Shown here: positions 1-64,000 of the stretch, piece by piece
Position numbering within the stretch: the first letter of the stretch is position 1
Layout: every line of letters starts with the position of its first letter
Assembly (NCBI GenBank): GCA_041649715.1
Contig: JBAZMP010000003.1
Coordinates: 36,155 to 100,154 of the forward strand
Source of the DNA: Patescibacteria group bacterium
GTDB taxonomy: Bacteria > Patescibacteriota > Patescibacteriia > JAXHNJ01
Direction: 5' to 3'
Length of the DNA stretch: 64,000 nt
Notes under the pieces: generated by a model
The model's database searches: none
What the model was told of the DNA's origin: nothing
What the model saw: the letters and a program-made list of their open reading frames with translations, nothing else
Position numbers and translations under genes: made by a program

Positions 1-1192
1 GGGGCAGATCAAGGGCAAGCTCAAGGAATTTCCCGTACAAACCGAGCAAAAAATCCACGGCGGTATTTTCCGTTTCCGGCGCCTTAATCCCGCCGCCCGG
101 CGGACCCTGATTATTGCCCTTGTCTTTCTTTTCCTCTTTTGCGCCAGCATCGTCATCATCGGACAGGTCCGGGAAGGGAACATTTCCGCCCAAGCGAAAG
201 AACAAATGATCAAGGATATTCATGATAAAACTTTTGCGGCCGGCACCGCCCTGACCTATGACGATCTTGGGGGGGCCAAAACGCTCATCGCCGAAGCGCA
301 GGACCTTCTTGGACAGCTGGCCAAAAAAATCGACAAGCAACAGTTCCAAGACCTGCAGAATGAAATTAACGAACAGTATGAAAAAACAAAGCTTGTCGTC
401 AATATCGCCAATCCCGATCTGCTCAAAGACTTAGACGTTTTAGACCCGCCGAATTCCGCCTTGGGAATTTTTTCCTTTGGCAATTTTCTTTATCTTTTTA
501 ACGGCGATGAGATCATCAAAATAGAACGGGAAAGCAAAGACGCGGAAACCCTAAAAACGACCCTTTCCGATATCGGCCTTTTTACCCTCGGCGTCAAGGA
601 AAACACCAACACCCTGCTTTTATACCAGAACAAAAATGGCGTGGTCGCCTACAATACCAACACGAAAAAGTTCTCCCCCTTAAGCATCACCTTTTCAAAC
701 CAGGAAACGAACATCATGGACTTGTCTTTTTATCAGTCCCGCTTTTATTATCTAGATATCAAGAACAACCAGATCTATCGCCACGCCGCGGCCGTCGGCG
801 GCTTCGGAGTAGCGACTCCCTGGATTACGGATTCAAATCTAAATGTCAGCGACGGTGTTTCCCTGGCGGTCGACGGCTCTATCTATCTGCTAAAGAGCAA
901 CGGCCAGGTCCTGGAATTAATTGCCGGCCGGCAGGTGGATTTCTCCTTGGATGAGATCGACCCCAAGCTGACGAAAGGATCAAAGATCTGGACTGATGAA
1001 GGCGCCGCCAATCTTTATATCTTAGACCCGGCCAACAAAAGACTGCTTCAATTCGACAAAAACGGCCAGTTGATAAACCAATACACCAGCGACCAATTCG
1101 CGGATCTGAAAGCCTTTACCGTGAGCGAAAAAGATAAAAAGGCCTATATTTTATCCGGCACAAAAGTATTTCAGATTGATTTGAATATATAG
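1..1192 (+). CDS. Hypothetical membrane-anchored protein, 5'-partial. The reading frame is open from window position 2, so the gene starts upstream of the window.
   Basis: Frame of ORF 206..1192 stays open back to nt 2 (GQIKGKLKEF...). It contains a TM helix (LIIALVFLFLFCASIVIIG) and is followed by a hairpin terminator. Confidence 0.5.
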   Translation, partial: GQIKGKLKEFPVQTEQKIHGGIFRFRRLNPAARRTLIIALVFLFLFCASIVIIGQVREGNISAQAKEQMIKDIHDKTFAAGTALTYDDLGGAKTLIAEAQDLLGQLAKKIDKQQFQDLQNEINEQYEKTKLVVNIANPDLLKDLDVLDPPNSALGIFSFGNFLYLFNGDEIIKIERESKDAETLKTTLSDIGLFTLGVKENTNTLLLYQNKNGVVAYNTNTKKFSPLSITFSNQETNIMDLSFYQSRFYYLDIKNNQIYRHAAAVGGFGVATPWITDSNLNVSDGVSLAVDGSIYLLKSNGQVLELIAGRQVDFSLDEIDPKLTKGSKIWTDEGAANLYILDPANKRLLQFDKNGQLINQYTSDQFADLKAFTVSEKDKKAYILSGTKVFQIDLNI

Positions 1193-1205
1193 ATACTGTC
1201 GAGAA

Positions 1206-1236
1206 GGGCGGATTCCCAAATCCGCCCGCGTTTTTT
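1206..1236 (+). terminator. Intrinsic terminator for the upstream + strand gene: hairpin gggcggatt-ccc-aaatccgccc followed by a T-run.
   Basis: Perfect 9-bp inverted repeat followed by gcgttttttg, 14 nt after the stop at 1192. Confidence 0.55.
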
Positions 1237-1242
1237 GTGGGT

Positions 1243-1272
1243 AAAAAAAGCGGCTCGCCTGACGAGCCGCGC
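1243..1272 (-). terminator. Intrinsic terminator on the minus strand (gcggctcg-cctgac-gagccgc hairpin plus T-run) for gene 1296..1967.
   Basis: 8-bp stem. An A7 run on the plus strand gives a T-run on the minus strand immediately 3' of the hairpin. Same stem sequence as the hairpin at 1973..1999. Confidence 0.45.
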
Positions 1273-1295
1273 AAAAGATCATTTGATATTTGGCT

Positions 1296-1967
1296 TCAAT
1301 CCTGACCTTCATTATCATCCTGGAGAAAACCGACGCCAAAGCCCTCGGTAAGAGAAGCCGGGCCGCGGCCAATCCCTCCGATATCATCCATGGGGATGCT
1401 GTTCCTGGAACCGGCCACGAAACGCTCCGTCGTGATCTCAAGGTTATCCCGCTGTCCGAGAATCAAACAAGATTGCATAATGATCCGGCACAAGACGCAG
1501 TCCAGCAAATGAGCGTTGATCTTCGCCTGAGTATCTTCGGGTAATACCTTCCTCTTCCGGGGCTTGGAAAACTCCTTTAGCTGCCCGAATGGGAAGTGAT
1601 CCGGACGGATCACATCGATCATGGTCACCATATCAGAACTTTGGCGGAATTCTTCCAAACAGTAAGGAAAACGATTTTCCTCCAGATTTTTCGCCAGGAC
1701 TTCAATCGATCGTTGGGCATCACCACTGCTCATAAAGAGCTCAAAGAACTCCTTGTAATCGAATATCCTGATCTTCAAAGCGACCAGGTGCCCCATCAGA
1801 GCGATCGAAGCGGAAGGAAGAATCTTCCATTCCTGAAGCATTTTTGTAAGGAACTCTTCCTGGCTCGGCGCATCATCAACCTTCACGTTTACCCCCTTGG
1901 AATCAGTTTGTGTGTCAAAACTAACTCTTTGTGAAAAAATATTAGCACTAAAATATAATCCTGTCAA
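1296..1967 (-). CDS. Hypothetical protein (no recognisable domain).
   Basis: 223-aa ORF bracketed by two related hairpin terminators. Overlapping plus-strand ORFs are shorter and judged to be shadows. Start codon uncertain. Confidence 0.35.
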   Translation of the reverse strand: MTGLYFSANIFSQRVSFDTQTDSKGVNVKVDDAPSQEEFLTKMLQEWKILPSASIALMGHLVALKIRIFDYKEFFELFMSSGDAQRSIEVLAKNLEENRFPYCLEEFRQSSDMVTMIDVIRPDHFPFGQLKEFSKPRKRKVLPEDTQAKINAHLLDCVLCRIIMQSCLILGQRDNLEITTERFVAGSRNSIPMDDIGGIGRGPASLTEGFGVGFLQDDNEGQD

Positions 1968-1972
1968 GTTTA

Positions 1973-1999
1973 AAAAAAGCGGCTCGCTGGCGAGCCGCT
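1973..1999 (-). terminator. Terminator-like hairpin (gcggctcg-ctgg-cgagccgc) with a T-run on the minus strand. Same stem family as 1243..1272.
   Basis: Identical 8-bp stem to the hairpin at 1250..1270. Preceded on the plus strand by A7. About 100 nt downstream of minus gene 2098..2325. Confidence 0.35.
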
Positions 2000-2097
2000 A
2001 TGTGTATTTGTGTCGTCCTAAAGAGATATTATTTTCCGATTTCTTCTTCCCCTTTTCCAAGACTTCCGGCTCTTTTCCCTTAGTAATGCGTTTTTCT

Positions 2098-2325
2098 TTA
2101 AGGGATGGGCTTGAATTTTTTCTGGATGAAATGACCAGGGGAAGGCGGATCATTCCAATTAAAGAATTTGCCGTCATCAAGCTTATCAGTACAGGCGTAA
2201 GGCAATTCAGTCTCCGGATCATAATGTATACCGGCCCATACGAAAACAGACGCGAATGTATCACCTTTTTTCAATATGACCGAAGAAGATATAGCACCGT
2301 TTATCACTGTAACAGTTACTGGCAT
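2098..2325 (-). CDS. Small hypothetical protein (75 aa).
   Basis: ATG preceded by GGAGGTG at 6-nt spacing on the minus strand. Confidence 0.4.
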   Translation of the reverse strand: MPVTVTVINGAISSSVILKKGDTFASVFVWAGIHYDPETELPYACTDKLDDGKFFNWNDPPSPGHFIQKKFKPIP

Positions 2326-2484
2326 CTCGCACCTCCAATTGTGTTAGCGCAAATTTGACAACGAGCAATTCCTCCACAAACACTTTAACAGAAAGCTGTG
2401 GTAAGTCAAGCAGAGGAAAAATCCGCGCAGGCGCAGAGGCCTGCGCTGTTTTATGGATTTACCGTCATGTTTATATAAAAAAAA

Positions 2485-2538
2485 CAACGCGGGTGTCTCC
2501 GTTCGGCCCGAGCTCACGGCCGAGGGCTGCCCGCGTTG
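2485..2538 (-). repeat. 54-nt GC-rich palindromic element (copy A). It acts as the rplL 3' terminator structure and is repeated in inverted orientation at 25682..25735.
   Basis: caacgcgggtgtctccgttcggcccgagctcacggccgagggctgcccgcgttg, 17 nt after the rplL stop. Nested inverted repeats followed by T-rich sequence on the minus strand. Confidence 0.5.
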
Positions 2539-2554
2539 TTATTGTAAAACGTTG

Positions 2555-2959
2555 TTATTTAAGCGTCACTTTGGCGCCGGCGGTTTCCAGCTTCTTTTTT
2601 ATTTCCGCCGCTTCTTCTTTGGAGGCGCCTTCCTTGACCACCTGTGGGGCCTTATCCACCAGATCCTTGGCTTCCTTCAAGCCTTTCTGGGTGATCTCGC
2701 GGATCACTTTGATGACCGCGATCTTATTGGCGCCACCTTCCGTGATTTCCACGTTAAAGGTGGACTGCTCTTCCGCGGCCGGTCCAGCCGCCGCGCCTGC
2801 GGAGGCCATCATCATCGGGGCCTGGGCCGAAACGCCGAATTTCTCTTCCAGCACTTTCACCAGTTCCGCCAAATCCAGGACCGAGAGTTTTTCAATTTTC
2901 TCGATCATGTCCTTAAATTTTTCCGGAACGGCCACTGTTTTCTTTTCTTCATCTGCCAT
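2555..2959 (-). CDS. rplL: 50S ribosomal protein L7/L12.
   Basis: Characteristic Ala/Glu-rich hinge ([16 protein letters not shown]) and a conserved C-terminal domain ([35 protein letters not shown]). Confidence 0.95.
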
Positions 2960-2986
2960 ATGTTTTTCCTTATTTAATTATATTAT

Positions 2987-3508
2987 TTAATGACTTTTTT
3001 CCTGGATCGCCTTGAGGACATAAACCAGCTTGTTCAAATTTCCTTTTAAAGTATTCACTAAACCGGTCACCGGGCTCTTGATGACGTAAACCAGCTTGTA
3101 CAGTAATTCTTCTTTACTCGGCAGCTTCGCCATCGCCAAGACCTGCTCTTTCCCAATAAGCTTGTTTTCAAAAATACCGCCGACCAACTTAAGATTTTCG
3201 TGGATTTTGGCGAATTCATAACACAATTTAGCCGGCATGACCTCGTCTTCCAGGCCGAACGCCAAAGCAAAGCCGCTCGTCAGTTCATCTAAATTTATGT
3301 CCATCTTTTTTTCCTTGAGGGCTTTTTTCAAAAGGGTTTTTTTGGCGACGAAATATTCCACCTTATTCTCCCGCAATGTTTTTCTCAATAGATTTATTTC
3401 ATTGACCTTGAGCTTCTCATAATTAACGAAAACCAGGGCTTTCATCGCCTCTAAGTCTTTGGCTAATTTCTTTATTTCCAGTTCTTTTTCCTGGCGTGTT
3501 TTTGGCAT
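2987..3508 (-). CDS. rplJ: 50S ribosomal protein L10.
   Basis: MPKTRQEKELEIKKL... is a typical L10 N-terminus, located immediately upstream of rplL. The track ORF starts at TTG 3532, but ATG 3508 is preferred. Confidence 0.9.
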   Translation of the reverse strand: MPKTRQEKELEIKKLAKDLEAMKALVFVNYEKLKVNEINLLRKTLRENKVEYFVAKKTLLKKALKEKKMDINLDELTSGFALAFGLEDEVMPAKLCYEFAKIHENLKLVGGIFENKLIGKEQVLAMAKLPSKEELLYKLVYVIKSPVTGLVNTLKGNLNKLVYVLKAIQEKSH

Positions 3509-3700
3509 AAAAAAGAGGTCTTGACACCGCAAGACCTAGACAAGCATGGAAGTTTAACTTCACGCTTCTGCCTCGGTAGGAGATTAAGCCCCATTGGGGC
3601 GCCTACGGTCTGCGGCCTAAATAATTTGTTAACTTATCCACATTATAACAGAGCTAAAAATAATGTCAAATATCCAAAAAAGAAAGGGCGGTAAAAAACC
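3509..3700 (-). promoter_or_regulatory. Putative rplJ (L10) leader region with a terminator/attenuator-like hairpin (aggtcttg-cggtgt-caagacct followed by T6) directly abutting the start codon.
   Basis: An 8-bp stem plus cttttttATG on the minus strand at 3509..3539, with further GC-rich hairpins at 3545..3620. L10 leaders acting by attenuation are established in Firmicutes. No SD is visible. Confidence 0.35.
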
Positions 3701-3727
3701 GCCCCGTAAACGCTATTCCCTGCCCCC

Positions 3728-4105
3728 TTAAGGGTAAAGAATCAGATACCAATCGCTTTGACCTCGACCAGTGTGGCGGAAACCGATGGGAACCAGGGCC
3801 CTCTTAATGAGAGTCCATTGCCAGTCGCTGGCGCCTCCCGGACTGACGGTTATTTCCGCGCCGCCTTTTCGGATCCGCTCATCATTCAGGCTTGGAATCC
3901 CAGGCTTAAAAGAGTAATTACCTTCCCAGGGCCGACAGTTCAAGGAGATATAACCCCCCTCATCCAAATCATGGAGAACCGGACCAACAACCAAAAGAGC
4001 TTGAATTGATACCCTGCCCTCAACATCCTTATCAATACTTGTCGGCAAACGGGACAATATACCGCGAAGCTGGCTTATCCTCTGACTATTCCGGCTTGGT
4101 TTCAT
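3728..4105 (-). CDS. Hypothetical protein (125 aa), GC-rich.
   Basis: ATG with AGGAGG at 8-nt spacing. It sits where rplA/rplK would normally be. No domain recognised. Confidence 0.4.
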   Translation of the reverse strand: MKPSRNSQRISQLRGILSRLPTSIDKDVEGRVSIQALLVVGPVLHDLDEGGYISLNCRPWEGNYSFKPGIPSLNDERIRKGGAEITVSPGGASDWQWTLIKRALVPIGFRHTGRGQSDWYLILYP

Positions 4106-4193
4106 GAAAACTACCTCCTGACAAAGCTTCCCCGTTATTCAAGCCAACTGTATATCAGTATTTTAGACTTACAACGAAAATAGTCAAATATTA

Positions 4194-4880
4194 TCAATCT
4201 ATAATCGTCCCTTTAAAGCCTTTTCCCTGCAAATAAGCCTTCAAATTAGGCAAATTCGTTCCTTTAATTATGATGACCCGCAAACCAATTTTCTTTGCCA
4301 GTTTCGAGGCCTCCGGATCAAAAGGCGAAGACATCCTCGGCTGCCATTTGGTGCCGATGATTTTCAGATAATCGGCCCACCTTACCTGCTTTAAGGGTTT
4401 GGCGTCCTTGAATTTCCGGGGATCTTTATCATAAACATAATCCTTGTCAAAAAGGTTGATCGCTTCATTCGCCCCAAATTGCTTGGCCAATAGCACCATG
4501 TCCTTGTCTGAAGAACAGCCGGGCTGCCAACCCGAACCAATGATGATCTTTTTATTTGTTTTTACCTTTTCGCAAGGGTTGTAAACGATTTTATCGTACG
4601 CGTAATCGGCAAACATCACTCTCACTAATTCCGCATTCATCTTGGTCGCCGCAATACCAAGCCAGTCGAGATCAATCGGTTTCACTTTACCAAAGGCTTG
4701 GGCTGCCTTATTGTATTCCCTGTTCACCCGGCCGCCGCCGCAAACGATGACAAACCGATGGCCCATTTTGACGAAAGAAAGAATCAGATCGCGGAATTTC
4801 TTTAAGAATTTGACGTTAATCTCGTCGGGTATGATAATCGAACCGCCCAAAGAAATAATAAATGTCTTCATTTTTTTCAA
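4194..4880 (-). CDS. pyrH: UMP kinase (amino-acid kinase family, short archaeal-like form).
   Basis: ISLGGSII, VCGGG and GSGWQPGCSSD motifs of the PyrH/amino-acid kinase fold. Length is 228 aa. Confidence 0.75.
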   Translation of the reverse strand: MKKMKTFIISLGGSIIIPDEINVKFLKKFRDLILSFVKMGHRFVIVCGGGRVNREYNKAAQAFGKVKPIDLDWLGIAATKMNAELVRVMFADYAYDKIVYNPCEKVKTNKKIIIGSGWQPGCSSDKDMVLLAKQFGANEAINLFDKDYVYDKDPRKFKDAKPLKQVRWADYLKIIGTKWQPRMSSPFDPEASKLAKKIGLRVIIIKGTNLPNLKAYLQGKGFKGTIID

Positions 4881-4940
4881 AGTTTAATATATTTAAGGGA
4901 TAATGTATAATTATAGGACAAATCTTAAAATCAATCAATC

Positions 4941-6413
4941 ATGAATATCCTTCCCTTAAGTTTCATTTTCCTCGGCGCCGGCCTTTTTTCCGTCGTCTAT
5001 TACAAATTAACGCCGGATAAAGAGATGCTCAAGGCCCGCCTGCCCAATAAGGTGGGGGCGGCCGGGATCATCCTTTGGCTGATAATCTGCGTGGCTTTTT
5101 ATTTTATCTTTAAGAACAGCCGCGGCTTTGAACGCACGGTCAGTATTTTTACCCTGCTCTTTGCCCTTCTTGTTTTTGAAACCTTTTTCCTGCTTTTGAT
5201 CCGCTGGTTTAAATCAAACCTTCTGGCCGTCTTAATCGCCCTGCTGGCCAGCGGGGTCTTATTCGCTTTTCATAATTATTATCCGACTTTCACTCTGCGC
5301 AACACCCTGATAATCCTGGGCACCCTGGGGGCCACTACCCTCTTGATAAAACTGAATTATCTGAAAACTTGGATTGTTTTCGGACTGGCTTTTCTCTGGA
5401 CCGGCTATGATATCTATACCACCCGCTATTTTTTGCCGAATGTCCTGGTCCCGGTCACCGAACCGCCAAAGACTTTCTTTTTCCCCTCCGTGATCACCGG
5501 CTCCGTCTCTTTGGGCAGCGGGGATTTCATTTTTCTGGTCCTTTTCACCCTTATTATTCTGAAAAAATTCGGAAAATTAGCCGCCTTAATCCTCGTTGCC
5601 GCCCAAACCGCGGGCTTGCTTTTTACCGGGTTATTTCTGGAAAGTGACTCCATCATCCCCTTCCTGGCGGTCATGACACCGATATTCCTGATTATATATT
5701 TAATTTTATTTATTAATTTAAAACCGAAAGAAAAAAATATGCTTAAGATCGGACACCGAGGGGCTTGCGGCTATGAACCTGAAAATACTCTTGCTTCTTT
5801 TGAGAAAGCCCTGGCTTTAAAAGTAGATATGGTAGAGTTTGATGTTTATGTCTGTAAAACCGGCGAAATTGTTATCATTCATGATGATACTTTAGAACGC
5901 ACAACCAATGGCCAGGGGTTGGTTTGGGAAAAAACATTTGGAGAATTGAGGGCCCTCGATGCCGGCCAAGGCGAAAAAATTCCCACTTTGCCGGAAATTC
6001 TGGATTTAATTGATAAAAAAGTAGCGGTAAATATTGAGTTAAAGGGGCCGGGTACCGCCAAACCGGTTGCCGACGTAATAAGAGAATATCTGACTAAGGG
6101 ATGGAAAAATGATCATTTTATCGTTTCCTCCTTTAATCTTGGAGAGTTAGATTCATTTTATCAACTTTTTCCGGATATAAAAATCGCCGCTTTGATAGAA
6201 AATGAACCAAAAGACTTAAAAAATTTTATCAAAGACAAAGGCTATTCCGCGATCAACCCCGGCTTAAAATTTGTCACCCGAGAATTTGTTAATCAGGTTC
6301 ACAAACTCGGTTTAAAAGTCTACGTCTGGACGGTTAATGAAAAAGAAGACCTTGAAAGAATGAAAAAATGGGGCGTTGACGGCGTCTTCTCTAATTATCC
6401 GGATAGAGTGTGA
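4941..6413 (+). CDS. Membrane protein with a C-terminal glycerophosphodiester phosphodiesterase (GDPD) domain.
   Basis: About 250 aa with multiple TM helices, then HRGACGYEPENTLASFEKA...EFDVYVCKTGEIVIIHDDTLERTTNG, the GDPD catalytic signature. Confidence 0.8.
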   Translation: MNILPLSFIFLGAGLFSVVYYKLTPDKEMLKARLPNKVGAAGIILWLIICVAFYFIFKNSRGFERTVSIFTLLFALLVFETFFLLLIRWFKSNLLAVLIALLASGVLFAFHNYYPTFTLRNTLIILGTLGATTLLIKLNYLKTWIVFGLAFLWTGYDIYTTRYFLPNVLVPVTEPPKTFFFPSVITGSVSLGSGDFIFLVLFTLIILKKFGKLAALILVAAQTAGLLFTGLFLESDSIIPFLAVMTPIFLIIYLILFINLKPKEKNMLKIGHRGACGYEPENTLASFEKALALKVDMVEFDVYVCKTGEIVIIHDDTLERTTNGQGLVWEKTFGELRALDAGQGEKIPTLPEILDLIDKKVAVNIELKGPGTAKPVADVIREYLTKGWKNDHFIVSSFNLGELDSFYQLFPDIKIAALIENEPKDLKNFIKDKGYSAINPGLKFVTREFVNQVHKLGLKVYVWTVNEKEDLERMKKWGVDGVFSNYPDRV

Positions 6414-6425
6414 TCTGTTATCATT

Positions 6426-7916
6426 TTGAGGAACAATCAGATGAAAGATTGGCTTAAGAAAAATAAATGGACAATTATTATTTTTATGGCCATTATTTTG
6501 ACGGCTGCTTTTTTACGTTTCTACCGACAGGCAGACTACATGACTTTTTTAGGAGATGAGGGCCGGGACGCCATGGCCGTAAAAAAAATATTAGTGGATC
6601 ATGAATTCCCCCTGATTGGCCCTCCCACTTCCTTTGGCAATATTCATCTTGGCCCTCTTTACTATTATATGATGGCGGCGGTCATGGCTATTTTGGGGCT
6701 TAACCCGGTGGTGGCCGCCGGAATGGTGGCCTTCCTGGGCGTAGCCACCGTCGCTATGATCTTTTATTTAGCCCGTAAGTGGTTTGGCCTTTACGGAGCA
6801 ATAATCGCTTCTTTTTTGTACGCCATTTCACCCATGACCATTATTCTTTCCCGTTCTTCTTGGAATCCGAACCCGGTGCCATTTTTTTCCCTATTAGCTT
6901 TTATTGGCCTGGTAAAAGCCCGGGAAAGCCATAATTATCTCTGGTTGATACTAACCGGTGCGGCCCTCGCTTTTGCCCTGCAAATGCACTATCTGACCCT
7001 TATTCTATTGCCACTTTTTGGTATTCTTTGGTTAATTGAATTGACCAGTCCTACTATTGATAAGAAATATTTTCGGGCAGGTACTATTGTCGCAATAATT
7101 GTATTTCTGCTATTAATGTCACCGCTGATAATTTATGACATGGAATATGATCAAGCTAATCTGCGCGCCTTCTTGGAAATGTTTACCGGTAGCCAAGTGA
7201 TAGGTTTAAATTTTCAAGCCGCGGCCTTGAATATTCCCACTATCTATTTTTTTAATTTAATCAATTTTTATATGGCGGGGGGAAATTTATGGCTGGCGGC
7301 TCTACCAGCTCTAATCATCCTGTTTTTTTCCTATAAAGGATTGAAGGATAAAAAAGACAAAAATTTTTGGGTATTTAAATCGTTAGGCATGTGGCTGGTG
7401 ATTGGTCTAATCGGTTTATCCTTGATCCGTCAAAGGATGAATGACCAATATCTGGAATTTCTAAATTTTGTCCCGTATTTGCTGCTGGGCGGGGTGATAA
7501 ATCTTGTGGCCAGAAGATACCGGCTTGCTATACTGATAATGTTGACTCTGTTTTTGGGATTTATTAATTTACAAAAAAATCCCCTTTTGTACCCGGCCAA
7601 CAAACAGTTGGCCAGAACCCAAGAAATTACTAAATTTATTATTGAACAATCAAATGATCAACCTTTTAATTTTGCCCTAATCCCCTACGGCGGAAATTAT
7701 GATATGGCCTATCAATTTTACTTGTGGAAATTTAGGGCAAACGTACAATCCGTTCTTTCGAATAAAACCAGCCAATTATTTGTCGTCTGTGAATATACCA
7801 TTTGCGAACCAACTACCAGTTCTATATCTGAAATATCAGCTTTTGGCGCAAGTAAAATTGTGGCGGAAAATAATATCAATGGTATAAGAATTTTTAGGCT
7901 AGGTCATGCTAACTAA
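6426..7916 (+). CDS. GT39/GT83-type (ArnT/PMT-like) membrane glycosyltransferase.
   Basis: Polytopic membrane protein with FLGDEGRDAMAVKKIL near the N-terminus, typical of dolichyl/undecaprenyl-phosphate sugar transferases. Confidence 0.7.
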   Translation: MRNNQMKDWLKKNKWTIIIFMAIILTAAFLRFYRQADYMTFLGDEGRDAMAVKKILVDHEFPLIGPPTSFGNIHLGPLYYYMMAAVMAILGLNPVVAAGMVAFLGVATVAMIFYLARKWFGLYGAIIASFLYAISPMTIILSRSSWNPNPVPFFSLLAFIGLVKARESHNYLWLILTGAALAFALQMHYLTLILLPLFGILWLIELTSPTIDKKYFRAGTIVAIIVFLLLMSPLIIYDMEYDQANLRAFLEMFTGSQVIGLNFQAAALNIPTIYFFNLINFYMAGGNLWLAALPALIILFFSYKGLKDKKDKNFWVFKSLGMWLVIGLIGLSLIRQRMNDQYLEFLNFVPYLLLGGVINLVARRYRLAILIMLTLFLGFINLQKNPLLYPANKQLARTQEITKFIIEQSNDQPFNFALIPYGGNYDMAYQFYLWKFRANVQSVLSNKTSQLFVVCEYTICEPTTSSISEISAFGASKIVAENNINGIRIFRLGHAN

Positions 7917-7991
7917 TCAAATAAATCGAAGGATAAAAAAGGGGCGCTTCGTAGGAAGCGCCTTGCTTTGTGTTGAAGGAACGTGACCGGA

Positions 7992-8698
7992 TTACCGGTA
8001 CAGGCTCTTGATCGCACCCCAGGTGCTTTCATCCACGGCGGTAGGCTGGCAAAAAATCTTGGCCACGATGCAACAGGCATCGAATAGCTCGCCGGAGGCA
8101 GCGCCGCATAAGAACGGCGGGTAATCAGCCAGCATCACAGTCGGATAACCAGTCTGCCATACCAGCAAAGCGTTGGAAATAGCATACTGAATCTGGCAAT
8201 GGGTACAATTGTCAAAAGTACCCATGAGGAGGATATTGCTGGTGACGCCGACGGGCGAACCGGCGACATAAGTCACGCGCGCCGCTACGTTAAAGTAGGT
8301 AACCAGGCCGGTGTAGTCGGTTGCACCGCTCCCCCATGATCCGGTACCGGAAAGCCAGAATTGACCGCCGGTGTAGTTGGTGGCGTAATCGATCCAGCCG
8401 TTACCGTAAACGTCAAAGTAACGAGCAGTTTCCACCGCTCCTTCGCTGGCCATGCCCCAAACCTTCCATTGTCCTCCGAGGACTGCGCCATCCCACGACT
8501 GGGCGTTTTCCGTATTGCCCGGCTGACCCGGTCCTAAACCTGCGCACCAGGCTTCCGAAGCCCGGCCGCCGATCATCGTACCGTTGTTTGTGGTGTATAC
8601 CCCATCCTTGGGCGCGTTGTAGCAGACCTGGCCGAAAGCCGGCGCGGCGAAAGCGAGAATCAGCAGACTGACAAGAATCAAATTCAATTTCTTCACGG
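7992..8698 (-). CDS. Secreted Gly/Trp/Tyr/Cys-rich hypothetical protein.
   Basis: Likely GTG start (VKKLNLILVSLLILAFAAPAFGQ signal peptide) preceded by GGAGG at 7-nt spacing. The track ORF extends to 8921 through a TTG. Coding GC is markedly higher than in neighbouring genes. Confidence 0.55.
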
Positions 8699-8866
8699 AA
8701 AAACCTCCGAGCGAAAAGCTTGTCGACCTAATGGCGAATTTAATAAAAGAGCGTTTTTTTACCCGTCCTCCTTCCTGTCTCATGTTATTCTTTTTACAAT
8801 CAAAAATTTCGGCGAGTAAATACAAAATAAACCAAAAATTGGTTTTTGTCAAGGGTAAAGTATTAA

Positions 8867-9904
8867 TCAGTCCAGATACTTCGCCTTGTTGGCGGCGTGC
8901 TCTTCGGCGGTCTTTGACCAAACCGTGGTGCCGTCTTTCTTATTCAAATAAAACAGATACTCATTGGGAGTGGGATAAATCGCCGCTTTGATGGAGGAAA
9001 GCGAAGGATTGCAGATCGGGCCGGGAGGCAAGCCCTTGTTTAAATACGTGTTATAGGCCGAAACGGTTTGTAGATCCTCAAGCGTCGGCTGCAAAGCGGA
9101 CTTGCCGGTGACGTAATTGACCGTGGCGTCAGACTGCATAGGCATGCCTATTTCTATCCGGCGGAAAAAAAGGTCGGCGGCCATTTTACGGTCAGCCTCT
9201 TTCCTGACCTCTTTTTCCAAAATTGAGGCCATGGTCACGATTTCAAAAATGGTCTTGTTCTGATTTTTTATTTCGGCGCGCAATTCTTCCGTTAACTTGC
9301 TGCCGAAATTATCCAGCATTTTTTTTATAATATCCTTGCCGGCAGAATCTTTAAAAATACGGTAAGTATCGGGGAATAAATACCCCTCCAAATCCACGGC
9401 TAGGCTTTTATCGGCTAAAAAAGTGTAATTTTCCTCGGGCAAGATCTCGCGGGAATTTTTTACCCCGGCCGCCGCCAGAAAATCGGCCTTAGAAATAATC
9501 TCCTGCTTTTCCAGATAATCTCCGATCTCCGTGTTCGTCCAGCCTTCGATTATTTTTATGGTCCGCTCGTTAGAAATAAGCTTCCCTTCGCTCAATATCG
9601 CCACTACTTGTTTGATGCTCATGTCCGTGGACAACTGATAGGTGCCGGCCTGCAAGCGGCTAGAAACCCCCTCGATAAAAGTATAAACAAAGAACGCCGT
9701 TTTATTCCTGATCAATCCCTTGGCAATCAGGACGTCGGCGATGACACGGGAACCGTCACCCTTATTGATGGTGATCTCTTTTTCCTCCGTAATTGAACTG
9801 GCCGGCGAGCTGATCAGATAGACGAAATAAAAAAACAGGCCGACAAAAACCAGACCGGCAATGCTGATGATAAGAATGGCGTTGGTTTTCCTTTTGTCTG
9901 CCAT
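8867..9904 (-). CDS. mltG: Endolytic murein transglycosylase MltG (YceG family).
   Basis: N-terminal TM, then a YceG-like domain (VIADVLIAKGLIRNKTAFFVY...GTYQL...). Good SD (GGAGGAA). Confidence 0.85.
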   Translation of the reverse strand: MADKRKTNAILIISIAGLVFVGLFFYFVYLISSPASSITEEKEITINKGDGSRVIADVLIAKGLIRNKTAFFVYTFIEGVSSRLQAGTYQLSTDMSIKQVVAILSEGKLISNERTIKIIEGWTNTEIGDYLEKQEIISKADFLAAAGVKNSREILPEENYTFLADKSLAVDLEGYLFPDTYRIFKDSAGKDIIKKMLDNFGSKLTEELRAEIKNQNKTIFEIVTMASILEKEVRKEADRKMAADLFFRRIEIGMPMQSDATVNYVTGKSALQPTLEDLQTVSAYNTYLNKGLPPGPICNPSLSSIKAAIYPTPNEYLFYLNKKDGTTVWSKTAEEHAANKAKYLD

Positions 9905-9905
9905 A

Positions 9906-10985
9906 TTATAGATATTCCTCCTTCTTTTTTTTCTTCAATATTTCCACGATATTCTTCACTTCCTGCGCTTTTTCCCGCGGACAAATCAATAAAGCGTCTT
10001 TGGTATTGACGATGATCATGTCTTCCACTCCCGCCGTGGCCACCAGCTTTTCCGAAAGATTATAGATAAGACTACCCTTAGTCTGGTAACCGACATGCTC
10101 GCCCAAGATGACATTTTCTTCAGCGGTTTCGCTCAAGACCTCTTTGACCGAACGCCAATGGCCGACGTCGGTCCAGCCGATATCGGCGGGCAGAACCAGC
10201 ATTTTTTCTTTTATCTTTTCCATCAGGCCGAAGTCGATAGAAATGGATTCAAGCCGGGCAAATTCACGTTTGACCGTGGCCTTTTCATTTTTCGTTCCTA
10301 AGGCGTTCTCGATATTTTTTAAAATGAGATAATGCCGCGGCAAATGTTTCCTGAATAGATTCAGCAAATGGTCCACCCGCCAGACAAAGATGGCCGGATT
10401 CCAGAGATAATTCCATTTTTTAAGATAGGATTCCGCGGTTTTCAGGTCCGGTTTCTCCACGAATCTTTTGGCGGCAAAAATCTTGTCTTGGCCGAATTTA
10501 TCTTTTTCATCGCCCATCTCGATATAACCGTAGCCTGTTTCCGGATAGGTGGGATTGATGCCGATCAAAAGCGTGTGGTCGGGATATTTTTTGAGCACCT
10601 TCTCGGCTGTCCTTAATATCCGGATATATTCTTTTTCATTTTTAATGTACTGGTCGGAATTGGCCATGGAAATTGTTTCACTGGGATTTTTTTTATGCAG
10701 GATGACCGCCGTCAGGCCGATCGCCCCGGCCGTGTTCCTGGCCGTCGGCTCCAGCACATAATTCTTTAAAGGCAGATTCGGAATCTGCTTTCCGATCAGG
10801 CGCAAATGCTTTTGGCCGCAGGAAACGTATATATCGGCCAGCGAAAATTCCCGGCGCAGGCGCTTAAAGGTTTTTTGGAGCAAAGTATCGTTGCCGATGA
10901 TTTTCTGGGCTTGCTTGGGCTTGCCCTGACGGCTAAGCGGCCAAAGCCTGGTCCCTCCGCCACCCGCCAATATTATTGCTTTCAT
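9906..10985 (-). CDS. manC: Mannose-1-phosphate guanylyltransferase (GDP-mannose pyrophosphorylase).
   Basis: MKAIILAGGGGTRLWPLS nucleotidyltransferase motif plus the C-terminal domain typical of ManC/CpsB. Confidence 0.8.
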   Translation of the reverse strand: MKAIILAGGGGTRLWPLSRQGKPKQAQKIIGNDTLLQKTFKRLRREFSLADIYVSCGQKHLRLIGKQIPNLPLKNYVLEPTARNTAGAIGLTAVILHKKNPSETISMANSDQYIKNEKEYIRILRTAEKVLKKYPDHTLLIGINPTYPETGYGYIEMGDEKDKFGQDKIFAAKRFVEKPDLKTAESYLKKWNYLWNPAIFVWRVDHLLNLFRKHLPRHYLILKNIENALGTKNEKATVKREFARLESISIDFGLMEKIKEKMLVLPADIGWTDVGHWRSVKEVLSETAEENVILGEHVGYQTKGSLIYNLSEKLVATAGVEDMIIVNTKDALLICPREKAQEVKNIVEILKKKKKEEYL

Positions 10986-10999
10986 ATGATTGGACGAAT

Positions 11000-11635
11000 T
11001 TAGCTCTTTTCTTTTTTCCCCTCAATCAATGGCACGAATTGAAAACCCGAAAATCTTTGTTCTTCAAAATCATCCTCACTTTTTTTGATCCTTAAAACCA
11101 TTTCTTGAATGTCCCGGCCGACCGGAATGACCAGTCTCCCGCCGATCGCGAGCTGATCGCCAAGCGCTTTCGGGATGCCGTTTATGGCGGCGGCCGCCAC
11201 CTGGATACAGTCAAAGGGGGCGAATTCCGACAGGCCGGCTGACCCATCGCCGCAGAACAATTCTATATTTTTGAATTTATATTTCTCCAGGTTTTTCTCG
11301 CCAAAAGTCTTTAACTGGGGTATCCTTTCCACGGCATAAACTTTTCCCTTTTCTCCCACCAAATAGGCGAGCAACCCCGTCGTCCAGGCCGAACCCGAAC
11401 CGACGTCCAAAACCTTCTCTCCTTCCTTTGGCTGCAATAGCTCCAACATAAAAGCGACGGTCAGGGGTTGACTATTGGTCTGACCGTAATTGATAGGCAG
11501 AGGGATATTTTCGGAAAAATCCTCCCTTAATTCCTCGGGCAGAAAATCCCGGCGGTGAATATTTAAAAAAGCCTCTATGATCTTAGGAGTTTTTAAATAA
11601 CCGTCGTCTATTAGCTTTTGGACTAATTGCTGCAT
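11000..11635 (-). CDS. pcm: Protein-L-isoaspartate O-methyltransferase.
   Basis: VLDVGSGSAWTTGLLA SAM-binding motif and overall PCMT architecture. Confidence 0.85.
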   Translation of the reverse strand: MQQLVQKLIDDGYLKTPKIIEAFLNIHRRDFLPEELREDFSENIPLPINYGQTNSQPLTVAFMLELLQPKEGEKVLDVGSGSAWTTGLLAYLVGEKGKVYAVERIPQLKTFGEKNLEKYKFKNIELFCGDGSAGLSEFAPFDCIQVAAAAINGIPKALGDQLAIGGRLVIPVGRDIQEMVLRIKKSEDDFEEQRFSGFQFVPLIEGKKEKS

Positions 11636-11941
11636 ATGATTGATGTATTTAATTTAACCTATTTTTGCTTTTTTGGCAAGGTAAGTGTTTTTAAAGGAAC
11701 AAGATGCAAGAGGCAAGTAACAAATATTTCAATAACCAATATTCAATTTTCAAACCGTTTGCCGACGAACAGTGTTTGGCTATTGGAATTTTGAATTTGG
11801 ATATTGTTTGTATCTTGTGTCACGGTAATTGTTTTTTATACAAACAAACTGGCCCAGAAAGAATAAATAAAACAACCATGGCAAAGAGCCTGAGAGGCTA
11901 AGCTAATAAGCCAAAACTTATTTCTGCTAAAAAATACCCCC

Positions 11942-11970
11942 TTGAAAAAAAATCCAAGGTATGCTATACT
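11942..11970 (+). promoter_or_regulatory. Sigma70-like promoter: TTGAAA, 17-nt spacer, extended -10 TGcTATACT.
   Basis: Near-consensus hexamers at ideal spacing, about 220 nt upstream of 12191. A hairpin plus T-run lies at about 12128..12160, so a short transcript is possible. Confidence 0.35.
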
Positions 11971-12190
11971 TATCTAGTAAAGATACTAAAATAAAAACAA
12001 AAACAAGATACTATCCTCCTCACAATCCTTTTTGGACGCAGGAGGTCTAAAACTAAAAGTACAATTTCAATTAGTATCTTTGCGGACAATCAGGTAACCT
12101 AGCGAAAATCAAGGGTGAAAAGTGTTTTTGAAAAAGAGCACTTTTTTATTCCTATAAATCGGCTCTTTTACGACTAAAATAAAAACAAAA

Positions 12191-12787
12191 ATGAAGACAA
12201 AATATTTAGAAGTTGAGGTTCTGCCTTTTTCTATTCTGCCGGAAAATAACCCGGGCTTCGCCATCCGGCATTTAAGCAAGGAGTACGATCCGACAAAGAA
12301 AAAAACCTTAAACTTGCAAAAAATATCGTTCTATTTATTCCGGACAACTTTTATATTATTGCTGGCTTTTTTCCCGCTTTTTTCTTTTGGGCAGATTACT
12401 TTCAAGCAGGAAATCATCAAACTCACCAATATTGAAAGAAACAGACAGCATCTTCCCCTCCTAACCGATAATCCCCTTTTAGACGCGGCCGCCTTGGCCA
12501 AAGCCAATGACATGATCGCTTTGAATTATTTCAGCCACACTTCGCCCTCTGGCCTTTCTCCCTGGAACTTCATCACCGAAAATGGCTACGAATATAAATT
12601 CGCCGGTGAAAACCTGGCTTTGGATTTTTCCGACCCCCAAAATGCGATGACCGCCTGGCTGCGTTCCCCGAGCCATCGCGACAATATCCTCGATCCGGAT
12701 TTCAAAGAAATCGGTGTGGCCGTGGTCAAGGGCACGGTAGAAAACCAAGAAACAGTCCTGGTCGTCCAATTTTTCGGCACGCGGTAA
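12191..12787 (+). CDS. CAP/SCP/PR-1 (YkwD-like) domain secreted protein.
   Basis: CAP domain motifs (NRQHLPLL, NYFSHTSPSG, GENLA, HRDNILDPDFKEIGVAVV). The N-terminal start is uncertain; a hydrophobic signal-like segment is present. Confidence 0.75.
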   Translation: MKTKYLEVEVLPFSILPENNPGFAIRHLSKEYDPTKKKTLNLQKISFYLFRTTFILLLAFFPLFSFGQITFKQEIIKLTNIERNRQHLPLLTDNPLLDAAALAKANDMIALNYFSHTSPSGLSPWNFITENGYEYKFAGENLALDFSDPQNAMTAWLRSPSHRDNILDPDFKEIGVAVVKGTVENQETVLVVQFFGTR

Positions 12788-12850
12788 AATAAAAGAAGAT
12801 ACCGTCGGATTAAGGGCAAAATCTGCCTCTTTTTATTATTCGCCCAATCC

Positions 12851-12879
12851 TTGACAAATTAAAATTTATTCATTACAAT
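12851..12879 (+). promoter_or_regulatory. Sigma70-like promoter (TTGACA, 17 nt, TACAAT) for the type IV pilus operon.
   Basis: Consensus -35 and a good -10 at 17-nt spacing, about 75 nt upstream of the pilB ORF. Confidence 0.4.
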
Positions 12880-12953
12880 AAACACACTTAAAACACCAAA
12901 ATAAAAAACAAAAATAAACCCTGTGAAAGCGTTTATTTTTTAAGATAAAAAAG

Positions 12954-14714
12954 GTGGCCTTATTCTCTTTTACCCTAACCGACAATCCCTACCGCCGGTT
13001 GGGAAAAATGCTGGAAAAAGAAAAAATCCTCCCAAGGAACGATTTTAAAGAAATCTTTGAGCAATCTAAAAAGGAAAACCGGCCGTTTTTAGCCGTTCTT
13101 TGGGAAAAAGAAGGCCTGCCGGAAGATAAATTGAACCAAGCCTTGGCCCGCTATTTCCGATTACCTGAAGTGCGCTTGCGTGAAAAAACCATTGATCCCG
13201 AGGTTTTAAACCTTATCCCGAAGGAAATAGCCGAGCATGGTTCGATCGTTATCTTTAAAAAAATAAAGAACATCATCTACGTGGCCACGACCAACCCGGA
13301 AAATAAGTTGGTCTTTAATTTTATTAAGAAGAAAACCGGCCTTGACCCGAAAATTTTCATCACCTCCCCGGCTGACCTGAAACAGGCGATAAAAAAATAC
13401 AAAACGGAGATCGCCTCGGAATTTGAGAAAATAATCGACGACAGCATCAAACAGGTTCTCAGCTTGCACGAAAACACGGAAAAACTCGCCCAAGTCGTCC
13501 CGACGATTAAAATGGTTGATACCATAATCGAACAAGCTCTTTTGCAGAACGCTTCCGACATTCATATCGAACCGGTCGCCGAAAAAATAAGCGTGCGTTA
13601 CCGGATCGACGGCCTCCTGCAAAAAATAGTCACTCTCCCCAAACAAATACTCCCGACCGTTGTCACCCGCATAAAAATTCTCGCTAACCTAAAAATTGAC
13701 GAGCACCGCCTGCCTCAAGACGGACGTTTTAAATTCGAATTCAATGAACGGCCGGTCGCCATCCGCGTTTCGGTCATGCCCACCCTCAACGGGGCCAAAG
13801 TAGTTTTGAGACTTTTGGATGTCAAGGAAAAACAATTCAGCCTCCGACGCCTAGGACTGAATGTTAAGGATTTTGTCACGGTCAAGAAAGAAATGATCAA
13901 ACCCCACGGCTTGATCCTCGTGACCGGGCCGACCGGCAGCGGAAAAACAACCACTCTCTATGCAATTTTAAGGATGCTGAATAAAGAAGGCGTGAATATT
14001 TGCACGATTGAAGACCCGATTGAATACGGCCTGGAAGGGATCAATCAAACGCAGATCAATCCCAGCGCCGGCTTAACATTTGCCTCAGGTTTGCGTTCTC
14101 TCGTCCGCCAGGACCCGGACATCATCATGGTCGGCGAAATCCGTGACTTGGAAACGGCCGACATGGCGATCAATGCAGCGATGACCGGCCATCTGGTCTT
14201 ATCAACCCTGCACACCAATTCCGCATTTCTTGTCATCCAGCGCCTGATCGAAATGGGTATTAAGCCGTTTTTGGCCGCTTCCGTGATCAATGTCGTCATG
14301 GGTCAAAGACTGGTGAGAAAAATCTGCCGCTTCTGCAAATCGCAAAGAGGGTCAGCCGAAAAAATCCTGGCCCAATACGGTGGATATTTCGACCTGGAAA
14401 ATGCCCTGGCAAAATTTAAACGACTTAAACTGCTTCCCCCGGTCGGCTATAACTCCCTTTCCGAAATTAAATTTGCCCACGGCAAGGGCTGCCCGAAATG
14501 CCACGGCACCGGTTATTTGGGGCGCATCGGCATCTATGAAATACTGAAGAACAGCTCCCATATTTACCAGACGATATTAAAAGATCCGACGGCCAACGCC
14601 ATCAAAAATGAGGCCTTGAAACACGATATTCTGACCATGACCGAAGACGGTCTTTTAAAAGTGCTAAAAGGTCAAACAACGTTTGAAGAGGTTTTAAGAG
14701 TAACTAAAGAATAA
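12954..14714 (+). CDS. pilB: Type IV pilus assembly ATPase (GspE/PilB family).
   Basis: N-terminal GspII_E domain, Walker A (GPTGSGKTTTLYA), Asp/His boxes and a C-terminal zinc-binding tetracysteine (CPKCHGTGY). The start may be the internal ATG near 13008. Confidence 0.9.
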   Translation: MALFSFTLTDNPYRRLGKMLEKEKILPRNDFKEIFEQSKKENRPFLAVLWEKEGLPEDKLNQALARYFRLPEVRLREKTIDPEVLNLIPKEIAEHGSIVIFKKIKNIIYVATTNPENKLVFNFIKKKTGLDPKIFITSPADLKQAIKKYKTEIASEFEKIIDDSIKQVLSLHENTEKLAQVVPTIKMVDTIIEQALLQNASDIHIEPVAEKISVRYRIDGLLQKIVTLPKQILPTVVTRIKILANLKIDEHRLPQDGRFKFEFNERPVAIRVSVMPTLNGAKVVLRLLDVKEKQFSLRRLGLNVKDFVTVKKEMIKPHGLILVTGPTGSGKTTTLYAILRMLNKEGVNICTIEDPIEYGLEGINQTQINPSAGLTFASGLRSLVRQDPDIIMVGEIRDLETADMAINAAMTGHLVLSTLHTNSAFLVIQRLIEMGIKPFLAASVINVVMGQRLVRKICRFCKSQRGSAEKILAQYGGYFDLENALAKFKRLKLLPPVGYNSLSEIKFAHGKGCPKCHGTGYLGRIGIYEILKNSSHIYQTILKDPTANAIKNEALKHDILTMTEDGLLKVLKGQTTFEEVLRVTKE

Positions 14715-14715
14715 T

Positions 14716-15924
14716 ATGCCCATTTTTTCCTATACCGGCCTGGATAAAAACAATAATTACGTCAAAGCCACCCTGGAGACAGGTAATCTTAAAAAAGCGG
14801 CCCAACTCCTGGAAAAAGAAGGAGTGATACTCGTTAATATCCAAGAAGAAAGAACCCTCAAAAAAACCCTAACCGAACGGCTATTTAACAACGTTACCCG
14901 CCTGGACAAGATCTTTTTCACGCGTCATCTTTCCACCATGCTGGAATCCGGCATTGCTTTGGACCAAGCGATAAAAATCATTGCCGAGCAGACAACCAAT
15001 AAAACCTTTAAAACCACCCTATACGACATCTATAAACGCCTGCAGGGCGGCGAATCATTATTCGAATGTTTGGCCGCGCACCCGAAATATTTTTCCAAAT
15101 TTTACATCAATATCATCCGGGTCGGCGAAAAAAGCGGAAAATTAGACGAAGTTCTGGCCCAGCTTCTGGAGCAGCAGGAAAGCGACTACGAGCTTATTAA
15201 CCGCGCCCGCGGCGCCATGGTTTATCCGGCGGTGATCATCAGCGCTCTTATTGTCATGGTCGTCTTTATGATGACTTTCGTCATTCCGAAGGTCACCAGC
15301 GTTTTGAGCGAATACCACGTCAAGCTGCCGCTGGCTACCCGCATCCTGATCGGCTTGAGCAATTTTATCCTTCATTACGGCTATTATGTTTTTCCCGCCT
15401 TGATTGTTTTGGTCTATCTCTTCTTAAGATGGATAAAAAGCAAAAAGGGCAAAAAACGCTGGGATGCTTTCCTCCTGAAAATCCCGCATTTAAAAAAGAT
15501 CATGGCGGAATTCAATCTTGCCCGCTTTGCCCGATCGATGAGCGCCCTGATGAAAAGTGGGGTGCCGATAGACGAATCCCTGGCTTTGGCGGCCGATGTA
15601 TCCTCTAACACTTTTTACGCCGAATCATTGGCTTCCGGCATCCAGTTTGTCCGCAAAGGAATACCCTTGGCTGAGATTTTAAAAGGCCACCCGAAGCTTT
15701 ATCCCCCTATCACCGTTCGCATGATCGAGGTGGGCGAAAAAACCGGCAAGCTCGACCACATGCTTTCCCGCCTGGCCACTTTTTACGAAAAATCCGTGCT
15801 CAATACGATTGCCAACCTCGCTTCGGTCATCGAGCCGGTTCTCCTGCTCTGCATCGGCCTGGCCGTGGCCTTTGTCGCCATTTCCGTCCTGACCCCCATT
15901 TGGAAATTTTCCGAAACCGTATAA
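14716..15924 (+). CDS. pilC: Type IV pilus platform protein (GspF/PilC family).
   Basis: Duplicated T2SSF domain architecture with 3 TM segments. Immediately follows pilB. Confidence 0.9.
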   Translation: MPIFSYTGLDKNNNYVKATLETGNLKKAAQLLEKEGVILVNIQEERTLKKTLTERLFNNVTRLDKIFFTRHLSTMLESGIALDQAIKIIAEQTTNKTFKTTLYDIYKRLQGGESLFECLAAHPKYFSKFYINIIRVGEKSGKLDEVLAQLLEQQESDYELINRARGAMVYPAVIISALIVMVVFMMTFVIPKVTSVLSEYHVKLPLATRILIGLSNFILHYGYYVFPALIVLVYLFLRWIKSKKGKKRWDAFLLKIPHLKKIMAEFNLARFARSMSALMKSGVPIDESLALAADVSSNTFYAESLASGIQFVRKGIPLAEILKGHPKLYPPITVRMIEVGEKTGKLDHMLSRLATFYEKSVLNTIANLASVIEPVLLLCIGLAVAFVAISVLTPIWKFSETV

Positions 15925-15947
15925 TTAATTAATTTTTTTATAATTTT

Positions 15948-16403
15948 ATGTCACATCTTAAAAAAGGTTTTACTCTCGTCGAAGCGCTCTCGGTGATCGG
16001 CGTTCTTGCCGTCCTGACGGCCATGGCGGTCCCGTCCTACGCCTCGATGAGAAAAAACGTGGTCTTCGGCAATACATTTCAAGAAATAGCCAGTGCCTTA
16101 AGAATGGCCCAGAATAATTCGATGACCGCTCAAGACGGCAATATGTGGGGGGTTAAATTTAATAATGACAGTTATATTATGCTGGAATGTAATGATGAAA
16201 ATTGTTCAAGCCCCTCGAATACAGACACCTATCCGGTCAGCGGCCTAAAAATAATCACGCCGGCCACAAATCCTATTATTTTTAACCGCCTATCAGGCAC
16301 TCTTTACGGGGCCGCGGTCTCCCAAACAATCGCCGTTGAGAATGAGGCGGGATCAAGTGTAAAGAATATCTTCGTTGAACCAAATGGAAAAATTTCCCCA
16401 TAA
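15948..16403 (+). CDS. Type IV (pseudo)pilin with a prepilin N-methylation motif.
   Basis: KKGFTLVEALSVIGVLAVL class III signal peptide with conserved Glu+5. Confidence 0.8.
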   Translation: MSHLKKGFTLVEALSVIGVLAVLTAMAVPSYASMRKNVVFGNTFQEIASALRMAQNNSMTAQDGNMWGVKFNNDSYIMLECNDENCSSPSNTDTYPVSGLKIITPATNPIIFNRLSGTLYGAAVSQTIAVENEAGSSVKNIFVEPNGKISP

Positions 16404-16848
16404 AAATATGCGGAATTCGTTTTCAATAAAAAATAAAGGCTTTTCCGTCGTTGAGATTTTGGTCGCCGTCAGTATGGCCGGTATTATGATCGTTTCCATA
16501 GGCGGTGCCCTGAATTCTATCCATAAATTGAACGCCAGGAGCGAAATAAATGAAAAAGCGATCGCCTACGCGAAACAAACCCTGGAATTAGTCACCGATT
16601 TGAAAAATCATGATTTTGACGCGGATTTATCCAGCGTCGACAGTCTCGCCCTGGAAACCGGGTTTACACGGCCAAGCCCCGCCGTGACCGTGACTCCTCT
16701 TTGCCGTGACGGCAACGGGAACATAATGTCCGCCTGCGGCGCGAGCGTGCCAGACGGCAAAACCGAAAAAGTAACGGTCATTATCCAGTATTCGGGAACG
16801 GAAAAAGCTAAATTATCGACTATTTTTACTGATTGGCGAATTCCATGA
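16375..16848 (+). CDS. Minor pilin-like protein (prepilin-type N-terminal domain).
   Basis: NKGFSVVEILVAVSMAGIMIV prepilin motif. The true start is probably internal (around 16408). Confidence 0.65.
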   Translation: MNQMEKFPHKNMRNSFSIKNKGFSVVEILVAVSMAGIMIVSIGGALNSIHKLNARSEINEKAIAYAKQTLELVTDLKNHDFDADLSSVDSLALETGFTRPSPAVTVTPLCRDGNGNIMSACGASVPDGKTEKVTVIIQYSGTEKAKLSTIFTDWRIP

Positions 16849-17366
16849 AAAAAGTATTCAAAAAAAATAACAAGGGATTCACCCTGATTGAGCTTCTAAT
16901 ATACATGGGCATTTCCACGATTATTGTCGTTGTTTTGACCAGCTTTATGGCTGATGTGTTAAAGAATGCGGCCAAGACAAAAATAACAAAAGAGGTGCAG
17001 CAGAATGCCAGATTTATTACGGCAAAAATTACCCAAGAAATAAGAAACGCCCAAAGTATTAATATCGATACTTTTGACCTTACCTTGAATAATAAAACTC
17101 TATTTTCCTTAAAAGACGACGGCGTCTATTACGATGATGATGTCAGCGACGCTGATCCGGCTTTAAAACTCACGAGCAACCAGGTTAAAATCAACCGAGA
17201 TGCTGACCCAAACGATCCTACGCAATATAATTCACAATTCAAGCCTGTCTCGGGCACAGTTTTTATCAAATTAACGGTGGAACAAGCCAGCCCCAATGCG
17301 AGAAGATCCGAGAGCAGCCAAATCACCCTTTCTTCAGCGGCTGTCCCAAGGGCCTCACTCTATTAA
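16833..17366 (+). CDS. Minor pilin-like protein (prepilin-type N-terminal domain).
   Basis: NKGFTLIELLIYMGISTIIVVVL prepilin motif. Confidence 0.7.
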   Translation: MANSMKKVFKKNNKGFTLIELLIYMGISTIIVVVLTSFMADVLKNAAKTKITKEVQQNARFITAKITQEIRNAQSINIDTFDLTLNNKTLFSLKDDGVYYDDDVSDADPALKLTSNQVKINRDADPNDPTQYNSQFKPVSGTVFIKLTVEQASPNARRSESSQITLSSAAVPRASLY

Positions 17367-17379
17367 ATACTTATTTGGC

Positions 17380-18843
17380 ATGAATATAAGGATATATAAA
17401 AATCAAAGAGGTGTCGTCGCCATTCTTACCTTATTGGCGGTTTCGGTTTTGGCTTTATTAATTATGACCACGATGAGCGTGCTGGCGGCGGATGAATTAA
17501 AAATGTCAATCTCAGAAAGAAATACGGAGAAAACCTTTTACGCGGCTGAGACCGGAATAAACGAGGCGTTGTATCGATTAAGCAAGGATGGTCTTCCCGC
17601 TAATTTTTGTTTATCCTTTGACGGAACTGCTATACCCTGTGCGAATTCCGAAAAAATTGAAGTGAGTTTTTCACTTGATCCAAATAATCCCTATAATCGC
17701 ATTATCAACTCACGAGCCCAAGATATCACCGGCAAAGAAAGAACTTTAAGTTTTACGGCCCAAACGAACAGTTATGCCGCCGGCTTGGATTTTGCCGTTC
17801 ATACTGGAACTGGCGGATTGGAAATGGAGAATAATACAAGGGTTTACGGAAACATTCACAGCAACGGGAATATCTACGGCAGTACCGGTGGCACACCAAA
17901 AAGCGAAATTTACGGAGACATTAAAGTTTCGGGCATAACCACTAATTTGGTCCAAACTTTTTCCTATGATCTACGTTATGCCGACAACACTCTTTTTAAA
18001 CACCTTAACGGAAATCTCCATGCTCATGAAATTGTTGATTCAAAAATCAGCGGCGACGCGTGCTACCAAATTATCAACTCCTCCACGGTTAGCGGTTCAT
18101 CAGAAGTATACGGCTCTAATCCCAATTGTATCAGTGATCCTGCTCCCGCTACTTTTCCCATTACTGATCCTCAAATAGAAAATTGGACAAATGAAATTAA
18201 AGACCATGTAAATGAGGCTATATTAAATGGAACGGGACAATTATTCCCAACAAATAAAACGGTAAATACCTCCGAAACTTGGGGTCCGACCAAGGTAAAC
18301 GGCAATCTAATTATTCAAGGCAGCCCCCAGGGAGTAAATAAGCTAGTTATGAATGATAATCTGTGGGTGATAGGAAATTTAGAAATACAAAATAACGGTC
18401 AGCTCACTTTATTCAAAAATATCTTGGTCAGCGGCAACATAATATTTTACCAAAACTCCACCATCAATCTTGACCCAAGCGTGGGTGAAAACGACGGTTT
18501 AATAATCGTTAATGGAAAAACTGAAATAAAAAACGTGGTTAGCATAAACGGATCAGGGAATAGTAAAAGTTCACTTATGTTAATTTCTACCAACAACTCT
18601 TTGGATACCGATAATCCAGCTATACTCGCTAACAATGTTTCTAATGGTGTTTTATACTATGCGAAAGACGGAAAAATAACCATTGATCAAAACGGCGATT
18701 TATGCGGCACTATTGCCCACACTATCCATTTGAAAAATGGGGCAACTGTTAGATATAAGCCAGACAAACAGATACTGGATATACCACCAAACGATGATAA
18801 TTATACTTTTGGTCCTGTGTCTGGTTCCTGGCAGGAAAAATAG
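17380..18843 (+). CDS. PilX-like large pilus-associated protein (N-terminal TM/pilin-like helix, beta-rich C-terminal region).
   Basis: MNIRIYKNQRGVVAILTLLAVSVLALLIMT resembles PilX N-terminal domains. It is the last gene of the pilus operon. The track ORF begins earlier, at 17296. Confidence 0.5.
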   Translation: MNIRIYKNQRGVVAILTLLAVSVLALLIMTTMSVLAADELKMSISERNTEKTFYAAETGINEALYRLSKDGLPANFCLSFDGTAIPCANSEKIEVSFSLDPNNPYNRIINSRAQDITGKERTLSFTAQTNSYAAGLDFAVHTGTGGLEMENNTRVYGNIHSNGNIYGSTGGTPKSEIYGDIKVSGITTNLVQTFSYDLRYADNTLFKHLNGNLHAHEIVDSKISGDACYQIINSSTVSGSSEVYGSNPNCISDPAPATFPITDPQIENWTNEIKDHVNEAILNGTGQLFPTNKTVNTSETWGPTKVNGNLIIQGSPQGVNKLVMNDNLWVIGNLEIQNNGQLTLFKNILVSGNIIFYQNSTINLDPSVGENDGLIIVNGKTEIKNVVSINGSGNSKSSLMLISTNNSLDTDNPAILANNVSNGVLYYAKDGKITIDQNGDLCGTIAHTIHLKNGATVRYKPDKQILDIPPNDDNYTFGPVSGSWQEK

Positions 18844-18916
18844 TTATCCACACCCCACTATTTTCGATTTTTCCTGTTTCCCAATCCCCTATTTTCATCC
18901 TCAAAATTACCCTCAA

Positions 18917-18950
18917 AAAATCGCCTTCCGCATGGGCGGTTTTTTAGAAA
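18917..18950 (+). terminator. Probable terminator of the pilus operon (ccgc-atgg-gcgg hairpin plus T6).
   Basis: Short GC stem followed by ttttttag, 75 nt after the stop at 18843. Confidence 0.3.
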
Positions 18951-19114
18951 AAATATCACCTCTTATTATCTCGACCAGGGGGAATTAAAGACGGCGCCCT
19001 TCTGGCCGAGGGTCAAAATTGGCTAATCGGGGTTATCCACATCCTCTTTCTCGGTCATAATATTTTTACTAATTTCAGCCAAAAGACCCAAAACGGCCAG
19101 ATTCCTTTTGCCCC

Positions 19115-19143
19115 TTGACAAAACTTGAAAAATGGTCTAAGAT
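19115..19143 (+). promoter_or_regulatory. Possible sigma70 promoter (TTGACA, 17 nt, TAAGAT) upstream of the adhesin gene.
   Basis: Perfect -35 and a moderate -10. It implies a long 5' UTR of about 270 nt. Confidence 0.25.
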
Positions 19144-19423
19144 AATATAAATTATACACATCGTTCTTTCACGCTTTTAAAGGAGGAAAGACAATATCGT
19201 TCTTTACGAAACATGATTGCACCTTAGAAAACCTTAGGAGGAAGGTTAGCTAAAACCAACAAAAAGTAGTAAAAAAGTAAAAACTCGAAAAAATCTAATT
19301 CATTTAAGGAAGTTCACTTAATTTGAGGTATTAAAAGGTTTTTATTGCTTTATGTTGGTTTTTTATTTAAAAAATTTAGATATATAGTATTTAAGTAAAA
19401 TTATTAAACGAGGAGATAAAAAA

Positions 19424-22400
19424 ATGACTAAAATCAATCTTATGCCGAAAAAATCCTGGAAGACAAAAGCCTTCAAAGCTTTAAGTATTGTTGCCCAGGT
19501 GACTTTAATTTTCCAGATGTCCTATTTGGGCGTCTTTTTCGCCCCGAAAACCGCGGAAGCGGCCGCCACCAGTCTTACCACGAACATCCTTTCGTGGCAT
19601 ATCCTTGGCGTGGACAGCAACAGCCCCGTGACTGACGGGCCGCATAAATTCCTTATCCAAGCCCGAATCGCCAATACCGGCGCTCTTCCGGCCACCGGCG
19701 TGCAAACAAATTTCGCTTTCGGCTCCGGGACGGCCAACGCCTATCTCAGTTTGGTTTCAAACGCCGCTTTTCCTTTGAACACTATCAATTCAGGCGCTCA
19801 TAAAGATGTCTTTTATGTCGTGCAAGTAACACCGCCGGCCACGCCGAACTCTCCGAGCAATCCGGTTTTTGATACCAGCCGACCTTTCACCATCACCGCT
19901 ACCTCTCCGGATTCAAGCAACGCTTCGGCCAGCCAGACCTTATACATCGAGCACATCCTTTCCCAGAGCAGAAATCACATTTTATCCTCAACTGTCATAC
20001 CGGCTAATCCCTTGGTCGGCCAGCCTTTCACTGTTCACGTGGAATATGAAACCGCCAGCACTTACTTGGACATCACGCCCCAGATGACCTACAATCCGGC
20101 GGTCGCCACTCTTGATTCCGTTACCACCCATTACGTGACAGACGGCGTGGATGAAAATGATATCTATTCCCAGGATCACGGCAATATTATCCATTCTGAT
20201 TTTCATTTCCGCGCCCAGAGCGCCGGCACGTTGAGTTTTTATTACACCGTTCTTGATCACTCCGGTTCCAGTTTCCATTATAACGACGATTTCAGCGACG
20301 CGATCATTGTCCCGGTGACCCCGCGGCAGAACCTGGAAAAATCCGTGGATAAAGCGACGGCCACGCCGGGTGAAACTATCACTTACACCTTGAAGTATTT
20401 CAACACAGGCAACATCGACCTGACCAATGTGGTCATCACTGATACCTACGACAGTCATTTTACTTTTACTTCCTCTAACCCTGCCCCGAGCGTCGGCAAC
20501 AACGTCTGGAATATCGGCACTCTGCCGGTGGCCGCGGGCGGAACGATCACCATCACGGGCACCCTGACCGGAGTTTTTCCGGCGGGCACGACTAAAGTGC
20601 ATAACTTGGCCGTCATGACCTCTGACCAGGTCGCGCCTGTTCAAGCGACGGCTGACACCACGGTCACGGCGGTCTGCGATTTAAACATAATCAAATCCGT
20701 CGATAAGGCGACGGCTTCAGTCGGTGACACTCTTACCTATACCCTCCGATACGAAAATACCGGCAACACGAAATGCACCGGCACCGGCGTCAAAGTTTAT
20801 GATCCGCTGGATACCTATCTGACCTATGTGACCGGTTCAAAACACATCACCATCACCAATGACGGCGGAAATTTAGGGACTGAACCCGGCCAAGGCGACG
20901 ATTATAACGGCAAAGCTAATATCCTGCTTTATAACGTCCGCGAAGTTGTCTCGGGTGAATACGGCGTCATTACCTTTCAAGCGACGGTAAATACTCCGAC
21001 GGTCTGCGGCGATTTTCAGATCCCCAACAAAGGCAAGATCTGGAGCAATGAAACCGCTTATATCTGGAGCAACGAAGTGAAAACCGATATCCACATGGAC
21101 TGCTACGGTTCGGTATCGGGCTATAAATTCAACGATTTAGACAAAGATGACAATAATAAAGAAACAGGCGAACCTGGATTACCGGACTGGGAAATTTGTC
21201 TTCTTAACGTAAATACTAAGGCGGAAGTTTGCACCACGACTGATGCGAACGGCTACTATAAATTCACCAGTGTTCCGTTTGGCAGTTATCAACTCTACGA
21301 AAAGCAGCAAACCGGCTGGACTCAAAGTTATCCCCTGGAAATTACAAATCCTGGCCAAGATTATAATTTCACTCTTGCCAGCCCCGTTGATCTGACCGGC
21401 AAGAATTTTGGCAATTACCGCAACAGCGGCAATTTAACGCTGGTAAAAGAAGTCATCAATAACAATGGCGGTACGGCCGTGGCTACAAACTGGACATTGA
21501 GCGCCACCGGCCCTACTCCAATTTCTGGAGCCGGAGGGGTTTCCGGTACGGTCATAGCGGGTACCTACGCCCTTTCTGAATCCGCAGGTCCTGCTGGCTA
21601 CCAGGCCAGCGCCTGGAATTGTATCGGCGGTAGCCAAACAGGCAACGACGTCACAATCAATGACGGGGATTCAGCCACCTGCAAGATTACCAATGACGAT
21701 ATCCAGCCGAAATTGACCGTGACCAAAATCGTGGTCAATGACAACGGCGGCACGGCGGTTATCGCTGACTTTCCTTTGTTTGTTAACGCAACGAGCGTTA
21801 CCTCCGGAGTACAAAACGGCTTTAACGCCGGCGCTTACACTGTTTCCGAAACGAATAAAAACGGCTATACCGGAGCAATCACCGGCGACTGCGCGGCTAA
21901 CGGTTCCGTCACTTTAAATGCCGGGGACGTAAAAACCTGCACCATCACCAATGACGATATTTCTGGCAAGATCTCAGGTTATAAACTCGACGATCAAGGG
22001 AACAAGCTTAACGGCTGGGAAATCTGTTATACGAAGCAAGATCTAATTTTACCCGACCAATTATCAGTCCAGATAACTCAGCCGATCTGCGTGCTTACGG
22101 GTGATGGCGACTGGCCAGATGGTTATTATGAATTTACCGGCTTATATGTTGGCGATTATGTGGTGTTTGAAAACTTGCTGTATGGTTGGACGCAACTTGA
22201 ACCACAAGGCGGAGTCCATAATATAACAGTCCAATCAGGAACTGACTCAAAAGACAATAACTTCGTCAACAGACTGAACGACTTCAATGTTGAAATCGTA
22301 AAATCCGCTCCCGCCACTGTAAATGCCGGAGAAAATCTGACCTATACCCTGGACTGGACTGTGACAGGCAATACTCCTGTTAATAACGTTATTATTTCTG

Positions 22401-23869
22401 ATGTTCTGCCGGCGAATACGACCTATGTTTCTGGCGGCGACAACTACGATTCTGCCACCAACACCGTTTCTTGGAACCTCGGCACCGTCAATCCGACGGA
22501 TAACGGTACGGTCTCCTTCACGGTCAAGGTCAACTCCCCGCTCTACAACGGCACGATAATCGATAATGAAGCGGAAATCTGCGGCGAAGCCCAGTTAGTG
22601 GCGGCCACTTTCGCTCTCCAGGCGCCGACACAGAAATGCGACGACGACGACACGTCGACTACGGTAAAATCTGGATTCAACGTCGACGTTGATAAAGACG
22701 GACCGCTGACCGGCAAACCCGGAGAGCAGATTGATTACACCGTCGTCTGGAGCACTTCTGGCAACTCCCCTATTGATAAATTAGTCATTACGGATAACTT
22801 ACCGGCTGACACCACCTTTGTTTCCGCAAGCAATGGCGGCGCGGAAAACAATGGCGTCATCACCTGGGATCTTGGTCCTCAAACCCCGGGCGTACACGGT
22901 ACCTTCACGGTTACTGTCACCCTGAACTCCAACTTGAATCCTGGCAACCAGGTAACCAACGAATCCGAGATCTGCGCTTGGGTGTTTGAAGCGCCAAGCG
23001 GAGAATTGATGGTCTGCGATAAAGACGACACCACTACTCTGATCAAGAAACCGATCCTCGCTATTGAAAAAACAGTTGACCTGGTCTTTGCCAATCCGGG
23101 CAATGTGGCCACCTATACGGTGACCATCACCAATACGGGCAACGAAACCGCTTATAATGTCGTGCTCACCGATACCTTGCCGGCTGGCTTCACCTTTGTG
23201 GAAAACGGCCTTGATACTAAATCCTGGTCCTTAGGCGACCTTGTGCCGGCTGACAGCGTCACCGTAAACTATGAAGTTACGGTCGGCAAAAATGTCACGG
23301 CTGGCTTTTACGACAACTTTGCGGAAGCCAAAGCCGACAACCACGGCAAAATCCACGATATCGCCAGTTTAGAGGTGAGGATTCCGAAAAAACAGTCCTC
23401 GGAAGCCTATCCTATTCTCACGATCGGAAAGAGCGTGGACAAAGCCACGGTCAATCCCAACACCCTCGTCAATTACACCGTGAAAATCGCCAATAAAGGC
23501 GAAGCGACCGCTTATAACGTAATCCTCACCGATAAGTTGCCGGCTGGCTTCACCTTCACGGATACGGGCTTGGGCCAAAAGACCTGGAATCTTGGCAACA
23601 TGACCCCCGGCACCTCCATTACCCTAAATTACGAAGTTTTAGTCGGTAAGGACGTCAAGTCGGGCGATTATAAAAACCTGGCCACGGTGAAAGCGGATAA
23701 TAATGATCCAGTCAGCGCTTCAGTAAACGTCAATGTCAAGCAAGGTGCCGTCTTGGGTCTGACCGGACCTAAATGGTATGAAATCTTCTATTATCTCTTG
23801 GGCCTGTTATTTGTCGCCGGTGGCATCAAAGCCTACCGCAAAATAAACCAGACAGGAGAGACTCGATAA
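19424..23869 (+). CDS. Giant (1481 aa) surface adhesin with multiple DUF11 ('conserved repeat domain') and CnaB/SdrD-B-like modules and a C-terminal cell-wall sorting signal.
   Basis: Signal/TM N-terminus and many DUF11-type repeats (e.g. ITYTLKYFNTGNIDLTNVVITDTYD, ATYTVTITNTGNETAYNVVLTDTLPAGFTF). The C-terminus is VLGLTG + hydrophobic helix + KAYRK. Strong RBS (GAGGAG). Confidence 0.8.
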   Translation: MTKINLMPKKSWKTKAFKALSIVAQVTLIFQMSYLGVFFAPKTAEAAATSLTTNILSWHILGVDSNSPVTDGPHKFLIQARIANTGALPATGVQTNFAFGSGTANAYLSLVSNAAFPLNTINSGAHKDVFYVVQVTPPATPNSPSNPVFDTSRPFTITATSPDSSNASASQTLYIEHILSQSRNHILSSTVIPANPLVGQPFTVHVEYETASTYLDITPQMTYNPAVATLDSVTTHYVTDGVDENDIYSQDHGNIIHSDFHFRAQSAGTLSFYYTVLDHSGSSFHYNDDFSDAIIVPVTPRQNLEKSVDKATATPGETITYTLKYFNTGNIDLTNVVITDTYDSHFTFTSSNPAPSVGNNVWNIGTLPVAAGGTITITGTLTGVFPAGTTKVHNLAVMTSDQVAPVQATADTTVTAVCDLNIIKSVDKATASVGDTLTYTLRYENTGNTKCTGTGVKVYDPLDTYLTYVTGSKHITITNDGGNLGTEPGQGDDYNGKANILLYNVREVVSGEYGVITFQATVNTPTVCGDFQIPNKGKIWSNETAYIWSNEVKTDIHMDCYGSVSGYKFNDLDKDDNNKETGEPGLPDWEICLLNVNTKAEVCTTTDANGYYKFTSVPFGSYQLYEKQQTGWTQSYPLEITNPGQDYNFTLASPVDLTGKNFGNYRNSGNLTLVKEVINNNGGTAVATNWTLSATGPTPISGAGGVSGTVIAGTYALSESAGPAGYQASAWNCIGGSQTGNDVTINDGDSATCKITNDDIQPKLTVTKIVVNDNGGTAVIADFPLFVNATSVTSGVQNGFNAGAYTVSETNKNGYTGAITGDCAANGSVTLNAGDVKTCTITNDDISGKISGYKLDDQGNKLNGWEICYTKQDLILPDQLSVQITQPICVLTGDGDWPDGYYEFTGLYVGDYVVFENLLYGWTQLEPQGGVHNITVQSGTDSKDNNFVNRLNDFNVEIVKSAPATVNAGENLTYTLDWTVTGNTPVNNVIISDVLPANTTYVSGGDNYDSATNTVSWNLGTVNPTDNGTVSFTVKVNSPLYNGTIIDNEAEICGEAQLVAATFALQAPTQKCDDDDTSTTVKSGFNVDVDKDGPLTGKPGEQIDYTVVWSTSGNSPIDKLVITDNLPADTTFVSASNGGAENNGVITWDLGPQTPGVHGTFTVTVTLNSNLNPGNQVTNESEICAWVFEAPSGELMVCDKDDTTTLIKKPILAIEKTVDLVFANPGNVATYTVTITNTGNETAYNVVLTDTLPAGFTFVENGLDTKSWSLGDLVPADSVTVNYEVTVGKNVTAGFYDNFAEAKADNHGKIHDIASLEVRIPKKQSSEAYPILTIGKSVDKATVNPNTLVNYTVKIANKGEATAYNVILTDKLPAGFTFTDTGLGQKTWNLGNMTPGTSITLNYEVLVGKDVKSGDYKNLATVKADNNDPVSASVNVNVKQGAVLGLTGPKWYEIFYYLLGLLFVAGGIKAYRKINQTGETR

Positions 23870-23873
23870 ATCC

Positions 23874-24566
23874 ATGGAAAAACCAGTGGAAAAAACTCCC
23901 GCCGAAAGCGATCCCCGCATTCGGCGGGAGAAAGGTAAATACAGATACTTGAAAATCGGGATAATAATTATTATCCTGGCGGGTATCGGAATTCTGGCCT
24001 ATCCTTTCATCCCCTCCTTAAAGTATGCTTTGAGCAAACCGGGCAATACCTACCCTTACGAAACGAGGTTGCTTTCAGGCAACATAAATCTTGAGGCCCT
24101 GCCGGTGAATAAAAATGTGAATCTTGGCTCTCTGCCGGATATCAAGACCTTAAAAAGAATTCCCGACGATAATCGGCTGGTCATCCCTAAAATCGGCGTG
24201 GATGTCGCTATCGTGGAAGGACAAAACGAAGAAACGGCCTTGCTTAAAGGCGCCTGGCGCAACCCGAAAACTTCCAACCCGGAAAATGGCGGCAATACGG
24301 TCATTTCGGGCCATCGGTTTCGCTTTCGGCCGCCGAATAACACCACCTTTTATCTTTTGGATAAACTGGCGGTCGGCGATACTTTCATCATTTACTGGAA
24401 AGGGGTAGAATACGATTATCAGATTTCGGAAACAAAGATTGTCGCTCCGACGGCAGTAGAAATACTTAATAACACGGCGAACTCCCAAGTAACCCTGTTC
24501 TCATGCACTCCCCTCTTTACCACCAGACAAAGGCTGGTGGTGATCGGACAGCTGGTTGAATGGTAA
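23874..24566 (+). CDS. Sortase family transpeptidase.
   Basis: N-terminal TM anchor, catalytic His (TVISGHR), TLFSCTP (TLxTC) active-site Cys motif and a downstream Arg. It starts 5 nt after the adhesin stop. Confidence 0.85.
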   Translation: MEKPVEKTPAESDPRIRREKGKYRYLKIGIIIIILAGIGILAYPFIPSLKYALSKPGNTYPYETRLLSGNINLEALPVNKNVNLGSLPDIKTLKRIPDDNRLVIPKIGVDVAIVEGQNEETALLKGAWRNPKTSNPENGGNTVISGHRFRFRPPNNTTFYLLDKLAVGDTFIIYWKGVEYDYQISETKIVAPTAVEILNNTANSQVTLFSCTPLFTTRQRLVVIGQLVEW

Positions 24567-24590
24567 ATTAATATTTAAATAGACAAAAAA

Positions 24591-25610
24591 ATGAAAAAAT
24601 TAATGCTGGCCATTACGCTTCTTGCTTTGGCGCTTTCGCCCATAAAGGGAGAGGCTAAAAATCACGGGGGCGTCGCCTCAATCGAAATTTCGCCTGTTAA
24701 CGGCGAAGTGAAGGCGGGAGAGAGTCTGACCCTAAGGCTTACCGCCAAAGACAGCGCCGGTCTGACTTGGGACATCTCGCCAAACGCTTATTTCCAAATC
24801 AATGACCCCCGCGGTTCCCTCAAGAATAATAAATATCTGGCCGGCAAAATCGGCACCTGGAATTTAAGCGTGACCTATGGTAATTTCAGCGCGAAGACAA
24901 CCGTCAAGGTACTGCCAGGCAACCTTGCCACTATCATCATAAATCCGAATTCAAAACCTGAAATCATCGATTTGGGAGCGACCAGAACTTTTAACGCCCA
25001 GGGTTTTGATAAGATGAATAACCTTTTGACAGGCTTGCTTTTTACCTGGTCACAGGAAGATGACTTAGGTGATATCAACCAAAAAGGCGTTTTTACCGCC
25101 AAAGACACCGGCGAGGGAAAAATAATCGCGAGCCTTAACGGTGTTTCCGGCTTCTCGGCCATAAAAGTCAAAGAAAAAACATTGTTGCCGGCGGCCGCGA
25201 ATACAACCAACACCAATACCGCCAGACCAACAACGGCCGTGAATACCAACGCCAATGATAATAATAACAGCAATGTCAACGGCCAGGTCGCCGGAGTGGA
25301 GACAGCCGCGGCCGCGGAAACGACGGAGACAAAAGATGAATGTAAAACGCTCGCCTGGTACTGGTGGGTTTTGATCATGCTCGCGTTTTTCGCCGTTTTG
25401 ATCCTCTATTACTTTTTAATCCGCAAATCAAAAGGCGGCTGGTGGTGGATTTTCCCGCTGATTTTAATAGCCGGCGTAGTCTGGCTCTATTACCAGTACT
25501 CCTGCAACAAATACGGCTGGTGGCCCTGGGTTTCCATCATTATGGCCATACTAATCTCACTTTTCCGGCCAAAGAAGTATTTTGAAGAGCCAAAATCTCC
25601 GACTTTCTAA
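24591..25610 (+). CDS. Secreted Big_2 (bacterial Ig-like) domain protein with a Trp-rich C-terminal double TM anchor.
   Basis: Signal peptide, two Ig-like repeats (IEISPVNGEVKAGESLTL..., IIINPNSKPEIIDLGATRTFNAQGFD...), an Asn/Thr-rich linker and two C-terminal TM helices. Confidence 0.6.
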   Translation: MKKLMLAITLLALALSPIKGEAKNHGGVASIEISPVNGEVKAGESLTLRLTAKDSAGLTWDISPNAYFQINDPRGSLKNNKYLAGKIGTWNLSVTYGNFSAKTTVKVLPGNLATIIINPNSKPEIIDLGATRTFNAQGFDKMNNLLTGLLFTWSQEDDLGDINQKGVFTAKDTGEGKIIASLNGVSGFSAIKVKEKTLLPAAANTTNTNTARPTTAVNTNANDNNNSNVNGQVAGVETAAAAETTETKDECKTLAWYWWVLIMLAFFAVLILYYFLIRKSKGGWWWIFPLILIAGVVWLYYQYSCNKYGWWPWVSIIMAILISLFRPKKYFEEPKSPTF

Positions 25611-25636
25611 ATATCATCAAATCTAAAAATACAAGA

Positions 25637-25668
25637 AAAACCTCTTCCTTTTGGAAAGAGGTTTTTCG
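25637..25668 (+). terminator. Intrinsic terminator (aacctcttcc-tttt-ggaaagaggtt followed by tttc).
   Basis: 10-bp stem and T-run, 27 nt after the stop at 25610. Confidence 0.55.
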
Positions 25669-25681
25669 GATATTAATGGCT

Positions 25682-25735
25682 CAGCGCGGACAGCCTTCGG
25701 CCGTGAGCTCGGGCCGAACGGAGACATCCGCGCTG
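25682..25735 (+). repeat. 54-nt GC-rich palindromic element (copy B). It is the inverted copy of 2485..2538 with compensatory stem substitutions.
   Basis: cagcgcggacagccttcggccgtgagctcgggccgaacggagacatccgcgctg; its reverse complement matches copy A at about 49/54 nt. Followed by ttatttcaatatt. Confidence 0.5.
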
Positions 25736-25803
25736 TTATTTCAATATTCCTGTTTATTTTTAAAAAAAATAACGCCGGTCTTGAGCGCCCGCGTTGTAAC
25801 TTT

Positions 25804-26619
25804 TTAGAAGATTAGAAAATATACAATCACGATTATCGCCAGGACTAACCGGTAATAGGCAAAAATATTTAGCGAGTGATTTTTTAAATAATTCAAAAGA
25901 AATCTGACCGCCCAGTAGCCGGCCAAGGCGGCGGCCAAAAATCCTAAGAGATAAATAATCATCTCATGACCGCTGAAAGAATGGGAAAATAGTTCCGTCA
26001 TCTTTTTCACCACCGCCCCGAAAATCACCGGGATAGAAAGCAAAAAGGAAAATCTCGCCGCTTCCTCCCTTTTCAATTTCTGGGTCATACCGGCCAAGAT
26101 GGTTATCCCGGAACGGGATACACCGGGTATTAAAGCGATGGCCTGGCACAAACCGATGATAATCGCCCCGTTTAAACCCATCTCTTTCAATCCTTTTGTC
26201 TTTTGGCTGTATTTTTCCAAAATCAGGAATAGAAGACCGACGAGAATCATCATGACTGCCACTAAAAATGGCGAGCGGAAAATCGTCTCGGCTTTATCTT
26301 CGAGTAAAAAACCGAATATACCGGCGGGAATGGCGGCCACTAAAATAAACCAGGCTAACCGCTGATTTTCGTCATTTTTTAAGTCCCACTTGACCAAGCT
26401 TTTGAAAAATGCGGACAAATAGGCTATAATATCCTTAGAGAAAAAAACCACCAGGGCCAAGAGGGTGCCGGCATGCAAGATCACGTCAAAGCTCAAGTCA
26501 TCCTGCAGCCGGAAATTTAGCAAGCGATGCAGAATGACCAAATGGCCGGAACTCGAGATAGGCAAAAACTCCGTCAGCCCCTGAATGCCTCCGAAAAAGA
26601 TTGAGTAAATATAGTCCAT
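25804..26619 (-). CDS. uppP: Undecaprenyl-diphosphatase (BacA/UppP).
   Basis: GLTEFLPISSSGHL and GVSRSG motifs; 8-TM architecture. Confidence 0.85.
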   Translation of the reverse strand: MDYIYSIFFGGIQGLTEFLPISSSGHLVILHRLLNFRLQDDLSFDVILHAGTLLALVVFFSKDIIAYLSAFFKSLVKWDLKNDENQRLAWFILVAAIPAGIFGFLLEDKAETIFRSPFLVAVMMILVGLLFLILEKYSQKTKGLKEMGLNGAIIIGLCQAIALIPGVSRSGITILAGMTQKLKREEAARFSFLLSIPVIFGAVVKKMTELFSHSFSGHEMIIYLLGFLAAALAGYWAVRFLLNYLKNHSLNIFAYYRLVLAIIVIVYFLIF

Positions 26620-26622
26620 AAA

Positions 26623-27060
26623 ATGATATATCCTAAATTAATACTTATTCCTTTGATCGTCGGCCTGATCAGTTTCGGCCTGAAGATCATTATTAAAGCG
26701 ATCAAGGGCACTTTTTCTTGGGAACTGTCGGCCACTTACGGCGGCATGCCCTCCATCCACACCGCCTTTGTCGTTTCTCTCTCTACCGTCGTAGCGCTCT
26801 ACGACGGGATTTTCAGCGCCACTTTCGCCATGTCTGCCATCTTCAGCCTGATTATCATCCGGGACGCCGTGGGTTACCGCCGTTACCTGGGGATCCATTC
26901 AAAAGTCTTAAACAGCGTCATCCAGGAATTACCCCACAAAGAGCGAGTAAAATTTCCGCCCCACCTCCAGGAACAGCTGGGCCACACGCCCTTACAGGCG
27001 GTGATCGGCGCCCTCATCGGTTTTATCGCGGCTATTCTTCTTTATATCATTATTCCTTGA
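26623..27060 (+). CDS. Divergent PAP2-family membrane protein (DUF212, acid phosphatase/vanadium-haloperoxidase-related).
   Basis: GGMPSIHTAFV and GYRRYLG motifs typical of DUF212. Confidence 0.6.
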   Translation: MIYPKLILIPLIVGLISFGLKIIIKAIKGTFSWELSATYGGMPSIHTAFVVSLSTVVALYDGIFSATFAMSAIFSLIIIRDAVGYRRYLGIHSKVLNSVIQELPHKERVKFPPHLQEQLGHTPLQAVIGALIGFIAAILLYIIIP

Positions 27061-27104
27061 ATCTAAAACTTGTTTAGTCCGGCCCTGGAAGAACGGGTCT
27101 TTTT

Positions 27105-27929
27105 TTATTTTTGACATTTTGGGCAATAAAATGTCCCTCGTCCGCCTTGGGCAATCCTTTCTACTTTGCCGGGGCACCGAAAACATTTTTTTCCTTTCCG
27201 GCCGTAGACTTTTAGGAATCGTTCAAAATCTCCTGGCTGACCATGAGCATCCAGGTAAGAATCAGCTGACGTTCCGCGCCGCTTTATTGAAGCCTGCAAC
27301 ACTTTTTTTATAGCCGAATACAGAAGCTGGCGTTCTTTTGGGGTTAGTGTTTTTACTTTCCGGGTAGGTTTTATTCTGGCATAATAACAGGCCTCGGCGG
27401 CATATATGTTCCCGATACCCGAAATAAAACCCTGGTCCATAAGCAAAGGCTTGATCGGCGCGTTTTTCTTTTTATCCAGCCGGGAATTGAAAACTTTAAA
27501 GGTAAAATCCTTATTCAAAGGTTCGGGCCCGTATTTCATCGTTTTAAACATCTCTTCAAGGCCACTTTTATCAAATATCTTGATGTAACCAAATTTTCGT
27601 AGATCATTAAAAAATAATTTTCGGCCATTATTCAGATTAAAAATTACGCGGGTAAATTTGTCCGGGGCGGCCGCCGCCTTCGAAATGATCAGCTGTCCGG
27701 TAATCTTCAGGTGAAATACTAGATATAGGCCGCCGGCCAGTTCCATAATTAAAAGCTTGGCGCGGCGGCCGACGCTTTTGATAATTTTGCCCTCTATTTT
27801 ATTCCTAAAAGTCCTGCCTAAAAAACCGACCGTCTTCGGCTCTAAAATTTCCACGGCGGTTATCTTTTTGCCGCGCAAGATTATATTCAAATCTTTTTTT
27901 ATCGTTTCGACTTCCGGTAATTCGGGCAT
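27105..27929 (-). CDS. mutM: Formamidopyrimidine-DNA glycosylase (Fpg/MutM).
   Basis: MPELPEVETI N-terminus (catalytic Pro2/Glu3), H2TH domain and a C-terminal zinc finger (CFRCPGKVERIAQGGRGTFYCPKCQ). Confidence 0.85.
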   Translation of the reverse strand: MPELPEVETIKKDLNIILRGKKITAVEILEPKTVGFLGRTFRNKIEGKIIKSVGRRAKLLIMELAGGLYLVFHLKITGQLIISKAAAAPDKFTRVIFNLNNGRKLFFNDLRKFGYIKIFDKSGLEEMFKTMKYGPEPLNKDFTFKVFNSRLDKKKNAPIKPLLMDQGFISGIGNIYAAEACYYARIKPTRKVKTLTPKERQLLYSAIKKVLQASIKRRGTSADSYLDAHGQPGDFERFLKVYGRKGKKCFRCPGKVERIAQGGRGTFYCPKCQK

Positions 27930-27930
27930 G

Positions 27931-28983
27931 TTATAACTTTTTTATTTCATTTAATAAACTAACAAGGATCTCTTTTTCTTTTACCGTTTTAATAATTTTC
28001 CCTTTTCTGAAAATAATCCCTATCCCTTTTCCACCGGCCACGCCGATATCCGCTTCCCTCGCCTCGCCCGGACCGTTGACGGCGCAGCCCATAACGGCAA
28101 TCTTAATCGGTTTTTTTACATCTTTGGTCGCTTTTTCCACTTTTTTCGCCAGAGAGATTAAATCAATCTGGGTCCGACCGCAGGTCGGGCAAGAAATAAT
28201 CTCCCGTCCTCTTTTTCTTAAATCCAGCGCTTTCAAAATCTCCCAAGCAACCCTTACTTCTTCTATCGGGTCTGCTGTCAGAGAAACCCTAATTGTACCC
28301 CCTATTCCGCTAGCCAACAAAGACCCTAAACCCACAGCAGATTTAATCGTCCCGGAAAATAGAGGCCCAGCTTCGGTAATACCGATATGCAAAGGATAAT
28401 CAACTTTTTGCGACAATAACCCGTAGGCCTCAATCGTTTGCGGCACATCAGTTGATTTAATAGAAATGACAATATTTTTAAAATTGAATTTTTCCAGAAG
28501 CCTGATATTTCTTAAAGCCGAATCCACTAAACCTTTGGCGGTAACATGTCCGTAATCCCTTTTAAGAATTTCTTGCTCCAATGAACCGCTGTTAACGCCG
28601 ACGCGAATGGGAATCCCTTCTTTTTTAGCCGCCAAAACGACGGCGGCGAGTCTTTCTTCCCCACCGATATTGCCAGGATTAATTCTAATTTTATCCACCC
28701 CTTGTTTAATTGATTCCAAGGCCAGTCGAAAATCAAAATGAATATCCGCGACCAAAGGGATATTTATCTGCTTTTTTATTCGGCCTAAAACTTTGGCGGC
28801 CGCCATATCCAAGACCGCCACCCGGACAATTTCGCAACCCTCTTTCTCCAAAGAATTAATCTGTTTAGCGGTGGCGGAAACATTATGCGTATCAGTACTG
28901 CACATAGACTGAACTAATATCGGATTTAATCCGCCGATTTTCCGGTTGCCGATTTTTATAACTTTCGTTTTTCTGCCAATCAT
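27931..28983 (-). CDS. ispG: 4-hydroxy-3-methylbut-2-enyl diphosphate synthase (IspG/GcpE), MEP pathway.
   Basis: TIM-barrel N-domain (VQSMCSTDT) and C-terminal 4Fe-4S cysteine motif (CPTCGRT...GCAVNGPGE). Confidence 0.85.
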   Translation of the reverse strand: MIGRKTKVIKIGNRKIGGLNPILVQSMCSTDTHNVSATAKQINSLEKEGCEIVRVAVLDMAAAKVLGRIKKQINIPLVADIHFDFRLALESIKQGVDKIRINPGNIGGEERLAAVVLAAKKEGIPIRVGVNSGSLEQEILKRDYGHVTAKGLVDSALRNIRLLEKFNFKNIVISIKSTDVPQTIEAYGLLSQKVDYPLHIGITEAGPLFSGTIKSAVGLGSLLASGIGGTIRVSLTADPIEEVRVAWEILKALDLRKRGREIISCPTCGRTQIDLISLAKKVEKATKDVKKPIKIAVMGCAVNGPGEAREADIGVAGGKGIGIIFRKGKIIKTVKEKEILVSLLNEIKKL

Positions 28984-29075
28984 ATATTTAATAATAGCTT
29001 AAAAAAAGAAGGGGGTAAAGCCGGAAAAAATTATCCTTACCCCCTTTTGTCTGTTCGCCTGATGAAAGAATGCCC

Positions 29076-29318
29076 TCAATCATCAAGAAAAGGACAATAC
29101 GTGCCCCGCTTTTCTCCGCGGGCGCATCTGACTAGGGCCACGCCAGGCTTGATACAAATAAGCGGAATCGCCGCTTCAACCGGCCTCGGGACAGTTAAAA
29201 CTCGCCTGCCCCTTTCTTTTCTCGTCCGGCCGATCTCCTTGGCCTTGTAACCCATGTCACGCAGTGCTTTACGGACTTGCTTCTCATTCGCCCCCTTCTC
29301 AAGAATCACATCCATCAT
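29076..29318 (-). CDS. Small hypothetical protein (80 aa) with a C-terminal Cys cluster.
   Basis: Strong RBS (AAAGGAGGTT, 2-nt gap, ATG). No family recognised. Confidence 0.4.
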   Translation of the reverse strand: MMDVILEKGANEKQVRKALRDMGYKAKEIGRTRKERGRRVLTVPRPVEAAIPLICIKPGVALVRCARGEKRGTYCPFLDD

Positions 29319-29494
29319 AACCTCCTTTAGGTAACATTTTGTGCTCCCACCTTATCAAATAATAAAACGAGTGTCAATATCTAAATAATACAAAAAAACT
29401 ATCTTCCCTGGCCGGGGTAGCAAAGACGCTTGTCTTATTTTAGAGTAAAGACAAATCCCCTTGCTACCGTGCGTCAAAAAAGATAGTCCAAAAA

Positions 29495-29668
29495 TTAAAG
29501 ATCCGCCGGCTTAACCGTGCTTCTTTTATTTTCTTTGCAGCGTCTGCAAGCTTCATCAAGCAACATCACTACTTTCTTATCCAGGGCATCGATCAATTCA
29601 CCGGATGTGTGACAACCCTTGGTTTTAATCGTTTCTTTTACTTTTGAGGCGACAACGAGATTGGCCAT
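29495..29668 (-). CDS. 57-aa histone-fold-like small protein (DUF1931-like). Not in the supplied ORF track because it is under 60 aa.
   Basis: Manual translation gives MANLVVASKVKETIKTKGCHTSGELIDALDKKVVMLLDEACRRCKENKRSTVKPADL. The pattern (VSxDA..L.....L...A...A...GRKTVK..D-like: KRSTVKPADL) mirrors archaeal histone HMf and bacterial DUF1931 single histone folds. Preceded by a G-rich SD-like GGGGGTG. Confidence 0.45.
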   Translation of the reverse strand: MANLVVASKVKETIKTKGCHTSGELIDALDKKVVMLLDEACRRCKENKRSTVKPADL

Positions 29669-29793
29669 TTCTTACACCCCCTTTCTGTCCTAATTATAGC
29701 GTCTTAATAAATAAATTAGATTATGGGTAAAGAGAATAATCTCTTTATTTCCCTTAATTCTAGCATATATTGACAAATCAAGGCAAAACAGCT

Positions 29794-30987
29794 TCAGTCG
29801 CGAAAAAGAATGCTTTCTTTGGAATATATTTTTGTGGCGATAACCACGGAAAGAACGGCAAAAACCAGCAAACTGCCTAAAGTGGCGACAATATGCATAG
29901 AATCATAAACGCCCATTAAATTTTCCTTAAAGAGCAAAACAGCATTAACCACTGGAATAAAATAATAGGCGGTAATGGGTTTAAATCCCGGATATGAACC
30001 TAGCAGGGCTACCGGCAGCACCGTCGCGATATAAAAAGGCATGACATAATTTTGGGCCTCTTTGTAGCTTTTGGCGAAGATGGCGACAGCCAGAAGCAGA
30101 CCGGCGAACATGATGGATAAGATGATGCCGATACCAAGCATCAGAAAAACCGTGGAAGGAGAAATACTGAATTCAAAAGCGCCCACACTTTCTCCGAAAT
30201 TCGGCGGCCAGATTTTAAAAGCGGCGTACATGCTCCCGATGGACAAAACCACGGAAGTAATGGAGGCGGTTGCCACCGCTAAAAATTTCCCGGTGACAAT
30301 CTTAATTCTTGACAAAGGGGTCAGAAGCAAAGCCTCCAGGGTTTTCCGCTCTTTTTCCCCCGCGGAAATATCAATCGCAATATACATGCCGCCGATAAAA
30401 GTAAACAAGACGATAAACATGGGCAGCAATAACCCCAAGAAAAATCCCCCCTTCTCTTTTTCCGAAGCCAAATCTTCCGGCTTAACGGTAATACTCTGCA
30501 ATAAACTTGGATCCAGGCGGGCCTCTACGAGCTTTTGACTGGCTAAAGCTTGATTAAAAACCACAAGCAAGCTACTAATTTTGCTAAAAGCGGTGGTAGA
30601 TTTGGTCTCCGTGCTTTTCTGCATTACCGCAATTTCCACCGGTATACCCGCTTTTATTTTTTCCTCAAAATCAGCCGGCGGAGTGACAATCACCTGTATT
30701 TCTCCGGTGTTTAATTTCCCCTTTAAATCACCGCCCCCGGTCTTAATTTCCACTTTATCCTGCGCTTGCAAAAAATTCACCAGGGAGGGCGCTTTTTCCT
30801 GGTTTTCTATGGCCACGACCGCCACCTGCTTTTCCGCCGATTTAATCTGCTCTTGCGCAATTTTCATACTGCCGATCATCATCAAGGGCATAAAAACAAT
30901 CGGCATGACAATAGAAACCATCAAAGTCCTTCTGTCCCTGATCGTATCTTTTAATTCCTTTTTCCAAACCGATAATATTTGTCTCAT
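29794..30987 (-). CDS. ABC-2 family transporter permease (NatB-like).
   Basis: N-terminal TM, large extracytoplasmic domain, C-terminal 5-TM ABC-2 permease region. 4-nt overlap with the upstream ATPase gene. Confidence 0.7.
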   Translation of the reverse strand: MRQILSVWKKELKDTIRDRRTLMVSIVMPIVFMPLMMIGSMKIAQEQIKSAEKQVAVVAIENQEKAPSLVNFLQAQDKVEIKTGGGDLKGKLNTGEIQVIVTPPADFEEKIKAGIPVEIAVMQKSTETKSTTAFSKISSLLVVFNQALASQKLVEARLDPSLLQSITVKPEDLASEKEKGGFFLGLLLPMFIVLFTFIGGMYIAIDISAGEKERKTLEALLLTPLSRIKIVTGKFLAVATASITSVVLSIGSMYAAFKIWPPNFGESVGAFEFSISPSTVFLMLGIGIILSIMFAGLLLAVAIFAKSYKEAQNYVMPFYIATVLPVALLGSYPGFKPITAYYFIPVVNAVLLFKENLMGVYDSMHIVATLGSLLVFAVLSVVIATKIYSKESILFRD

Positions 30988-31856
30988 TTTTTAATTACAA
31001 ATTCGTAAATAAGGACAAAAACAATGATAATGACAAAAATAATTATCCTACCCAAAGAATTTCTTTTGCCGAAATATTTCTTGAAAAATGATTGCTGACC
31101 CAAATTTTCCGCCTTTTTTCTCTCTGGTTCATAATCGGTTTCTTCGCCGACCTGTTTCACAAAAGCCTCTTCCAAATCGCGAGCACCTGTTCTATTTTTT
31201 ATATTATTTATTGTATCCACGGCCAGTATTTTCCCTTTGTGCATGATGGCCACTCGGTCGCAGAGCTTTTCCGCGTTGTACATTTCATGGGTGGACAATA
31301 TGACCAACTTGCCCTCACTTTTCGCTTTCTTCATGAATTCAATCACGGTCCGCGAGGCCAGAACATCCAAGCCCGCGGTCGGCTCGTCAAAGATAATCAC
31401 GGCCGGATCGTGGATCACCGAGCGGGCAATGGCCACTTTCTGCTTCATGCCGGTGGAAAACTTGCCGGCCCGCCGGTCGGCAAAACTCCTCATATTTAAA
31501 ATTTCAATAAGATAATTTATTCTTTTTTCTAACACCTCATCTTTTAGGCCATACAATTCCCCGTAATATCGCAGATTCTCCCTGGCGGTAAAACGGTCGT
31601 AAAGACCAATGTCGGTGGTCAGCAATCCCAAAGAAGCCCGCACTTGTTCCGGCTGCTTCTTTATGTCAAAACCATTCACTTCAGCCGTGCCAGAAGTGGC
31701 CTGCAAAACCGTGGCCACAACCCTGATGGTTGTGGTCTTACCTGCCCCGTTGGGCCCCAGCAAACCAAAAATCTCGCCGTCCTTAGCCTCAAAACTGATA
31801 TTATCAACGGCGGTGAAATTTTTGAATTTTTTGGTGAGATTAACGACTTTAAGCAT
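30984..31856 (-). CDS. ABC transporter ATP-binding protein (NatA-like) with a short C-terminal hydrophobic tail.
   Basis: Walker A GPNGAGKTTT, signature LSGGQ-like FSTGMKQK, Walker B IIFDEPTAGLD. Confidence 0.85.
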   Translation of the reverse strand: MLKVVNLTKKFKNFTAVDNISFEAKDGEIFGLLGPNGAGKTTTIRVVATVLQATSGTAEVNGFDIKKQPEQVRASLGLLTTDIGLYDRFTARENLRYYGELYGLKDEVLEKRINYLIEILNMRSFADRRAGKFSTGMKQKVAIARSVIHDPAVIIFDEPTAGLDVLASRTVIEFMKKAKSEGKLVILSTHEMYNAEKLCDRVAIMHKGKILAVDTINNIKNRTGARDLEEAFVKQVGEETDYEPERKKAENLGQQSFFKKYFGKRNSLGRIIIFVIIIVFVLIYEFVIKK

Positions 31857-31860
31857 AAGA

Positions 31861-32670
31861 TTATTTCACGCAAACGTCCCTTCGGTTAAAATACCACAAA
31901 CCGGCTAAAGTGAAAACGACAAAAACGCCCCCAAAAACCAGGACATCGGTAAAAACAATCGGTTTTCCGGCCAGAATATCCCCGCCGCGGTAATAATAAA
32001 ACAAGGTGTAATGCTTCAGCCAGGATATCTTTTCCCAATACAAAGCGACAAAATTCATGATGTAAAAAGCCAAAGTCAGGCAGGCGCTCAACGCGACCAC
32101 CTTGCCTTTATTCGAGGAGATGGCGGAAAAGAAAAAAGAATATCCGAAAATCGCCAGACTGAAAAAAAATAATACTGTCATCGTATTGACTATCGCGCTC
32201 CAGTTTACGACAATCGCCTTGTCCCAAAGACTGGGCAGCCAAAAACCCAAAAGAGTCGCTCCTTCCAAAATTAAAATCGCGATAATAAAAACCAAAATGT
32301 ACGTTAGGGCGATTTTCAGCCGGCTGATGGGCCGAGCCAAAAGCAGTTCAATCGTCCCCTTTTCAATGCCTTCCGCGATCATCCGGGCGGCAAAATACGC
32401 AATAAAAAACAAAACCACGATAATCCACATCAGGTTTAAATATTCCATTCCGATGTAACTGGTAAAAGTGAATTTGCCGGTAGCATCCACTCCGAAGGCT
32501 TTCATAAAAGCCTCGGGAAACTGCTTGATATATTCTTCAAGATTTAACCCTGACTTGGCAAACATCGGGTATAGAAGAGCCATCAGGAGGCTGTAAATAA
32601 GCAAGCCAAGGCCGTAACCTATCAGACTCCTTTTGTTGTCTTTTATAACCTTAGTAAACAAATTGAACAT
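31861..32670 (-). CDS. ABC-2 type transporter permease.
   Basis: 6-TM hydrophobic protein immediately downstream of an ABC ATPase. Confidence 0.65.
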   Translation of the reverse strand: MFNLFTKVIKDNKRSLIGYGLGLLIYSLLMALLYPMFAKSGLNLEEYIKQFPEAFMKAFGVDATGKFTFTSYIGMEYLNLMWIIVVLFFIAYFAARMIAEGIEKGTIELLLARPISRLKIALTYILVFIIAILILEGATLLGFWLPSLWDKAIVVNWSAIVNTMTVLFFFSLAIFGYSFFFSAISSNKGKVVALSACLTLAFYIMNFVALYWEKISWLKHYTLFYYYRGGDILAGKPIVFTDVLVFGGVFVVFTLAGLWYFNRRDVCVK

Positions 32671-32673
32671 TTT

Positions 32674-33555
32674 TTATTCTCCTTGGTAATACTTTAAAAA
32701 TACTTCTTCCAAATTAGGCTCGTTAAAATGTACATCCGAGATATCGTACTGCCCCAGTATCTTTATAATCTGATTGACTTCTCCGGTCAGATAAAGCTGC
32801 AGATATTTTTCTTCCTGAAGCTTGATTTCCACCCCGGGCAGTTTAAAATCCTGCGGCCGATAAGCCTGCCGGAAAAAAATTTCCACGATCCTGGTCTTGG
32901 CCTGGGAAAGCTCTTCCACGCTTTTTAAGGCAATCAATTTCCCCTCCTTTAAGATCGCCACCCGGTCGCAGATTTTTTCCACCTCGGATAAAATATGGGA
33001 AGACATAAAAATTGTCGTTCCTTCTTTTATCATTTCTTGAATGATTTTGTTAAATTCAATCTGGATTAAAGGGTCTAGACCGCCCGTTGGCTCGTCTAAA
33101 ATCAAAAGTTTGGGTTTGCCGGATAAAGCCTGCAGCACCCCGATTTTTTGCCTGTTGCCCTTTGATAAATCGCTGACCCTTCTTTTCAAATCGATATCCA
33201 ATCTCTCCGTCAATTCTTTCACCCACTCTTTATTCAAGCCGCCATAAAAAGCAGCCAGGAATTTTGTCAGGTATTCGCCGGAATAACGGTCATATAATTT
33301 GACATCACCCGCCAGATACCCTACTTTCTTCATTATTTCTACCCGACTTTTTTGGCAGTCAAGACCAAAGACAGAAGCCCTTCCTTCCGTGGGACGGATA
33401 AAACCCATCAGCATTCTGATGGTGGTTGTTTTACCGGCGCCATTAGGCCCTAAAAAACCGAAGATCTCCCCTTCTTTTACCTCCAGGTTAAGGCCGTCAA
33501 CCGCCTTAATTTTGCCGCGATCAAAAGTCTTTGTTAAATTTTCGGTTTTAATCAT
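32674..33555 (-). CDS. ABC transporter ATP-binding protein.
   Basis: Walker A GPNGAGKTTT, signature LSKGNRQK, Walker B LILDEPTGGLD. Confidence 0.85.
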   Translation of the reverse strand: MIKTENLTKTFDRGKIKAVDGLNLEVKEGEIFGFLGPNGAGKTTTIRMLMGFIRPTEGRASVFGLDCQKSRVEIMKKVGYLAGDVKLYDRYSGEYLTKFLAAFYGGLNKEWVKELTERLDIDLKRRVSDLSKGNRQKIGVLQALSGKPKLLILDEPTGGLDPLIQIEFNKIIQEMIKEGTTIFMSSHILSEVEKICDRVAILKEGKLIALKSVEELSQAKTRIVEIFFRQAYRPQDFKLPGVEIKLQEEKYLQLYLTGEVNQIIKILGQYDISDVHFNEPNLEEVFLKYYQGE

Positions 33556-33560
33556 AATGT

Positions 33561-33608
33561 TGTTTAAATTCTAAATTCTAATCTCGAAATCCGAAACAAT
33601 TTCTAAGC
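33561..33608 (-). repeat. GGATTT-family repeat element. This copy is the left inverted repeat flanking gene 33780..34436.
   Basis: Its reverse complement, gcttagaaattgtttcggatttcgagattagaatttagaattta, matches the right flank 34640..34700 (tttcggattt...agaatttaggattta) at roughly 80% identity. Confidence 0.45.
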
Positions 33609-33779
33609 ACTAATATTCCAAACTCTAGTTACTATCACCCGTCACCCTGAATTTTTTTCAGTGTCCCTATCGTTACCGTTGTTTTAACCAACTTAATGGA
33701 AGTAATAAGAGATAAACAGTGTTTTCAAAAGGCGATTTGTCAGTTACATAGCTTAAAGTTAGTCTAAATTTATTAACTA

Positions 33780-34436
33780 TCAGGATTGTATAAAATCATT
33801 ATCTTTATATTCTAAATCGTTAAAATAATCACACGAATATCCCAGTTTTTTTTCTTCACCGCCCCAGCTATTACATGTGGCTATTTTATTACCCTCTCTA
33901 TCATAGTATATCTCACCCATGTCTGTAACCCAAGCACTTACCTGATATATTCTGCCGTATTTTTTAGTATTCCAAGAAACAATTTCATAATGGTTATCTT
34001 CCCATAAATTCCATGAATTAGAACTATATTGACTTTTTATATTATTTACAACAGTCATGTTAACCTTATCATCATCTGTGTTTGACGAGGGTTTTTGAGT
34101 GAAAAGATATAGTACGACACAAATTATGCCATAAACTAACCCGATAAATAATAACGTCAGCAGTAGTGATTTAACGAGATTTTTTTTATTAATAAACACA
34201 AAATAACAAGAAATGATGTATATTGCTATTAGGTATATTAGATTAAAAATAATGAAGATTGGCCAAGAATCTGGGACAGCACCCATAAACATATATTTAT
34301 AAGTTGACAGACGAGATAAAAAACTCGCTTCAATTAAATCAGTAAAAAACCAGACGGCAACAACTGTAATTATTATTAGTCCAAAAAATATTAATAGTTT
34401 CTTTTTTACTGGTTTTAAAAATTTTAAGATGAACAT
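33780..34436 (-). CDS. Hypothetical membrane protein, strongly AT-rich, flanked by inverted repeats.
   Basis: 3 N-terminal TM helices plus a Trp/Tyr/Cys-containing C-terminal domain. Coding GC is about 30% versus about 47% in neighbours. Confidence 0.5.
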   Translation of the reverse strand: MFILKFLKPVKKKLLIFFGLIIITVVAVWFFTDLIEASFLSRLSTYKYMFMGAVPDSWPIFIIFNLIYLIAIYIISCYFVFINKKNLVKSLLLTLLFIGLVYGIICVVLYLFTQKPSSNTDDDKVNMTVVNNIKSQYSSNSWNLWEDNHYEIVSWNTKKYGRIYQVSAWVTDMGEIYYDREGNKIATCNSWGGEEKKLGYSCDYFNDLEYKDNDFIQS

Positions 34437-34631
34437 ATTATTATAACTTAATTATAAGTCGGGTAACTAGAGGTCTCGTCATACGACGGGGTAAAGATTT
34501 GCACTCAAAAATTTAAGATTCCCGCCCGCCAAAGCGAGCTGATATTAATTAGAGTTGCAGAAGGGTTTTTTATACAAAAGAGTTGTAAGGGCAGGAGATG
34601 CTGAAACAAGTCCAGCATGGCGCATACGGAA

Positions 34632-34700
34632 ACGGGTTTCGGATTTGGAATTTCGGATTTAGGATTTGTTTAGAATTTAGGATTTAGGATTTCGGATTTT
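34632..34700 (+). repeat. GGATTT-family repeat element with internal tandem 9-11 nt units. This copy is the right inverted repeat of the 33780..34436 cassette.
   Basis: gaaacgggtttcggatttggaatttcggatttaggatttgtttagaatttaggatttaggatttcggatttt. Degenerate tandem units with irregular period. Confidence 0.45.
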
Positions 34701-34705
34701 ACAAT

Positions 34706-35704
34706 TTAATACCAGTCAATGTTGAGAGAAGCGGCGCCCATATCAACGTTCATCTCAATCTTTTTCGTGGTTTGATCATAATTCTCCGACTGGTAAGTAT
34801 TGTCGTCCAATTTCTCAAAATCGGAAAGATCCTTGCTGGATACGCCGGAGTCAATTTTAACTTTAGCGCCGACATCTTTGGGCAGTAAAATATCCGTGGA
34901 CGAAGCCCCGGTCTCAAGGGTAAAAGTAACATCTTCCACTAAATTGCCGAATTTGATCTCGGCGGAAGTGGCGCCCGAATTAATTTCAAGTTTTGAAAGC
35001 ATCACTTGAGAAAAATCCAAATTCATGTCCATCGCCCCCACGCCCAGGGTCAATTCCAAAGGCACTTTATCCGTCAGATTAACCGCCAGATCATTACGGC
35101 TTGAGCCGAACCAGTTTGACCAATGACGATTGGCTTTTGTGGTAAGGCTGTAAGTTAACTTCCCGCCCGTTGTCTCTTTTGTGGTGGTTAATTCCGTTAT
35201 ATTCGAGTCTAACTGCCCGGCAATGAAAAATTGGGAGCCGCCCTTGATGGTCAGATTGCCGGCGCCGGCGTCCAGAGTAACTTCACCGCTGGTTATCTCC
35301 GGAACTAAAGTTTCCGAAAACTCATAGGTCTTCACTTCCCGGTTGGTATCCGGCCAAAATATGGTGCTAAAGACAATGCCGCCCACGATCAGAATGACAA
35401 CTATCCCCCCGAAAATTGTTCCCATTATCCCCCGCCGAGTCAGCATGGATAAGGCAATAACGATAAGAATGACCGGCCAGAAACGCCAAATATTTTCCAT
35501 ATTGACGGAAAACCAGCCGAAATTATTGCCTAAAAAAGCGATGCCGGCAAAAAGCAGTATTAAGGCCCAGAAAAACCGGCCCATATCCCATCCCTTGCGT
35601 TTGTCATAATGGTGGTGATAATGAATTTCTTTTGGTTCGACTGACGGTTCTTCTTTTTTTACCTCGTTTTGTGTTTGATTTTGTTCTGTCTTTTGCTCTT
35701 CCAT
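34706..35704 (-). CDS. LiaF-like membrane protein (N-terminal DUF5668-like TM module plus C-terminal DUF4097/'toastrack' putative adhesin domain).
   Basis: His-rich N-terminus, LILLFAGIAFL...WPVILIVIALSMLTRR TM pair, then a beta-rich C-terminal domain. Confidence 0.55.
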   Translation of the reverse strand: MEEQKTEQNQTQNEVKKEEPSVEPKEIHYHHHYDKRKGWDMGRFFWALILLFAGIAFLGNNFGWFSVNMENIWRFWPVILIVIALSMLTRRGIMGTIFGGIVVILIVGGIVFSTIFWPDTNREVKTYEFSETLVPEITSGEVTLDAGAGNLTIKGGSQFFIAGQLDSNITELTTTKETTGGKLTYSLTTKANRHWSNWFGSSRNDLAVNLTDKVPLELTLGVGAMDMNLDFSQVMLSKLEINSGATSAEIKFGNLVEDVTFTLETGASSTDILLPKDVGAKVKIDSGVSSKDLSDFEKLDDNTYQSENYDQTTKKIEMNVDMGAASLNIDWY

Positions 35705-35888
35705 AAATTTATTTATTTATAATATATATTGTTCAAATAAATATCTGATTGCTTCCCGAAGAGGATATAATATTAATAATAGTCCGAATAATATCCCCTG
35801 TTTCTTGCTGATAACACCGTATATTACCAGGAATATATCAGTGATTAATAGAGAGGCAAAGGCAATAATAAACGTCCACATAAAAAGG

Positions 35889-36452
35889 CTATTTTCTTCG
35901 AAAAATCATAAAAAGAGCGATCGCAATCAAAATCAGCGGCCAGAGCTTCCAGGAACCGATCATGTTCGCGTAAAAAATCAGGGATAAAACCGTCAAAATT
36001 GTGGCCGGGATCAACAAAGGTTTCATCGCCCTTTGCGAACCGAAATAAGTGACAAAAAAAGCCAGGCCGGGAACCAAGATAAAAGTCGGCCACAAATACT
36101 CCATATATTGCCAGCTGGCCGAATTCATGATAAAGAAAAACAGCCCCAGGAAAGTAAGAATTGAACCGGGGATCAATATTCCATAAAGCTTACTTTTTTC
36201 TCCGGCCACGAAAAACCAGACGAAAAAAGCCAGGCCGGGGACCAAAACGAAAATCGGCCACCAGTACTCCCAGTTCCAATTAGGCAGAAAATTAGCCGCC
36301 AAAAAAGCGACGCCCAATATCAACAAAATCACGGCGGGAAAAACGGTCGCTTTTTTGCCTTTTGGTTCTTCTTTTGTATTATTCTGTTCTTCCATTTTAT
36401 TATTTAATAGTTGATAATTATATTTGACACTAGACACGAAGACACCCGACAC
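35889..36452 (-). CDS. Membrane protein with two DUF5668-like (LiaF/PspC C-terminal type) TM-hairpin modules.
   Basis: Repeats of the ...FLAANF...WxxWWPIFVLVPGLAFFV... module, ending LWPLILIAIALFMIFRRK. Confidence 0.5.
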   Translation of the reverse strand: MSGVFVSSVKYNYQLLNNKMEEQNNTKEEPKGKKATVFPAVILLILGVAFLAANFLPNWNWEYWWPIFVLVPGLAFFVWFFVAGEKSKLYGILIPGSILTFLGLFFFIMNSASWQYMEYLWPTFILVPGLAFFVTYFGSQRAMKPLLIPATILTVLSLIFYANMIGSWKLWPLILIAIALFMIFRRK

Positions 36453-36505
36453 AATAAATTTTAAATGCTATTCTTCATGTCTTTATGTCTTCTTGTCTTC
36501 AAGTC

Positions 36506-36712
36506 TTATTTTTTTCGGCGAAAAAGCATCACTAAAGCAATAACAATTAGGATCACCGGCCAAAGCTTGCCGATATCAAAAGAGGTGATGTAGTTTTCCA
36601 GAAGAAAGAATATACCGATAGCCAGCAGGATAAGGGCGCCGGTGATGTTACGTTTATCATTCTTATTTTCTTTAACCGGCTGATTATTCTCTGGCTTTTG
36701 TTCTTCATTCAT
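36506..36712 (-). CDS. Small membrane protein (68 aa) with a single DUF5668-like TM hairpin.
   Basis: ILLAIGIFFLLENY...KLWPVILIVIALVMLFRRKK; same C-terminal module as its three neighbours. Confidence 0.5.
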   Translation of the reverse strand: MNEEQKPENNQPVKENKNDKRNITGALILLAIGIFFLLENYITSFDIGKLWPVILIVIALVMLFRRKK

Positions 36713-36735
36713 AAATTTTATAATTATTTAATAAA

Positions 36736-37221
36736 TTAGCTTCGGCGCCTAAAAAGCATGACTAAGGCCATTAATATCAGTATTACCGGCCAAAGCTTGC
36801 CCCAGTTTAACCAGGTGGTAAAATTTGCCGCCAGGAAAAACACGCCGATAACCAGCAGGATGATCGCGGGCCAAGCCCGGCGTTCAATTCTCTTTTTTTC
36901 TTCGGGCGTGCAGCATTCCTCCTCTTTTTTTTCGTCTTTGCTGAAAGCTTCTTTTATTTCTTCCGCTTTGCCCTTCACCTCGCTGGCAAATTGATTCACC
37001 GCTTCTTTGCTGCCGGCTTTGACGGCCTCACCCTCGCCTGGGTTTTGCGGCACGACAATCCACAGAATAACATAGGCCAAAACTCCGGCGCCGCCGGCCA
37101 GGACGATAACCACGAAAATAATTCGGACCAAGGTTACATCCAGATCGAAATACTCGGCTAAACCGGCGCAGACGCCGGCGATAATCTTGTCTTTGTTAGA
37201 ACGATAAAGTTTCTTGTCCAT
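36736..37221 (-). CDS. PspC-domain envelope stress protein with a C-terminal DUF5668-like module.
   Basis: LYRSNKDKIIAGVCAGLAEYFDLDVTLVRIIFVV is the PspC domain signature; C-terminal ...KLWPVILILMALVMLFRRRS. Confidence 0.75.
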   Translation of the reverse strand: MDKKLYRSNKDKIIAGVCAGLAEYFDLDVTLVRIIFVVIVLAGGAGVLAYVILWIVVPQNPGEGEAVKAGSKEAVNQFASEVKGKAEEIKEAFSKDEKKEEECCTPEEKKRIERRAWPAIILLVIGVFFLAANFTTWLNWGKLWPVILILMALVMLFRRRS

Positions 37222-37379
37222 GTTGGTAATTTATAATTAATAATGTATAATTTATAATTTTTCGTGATTCGGAAGATATGCCGATAGACCATTGACGATA
37301 AACGTAACCATTAACGCCGCCTGAGAACGAAAGGATAATATCTTAATATCTTAATCGCTTAGTCGCCCAATATCAAGCG

Positions 37380-38513
37380 CTACTGCGTCGTCTTCTCAAA
37401 CCGGAAAGTCTTCCAGGCGATTAAAAAAGTCACCACAATCCAACCCCCAAGCATCAGTAATTGCATCTTGATATCGCCCAGACCGGCGTTATTATTCGCC
37501 ACATCCCTTAACGCTTCAATCAGGGGGGTTAAGGGCAGATATTTAGTCACCTGGTAGACGGCCGGGGGTAAAACTTCAGAGGGATAAAAAACGCCGGACA
37601 AAAACATCATGGGCATAAAAACCGCCTGGGCCATGGCGCCAGCCGCGTTCACGGTCTTGGCGATTCCGGCGATAGTAAAGCCGATACTCAAGAAAATCAA
37701 ACTGCCCAAAAGAGACAATCCATACATCAAAAATATATTGCCGTAAAAATGCACATTATAGGCAAATTTTGCCACTCCCACAATCAGGCTTAACTGAATA
37801 ACCGCCAGAATCAAGTAGGAAAAAACCTGGGCTACCAGAAAATCGCGAACCTTCAAGGGGGTGGCCGTCAGCCTTTTAAGCAGCTTCTGTTCCCTGTATT
37901 TGACGATCTCCGAAGAAATGCCGATGATGGCGGCCGACATCACGGCCATGGCCATAATGCCCGGGGTAAGCATGTCAAGATACGAAATTTCCTTGGCCTT
38001 TAAACTCTCCGCTTTCATCACAAAACTTTTTGAAACACCGGCCAACTGAAAATTCACTTCGTCGATAAACTGGTTCAAGGTGCTTAATATAATGGAATTG
38101 GTCTGGACATTAGCCTCGTTGTAATAAACCTGTATATCGGTCGGAGTGGGCAAGGCCTGTGACGGGACAGCCTTAACATTAACCGCTATTTCCGGCGCTT
38201 TAAAGTTTTCCGGGATAACAATAACAAAATCCAGATCGCCCTGTTCCAATACTTTTTTCGCTTCATCAATGTTTGTATACTGGCTTTCTATCTGGAAAAA
38301 TTCAATCTTTTTCAAACCGTCGGCAAACTGGGCCGAAACCGGCGAATTGGCTTTATCAATCAGCGCCACTTTAGAGTGACCGATGTCATTAAAATTAAAA
38401 AGGCCGAAAATAACGATAAACATGGTCGGAAAAAGCAGGGTCCAAAACAAAGCCTGCTTGTCCCGAAAAGTCATTTTCAAATTGGCAACTAGCAATTTTC
38501 CGATAGTCTTCAT
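37380..38513 (-). CDS. ABC-2 family transporter permease.
   Basis: N-terminal TM, extracytoplasmic domain, 5 C-terminal TMs. 1-nt gap to the upstream ATPase gene. Confidence 0.7.
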   Translation of the reverse strand: MKTIGKLLVANLKMTFRDKQALFWTLLFPTMFIVIFGLFNFNDIGHSKVALIDKANSPVSAQFADGLKKIEFFQIESQYTNIDEAKKVLEQGDLDFVIVIPENFKAPEIAVNVKAVPSQALPTPTDIQVYYNEANVQTNSIILSTLNQFIDEVNFQLAGVSKSFVMKAESLKAKEISYLDMLTPGIMAMAVMSAAIIGISSEIVKYREQKLLKRLTATPLKVRDFLVAQVFSYLILAVIQLSLIVGVAKFAYNVHFYGNIFLMYGLSLLGSLIFLSIGFTIAGIAKTVNAAGAMAQAVFMPMMFLSGVFYPSEVLPPAVYQVTKYLPLTPLIEALRDVANNNAGLGDIKMQLLMLGGWIVVTFLIAWKTFRFEKTTQ

Positions 38514-38514
38514 A

Positions 38515-39435
38515 TTATTCCCTTAATTTTTTGCCGGTTAGTTCCAAAAAAACATCCTCCAGGTTGGCGTGCAATACTTCTTCATCCTGTATTTTGAATC
38601 TGTCTTTTTGCGCCAGGGCGATGATTTTCGGCAGAATCTCCGATCCGCGGGTAACCTTTAAGCTGTAAGAATGGTTCGGACCCTTATTCACTTCAAACAC
38701 GCCGGGAATTTCATTTATGTTTTCCAGACAAACTTCGCAATCAGTAGAAAAATTGATGACTGACGAAGCTTTTAGATTATGAATTAAGTTGACCGGCGTA
38801 TCCATGGCGGCAATCTTGCCTAAATCCATGATCGCCACCCGATCGCAAAGAACTTGCGCTTCCTCCATATAATGGGTGGTTAAAACAATGGTCTTTCCCC
38901 GGCTATTTATCTGCCGAATAAAATCCCAAATATTGTGTCTGGCTTGCGGATCAAGACCGGTGGTCGGTTCGTCCAAAAAGACGATTTCCGGATCATTGAC
39001 CAGAGTGGCGCAAATGGAAAAACGCTGTTTCTGGCCACCCGAGAGCTGACGAACCAATGATTTCTTTTTTTCGGTCAAACCGACGATTGAAAGCAATTTA
39101 TCTGCGTCCGCTTTCAAACCATAAAAAGAACCGAAGAGTTCCAGTATTTCCTTCAAGTTTAAATTATCAAAATAGGAAGAAGCCTGCAGCTGGACCCCGA
39201 TTTTTGACTTAACTCCGTCTAAATATTCATGCGTATCCATATCCAGGACATAGGTCTTGCCGGAGGTAGGTTTTTGAATCCCTTCAATAATTTCAAGACA
39301 AGTGGTTTTGCCGGCTCCATTAGGACCCAAGATGCCAAAAATTTCTCCTTTGCTTACGTCAAAGGAAATATTATCCACCGCGATCAAATCGCCGAACTTC
39401 TTGGTTAAATTTTCCACCCTGATGACTTTTGGCAT
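38515..39435 (-). CDS. ABC transporter ATP-binding protein (DrrA-like with C-terminal extension).
   Basis: Walker A GPNGAGKTT, signature LSGGQKQR, Walker B VFLDEPTTGLD. Confidence 0.85.
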   Translation of the reverse strand: MPKVIRVENLTKKFGDLIAVDNISFDVSKGEIFGILGPNGAGKTTCLEIIEGIQKPTSGKTYVLDMDTHEYLDGVKSKIGVQLQASSYFDNLNLKEILELFGSFYGLKADADKLLSIVGLTEKKKSLVRQLSGGQKQRFSICATLVNDPEIVFLDEPTTGLDPQARHNIWDFIRQINSRGKTIVLTTHYMEEAQVLCDRVAIMDLGKIAAMDTPVNLIHNLKASSVINFSTDCEVCLENINEIPGVFEVNKGPNHSYSLKVTRGSEILPKIIALAQKDRFKIQDEEVLHANLEDVFLELTGKKLRE

Positions 39436-39494
39436 TATCGTATTCCGAGATTTAGATCCGTGATTTTAATCTCGGATCTTGATTAGTTAATCGC

Positions 39495-39917
39495 TTAATC
39501 TTTCTTTTCCGTATAGTTAAGAACACCGCTCCACTTGGCCTGGCTGCCATCCGGATTAATCACGCCCAATATATAATGGCCGGCCGGCCAAGACGGCATC
39601 CAAGTCTGCAAATAGCCGGGATTAAAGACAAAAGCTTCTATTCTGATCATTTCCGGCGATTGTATAAATACTTTTGTTTCCCGCACAAAACCCGCCCCGT
39701 AAATGGTAATCTGCTGCTTGCCTTCCGTGGTTACCTCGGAGGGATAAACGTAGTCAATGCGCAAAGAGATATTATTTTCACCCTGATCTAGATTGACGGC
39801 TTGCCCTTGATTACGTCGGACAAAATTTAAATAGTCTCCCGACTTATTTCCCGCAAAACAACCAGTCAATATTACCGGTAAAATTAATGTACTAATAAAA
39901 AAAGCCAATTTTCTCAT
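39495..39917 (-). CDS. Hypothetical lipoprotein.
   Basis: Signal peptide with lipobox (ILTGC). Confidence 0.55.
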   Translation of the reverse strand: MRKLAFFISTLILPVILTGCFAGNKSGDYLNFVRRNQGQAVNLDQGENNISLRIDYVYPSEVTTEGKQQITIYGAGFVRETKVFIQSPEMIRIEAFVFNPGYLQTWMPSWPAGHYILGVINPDGSQAKWSGVLNYTEKKD

Positions 39918-39952
39918 TAGCCTATTTTAGCCTATTTTTCTATTTTTGACAA

Positions 39953-40438
39953 CTAAAAAAAGACCTGCCAAAGAAAGACCCCAACCATTATGAATATCAG
40001 GGATATTTTTGTCAATAACCCCGCTATAAACCCCAAAAAAGCGCCAAAACCGGCCCTAAGCGCGTGTTTTACCTCTTTGCCGGCTAAAAGGACTTCCAGG
40101 CAAAAAGCCCCTAAGATAGGGCCGATTATGAGGCCGGTGAAACCACCAATAGAAAGTCCAATTATACCCCCTCCTATGCCCCCTATAATCCCCCATTTTG
40201 AAGCGCCCATTTTCTTGGCGCCGTAGATCGTCGCCAAATAATCAAAAACATAAGCAAGAATAACCAGACCCAAAAAAATAATATTGGTGGCCAAAGAAAC
40301 CTTTTCAAAATGCGTGTAAGCGCTTAAAATAAAAATCCCCAGCCAAACTAAGGGTAGGTCGGGCAAGAATGGAAAAAACAAGCCGGTCATACCGGCGCAG
40401 ATTAATATTACGGTGATAACGATAATCAAAATATACAT
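39953..40438 (-). CDS. DUF456-family membrane protein.
   Basis: Gly-rich 4-TM small protein (GIIGGIGGGIIGLSIGGFTGLIIGPILG). Confidence 0.55.
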   Translation of the reverse strand: MYILIIVITVILICAGMTGLFFPFLPDLPLVWLGIFILSAYTHFEKVSLATNIIFLGLVILAYVFDYLATIYGAKKMGASKWGIIGGIGGGIIGLSIGGFTGLIIGPILGAFCLEVLLAGKEVKHALRAGFGAFLGFIAGLLTKISLIFIMVGVFLWQVFF

Positions 40439-40487
40439 CTATTTTTCGCTACCGCTAAATTTCTCGACAATAAAACTGACCGGATTC

Positions 40488-42509
40488 CTATCTGTCATAA
40501 TTCGCCAAAAAGTTTTCTCTATCGGTAATTTTGTTTATCTCACTAATCAACTGCTCGGTCAAAATCTGCGGTTCCAGTTTTCGCCATCTATTTTCGATAG
40601 CTGTTTTACGGAAAGTAATATTAATCAATGGCGTAATATCCATCAACTTTAATATCCATTTCAACCTTGTCGGTGTTTCATCGATATATTTAATATATTG
40701 GTCTCTTACAAGTTTTGAATAATATTCAACGAATTGTATAGAATACTCGATTGATCCACTTTCCCAAGTAATTCGGCTGATTTCATGTTTATCTTGAAGG
40801 GTCAATTTATTCTTGCCAATAAATTTGATGATTGTTTGTTTATCCTTTAGATTTACCCCGGGATTAAAAATCGTATATATGATCGGCAAAGTCAATTTTC
40901 CTTCCGCGATATCATTATGTGATGTGCTTTTCATTCCCTTGCTCAAGTCAGACATTTGTTCTGGAAAAATTAAATCGCCCAAATCGTTCCTGATCATCTG
41001 TACCAAACCGAATATTTTTGAGATATAAATGCAGGCGCTTTCTGTTTCTTTTTTATTATAAAACTGCGCCCCGACATTGGTTGATTTAACAGCCATGCGG
41101 CCTATCTCTTCATAAAAAGCCCCGCAAATGCCATAAATCCGGTTAAAGTATTTCTTTAAAGCCGATTCTAAATTATTTTCCTGGATAAACCCTAATAAAT
41201 CCTTATTATTTGTAAATGTTAAATCAATATCAATCGGCTGTCCTAAATACATTATATATTGGACATCATTCAGGGCTGAAAGTAACTGTTTAGATGGTTC
41301 TTCCTTATCTCTGGTTAATTCGTATAACAAAACTAATGAGAGACAATGACCTATTGCACCCAGCAAAAAAGCGTTTTTTCTGCTTCCAAATTTTTTATGG
41401 AGTGTTTTTTCTCCCTGGCGACTGTCAGAATCGTCAAAAACATCATCAATGGCGTAAGTATTCAGCCAATTATATATTTCGAGAATGGCGCCCATTTGAT
41501 AAACAAAACTTTCATGAAAATATTTTTGTGAGGCAATAATATGATGACTAACCAAATCATAAAGCTCAAAAAAGATCGTCGGCCGAGTTTTCTTCTTTCC
41601 TTGTTTTCTTCCTTGAATTTCTTGGGCCGGAATATTAAACCAGTAGGCTATCATGCCAGAAATATCCTTAATATTTTTCTTTCCCTCGAAATAACTTAAA
41701 TACTTGCTGATAGAATGATAAAGAAATGGAACCAAGCTATTAAAATCTTCCTCAATTATTTGTTTGACGATTTTCGCGCGTTCATATTCTAAATTACATA
41801 TTTGACGGTAAGTAAATGGAACATCGAATTTTGTTTTACTGTTTTCAAAAACTTTGGTATTCAAGGCATATTTATTATAATCCGCATATTCCCCGCTTTT
41901 CTCCAGAATTTTCGCCACCACTGATATATCCGCATAATGACGAAGCTCCTTATCAACAGAATAATTAATAATCCCCTCCCTGGCGTAAATGGATTTATAA
42001 TATTTATCCAAATACTCAATAATTTTATTCTCAAATTGATCTTTATTTTCACAATAAAGAACAGCCGTGTGCGTGAATTTATCATTGTTTTTGGCAAATT
42101 CCGAGACTTCTTTGCTGGTTGTCAATATGGCGCCGATACTAAAAGTCACCATCCACTGGGCTGAATAGTAATCAAGGTGTTCCAAATTTTCTACTAACAT
42201 TATTGTCGGTTTTTCCTTACCAATCGCATAGCCGCATTCCCATGTACTATCCGTTCCGGCCGCTCCATTATTCTCCGTGTCATACATTTTCATGTAAGCA
42301 AGTATGGCATTACATTTATTTATTTCGCCTAAATCTTTTGTCGCAATTCTAATGGGAATTTTTCTCTGATCGGAGTAGTCTTCATCGATCAAGGCGGGCT
42401 GAAACAAATCTAACTTTTTATTAAAGAATGGCGAATATTCATCTTTAAAATTTTGTCTCCATAACTTTATTCCTGACGCTAAGTATATTTTATATCTTGT
42501 TACTGGCAT
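40488..42509 (-). CDS. Fusion protein: N-terminal nucleoside 2-deoxyribosyltransferase-like (NDT/SLOG-fold) domain plus C-terminal trans-polyprenyl diphosphate synthase-like domain.
   Basis: N-terminus: KIYLASG...CNAILAYM...NGAAGTDSTWECGYAIGKEKPTIML (NDT signature DxGTxxExGyAxaxgKP). C-terminus: GKKKTRPTIF (GKxxRP), first Asp-rich motif AIDDVFDDSDSRQGEKTLHKKFG (cf. IspB LLHDDVVDESDMRRGKATANAAFG), second motif region MIRNDLGDL...HNDIAEGKLTLPIIY (SARM degenerated to NDxxD, then GKxTLP). The gene is markedly AT-rich. Confidence 0.6.
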   Translation of the reverse strand: MPVTRYKIYLASGIKLWRQNFKDEYSPFFNKKLDLFQPALIDEDYSDQRKIPIRIATKDLGEINKCNAILAYMKMYDTENNGAAGTDSTWECGYAIGKEKPTIMLVENLEHLDYYSAQWMVTFSIGAILTTSKEVSEFAKNNDKFTHTAVLYCENKDQFENKIIEYLDKYYKSIYAREGIINYSVDKELRHYADISVVAKILEKSGEYADYNKYALNTKVFENSKTKFDVPFTYRQICNLEYERAKIVKQIIEEDFNSLVPFLYHSISKYLSYFEGKKNIKDISGMIAYWFNIPAQEIQGRKQGKKKTRPTIFFELYDLVSHHIIASQKYFHESFVYQMGAILEIYNWLNTYAIDDVFDDSDSRQGEKTLHKKFGSRKNAFLLGAIGHCLSLVLLYELTRDKEEPSKQLLSALNDVQYIMYLGQPIDIDLTFTNNKDLLGFIQENNLESALKKYFNRIYGICGAFYEEIGRMAVKSTNVGAQFYNKKETESACIYISKIFGLVQMIRNDLGDLIFPEQMSDLSKGMKSTSHNDIAEGKLTLPIIYTIFNPGVNLKDKQTIIKFIGKNKLTLQDKHEISRITWESGSIEYSIQFVEYYSKLVRDQYIKYIDETPTRLKWILKLMDITPLINITFRKTAIENRWRKLEPQILTEQLISEINKITDRENFLANYDR

Positions 42510-42540
42510 AGATCAATTATACTGAAAATAGTCAATAAAA

Positions 42541-42966
42541 TCAAATAAAATCCGCTATATTTGAAATCTGAGAAGAATCACTTATTTTTTCGGCACGCCT
42601 TTTCTCCCATTCCCTCACTTTTTCTTCATTAAATCCAAAATAATGACCGATTTCGTGAAGAATAACTTTATGGATTAACTTCTTGATATTTTCTTCTTCC
42701 GGTCCGGCTAAACTCTCAATCGGTTTTTTAAAAAGAGTGATTTTATCCGGCAACACGCCACTGTAACCTCGGCTTCGCCGGGTCAAAGGTATTCCCTGGT
42801 AAAGCCCTAAAAGCAATCCATTAAATTTTATCCCCCGCTCTTGCAAAGTGGCAACTCGGGGCTCATCTTCTAAAACAAAGGCTAAATTCTCTATTTTTTG
42901 ACGCAAGGCTTCCGGCAAGGACAAAATCGCTTCATTGATATATTTTACAAACTGAACTTGATTCAT
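42541..42966 (-). CDS. Zincin-like metallopeptidase family protein (DUF1025/Zn-dependent protease-like).
   Basis: HEIGHYFG (HExxH) near the C-terminus of a 141-aa protein. Confidence 0.65.
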   Translation of the reverse strand: MNQVQFVKYINEAILSLPEALRQKIENLAFVLEDEPRVATLQERGIKFNGLLLGLYQGIPLTRRSRGYSGVLPDKITLFKKPIESLAGPEEENIKKLIHKVILHEIGHYFGFNEEKVREWEKRRAEKISDSSQISNIADFI

Positions 42967-43086
42967 TAAATTATTCTAGCATTTATTAACAAAAGTAAAA
43001 ACCTCGCCTTTTTCCACCCTAAAGTGAACTAAGACGAGGTTTCATATATCACGAAAGAGACGCTCTAGAAAGGACGTACAAATATG

Positions 43087-43644
43087 CTAACAGTCAAGGA
43101 CTTCCTCACGAACAGCCAAAAATTTGTTTTCTCCCGGTAACTTAACATCAAGCCACCAGCGCATCAAGTTCACTTTGCCGAACGGATCGGCGTCGAGTAA
43201 CGCAATAAAGTCATCCCGGACTGAACCACACAGAGCTATAACCGATTCTTCCTTATGTTCTTCAGGGTATTCCCTGACAAAAGTTTCGGCCTGGGCTCGG
43301 TCAGGACAACTTAGATGTCTGCGCTTGAATATTTTAAGCACTTCTCTGGGAGTAATTTCGGTGCTTACCGGGACTAATTCAAAAATCACTTTTTTCTTGC
43401 CTTTGCCCTTAATGGGAAAATCCTCTATCGTCGTTGGATTTCTGGATTTAGTCTGATTGCTTCCTTCAATCGATTGCCAACGCGGATCGTCGGAGTTTAC
43501 CTCGCAAACGAAACGCGGTTTGAAGACGAATAACTGAAGAAGTTCAATCCACTCGTCCAAACTACGCGATCCCTCTTGGACCATTTTGAGAGCCGAGGCT
43601 AGCAACTTGCCAGCTCGTTCCCAGGAATTCTTGCTGCTTCCCAC
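43087..43644 (-). CDS. Hypothetical protein (185 aa).
   Basis: GTG start with AGGAGG at 7-nt spacing. No domain recognised. Confidence 0.45.
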   Translation of the reverse strand: MGSSKNSWERAGKLLASALKMVQEGSRSLDEWIELLQLFVFKPRFVCEVNSDDPRWQSIEGSNQTKSRNPTTIEDFPIKGKGKKKVIFELVPVSTEITPREVLKIFKRRHLSCPDRAQAETFVREYPEEHKEESVIALCGSVRDDFIALLDADPFGKVNLMRWWLDVKLPGENKFLAVREEVLDC

Positions 43645-43942
43645 AGCTTTTCCTCCTGTCTAAGGCTTTCGCTACTAAACCGGACATGACGAATGACCGG
43701 CACTCCCATACCTTGGGAGATTTCGCGGCTTTGGCTTTGGTAGCCGCAGCGCCAACACCACTCCACTCAATCCTTACTAAAAGAGCCCGTAAAGAAGTGA
43801 GGTAGGCACTGCAGCCAAACTTGCCGATGAATTTTAAAAGAGTTTATTATATTCTCACGGATCCGCAATTCTGTCAATTTTAGCTTGTGGATAAATTTTT
43901 TGGTTATCTAACGTATAAATTATTAAATAGTCCAAGCCAGTT

Positions 43943-43972
43943 TCGGATTTTGAGTTTAGAATTTTTTATTTA
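43943..43972 (+). repeat. Third copy of the GGATTT-family element (gtttcggattttgagtttagaattttttattta), overlapping the 3' end of gene 43966..44226.
   Basis: Matches reverse-complemented 33571..33600 and 34640..34680 (tttcggattt-[ct]gag-[at]ttagaattt). Confidence 0.35.
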
Positions 43973-44226
43973 CGGATTCCCCTCTTTATCAGCTCCGCTT
44001 CAATGGCATGGGCCAGGCGGTTGCCGATCCCATCAATTTTTTCCAAACCCGTAAGCCAGGTGTGTTTATAAATCTCATCCGCTCCTTGATTTAAATTTTC
44101 TAAAGCCTTGGCCGCTTTTCTCAAAGAAATTACGCGAAATTTATTCTTGCCGGAAATCTCCTGTTTATCCGCTTTAGCGCGGAATACCGCGGCGATCTCA
44201 TAATTTATCTTCGGGTTATGTTCCAT
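43966..44226 (-). CDS. Helix-hairpin-helix DNA-binding protein resembling the N-terminal 8-kDa/HhH domain of family X DNA polymerases.
   Basis: NYEIAAVFRAKADKQEISGKNKFRVISLRKAAKALENL ... GIGNRLAHAIEAELIKRG parallels PolX N-terminal lyase/HhH segments. Confidence 0.5.
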   Translation of the reverse strand: MEHNPKINYEIAAVFRAKADKQEISGKNKFRVISLRKAAKALENLNQGADEIYKHTWLTGLEKIDGIGNRLAHAIEAELIKRGIRK

Positions 44227-44286
44227 AATTTAATCTTATCAGAAAAACAAAAAAAGCGTAAATAAGCGCTTTGAATAATTGAATAC

Positions 44287-45672
44287 TTATTCTTCCCGGC
44301 CCTTTTCCGGATAAACTACTTCTGGCTGTAGGCCTAAGGCTTTCCGCGGCCGACGACCTTTTTCATCTTTTCCCATAGTCCGTTCTAGAACTTCCTCTTT
44401 GCGGATTGACCCTAGGGTGATGCTTACTCCCTCTTTTTCCGCCTGCTCAAGCATTTCCGGCCGGAAGCCGGCGGGAGTGACCATAATAGAACCTTTATGC
44501 TCGTGCAAAACCTGCATCATTTTTTTCCCGTGCGGAAGAGATTCAAGCCCTACCATCGGCTCATCAATGAAGTTTTTGGTAATGGTGCGCGGCTCATCAT
44601 CCTTATCATAAAACGGTGATCTTGCCCCCATCTTCTTAAGAGGACCCGCCAGTACCTTCAGCTTCGGATACATTTCTCCTAACGGAATATATTGAAAAAC
44701 ATATCGCGGACCATTGCCTTTTATTTCTCCGCTTTGGGTTAATTCTTTCTCGCGTTCATCAAATTCGTAAGCGGCATCCGCCCGGACGAACTGTAGATTG
44801 ACTTTTGAACCGAAATTATACTGATCCAATAATTTCAGGACTTGGCCGACAAAATCTTTCTCGCGGTATTTTTCCTCGGCAGTGATTTTTGTGTGCAGAA
44901 AAATTTCCAATCCCCTTCTGGCCTGCCTGGGCGCCTGTACATCCTCGGGAACCAACTCTTTCACCATTTTTAAATATTCTTCCAAAGTCGGAGCGTTCTC
45001 AATATCCTTTTTATTATATGAATGAACCACTACCGGTTCGCCGTCAGTTCTCATTTTAATGTCGCACTCAAAACCGCCAATCCCCTTTTCCAAATTTTCC
45101 CGGGTTTTCTCCACTTTAAAGCGGGGATCTTTCAAGGCAAACATCAAGGGAGTATCCAGTCCCACTTTTTCCGCCAGCTTCATTAACTTTTCCGTGCCGG
45201 GCTTCGGTTCATCAAATTTTCCTCGGTGCAGGATAACGTTCCGACGCGGTAAATATTCGGAAACCATTCTTCGCAAAACATGGGCCTGCAAACGCCTCAT
45301 TAAAGTCGTTTCCAATCCCACAAAATCATTTCCCGCGCCTTCCGAGAATCCGCCGGCTTCTTTCTTTAAACTCTCAATCTCATCAGGAGATTTTTCCAAC
45401 TCTAAATCTTTGAGGACAAAATCAGAAGAAATTCTAAGCATGTTTTTTACCTCTTCCTCGTCAACCTTATTTCTATTCATCCACGCCTGGAAATCTACTT
45501 TTTCGGCTTTTTCTCCTTCACCCATATAAAAATACTGCCCCTTGAAATATTCGACGGGGTCAGAGTCAATTTTTGCTAATTCTTCTACTAAAACCTGGCG
45601 GTAGTTATCGCCTTGCGTTTTTTCAAACCACTCGGGTAAATTGGGTCTAAATTCGCGGTTTTCCGGATTCAT
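44287..45672 (-). CDS. Hypothetical protein with a central GDPD-like (PLC-like phosphodiesterase) segment.
   Basis: FECDIKMRTDGEPVVVHS resembles the GDPD E-x-D...DG.PVV.HD core, but with HS in place of HD. The rest is unassigned. Confidence 0.35.
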   Translation of the reverse strand: MNPENREFRPNLPEWFEKTQGDNYRQVLVEELAKIDSDPVEYFKGQYFYMGEGEKAEKVDFQAWMNRNKVDEEEVKNMLRISSDFVLKDLELEKSPDEIESLKKEAGGFSEGAGNDFVGLETTLMRRLQAHVLRRMVSEYLPRRNVILHRGKFDEPKPGTEKLMKLAEKVGLDTPLMFALKDPRFKVEKTRENLEKGIGGFECDIKMRTDGEPVVVHSYNKKDIENAPTLEEYLKMVKELVPEDVQAPRQARRGLEIFLHTKITAEEKYREKDFVGQVLKLLDQYNFGSKVNLQFVRADAAYEFDEREKELTQSGEIKGNGPRYVFQYIPLGEMYPKLKVLAGPLKKMGARSPFYDKDDEPRTITKNFIDEPMVGLESLPHGKKMMQVLHEHKGSIMVTPAGFRPEMLEQAEKEGVSITLGSIRKEEVLERTMGKDEKGRRPRKALGLQPEVVYPEKGREE

Positions 45673-45753
45673 GTATTTATCTTAGCACAAAACCTTAGCG
45701 CGTTTTATAGAAGAAGTCAAGGTTGATTATAACAGGATTTTATTCTATAATTT

Positions 45754-46149
45754 ATGAATATGGAACAGCCAAAAACTTCTCCGAAAATCCTGCGTGAATT
45801 TTACTTCTGGGCCGGCATCATCGCCACCATCACCTACCGGGCGATTATTGTTTTAAACAATTATTCCGCCTTCTGGGTGAAAATCTTCTGGTATATCGGT
45901 ACCATCGGCTTTGTCCTATATTTCTACCATCGTTATCAAATTTCGCATCGCCGGGACAAACTGGTGGACGAACACGATCTAGTCAACAAAGTGAGCGGCT
46001 TCAACGCCAGCGAGGACGATAAAAAAGCGATGACCTATATCTTTTCCACCCTTGCTTCCAGCAAGGAAAGATGGAATTACGTCGTTATCTTCGTGTCTTC
46101 CGGGATCGCCCTTGTCTTGGGCGTAATATATGATTTTATCCTAAAATAA
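45754..46149 (+). CDS. Hypothetical membrane protein (131 aa).
   Basis: 3 predicted TM helices. Confidence 0.45.
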   Translation: MNMEQPKTSPKILREFYFWAGIIATITYRAIIVLNNYSAFWVKIFWYIGTIGFVLYFYHRYQISHRRDKLVDEHDLVNKVSGFNASEDDKKAMTYIFSTLASSKERWNYVVIFVSSGIALVLGVIYDFILK

Positions 46150-46215
46150 TTTTATCAAGTAAAAAAGACCGACCCCAGATAGCCGGCCTTTTTATCTATT
46201 GATATCTAATAAATT

Positions 46216-47151
46216 TTAATCATTCTGACCCGCCTGATTTTGATTCTGGTTCTGATTCATGTTCCGGTTCTGATTCTGATTTTGGTTGCTATTCTGATTG
46301 GAATTAACGCTGGCGTTAGTGTTACTGTTAACATTCCTATTGGCGTTAGTGTTCGTATTCGCGTTGGTATTGTTGTTCAACCAGGAGCCAAGGCGTTCCT
46401 TGACCTTCGCTTTCACTTCCTGGCCGTAATTATTTACTTCATTTTTCACTTGATTCTTAAATTCCTTGGCCTCGGCCGTCCCCTGGACATGTTCAATGGC
46501 ATTCTCTATCCCTTTGGCCGAGTTTTCCATGGCGTTCAAGATCGCACTCTGGGCGCTTTCAGGCGCTTTATCATAAACTTCCTGCAAGACCGCTTGCTGC
46601 CGCGTCTCGTTTTCTTTCAATTTTTCTACCAGAGCCTCGACATCCTTGCCGCTATCCTTGGCGGCTTTTAGCTTTTCCACGACCTTGTCAATTTTAGCCT
46701 GAAAGCGGGGCGCCAATTTCTGGGCCAATTCACACTTGTCTTTCACTTCGCAGAGTTTTTTAAGCTCTAATATCCTCCGGTTGGCAAACTTGAGGTCTAG
46801 CTCGGCTTTTTTCTCATCCGAAAAAGCAAAAAACGATTGCACGCTTTCCCACCAGGTTTTTAAGAAATACAAAGGCGAATCCGGCAATAAAGTCACCTCC
46901 TCGTCCTGCTGCTGGCCGACAACTATCTTATTAACATTGCTGTTGCCATTAACGTTGACATTGGAATTTACGTTAGCATTTAGGTTGGCATTCAGATTCG
47001 CATTGGCATTTAGATTAACATTAGTATTGATATTTGTGTTTGAGTTCTGATTTTCATTGCTATTTTGCGTGGCAATCAAGTTGTCTTCGGCCGATAAAAC
47101 AAAGGGGCAAAGCAGGGCGGAAAAAAGAACGAAAATGAATAATTTTTTCAT
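46216..47151 (-). CDS. Secreted DUF5667-type protein with Asn-rich low-complexity termini and a central coiled-coil.
   Basis: Signal peptide; (N-x)n tracts at both ends (NANLNANLNANVNSNVNVNGNSNVN; NTNANTNTNANRNVNSNTNASVNSNQNSNQNQNQNRNMNQNQNQNQ); LPDSPLYFLKTWWE motif typical of DUF5667. Confidence 0.6.
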   Translation of the reverse strand: MKKLFIFVLFSALLCPFVLSAEDNLIATQNSNENQNSNTNINTNVNLNANANLNANLNANVNSNVNVNGNSNVNKIVVGQQQDEEVTLLPDSPLYFLKTWWESVQSFFAFSDEKKAELDLKFANRRILELKKLCEVKDKCELAQKLAPRFQAKIDKVVEKLKAAKDSGKDVEALVEKLKENETRQQAVLQEVYDKAPESAQSAILNAMENSAKGIENAIEHVQGTAEAKEFKNQVKNEVNNYGQEVKAKVKERLGSWLNNNTNANTNTNANRNVNSNTNASVNSNQNSNQNQNQNRNMNQNQNQNQAGQND

Positions 47152-47168
47152 AGTTTTTTTCTAGTTAC

Positions 47169-47477
47169 TTATCTAAATATTAAGTAAAATACCAGACAAA
47201 CTATAAATAAGATAAATATTACCGCCAAACTGATCAACAGGGTGAATATCGCCTCCTTATAGTTTTTTTGCAAAGCCAGGTAGACCGGATAGCCTAAAAC
47301 CAATAAACCCGAAACGGCGGCGCTGAAAACAAGGAGAGTCAGGACCAAAACACCCGTGAAAGCTCCTGATCCGGAAAACCATTTTTCCATCCCTTGCATA
47401 AAGAAAACGACTAAAACGATATAAACCACCTCCAAGACTCCACCCAGTATGCCAAATTTTAGACTTTTGGAATTCAT
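47169..47477 (-). CDS. Small membrane protein (102 aa).
   Basis: 3 TM helices. Confidence 0.45.
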   Translation of the reverse strand: MNSKSLKFGILGGVLEVVYIVLVVFFMQGMEKWFSGSGAFTGVLVLTLLVFSAAVSGLLVLGYPVYLALQKNYKEAIFTLLISLAVIFILFIVCLVFYLIFR

Positions 47478-47598
47478 GATGTTTTTAATTAAAATATTAA
47501 ATATATAAACTGTAAAGCGACGGCCTGTTTTGAATTTTGGATTTTAAGCATTTGATTTTGTTTTGTGCTTTGGATTTTGGAATTAGGGTTTGAACGAG

Positions 47599-47937
47599 CT
47601 ACATCTGGAAACTTCCCCTTTCCCCCATTTCCATTTCCAACCAATCTTTCCGAGAGTCATCCCACTTATAAGCCTTGAAAGTGTGGACAAATTCGTCTTT
47701 AGAATAAATATATTCCACCGTGGTATGACTGCCGATTCTCTTGGAGCCCAGGCCCTTTTTGTCTAAAACGACGGGATGAGTGACAAATTCAAGTTTCATC
47801 TTTCCCAAGGGGCCCTTGAATTCTAATATTTCAACTTCTCCGGGCCGGTCATCGCCTATAGGCTCCTTTCTCTCGTCGGTAACTTCAAAAGAATCCTTTA
47901 CCTGTCCCTTAATTCCTTCCCATTTTTCCTTGGTCAT
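47599..47937 (-). CDS. Hypothetical protein (112 aa).
   Basis: Clean ORF. No domain recognised. Confidence 0.45.
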   Translation of the reverse strand: MTKEKWEGIKGQVKDSFEVTDERKEPIGDDRPGEVEILEFKGPLGKMKLEFVTHPVVLDKKGLGSKRIGSHTTVEYIYSKDEFVHTFKAYKWDDSRKDWLEMEMGERGSFQM

Positions 47938-47972
47938 ATTCTTATAATATCACGAAAATGAAGAAAGTAAAA

Positions 47973-48539
47973 TTATCGCTGGAGTTTTTTCTCCCGCGCT
48001 TTCTGCGAATAAACGCACCCGCAGTAATGTTGGCGGTAAAAACCCTCTTCCTTCGCTTTTTCGCAGGAATGGCGGAAACCGTCATTTTTCTTAAAATCCC
48101 GGTCTAAATAACGCACGCCGTATTCCTCGGCTAATTTTTGCCCTGTTTTATTGATTTCAGCCGAGTTTTTGTACCGGGAAACAGTCAGAGTGGTGCCGAA
48201 AAAATCATAAGCGCCGGTGTGCGCGTAATTAGCCGCGATATCCAGTCTTTGCCAAAAACAGACCCTGCAGCGCTTCCCGCCCTCCGGTTCGTTTTCCAGA
48301 CCAGCCGTCTCTTTAAACCAATTTTGGGGATCATATTTATATTCCACAAAGTCAAAATGATTGTCTTCGCAATACCTTTTTATCTCGGCCACTCTTTTTA
48401 AATATTCTTCCAGAGGATGAATGTTTGGGTTATAAAAAAACGCCGTGATTTCAAATTCATCTTGAAGTTTCTCAAAGACATAAGCGGCGCAGGGCGCGCA
48501 GCAGACATGTAGCAATAATGATGGTATATAGTCAGGCAT
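47973..48539 (-). CDS. queH: Epoxyqueuosine reductase QueH (DUF208).
   Basis: LLLHVCCAPC motif and C-terminal Cys cluster (CRVCF...CGCVYS). Confidence 0.8.
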   Translation of the reverse strand: MPDYIPSLLLHVCCAPCAAYVFEKLQDEFEITAFFYNPNIHPLEEYLKRVAEIKRYCEDNHFDFVEYKYDPQNWFKETAGLENEPEGGKRCRVCFWQRLDIAANYAHTGAYDFFGTTLTVSRYKNSAEINKTGQKLAEEYGVRYLDRDFKKNDGFRHSCEKAKEEGFYRQHYCGCVYSQKAREKKLQR

Positions 48540-49278
48540 TTTTATTTTCCAATAACTTTTCCCAGTTGATTTTCAAAACGCCGTATATAATCAGAATCGT
48601 CGAAACCAGCGTTATTATTTCATTATAAAAATTTCCGTTTTCCAGACCCAGGCTGTTTAAACCCGTTTTACCCAGATAAAGAGTGGCGGCAATCATTATC
48701 GCTTTGCCCAGGAATCCCGGGATGAATGCCTTGATAAAATTATAGCGCACCAAGCCCAGGGGGATGAAAATCAGATCATCTGGCAAAGGCGTGAGTCCGA
48801 ATATAAAAATAAATAAAGGCGTGAGACGCGGATGACTCCTGATCCAAGCGTGGATTTTTTCGTACTTTTCCCGATGGTGTTTGTCCGTCAGGCGGCCGCC
48901 GGCATAACCCAACAGATAAGAAATAATTTCACCCAGGGCGGCCCCAAAACCTGAAAGCAGGGACAACCACCAAATATTCAAGCCCGCTGTGGCCAGTAAA
49001 AATACGAAACCGACATAAGGGACCATAATAAATAAACTGGCGCTGCCCACTAGGGAAATAACAAAGGCGCCTAAATAACCGTGAGCCCGGGCAAAACTTT
49101 CCAGGCGGGCATTGAAACCGTCAATATTATTCTGAAATTCCGGAAACAAAAAATAGATCAGGCCGTAAGCCAAGATCAATAAAAGAGAAATGATGAGAAA
49201 CCAGTCCTTGCCTTTCATACTTGATCGCTTAATATCGACTAACGGGATTAATTTACCAGAAACGGCCATTTTTTTCAA
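48532..49278 (-). CDS. DedA/TVP38 family membrane protein.
   Basis: GAALGEIISYLLGYAGG motif. Overlaps queH by 8 nt, so they form an operon. The true ATG is probably at 49269. Confidence 0.7.
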   Translation of the reverse strand: MKKMAVSGKLIPLVDIKRSSMKGKDWFLIISLLLILAYGLIYFLFPEFQNNIDGFNARLESFARAHGYLGAFVISLVGSASLFIMVPYVGFVFLLATAGLNIWWLSLLSGFGAALGEIISYLLGYAGGRLTDKHHREKYEKIHAWIRSHPRLTPLFIFIFGLTPLPDDLIFIPLGLVRYNFIKAFIPGFLGKAIMIAATLYLGKTGLNSLGLENGNFYNEIITLVSTILIIYGVLKINWEKLLENKNA

Positions 49279-49283
49279 GCCTA

Positions 49284-49311
49284 TTGAATTAATTTATAAA
49301 AACAATATAAT
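49284..49311 (+). promoter_or_regulatory. Candidate sigma70 promoter (TTGAAT, 16 nt, TATAAT) pointing into a 378-bp gene-free region.
   Basis: Good hexamers. It would drive a plus-strand transcript with no ORF, ending at the stem+T6 at 49422..49428 or the hairpin+T-run at 49620..49655. Confidence 0.3.
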
Positions 49312-49317
49312 AATAAC

Positions 49318-49428
49318 CAGTTCTTAGGAAATACCAAAACGGGCAAAACCAGGGAAAAATCGAAAAAACCTTCAATACTCCAGGGGAGGGTTCATCGACG
49401 TTTTCCAAAAGGGTTTTGCCCGTTTTTT
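49318..49428 (+). ncRNA. Candidate small structured RNA of unknown class (11-bp terminal stem cgggcaaaacc/ggttttgcccg closing about 60 nt, followed by T6).
   Basis: Perfect long-range 11-bp pairing (49340..49350 with 49412..49422) immediately followed by tttttt. It lies downstream of the promoter-like element at 49284..49311. No match to tmRNA, RNase P or SRP motifs by eye. Confidence 0.2.
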
Positions 49429-49656
49429 AAAGCCAAAAACCCCTTGATTTTTCCCTAAAAACCTGGTACAATACCAATAGAGAATACTTCTTGTGCCTCC
49501 TTCACCCCCATCGTCAGGAGAAACCTGCTTACTCGACGCTGAGCTCGTTTCTCCCCTGTACTAGAGGTAACGTTTCGGGCCAACCTCCTAAAACGTTACC
49601 TCATTTTTTAAAATAAAACGTGCTTGTTTCAGGCACGATTTTTATTTTTTTAAAAT

Positions 49657-50151
49657 CTACTGGTTATTCTTTACAAAAAAATCAAAATCTCTTTGTTTTA
49701 TTTTTCGCCACGAATCCTTAAAACGAGCCCGATTCCCCCATTGTCTTTTTATGAGAAAAAAGATCAGGCCCAGCGGTAAAATAAAAAGTCCTATTTTTTT
49801 AAAGCCAGTTCTTCGCAGCTTGCCTTTTAGGATCGGGCTTCTTGAACCGGCGAAAAACAGTTGGCCCCTGGTTGCCTCTAAAACTTTCTCTAAAAGCTTA
49901 GAGCCGATCTTTTTTCCCCGGTGTCTGTCAAAGACATAAATTAGGGATAATTCTGACCATTGTTTTTTTAGCCGGGTAACCGCGGTAAAACCAACCAGCT
50001 CCTCTTTATCATAAGCGAAAAAAAACTGCCCCCGCTTGATCATCCGCTTTATCTCATCAAACGAATAGGGGCTGAAATTCTCGTGCTCGGCCGTGACCTG
50101 GGCGATTTTTTTGATGTCTTCTTCGGATTTTATGGCCTGAATGATTTCCAT
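49657..50151 (-). CDS. GNAT family N-acetyltransferase.
   Basis: VFDRHRGKKIGSKLLEKV acetyl-CoA binding motif (R/Q-x-x-G-x-G/A). Confidence 0.7.
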   Translation of the reverse strand: MEIIQAIKSEEDIKKIAQVTAEHENFSPYSFDEIKRMIKRGQFFFAYDKEELVGFTAVTRLKKQWSELSLIYVFDRHRGKKIGSKLLEKVLEATRGQLFFAGSRSPILKGKLRRTGFKKIGLFILPLGLIFFLIKRQWGNRARFKDSWRKIKQRDFDFFVKNNQ

Positions 50152-50158
50152 CTTACTT

Positions 50159-51424
50159 TTACGGCTTAAAATATTTTTTACCCGTCAATCTCTTGGGCAG
50201 ATAATCTTGCTTGCCCTCTTCCGCGTCATAATCATGCGAATACTTATAATTTTTGCCATAACCCAGCTCTTTCATTAGATCCGTCACCGCGTTGCGCATA
50301 TTAAGCGGCACCGGTTCATTCAGAGTTTCCTGTACGTCTTTTTTGGCGGCTATCAAGCCCATATAGGTTGAATTATTTTTCAAGGCTAAGGCTAAATAGA
50401 CCGCCACGTGGGCTAAATTAATCTGGCACTCCGGCAAACCCACTTGGTCGCAGGCATTAAAACAAGCCGCCGCCAGGGGCAAAGCATTTGGATCAGCCAA
50501 AGAAATATCTTCCGAAGCGAAAATTACCATTCGCCGAGCAATATATAAAGGATCCTGGCCCGCCTCAATCATACGCGCCAGCCAATACAAAGCAGCGTCG
50601 GGGTCTGAACCCCTCATAGACTTGATGAAGGCCGAAATAATGTTATAATACTCCTCTCCCTTTTTATCAAAATATATCGCTTTGTGTTGCAAAGCTTCTT
50701 TAATATCCTCGAATTTAATATGACGAAAACCAGACTTGTCTGGTCGGGCCGCTTTGACGGCCAACTCAATCGCGTTTAGAGCGGAGCGCGCGTCACCGTT
50801 GGCCCCGGTTAAAAGCAAGCCCAAGGCCTTCTTCTCCAGCCTTACTTTATATTTACCCAAACCGACTTTTTGGTCTTTTAAAGCATTTTTGATAATTTTG
50901 CCCAAGTCATCTTCGCCTAAAGCTTCCAAGACGAAAACACGTGAGCGGGACAATAGCGGGGCGATCACTTCGAAAGAAGGATTCTCGGTGGTGGCGCCGA
51001 TAAAAACGATTATTCCCTGCTCCACGTGAGGCAGTAAAGCATCCTGCTGGGCTTTGTTCCAGCGGTGAATTTCATCGACGAATAAAATAGTGCGTTGGTT
51101 CTTAAATTTTCTTCTTTCTTTCGCTTCCTTAATGACATTCATTAAAACATCCTTGCCGGAAGTGACGGCCGAGATCTGGACAAAAACGCTTTTTGTCATG
51201 TGGGCGATGATCCGGGCCAACGTCGTTTTCCCCGAACCCGGCGGCCCCCATAAGATCAAAGAAAATAATTCGTCATTTTCGATCGCCTGCCTTAATATCT
51301 TTCCCTGGCCGACGATCTTTTCCTGGCCGGCAAAACCGGAAAAATCCCGCGGCCGCAGCCGGTCGGCTAAAGGCGCTTCACGGGCTAATTCTTTGTCTAA
51401 TTTTAGGTCAAATAAATCGGGCAT
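50159..51424 (-). CDS. rarA: Replication-associated recombination protein A (RarA/MgsA AAA+ ATPase).
   Basis: LILWGPPGSGKTTLARIIA Walker A, FVDEIHR Walker B/sensor, C-terminal MgsA domain. Confidence 0.85.
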   Translation of the reverse strand: MPDLFDLKLDKELAREAPLADRLRPRDFSGFAGQEKIVGQGKILRQAIENDELFSLILWGPPGSGKTTLARIIAHMTKSVFVQISAVTSGKDVLMNVIKEAKERRKFKNQRTILFVDEIHRWNKAQQDALLPHVEQGIIVFIGATTENPSFEVIAPLLSRSRVFVLEALGEDDLGKIIKNALKDQKVGLGKYKVRLEKKALGLLLTGANGDARSALNAIELAVKAARPDKSGFRHIKFEDIKEALQHKAIYFDKKGEEYYNIISAFIKSMRGSDPDAALYWLARMIEAGQDPLYIARRMVIFASEDISLADPNALPLAAACFNACDQVGLPECQINLAHVAVYLALALKNNSTYMGLIAAKKDVQETLNEPVPLNMRNAVTDLMKELGYGKNYKYSHDYDAEEGKQDYLPKRLTGKKYFKP

Positions 51425-51425
51425 A

Positions 51426-51974
51426 TTATTTGAAATAGTAATGTTTATATCCTTTCTTTTTCATCAGCATGGCATGGTATCTTAAATGCTTGATAAAATC
51501 TTTCTGACTAATGCCAAGTTTACAAAAAATATAGAGAATTTTGTTATTATTCTGTTGGTTGTCTTTGCCCTGTATTTCCACCTCGACAAAATTACCCAAA
51601 CCCCTAACTTTATCCAAACAGATCTCTGCGTTCCGATAAATATAGTATTCTCTTATTTTTTCTACCACCACAATTTTTTTGGCCCCTAACAGGTTCAAAA
51701 TCCTAGTCAGCATTCCGTAATCGTAAACAACTAATTCATTCTCCTCGCCGGCCGTGGCGCTGATATACCGATGATACTCCAGCCTCGCCTGACCGCTGAT
51801 TTTATCATAACGGGTACGCAAAACACCCCGACCTAAGGGAGTAAACCTCCTGGCCTGAGGTAAATAATAAGTATCAATCTGGTGCTTTATCACTTTCTTT
51901 CTTGCCCCTATTTTCCGAAGTCTAGACTTAACGGCTTTTAAATCCTTAGCCCTGGCTTTTATTTCAATTTCCAT
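51426..51974 (-). CDS. CYTH-domain protein (class IV adenylate cyclase/triphosphatase-like).
   Basis: MEIEIKARAKD N-terminal ExExK motif and later FVEVEIQG acidic motifs of the CYTH fold. Confidence 0.55.
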   Translation of the reverse strand: MEIEIKARAKDLKAVKSRLRKIGARKKVIKHQIDTYYLPQARRFTPLGRGVLRTRYDKISGQARLEYHRYISATAGEENELVVYDYGMLTRILNLLGAKKIVVVEKIREYYIYRNAEICLDKVRGLGNFVEVEIQGKDNQQNNNKILYIFCKLGISQKDFIKHLRYHAMLMKKKGYKHYYFK

Positions 51975-52049
51975 GACTATAATATTAACACTTTATTTAG
52001 AAAGAAAAAACCTCTGATTTTAAAGAGGTCATATTTATTTTTGTTTTAG

Positions 52050-52739
52050 TTAAGCGCCGAATCTGCGCTGCCTTCGGGAATATTCTGCAATCGCCTCATC
52101 TAAATCTTTCTCGCTAAAATCCGGCCAATGCTTCTTGATAAAATATAGCTCGGAATATGAGGATTGCCAGGTTAAAAAATTGGACAGCCTCATTTCTCCT
52201 GAAGTCCTGATGATCAGATCCGGATCCGGCATACCGGCCGTGTATAGATTTTCCGCGACCAGTTTTTCCGTGATTTTAACCGGGTTAATTTTTTTCGCCA
52301 CTATTTTTTTTACGGCGTCGATAATCTCCGGCCGGCCGCCATAGTTGATGGCGATATTCAAAATGCCGCGAGTGTTGTTTTTTGTCAATGCCATGGTTTC
52401 CCCGATCGCTTTCTGCAGATCTTTTGACAATTCTTTTATCCGCCCGATGACCTGGACTTTCACATTTTTTTTATGAAGGCTTCTGATATCGGTGGTTAAG
52501 CCGTGTTTCAGCAACCTCATCAGATAGGCCACTTCTTTTTTGGAACGGTTCCAGTTTTCCGTAGAAAAAGCGTAAACAGTCAGAATTTTAATCCCCTTCT
52601 TCAGGCATAAATCCCCCATTTTCATGATCTTGTCGTAACCCTTTTTGTGGCCGTACAAAGTCGGCAAACCGCGCGCGCGGGCCCAGCGCCGGTTACCGTC
52701 CATAATGATGCCTAAATGTCGAGGGATTTTTTCGGCCAT
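52050..52739 (-). CDS. uppS: Undecaprenyl diphosphate synthase (cis-isoprenyl transferase).
   Basis: HLGIIMDGNRRWA motif and FSTENW/RxxxE motifs. Confidence 0.85.
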   Translation of the reverse strand: MAEKIPRHLGIIMDGNRRWARARGLPTLYGHKKGYDKIMKMGDLCLKKGIKILTVYAFSTENWNRSKKEVAYLMRLLKHGLTTDIRSLHKKNVKVQVIGRIKELSKDLQKAIGETMALTKNNTRGILNIAINYGGRPEIIDAVKKIVAKKINPVKITEKLVAENLYTAGMPDPDLIIRTSGEMRLSNFLTWQSSYSELYFIKKHWPDFSEKDLDEAIAEYSRRQRRFGA

Positions 52740-52973
52740 AAAAAAGAATTTTTTCGTAATATTAATGGATTAGTTCTATTCTAACCGATATTTTTTGTTT
52801 GGTCAAGTAAGCCAAAATTTGACTAAAATAAGACCAGTTGATAGGATATTAATATCAAAAAATTTCTGGCGGGGTATGGCCTCGAAGGCATCGGCGCACG
52901 CTTCGCCCCGCAAAATTTTAACTCCATTAAAATTATACGGGGTAAAGGTGCGTTCAAGAAGAGCGGGTCGCAC

Positions 52974-53046
52974 CGGGGTATGGCCTAATTGGCAAGGCGC
53001 ACGCTTCGGGTGCGTGAGATTCTGGGTTCAACTCCCAGTACCCCGA
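52974..53046 (+). tRNA. tRNA-Pro (anticodon CGG).
   Basis: Manual cloverleaf: 7-bp acceptor with C1-G72, D-arm with G18G19, anticodon stem cacgc/gcgtg with loop ttCGGgt (U33, G37), 5-nt variable loop, T-arm ctggg-TTCAACT-cccag, A73. CCA is not encoded. Confidence 0.85.
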
Positions 53047-53293
53047 TGCGACCCGCTGGTTCACCCTGTCATACTATGGGGTGCCACGGGTTTATCCCGT
53101 GGCAACTCCCCCGGTACCCAATTATATTATTTCCTAAAAACAGCAAATCCTTCAAAAGGCTGTTTTTTATTTTAGAAATTCTAACAATTAAACCAAGCCA
53201 AGTATAATGTTTTTTGAAGCAACAAATCAGTAAGTCTGTATAAAAAATGCTTTTACAAAACGTTAAATTAGATATCATAAAAATAGACCGACA

Positions 53294-53322
53294 CTTGCAA
53301 AAATCGTGAAAATATGGTAAAA
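53294..53322 (+). promoter_or_regulatory. Sigma70-like promoter (TTGCAA, 17 nt, extended -10 TGgTAAAAT) for the 1243-aa gene.
   Basis: Good hexamers at 17-nt spacing, about 75 nt upstream of the ATG at 53400. Confidence 0.4.
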
Positions 53323-53399
53323 TATATTAATTCAACCTTAATTTCTTATCATACATATCTTAAAGCAAACTCTTATAAGTATTATATATTTTTACGGCG

Positions 53400-56300
53400 A
53401 TGAATGAAACTGGGGCAAAAGAAAACCAACCAGACGTTTTAGACGTTTTAGAAACAAGCGCTGAAGAACCAAAAAAGAAAGAAACGCAAGAGGATATCTC
53501 ACGAGATTCTCTCATTCCCCGGCTGTCTAACCAAAAAGCAGCCATGGATTTTAATATTGAATCAAGGGCGAGGTTAATCCAAAGTATTTTTCACTCTCTA
53601 GAAAATGGAGTTGAACCCGGTGTAACATTGCCAGAAAAGGAAATGCTAAAACCCGAGGCAGTACTAAGAAAAATTGAAAAAAACATATCTCGACTATCTA
53701 ATCCCACTATTGATGATATCTCGAGTGTGCTTACCTCCTCGGGCATGGAAATGGCTGGTATCAAGTCAGGTCTTCTTATCGATAGAACTAAAATCGAATC
53801 TCTTGCTAATGATAAAAAAAATCTAGGTGATAAAAATGATGAATTTTCCGCCAGATTGGCCGCCGAAGAGAAAAGAAATTTTTTTGTTAAAATATTCCGG
53901 GGGAAAATGAGACGGGAGTTGGCAGACCAGATTAAAGAAATATCCGTTCAAAGGACGAAAACTGAATTCCTGATTGAAGATAGCCAGTCAGCGGCTAATG
54001 ACACCGAAAGTGTAATAGAACGTATATCAAAGCTAAGACAAGACCTTTGCCTTAAAGCCTCTCAACAACTATTCCAGGAAGTAATTGAACAGTATAACCA
54101 GTTCCATGAAAATTTAACGACTCCCGAGGTAAAACAAGCGTTAAATAGCGATCTAATCGCCAAAGAAGTGGAACCAGCCCTTTGGATATTGATCTCCAAC
54201 GAAGATCTTACCGTAGAAGAGGCAAACGAATATATTGAACTCTTAAAAGCTCAGTTGGCCGAAGACAACCAAAGGCATTGGGATGAACCGCCCGAAAAAG
54301 AAGAAGTCAGGCGCCAGCGAAGAAAAAGAATAGAAGAACTTAACCAACAATCAGATTATCAGCTGAGAGATATCGGCAATCGAGTTGACCGCCAAGAATC
54401 TTTAGCGGCGGATAATCACTATAACGAGATATTTAATTTTCTGCTCCGGGAAGAAACAAGAAGCAAGGTAGAACAGCTCTATAATTCACTGAAAGATTCT
54501 TTAAGCCCTGAATTACAAAACGAATTTGAAAGAATATTTACTGAAAAAAACATGATTTTAGATAATAATAATTTACCAATTAAAGAATTCGACAGACTTA
54601 CGGGGCTGGAACGATGGCAGATCGTTAAAAATTTTACCAAAAATTCAAATATCATATCAAGAGAAACTTTTTCGCGTACGGAAAAAATCATCATCAACAG
54701 GCTATTCAAGGAAGAGCTTTTTCCCGGCGGCCGAGAATCATGGTCGGGAACCTACGCCGCGATAAAACTCGGGGCGCTTGAAAATCCCGAGGCATTACCG
54801 CTTATGCTAAGACACATTGAATCTTCAGGCGTCGGACATACTAATAATGCGGTCGCATATGAAATGGAAAAACTGATGCAAAAAAGCAATCCGACTGAAC
54901 TTCAACAAGTCTTGGAAGCTTTACCTAAAAATAAAAGAGCTTTACTCCAAACCATGGTTGACGAAAATTCATACATGAGCCGTTTCGGCCGTTGCAACTC
55001 TCGCTATATTACCTGCGATCTTTTGCAAAAAGGCGACATAACGCTTAAACAAGAACAATATGCGAAATTATTAGAAGAGACCGGACTGCCTGAAGAAGAA
55101 TTAGGGGAATTTTATCTTTTATTCGGAGACAGGGAAAAGATATTGGAACAAATCAAAAAAGTGTCTGAACTGGCGGGTGAAGATAAAAAACAAGCAATCA
55201 ATAATTATTTTGAAGTGCTAACTTCGTATATTGAGCCCGAATCCCCGGAATCTCTAAAAATCATTGATGCCTTGTCAAACGAATTGGAGGTTCCCAAAAC
55301 AGATCTTCTTGTTCGTTGCGTGGAAAAATTTGAGAAACCTCGCCGAAACCATATACTAAGAAAAGTGGTATCACCCGATGATAAGGATTATGCGAGCTTC
55401 CCTCTCGCTTTTTCCAAACTATATTTTGGCTTAGAAAAAGACTCTCTTGAAAAATTAGCTAAAGTTTATCAAACAAAAAGTTTACAAACCAGCAGCCTCG
55501 AAAGAGAATTTTTTCTTGAAGGGCTTTTATTACTCAAGGGGAAGGAAAACGGCAAAATCGTTCTGGATATTTTATTAGATAGATACAAAGGGGCAAAAGA
55601 TGATCCCAAAAGAATGAGACGCATATTTCAAACTCTTTCGACGCTTGATGGTTTTGGCGAATACGGCCTGGCGGTACCAAATCCAGACAAAGAAATGAAG
55701 ATAAACCAAGAAATCTTTAATCTGCAAAATCAATATTCACAAACACAAGATAAAGCGGGGCGAAAAGTAATAAAAAATCGGATTGAAGGGTTAAATAGCG
55801 ACCGGCAAAATCTGACGGGATTAAAAGGTATTGAAGACGCCATGATAGAAAAAGTGGTCTCGGTCGCGTGCCGACGGCTGGAATTACCGCCAGAATTTCA
55901 AAAAAAGATAGAGAATAATTTAGACGAGTTGCTGAAAAACGGCGTATTTGAAATAGTCCCAACTTTAGCGGGAAAATATGAAGAAAAGGACGAAAGAGAA
56001 ACTAAAAATCTTCTAAAAATAATAACTTCTCATATTATAGAAGGTGACTTCAAATCATGGCGATATTCACACGAGCGAAGCGAAAAACAATTATCTGGCT
56101 TGACAGAAGAACAAAAAGATTATTGGATAAAAGCATCAGAACCCGTCACTCTTGAAATCGAATCCTCTAGAGACGAGAAAGAAAAACGGGCAGAAGAGTT
56201 GAGGGCAGCCCAAGAAATAATTTTAAATGCCAAAGAGCATATAATAAATTCGCAACCGGACTTTGATTTTTCGAAAGAAAGAGCACGAACACTGACAGAA

Positions 56301-57131
56301 AAAACAAAGGAATTAACGGAAAAAATTAAATTAGCTACTTCTCCAGACGAAAAACAAAAATTGATTGCTGAAAAAAGGAATGCTCAAGCGATAGCGACAT
56401 TAATCAATGGCCTCCTGGAAATTGAAAACGCAACCCCGCAATCTTTCGCCCGCGAAAAAATAGTTACACAAGCTAGAGAATTATCCGAAAAAATGGTCGA
56501 GCTAAATATGCCGCTAGCCAATCTGGATTTGGAACAAATGGAGAAAATATTTACCGTTGGGGATATAAAAAGCGTAAAAGCTTACGAATCGGATGATCCG
56601 CTAACCTTACTAAATATAGGGGTGGAACCGCAAGAAACCTGCCAATCGTGGAGAAACGGAGGATTTAATGAATGTTTACTGGCTTATGTGGCTGATAGTA
56701 ATAAAAAGGTTATTAATGTCGCCGATGAAGAAGGCCGAATTATCGCTCGCAGCGTTATCAAACTTAATGATTACAAAAATGAAAACGACACCGAATCTAA
56801 AACACAGAAAAAAACTATACTTTTGGAAAAACCGTATTCTTTGCGGCCGAATATAGAAGTTTACCGCGCTTTTGCGCGCGTACTATTAGCAAAAGCCCAG
56901 GGTCTTGATTCTTCGATTACTCTAAGTAATGGCTTGGATCAAGACATTATCAAAATTTTTGAAGAAGAGGCGCGCGCTTTCGGATATGAAATAAATGAGG
57001 GTAAATTTGAGATTTATATACCGCCGAGCTTGAACAAATACGAATATAGCGATTCATTAGGCGGTAAAATCGAATGGTTTGACAGATATCAAACAATTAA
57101 TGCAACGACATTTGAAAAAATTAAGTCATAA
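53400..57131 (+). CDS. Large (1243 aa) cytoplasmic hypothetical protein. Lys/Glu-rich, predicted helical/coiled-coil, no recognisable catalytic motif.
   Basis: Uninterrupted 3.7-kb ORF with no signal peptide. AT-rich (about 38% GC). Immediately downstream of tRNA-Pro and followed (4-nt gap) by a Rieske protein gene. Confidence 0.6.
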   Translation: MNETGAKENQPDVLDVLETSAEEPKKKETQEDISRDSLIPRLSNQKAAMDFNIESRARLIQSIFHSLENGVEPGVTLPEKEMLKPEAVLRKIEKNISRLSNPTIDDISSVLTSSGMEMAGIKSGLLIDRTKIESLANDKKNLGDKNDEFSARLAAEEKRNFFVKIFRGKMRRELADQIKEISVQRTKTEFLIEDSQSAANDTESVIERISKLRQDLCLKASQQLFQEVIEQYNQFHENLTTPEVKQALNSDLIAKEVEPALWILISNEDLTVEEANEYIELLKAQLAEDNQRHWDEPPEKEEVRRQRRKRIEELNQQSDYQLRDIGNRVDRQESLAADNHYNEIFNFLLREETRSKVEQLYNSLKDSLSPELQNEFERIFTEKNMILDNNNLPIKEFDRLTGLERWQIVKNFTKNSNIISRETFSRTEKIIINRLFKEELFPGGRESWSGTYAAIKLGALENPEALPLMLRHIESSGVGHTNNAVAYEMEKLMQKSNPTELQQVLEALPKNKRALLQTMVDENSYMSRFGRCNSRYITCDLLQKGDITLKQEQYAKLLEETGLPEEELGEFYLLFGDREKILEQIKKVSELAGEDKKQAINNYFEVLTSYIEPESPESLKIIDALSNELEVPKTDLLVRCVEKFEKPRRNHILRKVVSPDDKDYASFPLAFSKLYFGLEKDSLEKLAKVYQTKSLQTSSLEREFFLEGLLLLKGKENGKIVLDILLDRYKGAKDDPKRMRRIFQTLSTLDGFGEYGLAVPNPDKEMKINQEIFNLQNQYSQTQDKAGRKVIKNRIEGLNSDRQNLTGLKGIEDAMIEKVVSVACRRLELPPEFQKKIENNLDELLKNGVFEIVPTLAGKYEEKDERETKNLLKIITSHIIEGDFKSWRYSHERSEKQLSGLTEEQKDYWIKASEPVTLEIESSRDEKEKRAEELRAAQEIILNAKEHIINSQPDFDFSKERARTLTEKTKELTEKIKLATSPDEKQKLIAEKRNAQAIATLINGLLEIENATPQSFAREKIVTQARELSEKMVELNMPLANLDLEQMEKIFTVGDIKSVKAYESDDPLTLLNIGVEPQETCQSWRNGGFNECLLAYVADSNKKVINVADEEGRIIARSVIKLNDYKNENDTESKTQKKTILLEKPYSLRPNIEVYRAFARVLLAKAQGLDSSITLSNGLDQDIIKIFEEEARAFGYEINEGKFEIYIPPSLNKYEYSDSLGGKIEWFDRYQTINATTFEKIKS

Positions 57132-57134
57132 ATT

Positions 57135-57464
57135 ATGAATTCGTTAACAACCTTATTAAAACAAGGCTTGATGTATCCCTATCGTTTTATCAAAGGCAGA
57201 GGTCAAAAAACTATGATTACTATCGATCAAATCAAACCTAACGAAGGGGCTATCGTCGAAGAACAAGGAAAGAAAATTGCCGTGTACAAAGATAACAGTG
57301 GCAACATCATAAAAATGTCGCCTGTCTGCACCCACCTAAGTTGTATTATCGGCTGGAATGAAACGGAAAAAACCTGGGACTGTCCTTGCCACGGTTCTCG
57401 CTTCGACGCTTCCGGCCATGTCATTAACGGCCCGGCCAAAAAGAATCTTGAGCCGAAAAACTGA
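57135..57464 (+). CDS. Rieske [2Fe-2S] domain protein (bc-complex-type cluster-binding boxes).
   Basis: CTHLSC (box I) and CPCHGS (box II) separated by 16 aa; GPA motif downstream. 109 aa with no TM anchor. Confidence 0.75.
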   Translation: MNSLTTLLKQGLMYPYRFIKGRGQKTMITIDQIKPNEGAIVEEQGKKIAVYKDNSGNIIKMSPVCTHLSCIIGWNETEKTWDCPCHGSRFDASGHVINGPAKKNLEPKN

Positions 57465-57486
57465 TTAATTTTAAAGTTTAAAAAAA

Positions 57487-57522
57487 GAAAGCCCCGATTT
57501 TCCGAGGCTTTCTTTTTTATAT
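57487..57522. terminator. Bidirectional intrinsic terminator (gaaagcc-ccgattttccg-aggctttc with A-run 5' and T-run 3') between the convergent Rieske and copA genes.
   Basis: 7-bp stem flanked by aaaaaaa and tttttt. Confidence 0.5.
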
Positions 57523-59739
57523 ATGCTTTTGTCCTCGGTATCCCTTCATTAGAAGCGCGTTCAAAACCACACTGACCGAAGAAAAAGCCATGGCGGCCGC
57601 GGCAAACGCCGGGTTTAAAAGCCAGCCGGTCAAAGGATATAAAACTCCCGCGGCAATGGGAATGGTAAAGATATTATAAATAAAAGCCCAAAAAAGATTC
57701 TGTTTGATTTTTTTCAGGGTATAATTGCTTAAATCCATCGCCTTTATCACCTGCCGCAGATCATCTTTGATTAAAATAATGTCTCCGGTTTCCATGGCCA
57801 CATCCGTGCCGGAACCTAAAGCCAGCCCCAAATCCGCCTGCGCCAAAGCTGGCGCGTCATTAATACCGTCGCCCACCATAGCCACTATTTTTCCGCCAGC
57901 TTGGAGTTTTTTGATTTCGGCGGATTTATCTTGGGGCAGCACTTCGGCTAATACCTTGTCAATTCCCACTTTTTCGGCGATCGCTCGGCCGACCCGTTTA
58001 TTGTCGCCGGTAATGATCATGACTTCCTTATTCATTTTATGCAGAAGATCGACCGCATCTTTTGAATTTTCTTTAAGAGTATCTGCGACACCAATTAACC
58101 CGATTATTTCCGAGTCGTGTGCGAGTATCATGGCCGTCTGCCCTTGATTTTCTAAAGCCGCCAGCTTATCCTCAACTAAGGAAAAATCAATCTCATTATC
58201 AAGCATTAATTTTCTGGTTCCTAATATAATATTATGATTGTTTAATTCGCCTGTAACTCCTTGGCCGGGTACCGCCTTAAAATTTTTAACCGCTGACATT
58301 TCAATTTTTTCTTCTTTCGCTTTTTTAACGATGGCTTGGGCCAAAGGATGTTCGGAATTATTCTCAATGGATGCGGCTATTTGCAGGATACTTTTAACCT
58401 TTAACTGTGAACTTGGAACCCGAAAAATTTCAGTGACAATCGGCTCTCCACGAGTTAAGGTGCCAGTTTTATCAAAAACAACCGTGTTAATTTTGTGGGC
58501 CGTTTCGAGAGCTTTGGCGTTTTTTATCAAAATCCCTTGTTGCGCGGCCAAACCCGTCCCCATCATTACCGCCACGGGGGTGGCCAGTCCCAAGGCGCAG
58601 GGGCAAGCGATGATTAAAACAGAAACCAGAACGGATAGGGCAAAAACTAAAGATTGACCGGCGATCAGCCAGACAATAAACGACAAAAGACTAAGGCCGA
58701 TTACGGCCGGCACAAAATAATAGGCGACTTTGTCGGCCAGGGCTTGAATCGGGGCCTTGGAGCCCATCGCCTCTTCCACTAAACGGATGATCTGTGAAAG
58801 CATAGTCGCTTCCCCGACCGCCAGGGCTTTTATTTTTAACACGCCGTTTTGATTGACTGTGGCTCCGATTACTTTGTCGCCGGCTCTTTTTTCTTTCGGC
58901 AGACTTTCGCCGGTAATCGCTTTTTCATCCACACTGGAATCACCTTCAACCACGACGCCGTCCACCGGGATTTTTTCGCCGGGTCTGACTAAAACAATAT
59001 CACCGATTTTAACTTCGTTTATTTTAATTCTTACTTCTTGGCCGTTTTTGATGATAACCGCTTCCTTTGCCTGTAAACCGGCCAGTTTTTTAACGGCCTG
59101 CCCCGTCCGGCCTTTGGTCAGGCCTTCTAGATATTTGCCTAACGAAATAAAAATCAAAATAAAAATTGCACTTTCATAATATATGGTAGGCATGCCAATG
59201 GATCCCTTGAGCAAGAAAATGACGGAAACAATTACGCTATAAAAATAAGCCACGACGGTGCCCATGAAAATCAAAGAATCCATGTTCGGCGATAATCTTA
59301 CTAATCCCTTGAGACCGGTGCGTAAAAGATTAAAATTTACGCTCATCACCATAGTCGCCAGAATAAATTCCGCATAAGGGCGGTAAGTCTCCCCTAAAAC
59401 CGGCAAACCGAGCATTTCTCCCATCACGAGATAAATAACCGGCAAGCCGAAAATCAGCGACAGGAAGAAACTTTTTCTTAATTTTTTCACGTCGCCGACT
59501 TCATGATGATGCTCGTGGCTATCCCCTTCCTCAACCACTCCATACCCCAGCTTCTTGATTTCCGACTTTATCTTATCCAGAGAGATCAAGTCCATATCAA
59601 ACTCTACTTGCGCTTTTTCCGAGGCGAAATTGATGTTAAAAAGTTTGATTCCCGGCATTTGGCGCAAAGCGTGTTCGATATTAACCGCGCAGGTCACGCA
59701 GCTCATGCCGGTTAATTTTATGCTGATTTTATGTATCAT
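57517..59739 (-). CDS. copA: Copper-translocating P1B-type ATPase.
   Basis: N-terminal HMA domain (GMSCVTCA), CPC motif ([13 protein letters not shown]), DKTGTLT phosphorylation site, [10 protein letters not shown]. The track ORF extends to 59841; ATG 59739 is preferred as it avoids overlap. Confidence 0.9.
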
Positions 59740-59743
59740 AAAT

Positions 59744-61120
59744 TTAGTTTTTCGCCACCACCTCAATGGTGCCGACCACCATCCCCATCCAGCAGCTGAA
59801 TTTGTATTTGCCGGCAGGCGGCGGCTGAAATTCCTTGACACTCGTTTTCCCGACCGTCAAATCGATCTGCCCGAGAAAAAGGCTTTTTCCAATCACCTTG
59901 TTGGTACAGCCCGAAGTGCCGGTATCCTGGATCTCCCAACGGACCGGAATTCCTTCTTTAACTTTAAAATAATTCGGGAAATAACCGGCGGCCGAAGCCT
60001 CCATTTTTATGACCTGTTTGCCGGAGATTACAGGCGGGAAACCATCCTCGCTGGCCTGCGCCTGATTATTGGTTTTAAAGTTTAAATTGTTCAAAGAAGG
60101 CCAGCCCAAAACGTTAAATTGAGCGTTGAGGTTAAATAAGGCGAAAAACAAGACTAATACCCCGGCGGTTTTCAAAAAAAGATTGGCAAACTTCTTATGA
60201 CTGAAGAATTTCACGCCAGCCAGACCGATCAACAATAAAGGAATGGTCGTGCCTAAAGCGAAAAAAAACATAATTAAAGCGCCCTGCCAGAAACTGCCGG
60301 AAAGTAGTGCCAAGCCTTGACTAGTGATGGTAAAACCGCAAGGCAAGAAAAAAGTGGCTGCTCCGGCCAGCAAGGGAAAATACCGACCTTTGAATTTTCT
60401 TTCATCGCTTAGACGGCTAGTCAAACCCTTGGGCAAAGAAAATTGAAAAGCTCTTAGAGCTTTTACGCCCAGCATCTGCAGGCCCAGGAGAAACATCAAC
60501 ACGGAAACCGCCATCACCAAAATAGAGGTGAAAGTCAGGGATATTTTAAGCTGACCGCCAAGCACGCCTAAAACACCGCCCAAAACCGCATAAGAAATCA
60601 GCCGGCCGGCGTTAAACATCAAATGCGGCTGTAATTTTTTAAAAGTGGAATCCGTCTGGCCGTAAAGATCCAGCCATTGCTTGGACAAAGACAATATAAT
60701 CCCACCGACTAAAGCGGCGCAGGAGGTCAGACCGGCAAGCCCCCCGAAAGCGAAAAAAGTGGGCAGCGAGGACTGCGCCTGGACATTAACTAAGGAGCTG
60801 AAGCCCAGACGGTTCAGCAGGAAGAAAAACAAGATTATTCCCAAAGAAATTAGAGAAATTTTCAAAATACTTGTCTTAGATTTTTCCCCCATATTTTCTG
60901 CTTCTAACTCAAAAAAAGTGTAGCCGTCTTTTTGAAAAAGTTTATTTAAATCCGCTAACGAGGGAATTTCCCCTTCTATCGCTGCCTGCTCTTTTTTCAA
61001 GGAAACATTAACTTTCTTCACGCCTTTGATTTCAGAGATTTTTCTTTCCACCAATAAAACGCAGGATGAGCAGTGCATCCCTTTGATTCCGTAGATCTTT
61101 TTCCGAGTATTAATTTCCAT
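59744..61120 (-). CDS. HMA-domain membrane protein with a DsbD/CcdA-like TM core and a C-terminal cupredoxin-like domain.
   Basis: N-terminal [11 protein letters not shown] motif, about 8 TM helices, and a C-terminal beta-rich domain with Cys/His/Met (GCTNKV...SCWMGMVVG). Confidence 0.55.
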
Positions 61121-61393
61121 TTATTTGTTGCTGATTTTAGTCACCTTTAAAATCTCGGCGATCATTTCCTGCTTTCTCTTTTCGTTTTTGGCGGCCATGG
61201 CCGTTTTAAAACAGGTATTCAGGTGATTCTCCATCAGCATCTGATGGGCGGATTTTAGTAATCCGATCACCGCCAGATTCTGCTGCATGATGTCGATGCA
61301 ATAGCGGTCCTCTTCAACCATCCTGATAATCTTGGCGATTACGCTTCCCGCTTTCTTGAAATTAATGAGCGCATTTTCTTTTTGGCTAATCAT
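61121..61393 (-). CDS. csoR: CsoR/RcnR/FrmR family metal-sensing transcriptional repressor.
   Basis: DUF156 architecture with RYCIDIMQQ...H...NTC (C-H-C metal ligands). First gene of the copper operon. Confidence 0.75.
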   Translation of the reverse strand: MISQKENALINFKKAGSVIAKIIRMVEEDRYCIDIMQQNLAVIGLLKSAHQMLMENHLNTCFKTAMAAKNEKRKQEMIAEILKVTKISNK

Positions 61394-61483
61394 AGATATT
61401 TTATTTATTAATTAACCTTATCCACACCCCCACCATAGGTATAGGTATAGTATAATCCCTAATAATGCGGCGGTCAAGTCCCC

Positions 61484-61600
61484 TGTTTAGATCGGATTAA
61501 GAATCCGATCTACTCGAACACGTACAAAATTGACTTGGTATTGCGTGAAGACGGGATTCAGAATCCCGCCAGCAGGGCAGGTCGGATTCTGAATCCGACC
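61484..61600 (-). repeat. Cluster of three related hairpins (gatcggatt-aagaa-tccgatc; gggattc-agaa-tcccgcc; ggtcggattc-tgaa-tccgacc) 3' of gene 61662..62996, members of the GGATT repeat family.
   Basis: Three perfect or near-perfect inverted repeats within 120 nt sharing a cggattc/gaatccg core. A T-rich tract lies at 61612..61650. Confidence 0.4.
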
Positions 61601-61661
61601 TTCTCAAATAAAAAAAGAAGACCCCTTTTTACGGAGTCCTCTTTTTATATCTATTTGTAAA

Positions 61662-62996
61662 TTATTTTTTCAGGAGGAAAGCGAGGCCGCTCAAACCGAT
61701 TAAAACGATCAAATAACTCGTGATATCGGTGCCGGCTTTGGGCAAAGTTTCCTCTTCTACTGTTTCAGCCGCTACCTGGGCGGTATCTTCCGCGCCGGCG
61801 ACCATACCTTCGACGACTTGATCTTTTATTTCGGTGGCGTTATCCGGTTGGCTGACAACGGCTGGCTCGTTCTTCGGCTCAGATTTGGGCTCATCTGAAG
61901 GAGCCGGTAAACCTTCTTCTTCCTCTTCTTCAACTGCTTCAACCACCGTATTTTCCTTATCATTATCTTCTGTCTCCTGATTTACGTCATTCGTATCATT
62001 ACCCTGGGGCTTAAGAAATTCATAACTCTGGCAAACGAAATCTGTATTGTAATAAAGCTCAAAAATTGCTTTGTCATTTTCATCGACAACTCCGCTCCTG
62101 TCAAAATCCGCTAACGAATTCTGGCCGGCCATATATTCGCTAAAGAAAGACAAGTCAGAAAGATTTACCTTGTAGTCGCCGTTAAAATCCGGGCAAAGAC
62201 CGACAAAATCTATTAGTCTTGACTCATCACAAGTAAAAGATTTGTGGAAATAGAGATTAAAAACCGCAAGGTCATAATCATTGACATAACCGTCGCCATC
62301 GAAATCGGCCAGCGCATGATAATTACCGGCGACGTTTATCTCCGAAGGATAATGACTGACAAACCAGGAGAAATCAGACAAATCAACTGAGTTAGATTCG
62401 TTGGTTTCCACAAAATTCGGAAAACAATCTAAGATTGGTTCTACCGGCGTGCTCACTCCCGTACCGACAGGCACAACGCAGACATAGTTCGTGTTGTAAT
62501 AAACCTCAAAGATAGCCGCGTCAAATTCGTCGACGTCGCCGTCCTGATCAAAATCGGCTTCACCGGTATTGTTTTCAGTTTTATAGGCGGAAAAATAACT
62601 AAGATCAGACAGATCCACAACTCCACTATTGTCATAATCCGGACAAAGAGTATTGAAGTTCGGCACATTCGGACAACCCGCAAACGGCTTGTTAGAATAA
62701 ATCTCAAAAATAGCCCGATCAAAACTATCCACATTACCGTCGCCGTTAACATCCGCTAAAGCATCATAATTGCCGCTTCCGTTTTCCACGGAAGGATAAT
62801 GTGTGCCGAAAAAGCCAAAGTCAGATAAATTGACGTTGCCGTCGTTGTTAAAATCCGGAAAACATCCTGTCCAAGGAGACGCCACCTGAGCCGAGGTTGA
62901 TTTAGGCGCCAAAAAGAGACCCAAGACCGTCATTGAAATGGCGAAAACCGCCACGCTGGCGATATTCAAGGCCTTACTAAGATTGATTTTTTTCAT
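61662..62996 (-). CDS. Secreted surface protein with four dockerin-like Ca-binding repeat pairs and a C-terminal LPKAG sortase sorting signal.
   Basis: Signal peptide; repeats DFNNDGNVNLSDFGFF / DVNGDGNVDSFDRAIFEIY, recurring four times; acidic linker; then EETLPKAG + TM helix + KK. Confidence 0.65.
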   Translation of the reverse strand: MKKINLSKALNIASVAVFAISMTVLGLFLAPKSTSAQVASPWTGCFPDFNNDGNVNLSDFGFFGTHYPSVENGSGNYDALADVNGDGNVDSFDRAIFEIYSNKPFAGCPNVPNFNTLCPDYDNSGVVDLSDLSYFSAYKTENNTGEADFDQDGDVDEFDAAIFEVYYNTNYVCVVPVGTGVSTPVEPILDCFPNFVETNESNSVDLSDFSWFVSHYPSEINVAGNYHALADFDGDGYVNDYDLAVFNLYFHKSFTCDESRLIDFVGLCPDFNGDYKVNLSDLSFFSEYMAGQNSLADFDRSGVVDENDKAIFELYYNTDFVCQSYEFLKPQGNDTNDVNQETEDNDKENTVVEAVEEEEEEGLPAPSDEPKSEPKNEPAVVSQPDNATEIKDQVVEGMVAGAEDTAQVAAETVEEETLPKAGTDITSYLIVLIGLSGLAFLLKK

Positions 62997-63185
62997 AATT
63001 TTTCCCTTAGATTAGCTAATTATTATTAAATATTTACTTACTTGTTATTTAGTTATTCTAAGCTAAAATAGATAAGATAATATAGTATAACCCGTTATGT
63101 TAGCGCAAATTTCATTTATTGTCAAGGGGGTATTAAACGAAGAAACCCTCGGCCGTTTCCCCGGCCTTCGGGCTCCTTCTATATC

Positions 63186-64000
63186 TTATTCGATTTTTAC
63201 TGAATTATATTTCTTGGCTACCGCTACCTTTCTAAAGCCGTAAGCGCCGAAAGCCGCCACCGTGATCACTAAGACATACATCAGGTAATCCGTGACATTA
63301 CTGCCCGCTTGGGGCAGGGTTTCGTCACCGGCCACTTCGCCTTCATCCTCGGCGCCTAAAACCGCCCCTTTCTTGGTAATCGCAACGTCGGCCGTGTCCT
63401 TGACCGGCTTAAGGTCGTCGGCGGAAACCTGGGCGGTATTAGTGTAGGTGCCAGGCGTAACCGTCGTGCCCGCGGTCACCGTGTAAATGAAATTCATCTC
63501 TTCTCCGACCTTCAGATCATTGAAGAACCAGGAGCCGTCTGAACCGTCGTCATAAGTGAAACCGGCCGGCATGTTGTCCGCTAACCGGACATTATAAGCG
63601 GTGGCGGTCCCTGTATTCTCTATGGTCACGATATAATTGATCTTGCTGCCGGGATAATAAGTGCCGGCTTCCACGGATTTTTCAATCGTGAGTTTGGGAG
63701 AGGTGATCTCCGGCGTTACCGGCGGAGGCAGAGGCTCGGGTTCCGGCTCCACAATGGTGCAGGTGGCCGAGCAGGTCTGGTCGCCGGTGGCACCATCGGT
63801 ATTATCACATTCCTCTGCGCCGTTCTTGATGTTATCGCCGCAGTACGGGACCGTTTCCAAAAGACATTGATCAGTGCAAGTTTGGTGCTCTCCGACGCCA
63901 TCCGTGTTATCGCACTCTTCCGCGCCGTTCTTGATGTTATCGCCGCAAGATGGCCCGGTTACCTCGGCGTAATCGCAAGCCGTGGTGCAATATTGGCAGG
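63186..64000 (-). CDS. Surface protein, 5'-partial: Myxococcus-type Cys-rich repeats (CGDNIKNGAEECDNTDG), a DUF11 domain and a C-terminal LPQAG sortase sorting signal.
   Basis: Frame open to the window end (…CQYCTTACDYAEVTGPSCGDNIKNGAEECDNTDGVGEHQTCTDQCLLETVPYCGDNIKNGAEECDNTDGATGDQTC…). DUF11-like ITKKGAVLGAED...; ETLPQAG + TM + RK tail. Confidence 0.6.
   Translation of the reverse strand, partial: CQYCTTACDYAEVTGPSCGDNIKNGAEECDNTDGVGEHQTCTDQCLLETVPYCGDNIKNGAEECDNTDGATGDQTCSATCTIVEPEPEPLPPPVTPEITSPKLTIEKSVEAGTYYPGSKINYIVTIENTGTATAYNVRLADNMPAGFTYDDGSDGSWFFNDLKVGEEMNFIYTVTAGTTVTPGTYTNTAQVSADDLKPVKDTADVAITKKGAVLGAEDEGEVAGDETLPQAGSNVTDYLMYVLVITVAAFGAYGFRKVAVAKKYNSVKIE

Follow-up and report, generated by a model that had tools for sequence, protein, structure and literature searches.

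Partial copies of one tRNA gene around a single gene are known from the att repeats of integrated elements, from CIME-like remnants and from the partial tRNAs of Prochlorococcus tycheposons (bioRxiv 10.1101/2020.12.28.424599). The tRNA-Pro(CGG) locus analyzed here, in a genome of the Patescibacteria (CPR), resembles such island scars in that breakpoints lie in the anticodon and T loops, 3′ fragments of a different allele lie downstream, and a recombinase gene adjoins the tRNA in some relatives. It differs from them in having 5′ halves upstream, two outer halves that make up one gene, and a nested instead of a tandem arrangement. The inserts are only 60–330 nt long, the junction hairpins covary, and no integrase was found by Pfam at about 37–63 kb of the window, i.e. 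of the whole 64-kb stretch of DNA analyzed. A second comparison is offered by free-standing GIY-YIG genes in tRNA clusters, such as segB of phage T4 (PMC2330249) and the segmental amplification driven by SegB (PMC13096335). Common to both are a small GIY-YIG gene beside tRNA genes, a nuclease encoded outside a self-splicing intron, the coexistence of occupied and empty alleles, and the co-conversion or duplication of flanking tRNA sequence. Unlike SegB, the genes near our locus reside in bacterial chromosomes and not in phages, and their products (83–88 aa) consist of the catalytic domain only, with no DNA-binding domain detected; the target appears to be split and replaced by a carried copy, and the copy in the window is without a nuclease gene.

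Pairing and covariation of the 5′ and 3′ flanks of a stable RNA have been described for the leader-trailer helices of rRNA operons (RNase III stalks; PMC10250234). The helix found here would likewise bring the ends together and offer a putative cleavage site in double-stranded RNA, but it encloses a single 73-nt tRNA, has 8–13 bp, stacks on the acceptor stem and occurs in about one fifth of sampled loci. Archaeal multi-intron and split tRNAs (review PMC4090602) also have hairpin inserts in the D, anticodon, variable and T regions, up to three per gene, and separated 5′ and 3′ halves. The resemblance is in the insert positions only: our host is bacterial, the copies that are interrupted have been truncated or have decayed, and inside them lies a complete, unbroken tRNA with the same anticodon. 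YrlA and other bacterial Y RNA-like RNAs have a tRNA-shaped module with an acceptor-like stem prolonged by a flank helix, whereas the RNA encoded here is a full tRNA with a proper anticodon arm and 63 bits to RF00005; the annotated neighbours included no Ro/Rsr gene. Group I introns in Patescibacteria tRNA genes are reported in a 2025 preprint, as cited in PMC12641178. YrlA-like, group I intron and tmRNA readings were all discarded, since cmscan of the whole window at gathering scores, and of 52700–53420 at E ≤ 10, returned only the tRNA and matches at chance level. No catalytic core separates the outer halves and no intron family was detected in 52700–53420 at E ≤ 10; the segment between the halves is filled by a complete tRNA. 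Neither nested tRNA genes nor pre-tRNA clamps in CPR were described in the literature that we searched.

The features of the locus, in window coordinates, are as follows.

52778..52806, minus strand: sigma-70-like promoter of uppS, TTGACC-17-TAGAAT (promoter scan).
52819..52847, plus strand: sigma-70-like promoter of the tRNA unit, TTGACT-17-TAGGAT, with TG before the −10 element (promoter scan).
52870..52905, plus strand: 5′ half of the outer tRNA-Pro, positions 1–35, with the D loop shrunk to GCCU-CGA-AGGC (exact 13-mers).
52906..52942, plus strand: hairpin H4, following anticodon-loop position 35; CCCCG...CGGGG stem with an A/U stem on top.
52943..52954, plus strand: TAAA, then GGTGCGTT, which equals positions 36–43 of the outer tRNA (3′ strand of the anticodon stem).
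52962..52972, plus strand: 5′ strand of the 11-bp leader-trailer helix (clamp), AGCGGGTCGCA.
52974..53046, plus strand: inner functional tRNA-Pro(CGG), 73 nt, no encoded CCA (ARAGORN and Rfam).
53047..53057, plus strand: 3′ strand of the clamp, TGCGACCCGCT.
53062..53083, plus strand: hp1, weak hairpin CACCC...GGGTG (aligned sequences read by eye).
53078..53119, plus strand: putative outer T arm and decayed acceptor 3′ strand; GGGG/CCCC around hp2, AACT, GGTACCC.
53083..53103, plus strand: hp2, hairpin GCCACGGG-TTTA-TCCCGTGGC, within the putative outer T loop (inverted-repeat search).
53136..53172, plus strand: candidate terminator, AAAAACAGC/GCTGTTTTT stem, 14-nt loop and T run (inverted repeat).

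ARAGORN called 52974–53046 as tRNA-Pro(cgg), and with cmscan this gene scored 63.1 bits against Rfam RF00005 (gathering score 29) over the full model (1–71). It was assigned to the tRNA family on the basis of its cloverleaf, 7-nt anticodon loop, G18G19-type D loop, TTCRA T loop and a score above the gathering threshold. It is the sole tRNA of the 64-kb window, and both programs thus confirmed the tRNA-Pro(CGG) that the initial annotation had placed at these positions. The acceptor stem is prolonged by a perfect 11-bp inverted repeat. This repeat had also been recognized, with arms 2 nt upstream and 1 nt downstream of the tRNA; the repeat itself is as described, while its spacing required correction, as the 5′ arm ends 1 nt before the tRNA and the 3′ arm starts directly after the discriminator. 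C52973 lies opposite the discriminator A53046 as a C.A mismatch. The inverted-repeat search, which included the acceptor stem, gave arms of 19 nt with 95% complementarity. There is no other occurrence of the clamp 11-mer in the 64-kb window. The 111-nt stretch containing the clamped tRNA folds at −59.5 kcal/mol versus −38.5 ± 3.5 for shuffles (z = −6.1), and the whole 266-nt region also folds far better than its shuffles (z = −7.3).

Analysis of the flanking sequence indicated that 52870–53119 reads as a single older 'outer' tRNA-Pro(CGG) gene enclosing the working inner one. The survivors of the outer gene are its 5′ half, the 3′ strand of the anticodon stem and the T arm with the 3′ end; they stand in the correct order and are broken up by GC-rich hairpins at the junctions and by the inner tRNA. 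The truncated 5′-half copy previously noted upstream of the tRNA was verified by two colinear exact 13-mers: 52870–52882 and 52893–52905 are identical to 52974–52986 and 52996–53008, in the same order and with similar spacing. Two further proposals did not hold. A gcgggg/ccccgc stem had been taken to close the 5′ copy, but CCCCGC at 52906–52911 is an arm of H4; the 'further cggggta fragment' is not a third piece of tRNA, as CGGGG at 52938–52942 is the other arm of the same hairpin. On the 3′ side, the proposed echo of the tRNA end does exist, as an imperfect copy to be placed at 53104–53119, and is homologous to the 'ggcaactcccagtaccccgac' remnant found at the same place in L060 and L062. The outer 3′ part is homologous to 'aactcccagtaccccgac' of these two loci, and hp1 is orthologous to their 13-bp hairpin 'caccgtgaacc...ggttcacggt'. 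They also have the GTTTA loop of hp2, on a different stem. Assignment of the 3′ part to an outer tRNA would follow from the homology to L060 and L062, its acceptor strand being decayed: reading 53113–53119 against 52870–52876 leaves 5/7 pairs.

A functional tRNA was expected to have a complete acceptor stem, intact D and T loops and an uninterrupted anticodon loop. The outer copy fails in each respect: its D loop consists of CGA only, 5/7 acceptor pairs are left, the anticodon loop is interrupted by a 37-nt hairpin plus TAAA, and the T loop holds a 21-nt hairpin. Neither ARAGORN nor Rfam called a second tRNA in the window. An early parse of the MFE fold placed the tRNA in the outer T loop and took UGGCGGGGU/ACCCUGUCA as the outer acceptor stem. 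It was dropped after the comparison with L060 and L062 in favour of the competing folding, in which hp2 lies within the outer T loop. A target duplication of 5 bp (GGTGC) was considered and rejected: it fits L046 and L052, but in the window and in L062 the same bases belong to hp1.

The tRNA unit is preceded by its own promoter, and TTGAC(T/G)-17-TA(A/G)(G/A)AT is present at the same place in L002, L003, L005, L006 and L060–L066. The −35 hexamer of the divergent uppS promoter is the 'ggtcaa' motif, which is kept in all uppS-linked relatives. As the 52819..52847 promoter lies upstream of the outer 5′ half, we infer that all the pieces would be contained in one precursor transcript. The inverted repeat at 53136..53172 failed a strict terminator scan and is therefore listed as a candidate only. 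The AT-rich orphan gene that had been noted after the tRNA is an ORF of 1243 aa (53400–57131) with no Pfam, PHROG or PADLOC match and no homologue in related loci; nothing ties it to the tRNA structure.

Relatives linked to uppS have the same scaffold with a different inner tRNA. In L006, L062 and L066, whose uppS is 74–79% identical to that of the window at the nucleotide level, the order is promoter, type-A 5′ half, H4, TA(A/T)AGGTGC, spacer and inner tRNA, as in the window. The contigs of L006 and L066 stop within the inner tRNA; L062 extends further, through hp1 and hp2 into the beginning of the type-A 3′ end ('aactcccagt'), the full form of which is found in L060. All three have as inner gene a tRNA-Pro(CGG) of another type ('type-B'), which in L062 lacks a clamp. 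H4 occurs at the same junction in L006, L062, L066, L046 and L052, with compensatory changes in its stem, and is followed in each of these five other H4 loci by TA(A/T)AGG(T/C)GC. The outer 5′ piece of L046 and L052 has G35 as its last position, and their outer 3′ piece resumes at G36. The two outer acceptor strands (5′ and 3′) of L011, L020 and L029 can pair with one another, and at positions 6–7/66–67 their sequence departs from that of the inner tRNA.

The locus is also polymorphic. Identical UppS is encoded by four contigs, yet three versions of the locus are found among them. L060, L061 and L062 have an identical UppS protein (uppS 99–100% identical at the nucleotide level); L060 contains a type-B tRNA with the 3′ remnant only, L061 an intact type-A-like tRNA, and L062 a split type-A gene enclosing type B. 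L017 and L046 differ from each other in the same way. Occupied and unoccupied alleles thus coexist in relatives of the window, as distinct from its own population.

These alleles bear on two further explanations. Metagenome assembly could have produced chimeras of strain variants, or the similarities could be due to chance: the window is part of a metagenome-assembled genome, and a locus that is polymorphic in related populations can confuse assemblers. However, the same architecture is present in independent JGI, Logan, ENA and NCBI assemblies, and the two colinear exact 13-mers, the perfect 11-bp repeat and the hairpin in common with L039 are far beyond chance, which makes an artefact of either kind extremely unlikely. 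Alternatively, slippage or template switching at a structured, highly transcribed gene could have generated the pieces as local replication errors, without any mobile element. The leader and 5′ tRNA part of L042 are indeed present as a direct repeat of 62 nt, the 3′ end is repeated together with the host trailer in L057 and L024 (58 nt and 29 nt, identity across the flank that looks like duplication and not like att cores), and deletion between short 'cggggta' repeats would explain L017 from L046 and L060 from L062. Such errors would not account for outer halves of a different tRNA-Pro type from the inner gene (L011, L020, L029, L062), for GIY-YIG genes inside the split, or for an H4 that is identical across hosts (28/28 between L062 and L006) despite only 75% identity of uppS, and we consider an origin of this kind very improbable. 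The similarity of H4 across hosts could itself mean constraint rather than transfer.

Genes with a potential for mobility were found near the locus in relatives. In L011 and L045 a GIY-YIG ORF (Pfam PF01541, E = 1e-14 to 1e-18 for the ORFs of this family) is located between the outer 5′ fragment and the inner tRNA, i.e. within the inserted segment, and in L023 and L024 such an ORF is directly upstream of the tRNA. A large serine recombinase gene adjoins the 3′ end of the tRNA in L008, L037 and L031, which represent three lineages, and Y1_Tnp genes flank uppS in L002, L003, L004, L060 and L064. Genuine serine recombinase loci were limited to L008/L009/L036, L037 and L031. Most of the other jackhmmer matches to this family were artefacts: the ORF called in L008 ran antisense through the tRNA, and any tRNA-Pro matched it. 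The three families are thus associated with the locus in different lineages, and their action on it is putative. In the 64-kb window, jackhmmer detected no GIY-YIG ORF in any frame and no serine recombinase (query L008) or Y1 transposase ORF. Pfam analysis at about 37–63 kb covered ORFs of at least 150 aa not largely inside a longer ORF (17 of the 19, i.e. all except 45059–45529 and 59555–60085) and one ORF of 109 aa, and revealed no recombinase and no tyrosine integrase; the integrase that was to be sought elsewhere on the contig was not found in this interval. As no nuclease, recombinase or transposase gene of the families searched was found in the window, evidence for mobility comes from the relatives only. 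A dispersed REP or MITE family was rejected, since hp2 (found twice in identical form in L039) and the clamp 11-mer are each unique in 64 kb; neither dispersed hairpin copies nor a Y1 (HUH) transposase, as in REP/RAYT or IS200/IS605 systems, were seen there. A phage origin was not supported either: the tRNA pattern was absent from viral contigs and the region had no blastn match in GenBank phages. A scan of the genome collection with the first 45 nt of the tRNA gave one match, in Saccharibacteria, with plain flanks.

The recombinase genes raise the question whether integrase islands or prophages were repeatedly integrated and lost at tRNA-Pro(CGG), with CIME-like decay, leaving classical att scars among which the clamp and the hairpins would be functionless leftovers. 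Breakpoints are indeed concentrated in the anticodon loop (35/36) and in the T loop (about 56/57), and tRNA-targeting integrases reportedly prefer anticodon-loop and T-loop sublocations. The 3′ fragment 'gagtcccagtaccccgacca' is repeated 130–400 nt downstream in L016 (twice), L024, L034, L045 and L057, a chimeric tRNA in L061 and L020 precedes a displaced 3′ half whose start lies within the anticodon loop, and in L008, L037 and L031 the serine recombinase gene converges on the tRNA 3′ end, i.e. in or beside a repeat-bounded segment. No such arrangement was found in the window, where the candidate for a direct repeat of the 3′ part is the decayed copy at 53104–53119; but the 5′ half lies upstream and the segments are tens of nucleotides long, neither of which would be expected of att scars. 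Integration leaves 3′ copies downstream, not upstream 5′ halves that enclose the gene. The 'elements' between repeats measure only 60–200 nt, and, besides the missing integrase at about 37–63 kb, neutral ends would not keep a clamp in fixed register with unrelated sequences and a G.U bias, nor would they keep the shape of the junction hairpins through compensatory changes. Classical att scars are accordingly unlikely in our view.

The initial annotation had suggested repeated recombination at this tRNA, with att-site-like remnants or a tRNA-derived structured element. The recombination hot spot is supported, as the partial copies are present in relatives and are statistically non-random. The remnants are not simple att scars, since the pieces on both sides add up, in order, to one older tRNA-Pro. 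The idea of a structured element applies to part of the structure, in that the clamp and the junction hairpins behave as a conserved element with compensatory changes.

The explanation that we favour, as on balance probable, combines scars of cassette-type replacement at a tRNA hot spot with a helix that insulates or processes at the RNA level. An older tRNA-Pro(CGG) gene would have been split by insertion or replacement events, in which cassettes with a complete tRNA-Pro gene displace or split the resident copy. Two relatives suggest that such cassettes may carry a GIY-YIG nuclease gene, and a serine recombinase gene adjoins the tRNA in three lineages; the enzyme gene would have been lost from the copy in the window. 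The region 52870–53119 would now be one transcription unit, with the working tRNA inside the outer remains. The 11-bp stem would act in RNA and not in DNA, the leader pairing with the trailer to extend the acceptor stem, and would keep both ends of the inner tRNA close to each other within a long precursor in which the competing 'decoy' halves are also present. It is known that pairing of the leader with the 3′ end, extending the acceptor stem, inhibits bacterial RNase P (PMC9433436), and for this reason a separate first cut would make sense. The clamp probably provides a double-stranded cleavage site of the RNase III type, from which the tRNA would be freed before RNase P and 3′ trimming act; CPR have kept rnc (RNase III) as one of their ribonucleases (PMC12641178). 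A bolder version, which we put forward tentatively as a possibility, is that selfish 'tRNA-replacement cassettes' invade tRNA-Pro(CGG) genes by means of the GIY-YIG nuclease or recombinase, bringing their own complete tRNA copy instead of being spliced like an intron. The junction hairpins and the clamp would insulate the folding of the carried copy and direct its excision as RNA, and the window would hold a nuclease-less descendant nested in the destroyed host gene.

Far from being confined to this locus, the clamp belongs to a recurring set of helices that differ in sequence and are also found in other Patescibacteria. A leader-trailer helix of 8–13 consecutive pairs, always starting at −2/74, was found in 10 of 49 distinct loci, compared with 0.19 expected from mismatched leader/trailer pairs, and an eleventh (L020) has one mismatch; as the 49 loci were gathered by pattern inside this tRNA type, these frequencies are not unbiased. 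Clamp sequences are unrelated between lineages. Pairing is nevertheless kept through sequence change: covariation was 0.218 versus 0.121 for shuffles (0/500 reached the observed value) and at most 0.139 in slid registers. Among internal non-Watson-Crick pairs, ten were G.U and two A.C (P = 0.04). L002 and L005 have the 3′ strand in common, and their 5′ strands differ by transitions that yield G.U pairs. The A.C mismatches in L050 and L052 are equally compatible with a DNA palindrome and with an RNA helix.

The clamp is associated with upstream decoy fragments, which were present in 9/11 clamped and 6/38 unclamped loci (P = 1e-4). The association is not strict: L012 and L044 have a clamp without decoys, and L030, L037 and L062 have nearby fragments without a clamp. 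When the clamp was broken in silico, the probability of native tRNA helices fell in 7/11 loci, from 0.71 to 0.52 in the window, and a compensatory double change restored the predicted native helices. The predicted effect on folding is modest in the window and absent in 4/11 loci, and the proposed role in folding or processing is an inference.

The conservation of structure could also be explained if the whole 250-nt unit were a functional structured RNA, either a processing platform for RNase P/RNase Z or a tRNA-mimicking decoy or regulator. The region folds well (z = −7.3, see above), and the outer 5′ half of the window has 97% identity to the orthologous piece of L006, compared with 59% for the intergenic region and 74% for uppS. 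Furthermore, H4 is found in six loci at the same tRNA position and shows compensatory changes between distant lineages, a double hairpin in the D loop after U17 recurs in L002, L030, L045 and L050, also with compensatory changes, and the tRNA-like parts of the fragments match the resident tRNA in L002, L030, L042 and L052. The last observation is equally explained by gene conversion between nearby repeats. Against such a role, one population (L060, L061, L062) contains alleles that have the scaffold and others that lack it, and the absence of the scaffold from the close relatives L008 and L064 indicates that it is dispensable. The pieces that are kept vary by locus, with breakpoints in the D loop, anticodon loop, variable region or T loop; the outer acceptor stem of the window has decayed, and no Rfam family except tRNA was matched, even at E ≤ 10. 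Function of the unit as a whole is thus improbable, and replacement scars with a helix acting in the precursor remain our preferred reading.

If this reading is true, mobile DNA is able to settle in an essential RNA gene without recourse to an intron, since it supplies an extra copy of that gene, and the tRNA-Pro(CGG) gene serves as an exchange hot spot in CPR, a group in whose genomes few mobile elements have otherwise been recognised. The precursors of some CPR tRNAs would then have a paired leader and trailer; because RNase P of model bacteria is inhibited by pairing of this kind, another order of processing is implied, probably with a double-strand cut first. Loci of this type yield pseudo-tRNA fragments and strain-level structural variants, which can confuse tRNA annotation and metagenome assembly.

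Hairpins of the CCGCC..GGCGG type were 4-fold enriched near tRNA-Pro(CGG) and were also found near other tRNAs and elsewhere. They look like generic stable hairpins and not a single element family.

A single tRNA gene was found by ARAGORN in the 64 kb, a tRNA-Pro(CGG) (the inner tRNA, 52974-53046, + strand). It scored 63.1 bits with the Rfam tRNA model, for which the gathering score is 29; its D and T loops are normal and CCA is not encoded. At this locus no other Rfam family matched, even at E ≤ 10. The gene is enclosed by a leader-trailer stem (the clamp), which extends the acceptor stem:

52962-52972, + strand: clamp 5′ strand, AGCGGGTCGCA, 5′ of the tRNA with C52973 between
53047-53057, + strand: clamp 3′ strand, TGCGACCCGCT, immediately 3′ of the discriminator A53046

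With the acceptor stem included, each arm is 19 nt long and complementarity reaches 95%, C(-1) against A73 being the sole mismatch. The clamp 11-mer occurs only here in the window, and folding of the 111-nt clamp-tRNA stretch gave -59.5 kcal/mol compared with -38.5 for shuffled sequences (z = -6.1). Upstream, exact 13-mers at 52870-52882 and 52893-52905 correspond to tRNA positions 1-13 and 23-35 with order and spacing kept; downstream, 53104-53119 echoes the part from the T loop to the 3′-end. The initial annotation had described the tRNA with 11-nt inverted-repeat flanks, a truncated 5′ copy and a 3′-end echo. ARAGORN, Rfam and repeat analysis, the two colinear 13-mers and the 53104-53119 match bore this out apart from one-base offsets. 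The 'ccccgc' closing stem and the 'cggggta' fragment at 52939, which it also listed, proved instead to be the two arms of a hairpin, H4.

The window belongs to a metagenome-assembled genome of Patescibacteria (CPR). The divergent gene upstream of the tRNA encodes UppS (undecaprenyl-diphosphate synthase; 52050-52739, - strand); a protein that NCBI lists under 'Patescibacteria group bacterium', encoded on a 235-kb contig, is 100% identical to it. The intergenic region contains two sigma-70-like promoters, back to back:

uppS-facing promoter: TTGACC-17-TAGAAT
52819-52847, tRNA-facing promoter: TTGACT-17-TAGGAT, TG-extended

The tRNA-facing promoter is kept in all uppS-linked relatives. Since transcription from it would begin ahead of the 5′ partial copy, one precursor RNA would be expected to contain every piece, outer and inner. 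A weak terminator-like hairpin follows the tRNA unit at 53136-53172; it failed a strict terminator scan.

Relatives at the same locus were taken as uppS homologues of 77-90% protein identity with their flanks (L numbers denote related contigs or loci from metagenome assemblies). L006, L062 and L066 have the same order as the window: promoter, a 5′ half of type A (the tRNA type of the window, cggggtatggcct...) stopping at anticodon-loop position 35, H4 (a GC-rich hairpin), a conserved TA(A/T)AGGTGC motif, spacer and a complete tRNA-Pro(CGG). The L006 and L066 contigs stop within the inner tRNA. In L062 it is followed by hairpins hp1 and hp2, and the contig runs out in the beginning of a type-A 3′-end ('aactcccagtaccccga'); both hairpins and the full type-A 3′-end are present in L060. 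Window positions 53062-53119 are orthologous to this right end; hp2 keeps the loop GTTTA while its stem differs by compensating changes. The enclosed tRNA of the relatives is of another type (type B, tcggggtatagcgcagttgg...), without a flanking stem in L062, whereas the window encloses a type-A tRNA within the 11-bp stem. The relatives allow 52870-53119 to be read as a single older tRNA-Pro gene (the outer tRNA), apparently split as follows:

52870-52905: outer tRNA 5′ half, D loop shrunken
52906-52942: H4, within the outer anticodon loop
52943-52954: TAAA and outer tRNA positions 36-43
clamped working tRNA: occupies the variable-region position of the outer gene
outer T arm GGGG/CCCC, whose loop contains hp2, then the decayed acceptor 3′ strand

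The locus is polymorphic. Four JGI contigs encode identical UppS; three were compared in uppS DNA, with 99-100% identity. The tRNA is intact and type-A-like in L061, whereas L062 has a split type-A gene with type B inside, and L060 type B with the 3′ remnant only; the fourth, L063, stops before the tRNA region. The L060 state is explained by a deletion between short 'cggggta' repeats, and the L046/L017 pair shows the same pattern. Assemblies from four sources, independent of each other, contain these structures, which contradicts an artefact of assembly.

Metagenome contigs scanned for the type-A 5′ part yielded 49 stretches. Of 54 tRNA-Pro(CGG) genes, 17 have exact partial copies (12 nt or longer) within 450 nt; for the other tRNAs of these contigs the count is 7 of 69 (P = 0.005). 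The outer 5′ piece of L046 and L052 stops at G35 and the outer 3′ piece starts at G36, so that the two abut exactly. The outer acceptor strands of L011 (CGGGGTG/CACCCCG), L020 (CGGGGCG/CGCTCCG) and L029 (CGGGGAT/ATCCCCG) are complementary to each other and differ from the CGGGGTA/TACCCCG of the inner tRNA; therefore the outer halves belong to a single gene of another allele. On these sequences, the gene appears to have been split by a segment carrying the inner tRNA, which local duplication cannot produce. Pure replication slippage is contradicted by the same difference between outer and inner alleles. H4 is identical in L062 and L006 (28/28) despite only 75% identity of uppS, which would fit recent transfer or strong constraint.

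Other insertions were seen near these tRNAs. The same 36-nt hairpin (cccgcccgactgaa..ttcagtcgttcgggcggg) occurs in pseudo-tRNA fragments after position 7 (L046, L050) and after position 22 (L042), both times between TA and TGGC, which suggests sequence-specific insertion. GC-rich modules of ~100-160 nt, starting 'gggactcgaagg' and ending 'gagtcccagtaccccgacc(a)', lie at +230 and +393 from the tRNA in L016 and at about +200 to +230 in L024, L034, L045 and L057. They resemble a T arm with a huge loop insert, are tandem in places, and in L024 and L057 repeat the host trailer. The junction hairpins keep their shape via compensatory changes and are not dispersed repeats within the window; similar CCGCC..GGCGG hairpins were found near other tRNAs too.

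In several relatives enzyme genes adjoin the tRNA. In L011 and L045 a small gene for a GIY-YIG nuclease (Pfam PF01541, E = 1e-14 to 1e-16) lies within the inserted segment as well, L023 and L024 have such a gene directly upstream of the tRNA, and L050 has a GIY-YIG pseudogene downstream. The GIY-YIG ORFs are:

L011: 5946-6290
L045: 6443-6748
L023: 8975-9277
L024: 241-510
L047: 4585-4866 and 2532-2966

These GIY-YIG-only ORFs, of about 83-114 aa, come from several unrelated Patescibacteria contigs and lie directly upstream of tRNA-Pro(CGG), tRNA-Ser(CGA) or tRNA-Val(CAC), in the same orientation; some reach exactly to the tRNA's first base. In L008/L009/L036 (1640-2902), L037 (3-794) and L031 (7968-8270), the 3′-end of tRNA-Pro(CGG) is faced by a convergent gene for a large serine recombinase. 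As called, the L008 ORF reads on antisense across the entire tRNA gene, and 'recombinase' matches of translated tRNA-Pro at other loci are false for this reason. L003 has a Y1-transposase-like gene after the tRNA remnants. Y1 (IS200/RAYT-like, PF01797) transposase-like genes flank uppS in L003 (2002-2556, 3849-4451), L002 (4434-4700), L004 (1219-1422), L060 (1053-1274) and L064 (848-1039); in the window, the place of one of them is taken by a CYTH-domain gene (51426-51974).

In the window, Pfam detected no integrase, recombinase, transposase or homing nuclease among ORFs of at least 150 aa not largely inside a longer ORF (~37-63 kb), and jackhmmer searches of the whole window, seeded with a GIY-YIG nuclease, a Y1 transposase and a serine recombinase, found no such gene either. 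Lacking an enzyme gene, the window itself classifies neither as an integrase island nor as a homing cassette. Classical integrase scars would account for the downstream 3′ copies and for breakpoints in the anticodon and T loops, but leave the enclosing 5′ halves, the tiny inserts and the covarying helix unexplained. An origin as a tRNA-Pro(CGG) insertion or recombination hot spot is moderately supported. A segment with a complete tRNA-Pro gene would insert into, or recombine with, the resident gene, which would thereby be split while the carried copy assumes its function; the nuclease or recombinase gene would be lost later, leaving the window as a nuclease-less end state.

The clamp recurs at other loci. 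Consecutive pairs were counted outward from leader -2/trailer 74 in 49 distinct tRNA-Pro(CGG) loci, and helix length is bimodal: 8-13 pairs in 10 loci, 13 with one mismatch in L020, and at most 4 in the remaining 38 (at most 2 in 36 of these). Pairing leaders with trailers of other loci gave P(≥8) = 0.004, or 0.19 loci expected, a value inflated by related loci sharing a trailer. Clamp sequences are unrelated between loci (for example gtcaaagtttgag, tgtaattag, aaatgggtaatg, gaacaaag and gcgcttttc). Leader and trailer covary as a helix: the score for the alignment of all 49 loci was 0.218, compared with 0.121 ± 0.012 for shuffles (0/500 reaching it) and at most 0.139 in slid registers. Internal non-Watson-Crick pairs are G·U in 10 cases and A·C in 2 (P = 0.04). 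L002 and L005 share the 3′ strand and differ in the 5′ strand by two transitions, each giving a G·U pair; this points to selection on the transcribed strand rather than on a DNA palindrome. A 13-bp helix (ttcgaactttgaa/ttcaaagttcgag) around tRNA-Ala(CGC) in L039 (304-375) and L053 (1215-1286) extends the clamp type beyond tRNA-Pro. The genes of these tRNA clusters are repeatedly separated by related palindromic spacers, 'ttcgaa..' and 'cgattttcgatt'.

Upstream decoy fragments, partial tRNA copies able to compete for pairing, are present at 9 of 11 clamp loci and 6 of 38 others (P = 1e-4). The extra 5′ half and 3′-end of the precursor could pair with the real tRNA halves, and the leader-trailer helix would favour pairing of the inner tRNA's own ends. 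In partition-function folding of precursors, complementing the 5′ strand lowered the native tRNA helix probability at 7 loci out of 11 (from 0.71 to 0.52 in the window and from 0.95 to 0.15 in L020), and the compensatory double change restored it. Alleles with and without the scaffold coexist, and the kept pieces vary from locus to locus; both points contradict a purpose-built structured RNA. Stacked on the acceptor and T stems, the clamp would give about two turns of double-stranded RNA. RNase III is among the few ribonucleases retained in CPR (PMC12641178), and bacterial RNase P is inhibited when the leader pairs with the 3′-end so as to extend the acceptor stem (PMC9433436). RNase P would therefore probably act second, after a double-strand cut or after the trailer has been removed.

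The locus comes near to att-type partial tRNA repeats and decayed integrative elements, to free-standing GIY-YIG homing nucleases in tRNA clusters such as T4 SegB (PMC2330249), and to rRNA leader-trailer helices (PMC10250234); archaeal multi-intron and split tRNAs (PMC4090602) are alike in shape only. No description of nested tRNA genes or pre-tRNA clamps in CPR was found in the searchable literature. Judged from sequence, the locus is real and recurrent and mechanistically suggestive, with a putative mobility agent and a predicted role at the RNA level.

Elsewhere in the window, a 673-aa protein (40488-42509, - strand) has a polyprenyl synthetase domain limited to residues 303-574 and a long N-terminal part without a family match. 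A 1243-aa ORF (53400-57131, + strand), E/K/L-rich and about 38-40% GC, matched nothing in Pfam, PHROG or PADLOC, and none of the related loci has a homologue; its place is taken in L002 and L003 by large CLIPPER/TRAP_beta-domain proteins. Besides the tRNA, the only Rfam match of the window is a ribosomal protein L10 leader (RF00557; 3501-3633, - strand; 60.3 bits).

Follow-up and report, generated by a model that had tools for sequence, protein, structure and literature searches.

The closest described systems to the locus reported here are of several kinds. In the NatA and NatB N-terminal acetyltransferases, a large helical-repeat auxiliary subunit surrounds a GNAT catalytic subunit. Small Rieske proteins of bc/b6f type are represented by 5cxm, 8hn2 (b6f-type, 110 aa), 9rk4 (110 aa, "similar to Rieske protein II of bc1 complex") and sulredoxin (NF041174). 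Genomic islands are found at tRNA genes, and transfer between Patescibacteria is common (PMC12455944). In the window, which is the whole stretch of 64,000 nt that was analysed, a gene for a protein of 1243 residues lies behind a tRNA-Pro gene and directly before a Rieske gene. This large protein is probably, at roughly 55%, a mobile accessory enzyme of three parts, in which a helical scaffold carries a divergent GNAT-fold head.

The large gene and the tRNA-Pro site

52870 to 52915, plus strand: partial copy (47-nt) of the 5' half of tRNA-Pro, found by repeat search
52962 to 53057, plus strand: 19-nt inverted repeat bracketing tRNA-Pro(CGG), lengthening its acceptor stem by about 11 bp (fold z-score -5.0)
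52974 to 53046, plus strand: tRNA-Pro(CGG), found by ARAGORN; Rfam RF00005, 63 bits
53295 to 53323, plus strand: promoter-like site predicted from sequence, TTGCAA and TAAAAT separated by 17 nt, with a TG extension, 76 nt upstream of the large open reading frame
53400 to 57131, plus strand: large open reading frame, 1243 aa

The GC content of the large gene is 0.384, close to the 38% given for this 3.7-kb frame in the original prediction, against 0.433 for the window. Its GC3 is 0.342, two standard deviations lower than among the window's genes (0.500±0.081), and codon positions 1 and 2 have normal GC. Among homologues, the GC content of the gene (0.33-0.43) does not track that of the flanks (0.28-0.49). 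The gene had been credited with a strong promoter of its own; the motif is present as described, with nine of 12 consensus matches and the TG extension, but a consensus scan finds 20 such sites within 5 kb, where 11.2±3.5 are expected, so the site is not exceptional.

The tRNA had been described as bearing recombination scars, and these are real. They consist of the 47-nt copy of the 5' half, in which 52870-52882 and 52893-52905 are exact 13-nt repeats of the tRNA inside a GCGGGG...CCCCGC hairpin, and of the 11-bp extension of the acceptor stem; the nearest relative, L022, has neither. This relative retains the order MgsA-UppS-tRNA-Pro, with a tRNA that is 97% identical, and its homology ends exactly at the 3' end of the tRNA, where a truncated large serine recombinase stands instead; as L022 is a 6.6-kb contig, the absence of the large gene concerns this site and not the whole genome. 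At four of the 16 distinct loci, each from an independent genome, the large gene is preceded on its own strand by a tRNA-Pro with the anticodon CGG, TGG or GGG (binomial tail ~1e-7); in one of the four, L012, a Bro-N gene lies between the two. Distant homologues of the C-terminal domain are found on five Firmicutes megaplasmids, beside integrases, methylases, nucleases and toxin-antitoxin genes. The suggestion of an acquired island after the tRNA is partly supported for the large gene, by its GC3, the break in L022 and the four tRNA-Pro loci. Against it, neither an integrase nor att-type direct repeats occur in the 64,000-nt window, and GC3 is host-like in the genes downstream (Rieske, CopA and HMA). 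The large gene appears to be horizontally mobile and to occupy here a variable region beginning where tRNA-Pro(CGG) ends.

A modular family with a GNAT-like predicted head

The large protein was first taken for an orphan, which is wrong. It has 15 full-length homologues with 48-56% identity, and a profile search of 1.84 billion representatives retrieves 540 clusters at E<=1e-3 and 79 at E<=1e-30. It is a member of a large, unnamed, modular superfamily of big helical proteins found in CPR bacteria, DPANN archaea and Firmicutes megaplasmids, the close homologues coming from Parcubacteria, Doudnabacteria, Peribacteria and Saccharibacteria genomes. Domain mapping and HMM searches separate N and C modules in the family, and the parts of the large protein are the following.

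53400 to 54596, plus strand: residues 1-399, acidic N-terminus and charged region (alignment, HMM, composition)
54597 to 56546, plus strand: residues 400-1049, predicted all-alpha helical-repeat scaffold (AF2 model m42619e43d74a)
55827 to 57128, plus strand: C-terminal module, residues ~810-1243 (profile search and domain mapping)
56547 to 57128, plus strand: predicted GNAT-fold-like alpha/beta domain, residues 1050-1243 (AF2 models, Foldseek, conservation)
56619 to 56708, plus strand: signature block of invariant residues, G-x2-P-x3-CQSW...N-x-CL...D-x-NKK
56820 to 56837, plus strand: signature block of invariant residues, LLE-x2-Y
57027 to 57065, plus strand: signature block of invariant residues, S-x-N-x2-EYSD-x-LGG

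The HMM of residues 1-399 matches all 16 full-length sequences and 23 more family proteins, including P0199, P0204, P0210 and P0295, and this region also occurs in family proteins with different C-terminal halves. The description of the protein as K/E-rich, helical and free of transmembrane segments agrees with the data: K and E make up 21.5% of the residues, the scaffold model (pLDDT 72.5) has 77% helix over residues 400-1050, and a transmembrane-like stretch is absent from both this protein and the Rieske protein. The scaffold contains a conserved NPEALPLMLRHIE segment and a conserved F884/W887/R888/Q897/W909 segment; it has no match in PDB and BFVD fold searches, and Pfam detects neither TPR nor any other repeat signature in the helical part. 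The C-terminal module is an evolutionary unit common to DPANN archaeal proteins of ~780-830 aa and CPR proteins of ~1000-1060 aa, from sources named Candidatus Nanoarchaeia, Woesearchaeota and Daviesbacteria. P0251 (1729 aa) and P0295 (1875 aa) have the scaffold module (residues 400-~610) in common with the large protein, and P0295 also its N-terminal region, but they end in DUF294/GlnE/NTP_transf_2 domains, so that a polymerase-beta-type nucleotidyltransferase occupies the C-terminal half where the large protein has the GNAT-like module. These nucleotidyltransferase heads speak for an enzymatic head in the large protein as well, and suggest that one type of targeting scaffold is combined with exchangeable heads that modify the target. 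In P0266, a canonical Pfam GNAT domain is appended after the module.

Two independent AF2 models of the head, of moderate confidence and based on shallow alignments (9-14 sequences), agree on the topology β1-α1-α2-β2-β3-β4-α3-β5-α4-β6-β7. The domain-only model has pLDDT 71.5 and pTM 0.70, and pLDDT falls below 50 at residues 1078-1087 and 1211-1224, the two loops with the strongest conservation. In three Foldseek searches, two against PDB and one against BFVD, the matches fell mainly on GNAT / acyl-CoA N-acyltransferase folds, with TM-scores of 0.35-0.55 and high rmsd. Almost every top PDB match of the domain model is a GNAT (SpeG at 2.5e-4, probability 1.0); for a larger model the top matches are NatD, AAC(6') and TacT2, with low-probability alignments to the whole ICL2 chain in between. 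In BFVD, the named high-probability matches are mostly GNAT / acyl-CoA N-acyltransferases, and the best match of all is an uncharacterized Marseillevirus protein. Sequence-level searches of Pfam, NCBIfam and PDB give no link of residues 1050-1243 to GNATs, and hhalign of the domain against the window's own GNAT is null. The GNAT / acyl-CoA N-acyltransferase topology is assigned to residues 1050-1243 entirely from AlphaFold models of moderate confidence; of the remote-homology comparisons proposed originally, Foldseek gives GNAT-like matches for this region and leaves the helical part unmatched. The modelled head could be a non-catalytic ligand-binding module, as is the GNAT-like domain of ICL2, itself one of the matches.

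Conservation in the family is concentrated in the head. Sets of 30, 68 and 125 diverse members show about 15 polar residues (Cys, Glu, Tyr, Asp, Arg, Lys and Asn) that are fully or almost invariant in CPR and DPANN proteins, and most of these residues recur in the Firmicutes proteins. The statement that the protein lacks a recognisable catalytic motif is therefore right at the sequence level, but its C-terminal ~190 residues model as a GNAT-like domain carrying this residue set. C1081 and C1092 are its only conserved cysteines, and it shows neither a conserved Cys/His cluster nor any known redox-cofactor motif. The Q/RxxGxG/A motif, which binds the CoA pyrophosphate, is absent from the β4-α3 junction in the family alignment, so the donor may not bind as acetyl-CoA does in canonical GNATs.

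The accessory enzyme would be a cytoplasmic, multi-domain protein with a charged region (1-399), a helical scaffold (~400-1050) and an alpha/beta head (~1050-1243). In the most probable mechanism, the scaffold would bind a macromolecular partner or target, and the head would then move an acyl-type group to the bound target, with a putative active site built by C1081, Q1082, N1090, C1092, R1117, E1143, Y1146, K1165 and Y1216-S1217-D1218, which the models place in the α1-α2 region, at the end of strand β4 and in the β6-β7 loop.

The Rieske gene and alternative explanations

57135 to 57464, plus strand: stand-alone soluble Rieske [2Fe-2S] protein, 109 aa (PF00355 at 1.4e-14)
57327 to 57344, plus strand: Rieske box I, CTHLSC, read directly from the sequence
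57381 to 57398, plus strand: Rieske box II, CPCHGS, read directly from the sequence
57481 to 57518, no strand assigned: hairpin with flanking A-run and T-run between the convergent Rieske and CopA genes (fold -18.3 kcal/mol, z-score -5.7), resembling a bidirectional terminator

The boxes are of bc1/b6f type, as was recognised at the outset; in NCBIfam and PDB the protein matches b6f/bc1 Rieske subunits best, with b6f PetC at the top, and the four cluster ligands and both disulfide cysteines are present. The start of the 109-aa protein is correct, because stand-alone homologues share its N-terminal LLKQGxxYP extension. Among the ten most hydrophobic multi-pass membrane frames of the window there is no cytochrome b or respiratory subunit, in line with the original statement that respiratory complex genes are missing from it. 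The gap between the two genes is 3 nt (TAA-ATT-ATG) and not 4 nt, and the translational coupling deduced from it is an inference: same-strand gaps of 1-3 nt are common and an SD-like motif occurs in only 10 of the 37 window genes, so the spacing says little. A tblastn search with the Rieske protein finds no Rieske gene in the 19 loci (16 distinct) with homologues of the large gene, at least seven of which include 0.6-10 kb downstream of it; downstream of the homologues lie genes for RNase H, IF3-L35-L20, SIR2, RNase HII, an ECF sigma factor and a YfhO-like protein. Around the three closest stand-alone Rieske homologues that are on long contigs, the genes are unrelated and the large gene is missing. 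The adjacency, whose distribution had been named as a check, is therefore not conserved, and with the unlike GC3 (0.482 for the Rieske gene, 0.342 for the large gene) a functional pair is not supported. The Rieske protein appears to be an independently distributed small soluble ferredoxin and a chance neighbour 3 nt downstream, although the two genes may be co-transcribed in this genome.

A redox pair, co-transcribed and translationally coupled, in which the Rieske protein gives or takes electrons, would fit the shared strand, the 3-nt gap with no terminator in it, the strong hairpin after the Rieske gene and the intact ligands and disulfide cysteines. It is highly improbable and largely refuted, because neither gene accompanies the other at the 19 loci or near the three Rieske homologues; the GC3 values differ, such gaps are usual in this compact genome, and conserved Cys/His clusters and known redox-cofactor motifs are missing from the large protein. 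Even slimmer are the chances of a functional tRNA-Pro adjacency, in which the head would be an aminoacyl-tRNA-dependent transferase (Fem, L/F-transferase or ATE1 type) using Pro-tRNA(Pro). Several GNAT-fold enzymes take aminoacyl-tRNA donors, the predicted fold lacks the acyl-CoA motif, and tRNA-Pro precedes the gene in four independent genomes with three anticodons; but 12 of 16 loci have no upstream tRNA-Pro, L022 keeps the tRNA with a recombinase remnant in place of the gene, the Bro-N gene of L012 is of mobile-element type, and in L004 a terminator-like hairpin and T-run separates the tRNA from the gene.

Two other explanations concern the head itself. The large protein could be an anti-phage or inter-microbial conflict protein, a doubtful reading, whose scaffold senses an invader or host signal and whose head is a toxin, for example one that acylates aminoacyl-tRNA like the TacT/AtaT GNAT toxins, with nucleotidyltransferase heads in sister proteins. 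Swappable heads on a common scaffold, the GNAT toxins 7byy and TacT2 among the fold matches, and a patchy, mobile distribution with tandem paralogues in L018 point in this direction. Several loci adjoin genes of defence or mobile-element types (SIR2, Fic, SMC_N/AAA_15 ATPase, XRE HTH, NYN, Bro-N), and the five megaplasmids carry a conserved two-gene cassette near methylases, a DUF262 protein, a GIY-YIG nuclease, a restriction endonuclease, a MazF toxin and integrases. Against it, PADLOC and IMG/VR return nothing, many CPR neighbours are housekeeping genes (ribosomal proteins, IF3, SAM synthetase), and the CPR genes have no conserved adjacent antitoxin or immunity partner. Rather less likely again is a non-enzymatic structural or scaffolding protein with a degenerate ligand- or protein-binding head, as would suit a protein that is >80% helical repeat, the missing CoA-binding motif and the best matches, among them the GNAT-like domain of M. 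tuberculosis ICL2, which is regulatory and non-catalytic. The gathering of ~15 polar, nearly invariant residues in one domain is instead typical of an active site, and the sister heads have a true enzyme fold, that of nucleotidyltransferases.

Comparison with known systems

Like the small Rieske proteins named above, the present one has a Rieske fold, CxHxxC and CxCHGS boxes, extra disulfide cysteines, ~110 residues and no membrane anchor. Unlike bc-complex subunits, it lacks both a transmembrane helix and a Tat signal, and the window has no cytochrome b. It corresponds to the C-terminal domain in the fusions of FAD-dependent oxidoreductases (PF01266) with Rieske domains, but stands alone and is not joined to an FAD domain.

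The site differs from tRNA-associated islands in that the window has no integrase or flanking direct repeats, a single gene is deviant, and the tRNA is duplicated in its 5' half, with the copy upstream, while the usual pattern is the 3' half downstream. It resembles them in the break at the tRNA 3' end, the recombinase remnant there in L022, the deviant codon composition and the repeated position of the family by tRNA-Pro.

In the GNAT superfamily (PF00583 and its clan), the best structural matches of the head are SpeG (3tth, 7kwh), NatD/Naa40 (4u9w), AAC(6')-Ih (4e8o), the TacT2 toxin (7ak7) and the ICL2 GNAT-like domain (6ee1). The head differs from GNATs by undetectable sequence similarity, the missing Q/RxxGxG/A, the invariant Cys-Gln-(Ser)-Trp and EYSD-x-LGG loops, which have no GNAT counterpart, and its fusion behind ~1000 residues of helical scaffold. 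It is like them in the predicted order of strands and helices, in Foldseek probabilities of 0.9-1.0 and in an invariant Glu at the end of β4, the place of the general base in many GNATs. Unlike NatA and NatB, the large protein is one polypeptide, whose helical part matches no fold and no Pfam repeat, TPR included. By analogy only, it resembles them in combining a long helical scaffold with a small head of predicted GNAT fold, and the N-terminal acetyltransferases NatD and Naa20 rank among the best fold matches of that head.

Family and modules of the large protein

The 1243-residue protein of this locus, whose helical residues ~400-1050 are here called the scaffold and residues ~1050-1243 the head, belongs to an uncharacterized protein family that is large, mobile and modular and whose head has a divergent GNAT fold. 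Most of the original observation holds, but its headline does not. The features of the locus are listed below.

Features of the locus
52974-53046, + strand, tRNA-Pro(CGG), from tRNA gene prediction and Rfam
53295-53323, + strand, promoter-like consensus site TTGCAA-17-TG-TAAAAT
53400-57131, + strand, ORF of 1243 aa, the large gene
57135-57464, + strand, ORF of 109 aa, the Rieske gene
57481-57518, hairpin flanked by an A-run and a T-run between the convergent Rieske and CopA genes (fold z-score -5.7)

[quoted passage not shown] It is not the orphan it had been taken for. A word-indexed search returned 16 proteins at E = 0: its own entry and 15 full-length homologues, which share 48-56% identity with it and lack Pfam domains. 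Assemblies with close homologues include Parcubacteria, Doudnabacteria, Peribacteria and Saccharibacteria. When a profile of residues 400-1243 was run exhaustively with HMMER against representatives of clusters at 50% identity, 540 of them passed E ≤ 1e-3, of which 154 also passed 1e-10 and 79 passed 1e-30.

Mapping of these hits reveals separable parts. Proteins of ~780-830 and of ~1000-1060 aa also contain the C-terminal module (residues ~810-1243); by source names, the ~790-aa class belongs to DPANN archaea (HLC56322.1 of Candidatus Nanoarchaeia, MBW3015780.1 of Woesearchaeota) and the ~1040-aa class to Daviesbacteria. The N-terminal ~600 residues are found in proteins of 1340-1875 aa with different C-termini. 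Distant copies of the head were detected by tblastn at 24-31% identity and E-values down to 8e-9. On five Firmicutes megaplasmids they make up the C-terminal end of hypothetical proteins of 825-837 aa, and others are present in two faecal "Bacteriophage sp." contigs. The scaffold module (residues 400-~610) is present in the family members P0251 and P0295, the latter of which also has the N-terminal region. Both carry a GlnE/DUF294-type nucleotidyltransferase end (residues 1361-1489 and 1578-1635, respectively) in place of the GNAT-like module, while P0266, a protein of 2037 aa, has an extra canonical Pfam GNAT domain after the module. Since sister proteins have nucleotidyltransferase heads or an additional GNAT domain, an enzymatic, target-modifying head joined to a helical targeting scaffold is favoured.

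In one homologue locus (L018), a 606-aa ORF at 69-1889, which is a distant relative of the C-terminal module (blastp 5e-29 to the family member P0287), lies directly upstream of the large-gene homologue at 1928-5698, so that the two are tandem paralogues. A 1211-aa neighbour in another locus, L001, is unrelated to the family.

Predicted fold and invariant site of the head

Conservation is highest at residues ~1030-1243, which reach 80% column identity among close homologues. In 30-125 diverse members, the invariant or near-invariant residues are D1065, G1074, P1077, C1081, Q1082, N1090, C1092, L1093, D1099, K1102, R1117, E1143, Y1146, K1165, A1166, S1210, Y1216, S1217, D1218, G1221, and G1222. 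That the invariant polar residues cluster in the head speaks against its being a purely structural domain.

The AF2 model of the head is of moderate confidence (pLDDT 71.5, pTM 0.70), and its two most conserved loops are poorly modelled. An independent AF2 model of residues 400-1243 has a pLDDT of 72.5. DSSP assigns to both models the succession of strands and helices that defines the GNAT topology, b1-a1-a2-b2-b3-b4-a3-b5-a4-b6-b7. The head resembles solved GNATs in Foldseek: the PDB matches of the head model are almost all GNATs, with SpeG at 2.5e-4 and probability 1.0, and include a GNAT toxin and the GNAT-like domain of ICL2. The larger model aligns with NatD, AAC(6’) and TacT2 on the head, and these matches are interleaved with low-probability alignments of ICL2 over the whole chain. 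The named high-probability matches in BFVD are mostly viral acetyltransferases, the top match being an uncharacterized Marseillevirus protein. The remainder of the modelled region consists of helical repeats that have no fold match.

Profile methods do not recover this likeness. Neither the large protein nor 30 diverse head members match any Pfam or NCBIfam model, a Pfam search of 14 members was likewise null, a head profile has no match among PDB sequences, and hhalign of the head to the canonical GNAT encoded in the same window gives a probability of 0.2. In GNAT enzymes, motif A (Q/R-x-x-G-x-G/A) at the b4-a3 junction binds the pyrophosphate of CoA. This motif is missing at the corresponding position in the alignment of diverse heads, where the large protein has E-K-P-Y-S-L-R-P-N-I-E-V, a family-variable segment without conserved glycines in which only E1143 and Y1146 are invariant. 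The original statement that the protein has no recognisable catalytic motif therefore holds for sequence profiles, but not for the predicted fold, which is GNAT-like and has an invariant putative active site.

No description of the family was found in the literature. What is new is the family itself, for which there is no curated model; it combines a GNAT-like fold bearing an unusual invariant site with interchangeable heads and adjacency to tRNA-Pro genes. The remaining interest lies in a sizeable superfamily that has no coverage in Pfam, NCBIfam or PDB and is spread across CPR bacteria, DPANN archaea and mobile replicons of Firmicutes. A catalytic head would widen the range of GNAT-fold chemistry and would also offer a way into one of the many large proteins of episymbiotic microbes that have no known function.

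Recurrence beside tRNA-Pro genes and genomic context

In each of four independent genomes, a tRNA-Pro gene lies upstream of a homologue of the large gene and is read from the same strand; three anticodons are represented. This makes 4 of 16 distinct loci, with a binomial tail of ~1e-7 at an assumed chance of 0.003 per locus.

tRNA-Pro genes upstream of the large gene and its homologues
Window, 52974-53400, anticodon CGG, 354 nt from tRNA to gene
L004 (5839-6001) and L014 (4630-4792), anticodon TGG, 92 nt from tRNA to gene
L011, 5857-6001, anticodon GGG, 70 nt from tRNA to gene
L012, 3800-4777, anticodon CGG, a Bro-N (mobile-element) gene between tRNA and homologue

This recurrence could reflect either a functional link of the large gene to tRNA-Pro or repeated insertion at tRNA-Pro genes. 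Repeated insertion fits better, because the four tRNA-Pro are different genes, no conserved sequence is found downstream of them, and synteny is broken at the tRNA in L022, the nearest relative found; the functional link has a low probability. In L022 the order MgsA-UppS-tRNA-Pro(CGG) is kept (MgsA 69%, UppS 76% and tRNA-Pro 97% identical to the window) and homology stops at the 3’ end of the tRNA. A truncated large serine recombinase (PF07508 and PF13408) follows there, and then a DUF11 protein. The recombinase (2010-3236), which has Recombinase and Zn_ribbon_recom domains and lacks the catalytic N-terminal domain, abuts and overlaps the tRNA gene and marks the tRNA-Pro site as an integration hot spot. 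The closest match of the DUF11 protein in the window is the gene at 63186-63860 (48% identity), and the entire block of 53.05-63.1 kb is tentatively regarded as variable.

The recombination scars described at the tRNA were verified. A 47-nt copy of the 5’ half of tRNA-Pro lies at 52870-52915, 104 nt upstream of the tRNA, whose acceptor stem is lengthened by 11 bp through flanking inverted repeats (52962-53057), and both are absent from the syntenic L022. The tRNA is the sole Rfam match between UppS and the large gene.

The proposal of an acquired island after the tRNA was borne out in part, and for the large gene. In its favour are the synteny break and the GC3 of the large gene, which is 0.342 against 0.500 ± 0.081 for 35 genes of the window, 2 sd under the mean; amino-acid composition does not account for the low value, since the first two codon positions have a normal GC (0.405). 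Its homologues have a GC of 0.33-0.43 irrespective of the GC of their flanks (0.28-0.49). On the other side, no integrase or recombinase was found among the window ORFs examined, the serine-recombinase remnant being confined to L022, and around the large gene there is neither a second copy of the tRNA 3’ end nor att-type direct repeats above chance; moreover, the GC3 of the other genes is typical of the window (Rieske 0.482, CopA 0.485, HMA-DsbD 0.534). The site described as a strong promoter of the large gene is present, but similar ones are frequent in the AT-rich sequence here (20 found against 11.2 ± 3.5 expected).

Elsewhere in the window, where mean GC3 is 0.50, low values also occur at 33780-34436 (0.251) and at 40488-42509 (0.353), the latter encoding a fusion of a nucleoside 2-deoxyribosyltransferase-like and a polyprenyl synthetase domain. 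Many contigs with homologues of the large gene are short (3.7-7.5 kb) and end within a few hundred bases of it (those of P0003, P0005, P0007, P0009, P0013, and P0016, and L003-L007, L009, L011, and L013-L015). Assembly breaks on both sides of a gene are typical of repeated or strain-variable regions.

The neighbours of the homologues suggest that the family may have a role in conflict. Among them are SIR2, Fic, an SMC_N/AAA_15 ATPase, XRE regulators, NYN, and Bro-N, and the tandem paralogues of L018 point the same way. The five Firmicutes megaplasmids (Alkaliphilus, two of Paenibacillus, Virgibacillus and Rossellomorea) share a conserved two-gene cassette, in which a helical hypothetical protein of 640-700 aa precedes the protein with the head-homologous C-terminus, among methylases, a DUF262 protein, a GIY-YIG nuclease, a restriction endonuclease, MazF, toxin-antitoxin genes, and integrases.

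Two-gene cassettes on Firmicutes megaplasmids
L102, 1977-6609
L103, 2285-6735
L104, 2411-6837
L105, 2167-6609
L106, 2198-6648

The upstream partners (641-698 aa) match neither the N-terminal nor the scaffold HMMs and have no PDB relatives. Against a conflict role, PADLOC has no match for the large protein or the Rieske protein, IMG/VR yielded no relative, and numerous CPR homologues are surrounded by housekeeping genes. If the family is a conflict system, it would be a new one. A wider proposal, which we consider unlikely as a whole, is that the family represents an undescribed mobile class of scaffolds with interchangeable GNAT-like or GlnE-like heads, common to CPR, DPANN and Firmicutes megaplasmids, which would prefer tRNA-Pro sites, act in conflict or host interaction and possibly modify aminoacyl-tRNA or translation factors by a Cys-dependent GNAT-fold chemistry without the CoA motif.

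The Rieske protein

The Rieske gene is an unrelated neighbour of the large gene. The conserved pair that had been proposed is not supported by distribution: tblastn with the Rieske protein finds no Rieske gene in 19 large-gene loci, no large gene lies near the three closest Rieske homologues on long contigs, which have unrelated neighbours, and the genes that flank large-gene homologues differ in every context. The spacing also does not demonstrate translational coupling. The stop codon TAA of the large gene (57129-57131) is followed by ATT and then by the ATG of the Rieske gene, which is a gap of 3 nt and not of 4. Gaps of 1-3 nt are frequent between same-strand genes of the window, and a Shine-Dalgarno-like motif precedes just 10 of 37 genes, so tight spacing and a missing ribosome-binding site say little here; as most genes lack the motif, its absence ahead of the Rieske gene was not accepted as evidence of coupling. 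Since the two genes are neighbours with no relation to each other, the supposed riddle of a giant protein working with a Rieske module goes away.

A copper-handling block (57517-61120, - strand) adjoins the Rieske gene. It is encoded on the opposite strand and comprises a CopA-type P1B ATPase, which has an HMA domain, and a second protein in which HMA, DsbD_2 membrane and cupredoxin domains are fused. As listed, CopA begins at a GTG that makes it overlap the upstream gene by 98 nt, and its real start therefore probably lies further downstream.

The Rieske protein matches PF00355 at 1.4e-14, and its best matches, which are b6f/bc1 Rieske subunits, are PetC in NCBIfam (5.6e-18) and 2zt9_D in PDB (1.9e-14). 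CTHLSC (box I) and CPCHGS (box II) are of the bc1/b6f type, as had been noted, and are invariant among homologues, including the disulfide cysteines. The scores are far under the curated cut-offs (64.9 bits against 250 for NF045928 and 57.9 against 97.4 for TIGR01416). Stand-alone homologues of 103-112 aa keep the N-terminal extension LLKQGxxYPxxFxxGR, which indicates that the 109-aa start is correct, and the extension aligns with the linker before the Rieske domain in fusions with FAD-dependent oxidoreductases (PF01266). Neither a membrane anchor nor a Tat signal was found in the protein, and no cytochrome b is found among the window's ten most hydrophobic multi-pass membrane ORFs, in agreement, as far as this subunit is concerned, with the reported lack of respiratory genes in the window. 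No description of Rieske proteins in CPR was found in the literature. Judged from its sequence, the protein is a small soluble bc-type Rieske ferredoxin and not a subunit of a bc complex, because of the scores far below the cut-offs, the stand-alone homologues of 103-112 aa and the N-terminus resembling a fusion linker. It is of the same kind as the solved soluble Rieske proteins 5cxm, 8hn2, and 9rk4, which have ~110 aa.

Follow-up and report, generated by a model that had tools for sequence, protein, structure and literature searches.

The window, a stretch of 64,000 nucleotides of a Patescibacteria contig, carries on its minus strand an ORF with an ATG start that encodes a protein of 444 residues, and an identical protein is already present at NCBI under the name 'MAG: dockerin type I domain-containing protein [Patescibacteria group bacterium]'. 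The ORF is a real gene of an ultra-small candidate-phyla-radiation (CPR) bacterium. From N- to C-terminus its product consists of a leader, four dockerin modules (M1 to M4), an acidic linker of 95 residues and an LPKAG motif that is followed by a hydrophobic segment and two lysines (Table 1). The leader has a basic n-region, a hydrophobic helix (residues 6-29 in the AF2 model) and, by inspection, a TSA-type cleavage context. The linker gave no match in a Pfam scan and is divergent among the homologues, with many indels; pLDDT of the AF2 model is below 50 across residues 325-422, and a helix is again found in the tail (residues 425-443). The neighbouring gene, of which the window holds the 3' part, encodes a Cys-rich product of 916 aa with a stalk of DUF4215 (9 to 11 copies), SpaA_4 and DUF11 domains, which ends in LPQAG, a TM segment and a basic tail and which carries at its N-terminus an orphan tip domain of ~130 aa for which neither homologues nor a PDB sequence match was found. 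Genes for wall synthesis (YceG, BacA and UppS) are also present in the window.

Table 1. Features of the dockerin locus in the window (residue numbers refer to the 444-aa protein)
Feature	Position	Strand	Basis
Gene of dockerin-array surface protein, complete with stop codon	61662..62996	minus	ORF list, Pfam Dockerin_1, database identity
Signal peptide (leader) of 36 residues, MKKINLSKALNIASVAVFAISMTVLGLFLAPKSTSA	62889..62996	minus	n-region, helix, cleavage context
M1, a dockerin of long type A, residues 45-108, with Cys45 and Cys108 at its borders	62673..62864	minus	Dockerin_1, AF2, fold match
M2, a dockerin of short type B, residues 118-173, with Cys118 and Cys173 at its borders	62478..62645	minus	Dockerin_1, AF2
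M3, a dockerin of long type A, residues 191-256, with Cys191 and Cys256 at its borders, first Ca loop degenerate	62229..62426	minus	Dockerin_1, module alignment
M4, a dockerin of short type B, residues 268-322, with Cys268 and Cys322 at its borders	62031..62195	minus	Dockerin_1, full-length model
Acidic Pro/Glu-rich disordered linker, residues 323-417, presumed wall-spanning spacer	61746..62030	minus	composition, pLDDT
LPKAG pentapeptide, residues 418-422, predicted sortase recognition motif	61731..61745	minus	conservation
Hydrophobic segment and KK tail, residues 423-444, retention part of sorting signal	61665..61730	minus	sequence, model
Intrinsic-terminator-like hairpin and T-run, 16 nt after stop codon	61612..61646	minus	consensus scan, 14-pair stem, T tail
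Promoter-like site TTGACA-17-TAACAT, ~100 nt upstream of start	63097..63125	minus	consensus match only, 10/12
Neighbouring substrate gene, 3' part, runs past window end	63186..64000	minus	ORF list, Pfam

The first-pass annotation had described four pairs of Ca-binding repeats of the dockerin type, and had named a PF00404 HMM search and an AlphaFold model of a repeat pair as checks and generic EF-hand-like noise as the alternative. The HMM search agreed with the dockerin assignment: the whole protein scored 73.4 bits (E 1.6e-20) against Pfam Dockerin_1 (PF00404, gathering cutoff 22.9 bits) over four stretches. Scored singly, M1, M2 and M4 reached 35.3, 23.2 and 23.0 bits, respectively, and M3 alone stayed marginally under the cutoff (20.9 bits). 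The described Ca-loop pattern holds for seven of the eight loops of 12 residues (starting at residues 48, 82, 120, 148, 231, 270 and 297), which match D-x-[DN]-x-[DS]-x-x-V-[DN]-x-x-D; it does not hold for the first loop of M3 (NFVETNESNSVDLSD), which is degenerate and contains a 3-residue insertion in the module alignment. The modules share 46-58% pairwise identity and follow the order A-B-A-B, with M3 closest to M1 in the same alignment. Dockerin_1 was the sole family found in the protein, and the 122 residues outside it matched no family; neither a catalytic (CAZyme) module nor a scaffoldin module is present. Membership of NCBIfam NF041540 ('GC-type dockerin domain-anchored protein') was rejected (12.7 bits versus a cutoff of 29).

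The modules are true dockerins, distinct from EF-hand pairs. No EF-hand family was found at E<=1 in the Pfam scan of the whole protein, and on single modules the EF-hand models gave at most 14 bits versus cutoffs of about 25. Two helices per module were present in the models (e.g. residues 129-140 and 157-169 of M2 in the AF2 model), with pLDDT values of 90-97 for M4 in the full-length AF2 model and of 89.1 (pTM 0.73) for M1 modelled as a single module. This M1 model superposed on dockerins from solved cohesin-dockerin complexes (3kcp_A, 4fl4, 2b59_B and 2y3n_B) with TM scores of 0.69-0.77 and rmsd values of 1.1-2.3 Å and gave TM scores of 0.18-0.25 with calmodulin-like, troponin and calcineurin B proteins, in a comparison that is in silico and for which the AF2 training set included dockerin structures. 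The E-values of the fold search were weak (best 8e-3) because the domain spans only ~60 residues. Sequence matches in the PDB were with dockerins only, at weak similarity (E 3.7e-5 to 0.4). Generic EF-hand noise was therefore ruled out, on HMM scores as well as on structure. Ca2+ binding by the modules is predicted, and the helices that follow the loops are strongly conserved among the homologues (LSDF..F and IF..YYN). The protein has exactly eight cysteines, all of them at the borders of the four modules, and such Cys-brackets were found in 23/23 of the best-scoring modules of the family. Probably the N- and C-termini of each module are stapled by a disulfide, as a covalent version of the 'clasp' of some dockerins.

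The C-terminus of the protein reads ...EETLPKAG-TDITSYLIVLIGLSGLAFLL-KK. It has the tripartite build of a sorting signal, with LPKAG (Ala and not Thr at position 4), a stretch of 20 uncharged, mostly hydrophobic residues and a KK tail, and L418, P419, A421 and G422 are invariant in four close homologues. Neither of the curated LPXTG-anchor models (TIGR01167 and PF00746, Gram_pos_anchor) gave a match at E<=1 with the protein or its tail in the Pfam and NCBIfam scans. A sortase gene (L001:6108-6740, encoding 210 aa) is located ~3.3 kb upstream of the dockerin gene and ~2.3-2.9 kb beyond the window end; it adjoins the two LPxAG genes and lies directly upstream of both. Its product scored 62 bits against PF04203, contains the motifs GHS, TLVTC and KR, and is short, with a TM segment at the N-terminus only. 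None of the NCBIfam sortase classes reached its cutoff (best NF033745, class C, 51 bits versus 160), and the sortase is outside all curated classes. The clade to which it belongs was found in Patescibacteria only, with orthologues at five further loci that are 49-76% identical.

The association between this sortase clade and the sorting signal was conserved. At the six loci, 11/11 substrates linked to the clade carry E-x-LPxAG, a TM segment and a basic tail, in most of them a DUF11 stalk is tipped with Cys-bracketed dockerins of the same kind, and the leader pattern of the dockerin protein is common to the other substrates as well. In Staphylococcus aureus, LPKAG is a working motif in SasF, and that protein is wall-associated (PMC3398289). 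The window protein resembles sortase-anchored proteins of Gram-positives (SasF, and ScaE of Ruminococcus flavefaciens) in its tripartite signal, in a low-complexity spacer that would span the wall and in being encoded together with a sortase in one genome, and its LPKAG is identical to that of SasF. In contrast to the sortase-anchored proteins of Gram-positives, the window protein belongs to a Patescibacteria lineage, its sortase is unclassed and LPxAG is the rule (in all linked substrates) and not the exception. A literature search on sortase and LPXTG in CPR returned nothing relevant. The LPKAG tail, which had been read as a sorting signal in the first pass, is a credible sortase signal given its tripartite build, the nearby sortase, the linked substrates and the SasF precedent, and most likely the neighbouring small sortase attaches the dockerin protein covalently to the cell wall.

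Several relatives of the protein show a head-on-stalk layout. In four of them (P0003, P0004, L018_654 and L020_756), which share the anchor of the window protein, a DUF4215/DUF11 stalk is tipped at its N-terminal end with the same Cys-bracketed dockerins, in L019_626 the layout is the same but the single N-terminal module is truncated and a weak match (7.5 bits), and in P0019 and P0029 dockerins are combined with SpaA/DUF11 domains and LAxTG. The tip domains of paralogous stalk proteins are unrelated to one another, as is the case in adhesins, and among 94 relatives the 25 most-matched families (of 75 found) are of the adhesin or surface type. The placement of the dockerins at stalk tips suggests a binding head. 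The surface-docking role proposed in the first pass agrees with the architecture of these relatives, and on architecture an adhesive function would be expected.

Probably the protein is linked covalently to the wall and serves in Ca-dependent docking or adhesion, and it is not part of a cellulosome. The conserved leader would direct Sec export, after which the signal formed by E-T-LPKAG, the hydrophobic segment and KK would keep the protein in the membrane, until the sortase cleaves it within LPKA|G and couples it to peptidoglycan. The acidic disordered spacer could then present the four dockerin modules, each a pair of putatively Ca-binding F-hands with termini that are probably disulfide-stapled, outside the wall. 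Such an array may act as a multivalent, Ca-dependent protein-docking head. Its target could lie on another cell, be it a cohesin-like protein or some different partner, as for an episymbiont that attaches to its host; alternatively, the array could bind proteins that the organism itself secretes or bears on its surface.

A wider reading is that Cys-clasped dockerin heads form a host-attachment module shared by ultra-small episymbionts, Patescibacteria as well as DPANN archaea, and possibly exchanged between them, which in the Patescibacteria clade would be displayed by the dedicated unclassified LPxAG sortase. The window protein would then represent a high-avidity form of the module, with four heads and no stalk. 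The ligand would then be borne by the host cell, and therefore no cohesin would be found in the symbiont. We put this forward as a tentative idea that is on the unlikely side. The CPR/DPANN pattern comes from a small sample (five taxon-bearing relatives among 30).

A rival reading is a cellulosome-like assembly of reversed polarity. Here the dockerins on the wall would capture enzymes or scaffoldins that carry cohesins and are encoded at other sites of the genome, and the assembly would break down polysaccharides. In favour of it, cohesins are the classical ligands of dockerins and the best fold matches were dockerins out of cohesin complexes. In addition, a Microgenomates (CPR) population was reported to express cohesin- and dockerin-domain proteins (PMC9123182), and a cohesin was present in 2/94 relatives. 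Against this, no cohesin (PF00963) was recorded for the called genes of the window and its flanks of ~5 kb and ~9 kb, in keeping with the earlier remark that no cohesin partner is visible in the window, and none is on record at the five related loci; likewise, no glycoside hydrolase or other carbohydrate enzyme is on record in the window, the flanks or these loci. A search for a cohesin hidden next door gave none among the Pfam matches of the called window and flank genes, and for the neighbouring tip domain it gave neither homologues nor a PDB sequence match. None of the 25 most-matched families of the relatives is a CAZyme, and the dockerins are found on the anchored protein, which itself has no catalytic module. 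We consider a reversed cellulosome improbable, and in the best reading the dockerin protein stands outside any cellulosome.

Another possibility is that the array docks onto co-encoded surface proteins, for instance the neighbouring DUF4215/DUF11 stalk, or self-associates, by which a Ca-dependent surface layer would be formed. The adjacency of the two substrates is conserved, dockerin and stalk domains are fused in relatives (a Rosetta-stone pattern), and the neighbour has an orphan tip domain. Nevertheless, where the dockerins are fused they replace the tip domain, which points to an exchangeable head and not to a ligand of the stalk. Moreover, the tip domains of orthologous stalk proteins are mutually unrelated, and no cohesin signal was found in the neighbouring stalk protein. 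A surface layer of this kind, in place of binding to another cell, seems improbable as well.

The protein is also very acidic: the dockerin region has 50 D/E versus 8 K/R, and the linker has 29 D/E, 5 K/R and 7 P, counted over 94 of its 95 residues (323-416). Together with the seven canonical Ca loops this would fit a Ca-binding wall polyanion without partner, which mainly sequesters or buffers Ca2+ or other metals, or stabilises the envelope. A conserved operon encoding CsoR, an HMA-DsbD-cupredoxin protein and a Cu-ATPase adjoins the dockerin gene and would be in line with a role in metal handling. This link with the copper operon was judged incidental, because the two are set apart by a terminator and the operon comes with a separate promoter-like site. 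The LSDF..F and IF..YYN helices are, however, conserved more than metal chelation requires, and the stalk-tip position in the relatives suggests a binding head. A partner-less polyanion of this kind is quite improbable in our view. Finally, a pilus in which a class C-like, pilin-polymerising sortase joins the dockerin and stalk proteins into a fibre was ruled out as highly improbable on motifs and class score, since despite the two-substrate cluster, the SpaA_4 domain of the neighbour and the best partial match with class C, the sortase scored far under the class C cutoff, is short with its TM segment at the N-terminus only and lacks a DP[WFY] lid, and both the YPK pilin motif and the E-box are missing from the two substrates.

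The reading as a wall-anchored docking or adhesion protein extends, modestly, an already known class and does not overturn current ideas. Non-cellulosomal dockerins have been documented outside cellulolytic clostridia (Peer et al. 2009, as cited in PMC10066038), dockerin proteins of ultra-small bacteria have been proposed as adhesins (PMC10633639, PMC10066038, bioRxiv 10.1101/2023.11.21.568195), and the dockerin-domain envelope protein SEML1_0315 is essential in a saccharibacterium (PMC10633639). The window protein resembles the non-cellulosomal dockerin proteins (such as those of Omnitrophota and SEML1_0315) in several respects: the bacterium is ultra-small and not cellulolytic, the Dockerin_1 modules belong to a product that is secreted or surface-borne and stand in tandem arrays, neither a catalytic module nor an obvious cohesin is present, and adhesion is the proposed role. 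It differs from them in its short array of four modules that are all Cys-bracketed and in having an LPxAG signal with a dedicated sortase next door; the multi-dockerin proteins of Omnitrophota are giant and TM-anchored. Host attachment of CPR/Patescibacteria is little understood, and the saccharibacterium with the essential dockerin protein is the one saccharibacterium that is genetically tractable (PMC10633639). The locus described here, with its clade-specific sortase, LPxAG signal and predicted disulfide-bracketed dockerin heads on exchangeable stalks, is a compact, well-defined candidate system that could be studied in vitro with no need for a culture of the bacterium.

The resemblance to the type I and type II dockerins of clostridia (3kcp, 2b59, 4fl4, 2y3n and 2vn6) concerns the duplicated F-hand fold (rmsd 1.1-1.3 Å) and the canonical Ca-loop pattern, and for a tandem dockerin pair there is a precedent in the double dockerin Clo1313_0689 of Clostridium thermocellum (8x39). 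Unlike the clostridial dockerins, those of the window protein have no enzyme or scaffoldin context and no nearby cohesin, and they sit on a wall-anchored component. Their helices are rich in aromatic residues and lack the symmetric Ser-Thr recognition pairs, and the Cys-brackets at the module ends set them apart as well. The GC-type dockerins of NF041540 share with the window protein Cys-containing modules at whose start G/x-C immediately precedes the first Ca loop, but the signature of the window protein, C-(F)PDFN...YYNxxFxC, is different. ScaE of Ruminococcus flavefaciens is a sortase-anchored cellulosome anchor that carries a cohesin; whereas ScaE anchors a cohesin, the window protein most likely anchors dockerins, an added case of dockerins on the wall-anchored partner that may be of interest for surface-display engineering.

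The first-pass annotation had described the repeats of this surface protein as dockerin-type Ca-binding repeats, and they are dockerins: a Pfam search (PF00404, Dockerin_1) matched the whole protein in four stretches (E 1.6e-20, 73.4 bits; gathering score 22.9 bits), and the modules scored singly obtained 35.3 (M1), 23.2 (M2), 20.9 (M3) and 23.0 bits (M4, numbered from the N-terminus). The four repeat pairs reported earlier correspond to four modules of 55-66 residues, except that the first loop of M3 is degenerate, with a 3-residue insertion in the module alignment; seven loops fit the canonical 12-residue Ca-loop pattern. Generic EF-hand-like noise can be dismissed, as a Pfam scan of the whole protein gave no EF-hand family at E<=1 and EF-hand models scored at most 14 bits on single modules, against cutoffs of ~25. 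Dockerins were the sole matches in a PDB sequence search, for instance the double dockerin of C. thermocellum (8x39, E 3.7e-5) and the Cel5A dockerin (2vn6_B).

An AF2 model of a single module, built from the module alignment (57 rows; pLDDT 89.1, pTM 0.73), resembled dockerin chains out of solved cohesin-dockerin complexes (3kcp_A, 4fl4, 2b59_B and 2y3n_B; TM 0.69-0.77, rmsd 1.1-2.3 Å), while calmodulin-like, troponin and calcineurin B proteins reached only TM 0.18-0.25. The Foldseek E-values of the dockerin matches were weak (best 8e-3), as expected for a domain of only 60 residues, and since dockerins were also part of the AF2 training data the structural match is supportive of dockerin identity rather than independent proof. 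In the full-length AF2 model pLDDT was 76-97 in the modules and below 50 over the linker, with the leader and the C-terminal anchor both helical.

Coordinates of the dockerin gene, its modules and other features (window positions unless another locus is named: L001, on the source contig, or L015, in a related MAG; L002 is a second assembly)
Feature	Residues	Position	Strand	Remark
Dockerin gene		61662..62996	-	444-aa ORF (ORF list)
Promoter-like site		63125..63097	-	~100 nt upstream of dockerin gene
Terminator-like hairpin		61646..61612	-	strong; 16 nt past stop
Leader	1-36	62889-62996	-	basic + hydrophobic; conserved leader
M1	45-108			dockerin module
M2	118-173			dockerin module
M3	191-256			dockerin module
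M4	268-322			dockerin module
Next gene (stalk protein), 3' part		63186..>64000	-	LPQAG (ORF list + tail pattern)
Conserved leader, further sites		19424-19570	+
		L001:7061-7200
Tip domain of stalk protein		L001:7190-7600		~130 aa, Cys-containing; outside window
Palindromes		61489-61608		three, ~23 nt, near-perfect
Palindrome, related MAG		L015:12067-12109, 16260-16314, 17889-17973
Copper operon		57517-61393	-	directly downstream of dockerin gene
Type IV pilus-like genes		12954..18843		T2SSE, T2SSF, N_methyl pseudopilins
Second-sortase cluster		19424-25610	+
Second sortase		23874..24566		27% identical to first
RHS/YD-shell protein		L015:962-6646		1894 aa
1243-aa ORF		53400-57131	+	conserved in L002

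With a promoter-like site and a terminator-like hairpin of its own, the dockerin gene looks like a separate transcription unit. Long and short modules alternate, and the nearest pairs in the module alignment (M1 with M3, M2 with M4) indicate that the array arose by duplication of a two-module unit. The protein contains exactly eight cysteines, one per module end, and across 152 relatives surveyed by HMM both bracketing cysteines were present in 23/23 best-scoring modules (signature C-(F)PDFNxDxxVNLSDF...ADFDxDGxVDxxDxxIFxxYYNxxFxC). We infer a putative disulfide joining the N- and C-termini of each module, a covalent counterpart of the 'clasp' that holds some dockerins together non-covalently. 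M4 is followed by a linker of 95 residues, the first 94 of which include 29 D/E, 5 K/R and 7 P.

The LPKAG sorting signal noticed earlier held up as well. LPxAG followed by a hydrophobic segment and a basic tail occurs in only two ORFs of the window, which are adjacent: the dockerin gene (ending LPKAG-TDITSYLIVLIGLSGLAFLL-KK) and the next gene. On the source contig (ENA ERZ27247363 k141_1414341, 235 kb) the gene order is sortase, a 916-aa stalk protein (LPQAG; DUF4215 x9-11, SpaA_4 and DUF11), the dockerin protein, CsoR-like, HMA-DsbD-cupredoxin and Cu-ATPase, which places the sortase two genes upstream. This sortase (210 aa; PF04203, 62 bits) has GHS, TLVTC and KR motifs, had no lid motif in a motif scan and reached none of the NCBIfam sortase class cutoffs (best class C, 51 vs 160); it has 14 detectable homologues, the named ones from Patescibacteria only. 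At five more loci, sortases 49-76% identical again lie near large surface proteins. E-x-LP[KQAR]AG with a hydrophobic segment behind it was found in 11/11 linked substrates, and a basic C-terminal tail in 10 (the exception being L018_566, from a related locus). Curated LPXTG-anchor HMMs (Pfam and NCBIfam) did not match the dockerin protein; LPKAG is also the working motif of the wall-associated SasF of S. aureus (PMC3398289). The window also carries the wall-synthesis genes YceG, BacA and UppS, in line with a peptidoglycan wall, to which the dockerin protein would be linked after sortase cleavage. That the protein is an array of dockerins bearing a sortase signal is very probable. An unusually conserved leader, ...K(A/S)(L/I)N(I/V)xSLxxxxxY(T/A)S(M/F)xG(V/L)FFxP(K/N), is common to all sortase substrates of this lineage, including the orthologues in L015, L016 and L018-L020; it recalls the YSIRK type of specialised signal peptide on surface proteins of Gram-positive bacteria.

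As first observed, no cohesin partner is visible in the window: PF00963 was not on record for called genes there, in ~5 kb upstream and ~9 kb downstream, or at five related loci, and direct Pfam scans of large unannotated proteins found none. Absence of cohesin is established locally, for the window, its flanks and these five loci; expression of cohesin-domain proteins is reported for one population of CPR bacteria (PMC9123182).

Searched exhaustively with phmmer, a set of 1.84 billion representatives yielded only 178 matches at E<=1e-3, with 19 at 1e-10, and an identical protein is present in NCBI ('MAG: dockerin type I domain-containing protein [Patescibacteria group bacterium]'). Among the best 94 hits, 92 carry Dockerin_1 and two carry cohesin; the domains that most often accompany Dockerin_1 are DUF11, FG-GAP, Flg_new, Big_1, PG_binding and subtilase, with no CAZyme among the top 25 of the 75 families found. 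Two relatives have five (P0003) and three (P0004) modules N-terminal to a DUF4215 and DUF11 stalk with the same anchor, and substrates beside distant sortase orthologues (L018, L020) have one Cys-bracketed module tipping the N-terminus of a DUF11 stalk. In L019_626 the module is truncated and weakly matching (7.5 bits), and P0019 and P0029 likewise carry dockerins on a stalk, but with LAxTG signals. Tip domains of paralogous stalk proteins are unrelated. Judged from architecture, this layout of exchangeable binding head, stalk and wall anchor is that of a predicted adhesin, the window protein being a stalk-less variant whose four heads sit on a flexible acidic tether. A role in adhesion or docking is slightly favoured, which supports the surface docking suggested in the first-pass annotation. 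Neither among 5.8 billion proteins nor in the PDB did the tip domain of the neighbouring stalk protein find a sequence match; its orthologues in L015 and L016 carry tip domains that are related neither to this one nor to one another.

The five taxon-named relatives comprise three DPANN archaea, one Patescibacteria and one unclassified bacterium, a spread that is suggestive, though the sample is small. The closest named multi-dockerin relatives outside the immediate family (P0006, P0012 and P0014) are all from DPANN archaea (Woesearchaeota MBS3172120.1, Micrarchaeota MFH1107181.1, Nanoarchaeia HLC73158.1), which, like CPR bacteria, are ultra-small episymbionts.

Dockerins outside cellulosomes form an established class (Peer et al. 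2009, cited in PMC10066038). In ultra-small Omnitrophota an adhesin role has been proposed for surface proteins with multiple dockerins (PMC10066038; bioRxiv 10.1101/2023.11.21.568195), and in a saccharibacterium an envelope protein with a dockerin domain is essential (PMC10633639). The feature is a real but unsurprising domain combination; what seems undescribed is the joint occurrence of Cys-bracketed modules, dockerins carried by the anchored protein, and an unclassified sortase that is specific to the clade and has LPxAG as its regular signal.

The second sortase is preceded by a 1481-aa DUF11 x6 / SpaA protein that lacks LPxAG (ending ...GAVLGLTGPKWYEIFYYLLGLLFVAGGIKAYRK) and so may use a different sorting motif; its cluster directly follows the type IV pilus-like genes. 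In a related MAG (L015) a protein of the polymorphic-toxin type (RHS/YD-shell) is inserted between sortase and stalk protein, so that the sortase locus looks like an island of variable surface or effector genes. The 1243-aa ORF, without Pfam match or signal peptide, is followed by a small Rieske protein. The copper-handling operon (CsoR-like repressor, HMA-DsbD_TM-cupredoxin fusion, P-type Cu-ATPase) adjoins the dockerin gene in two other assemblies (L002, L015) too, which probably reflects inherited gene order and not a link in function. Between the dockerin-gene terminator and the promoter-like site of the csoR-like gene lie palindromes with the core CGGATTNNGAATCCG, absent elsewhere in the window (chance expectation 0.29); in L015 the palindrome is found again at the corresponding position, and also behind the Cu-ATPase gene and at a gene for a Y1 transposase, a distribution suggestive of a REP-like element that goes with a RAYT-type transposase.
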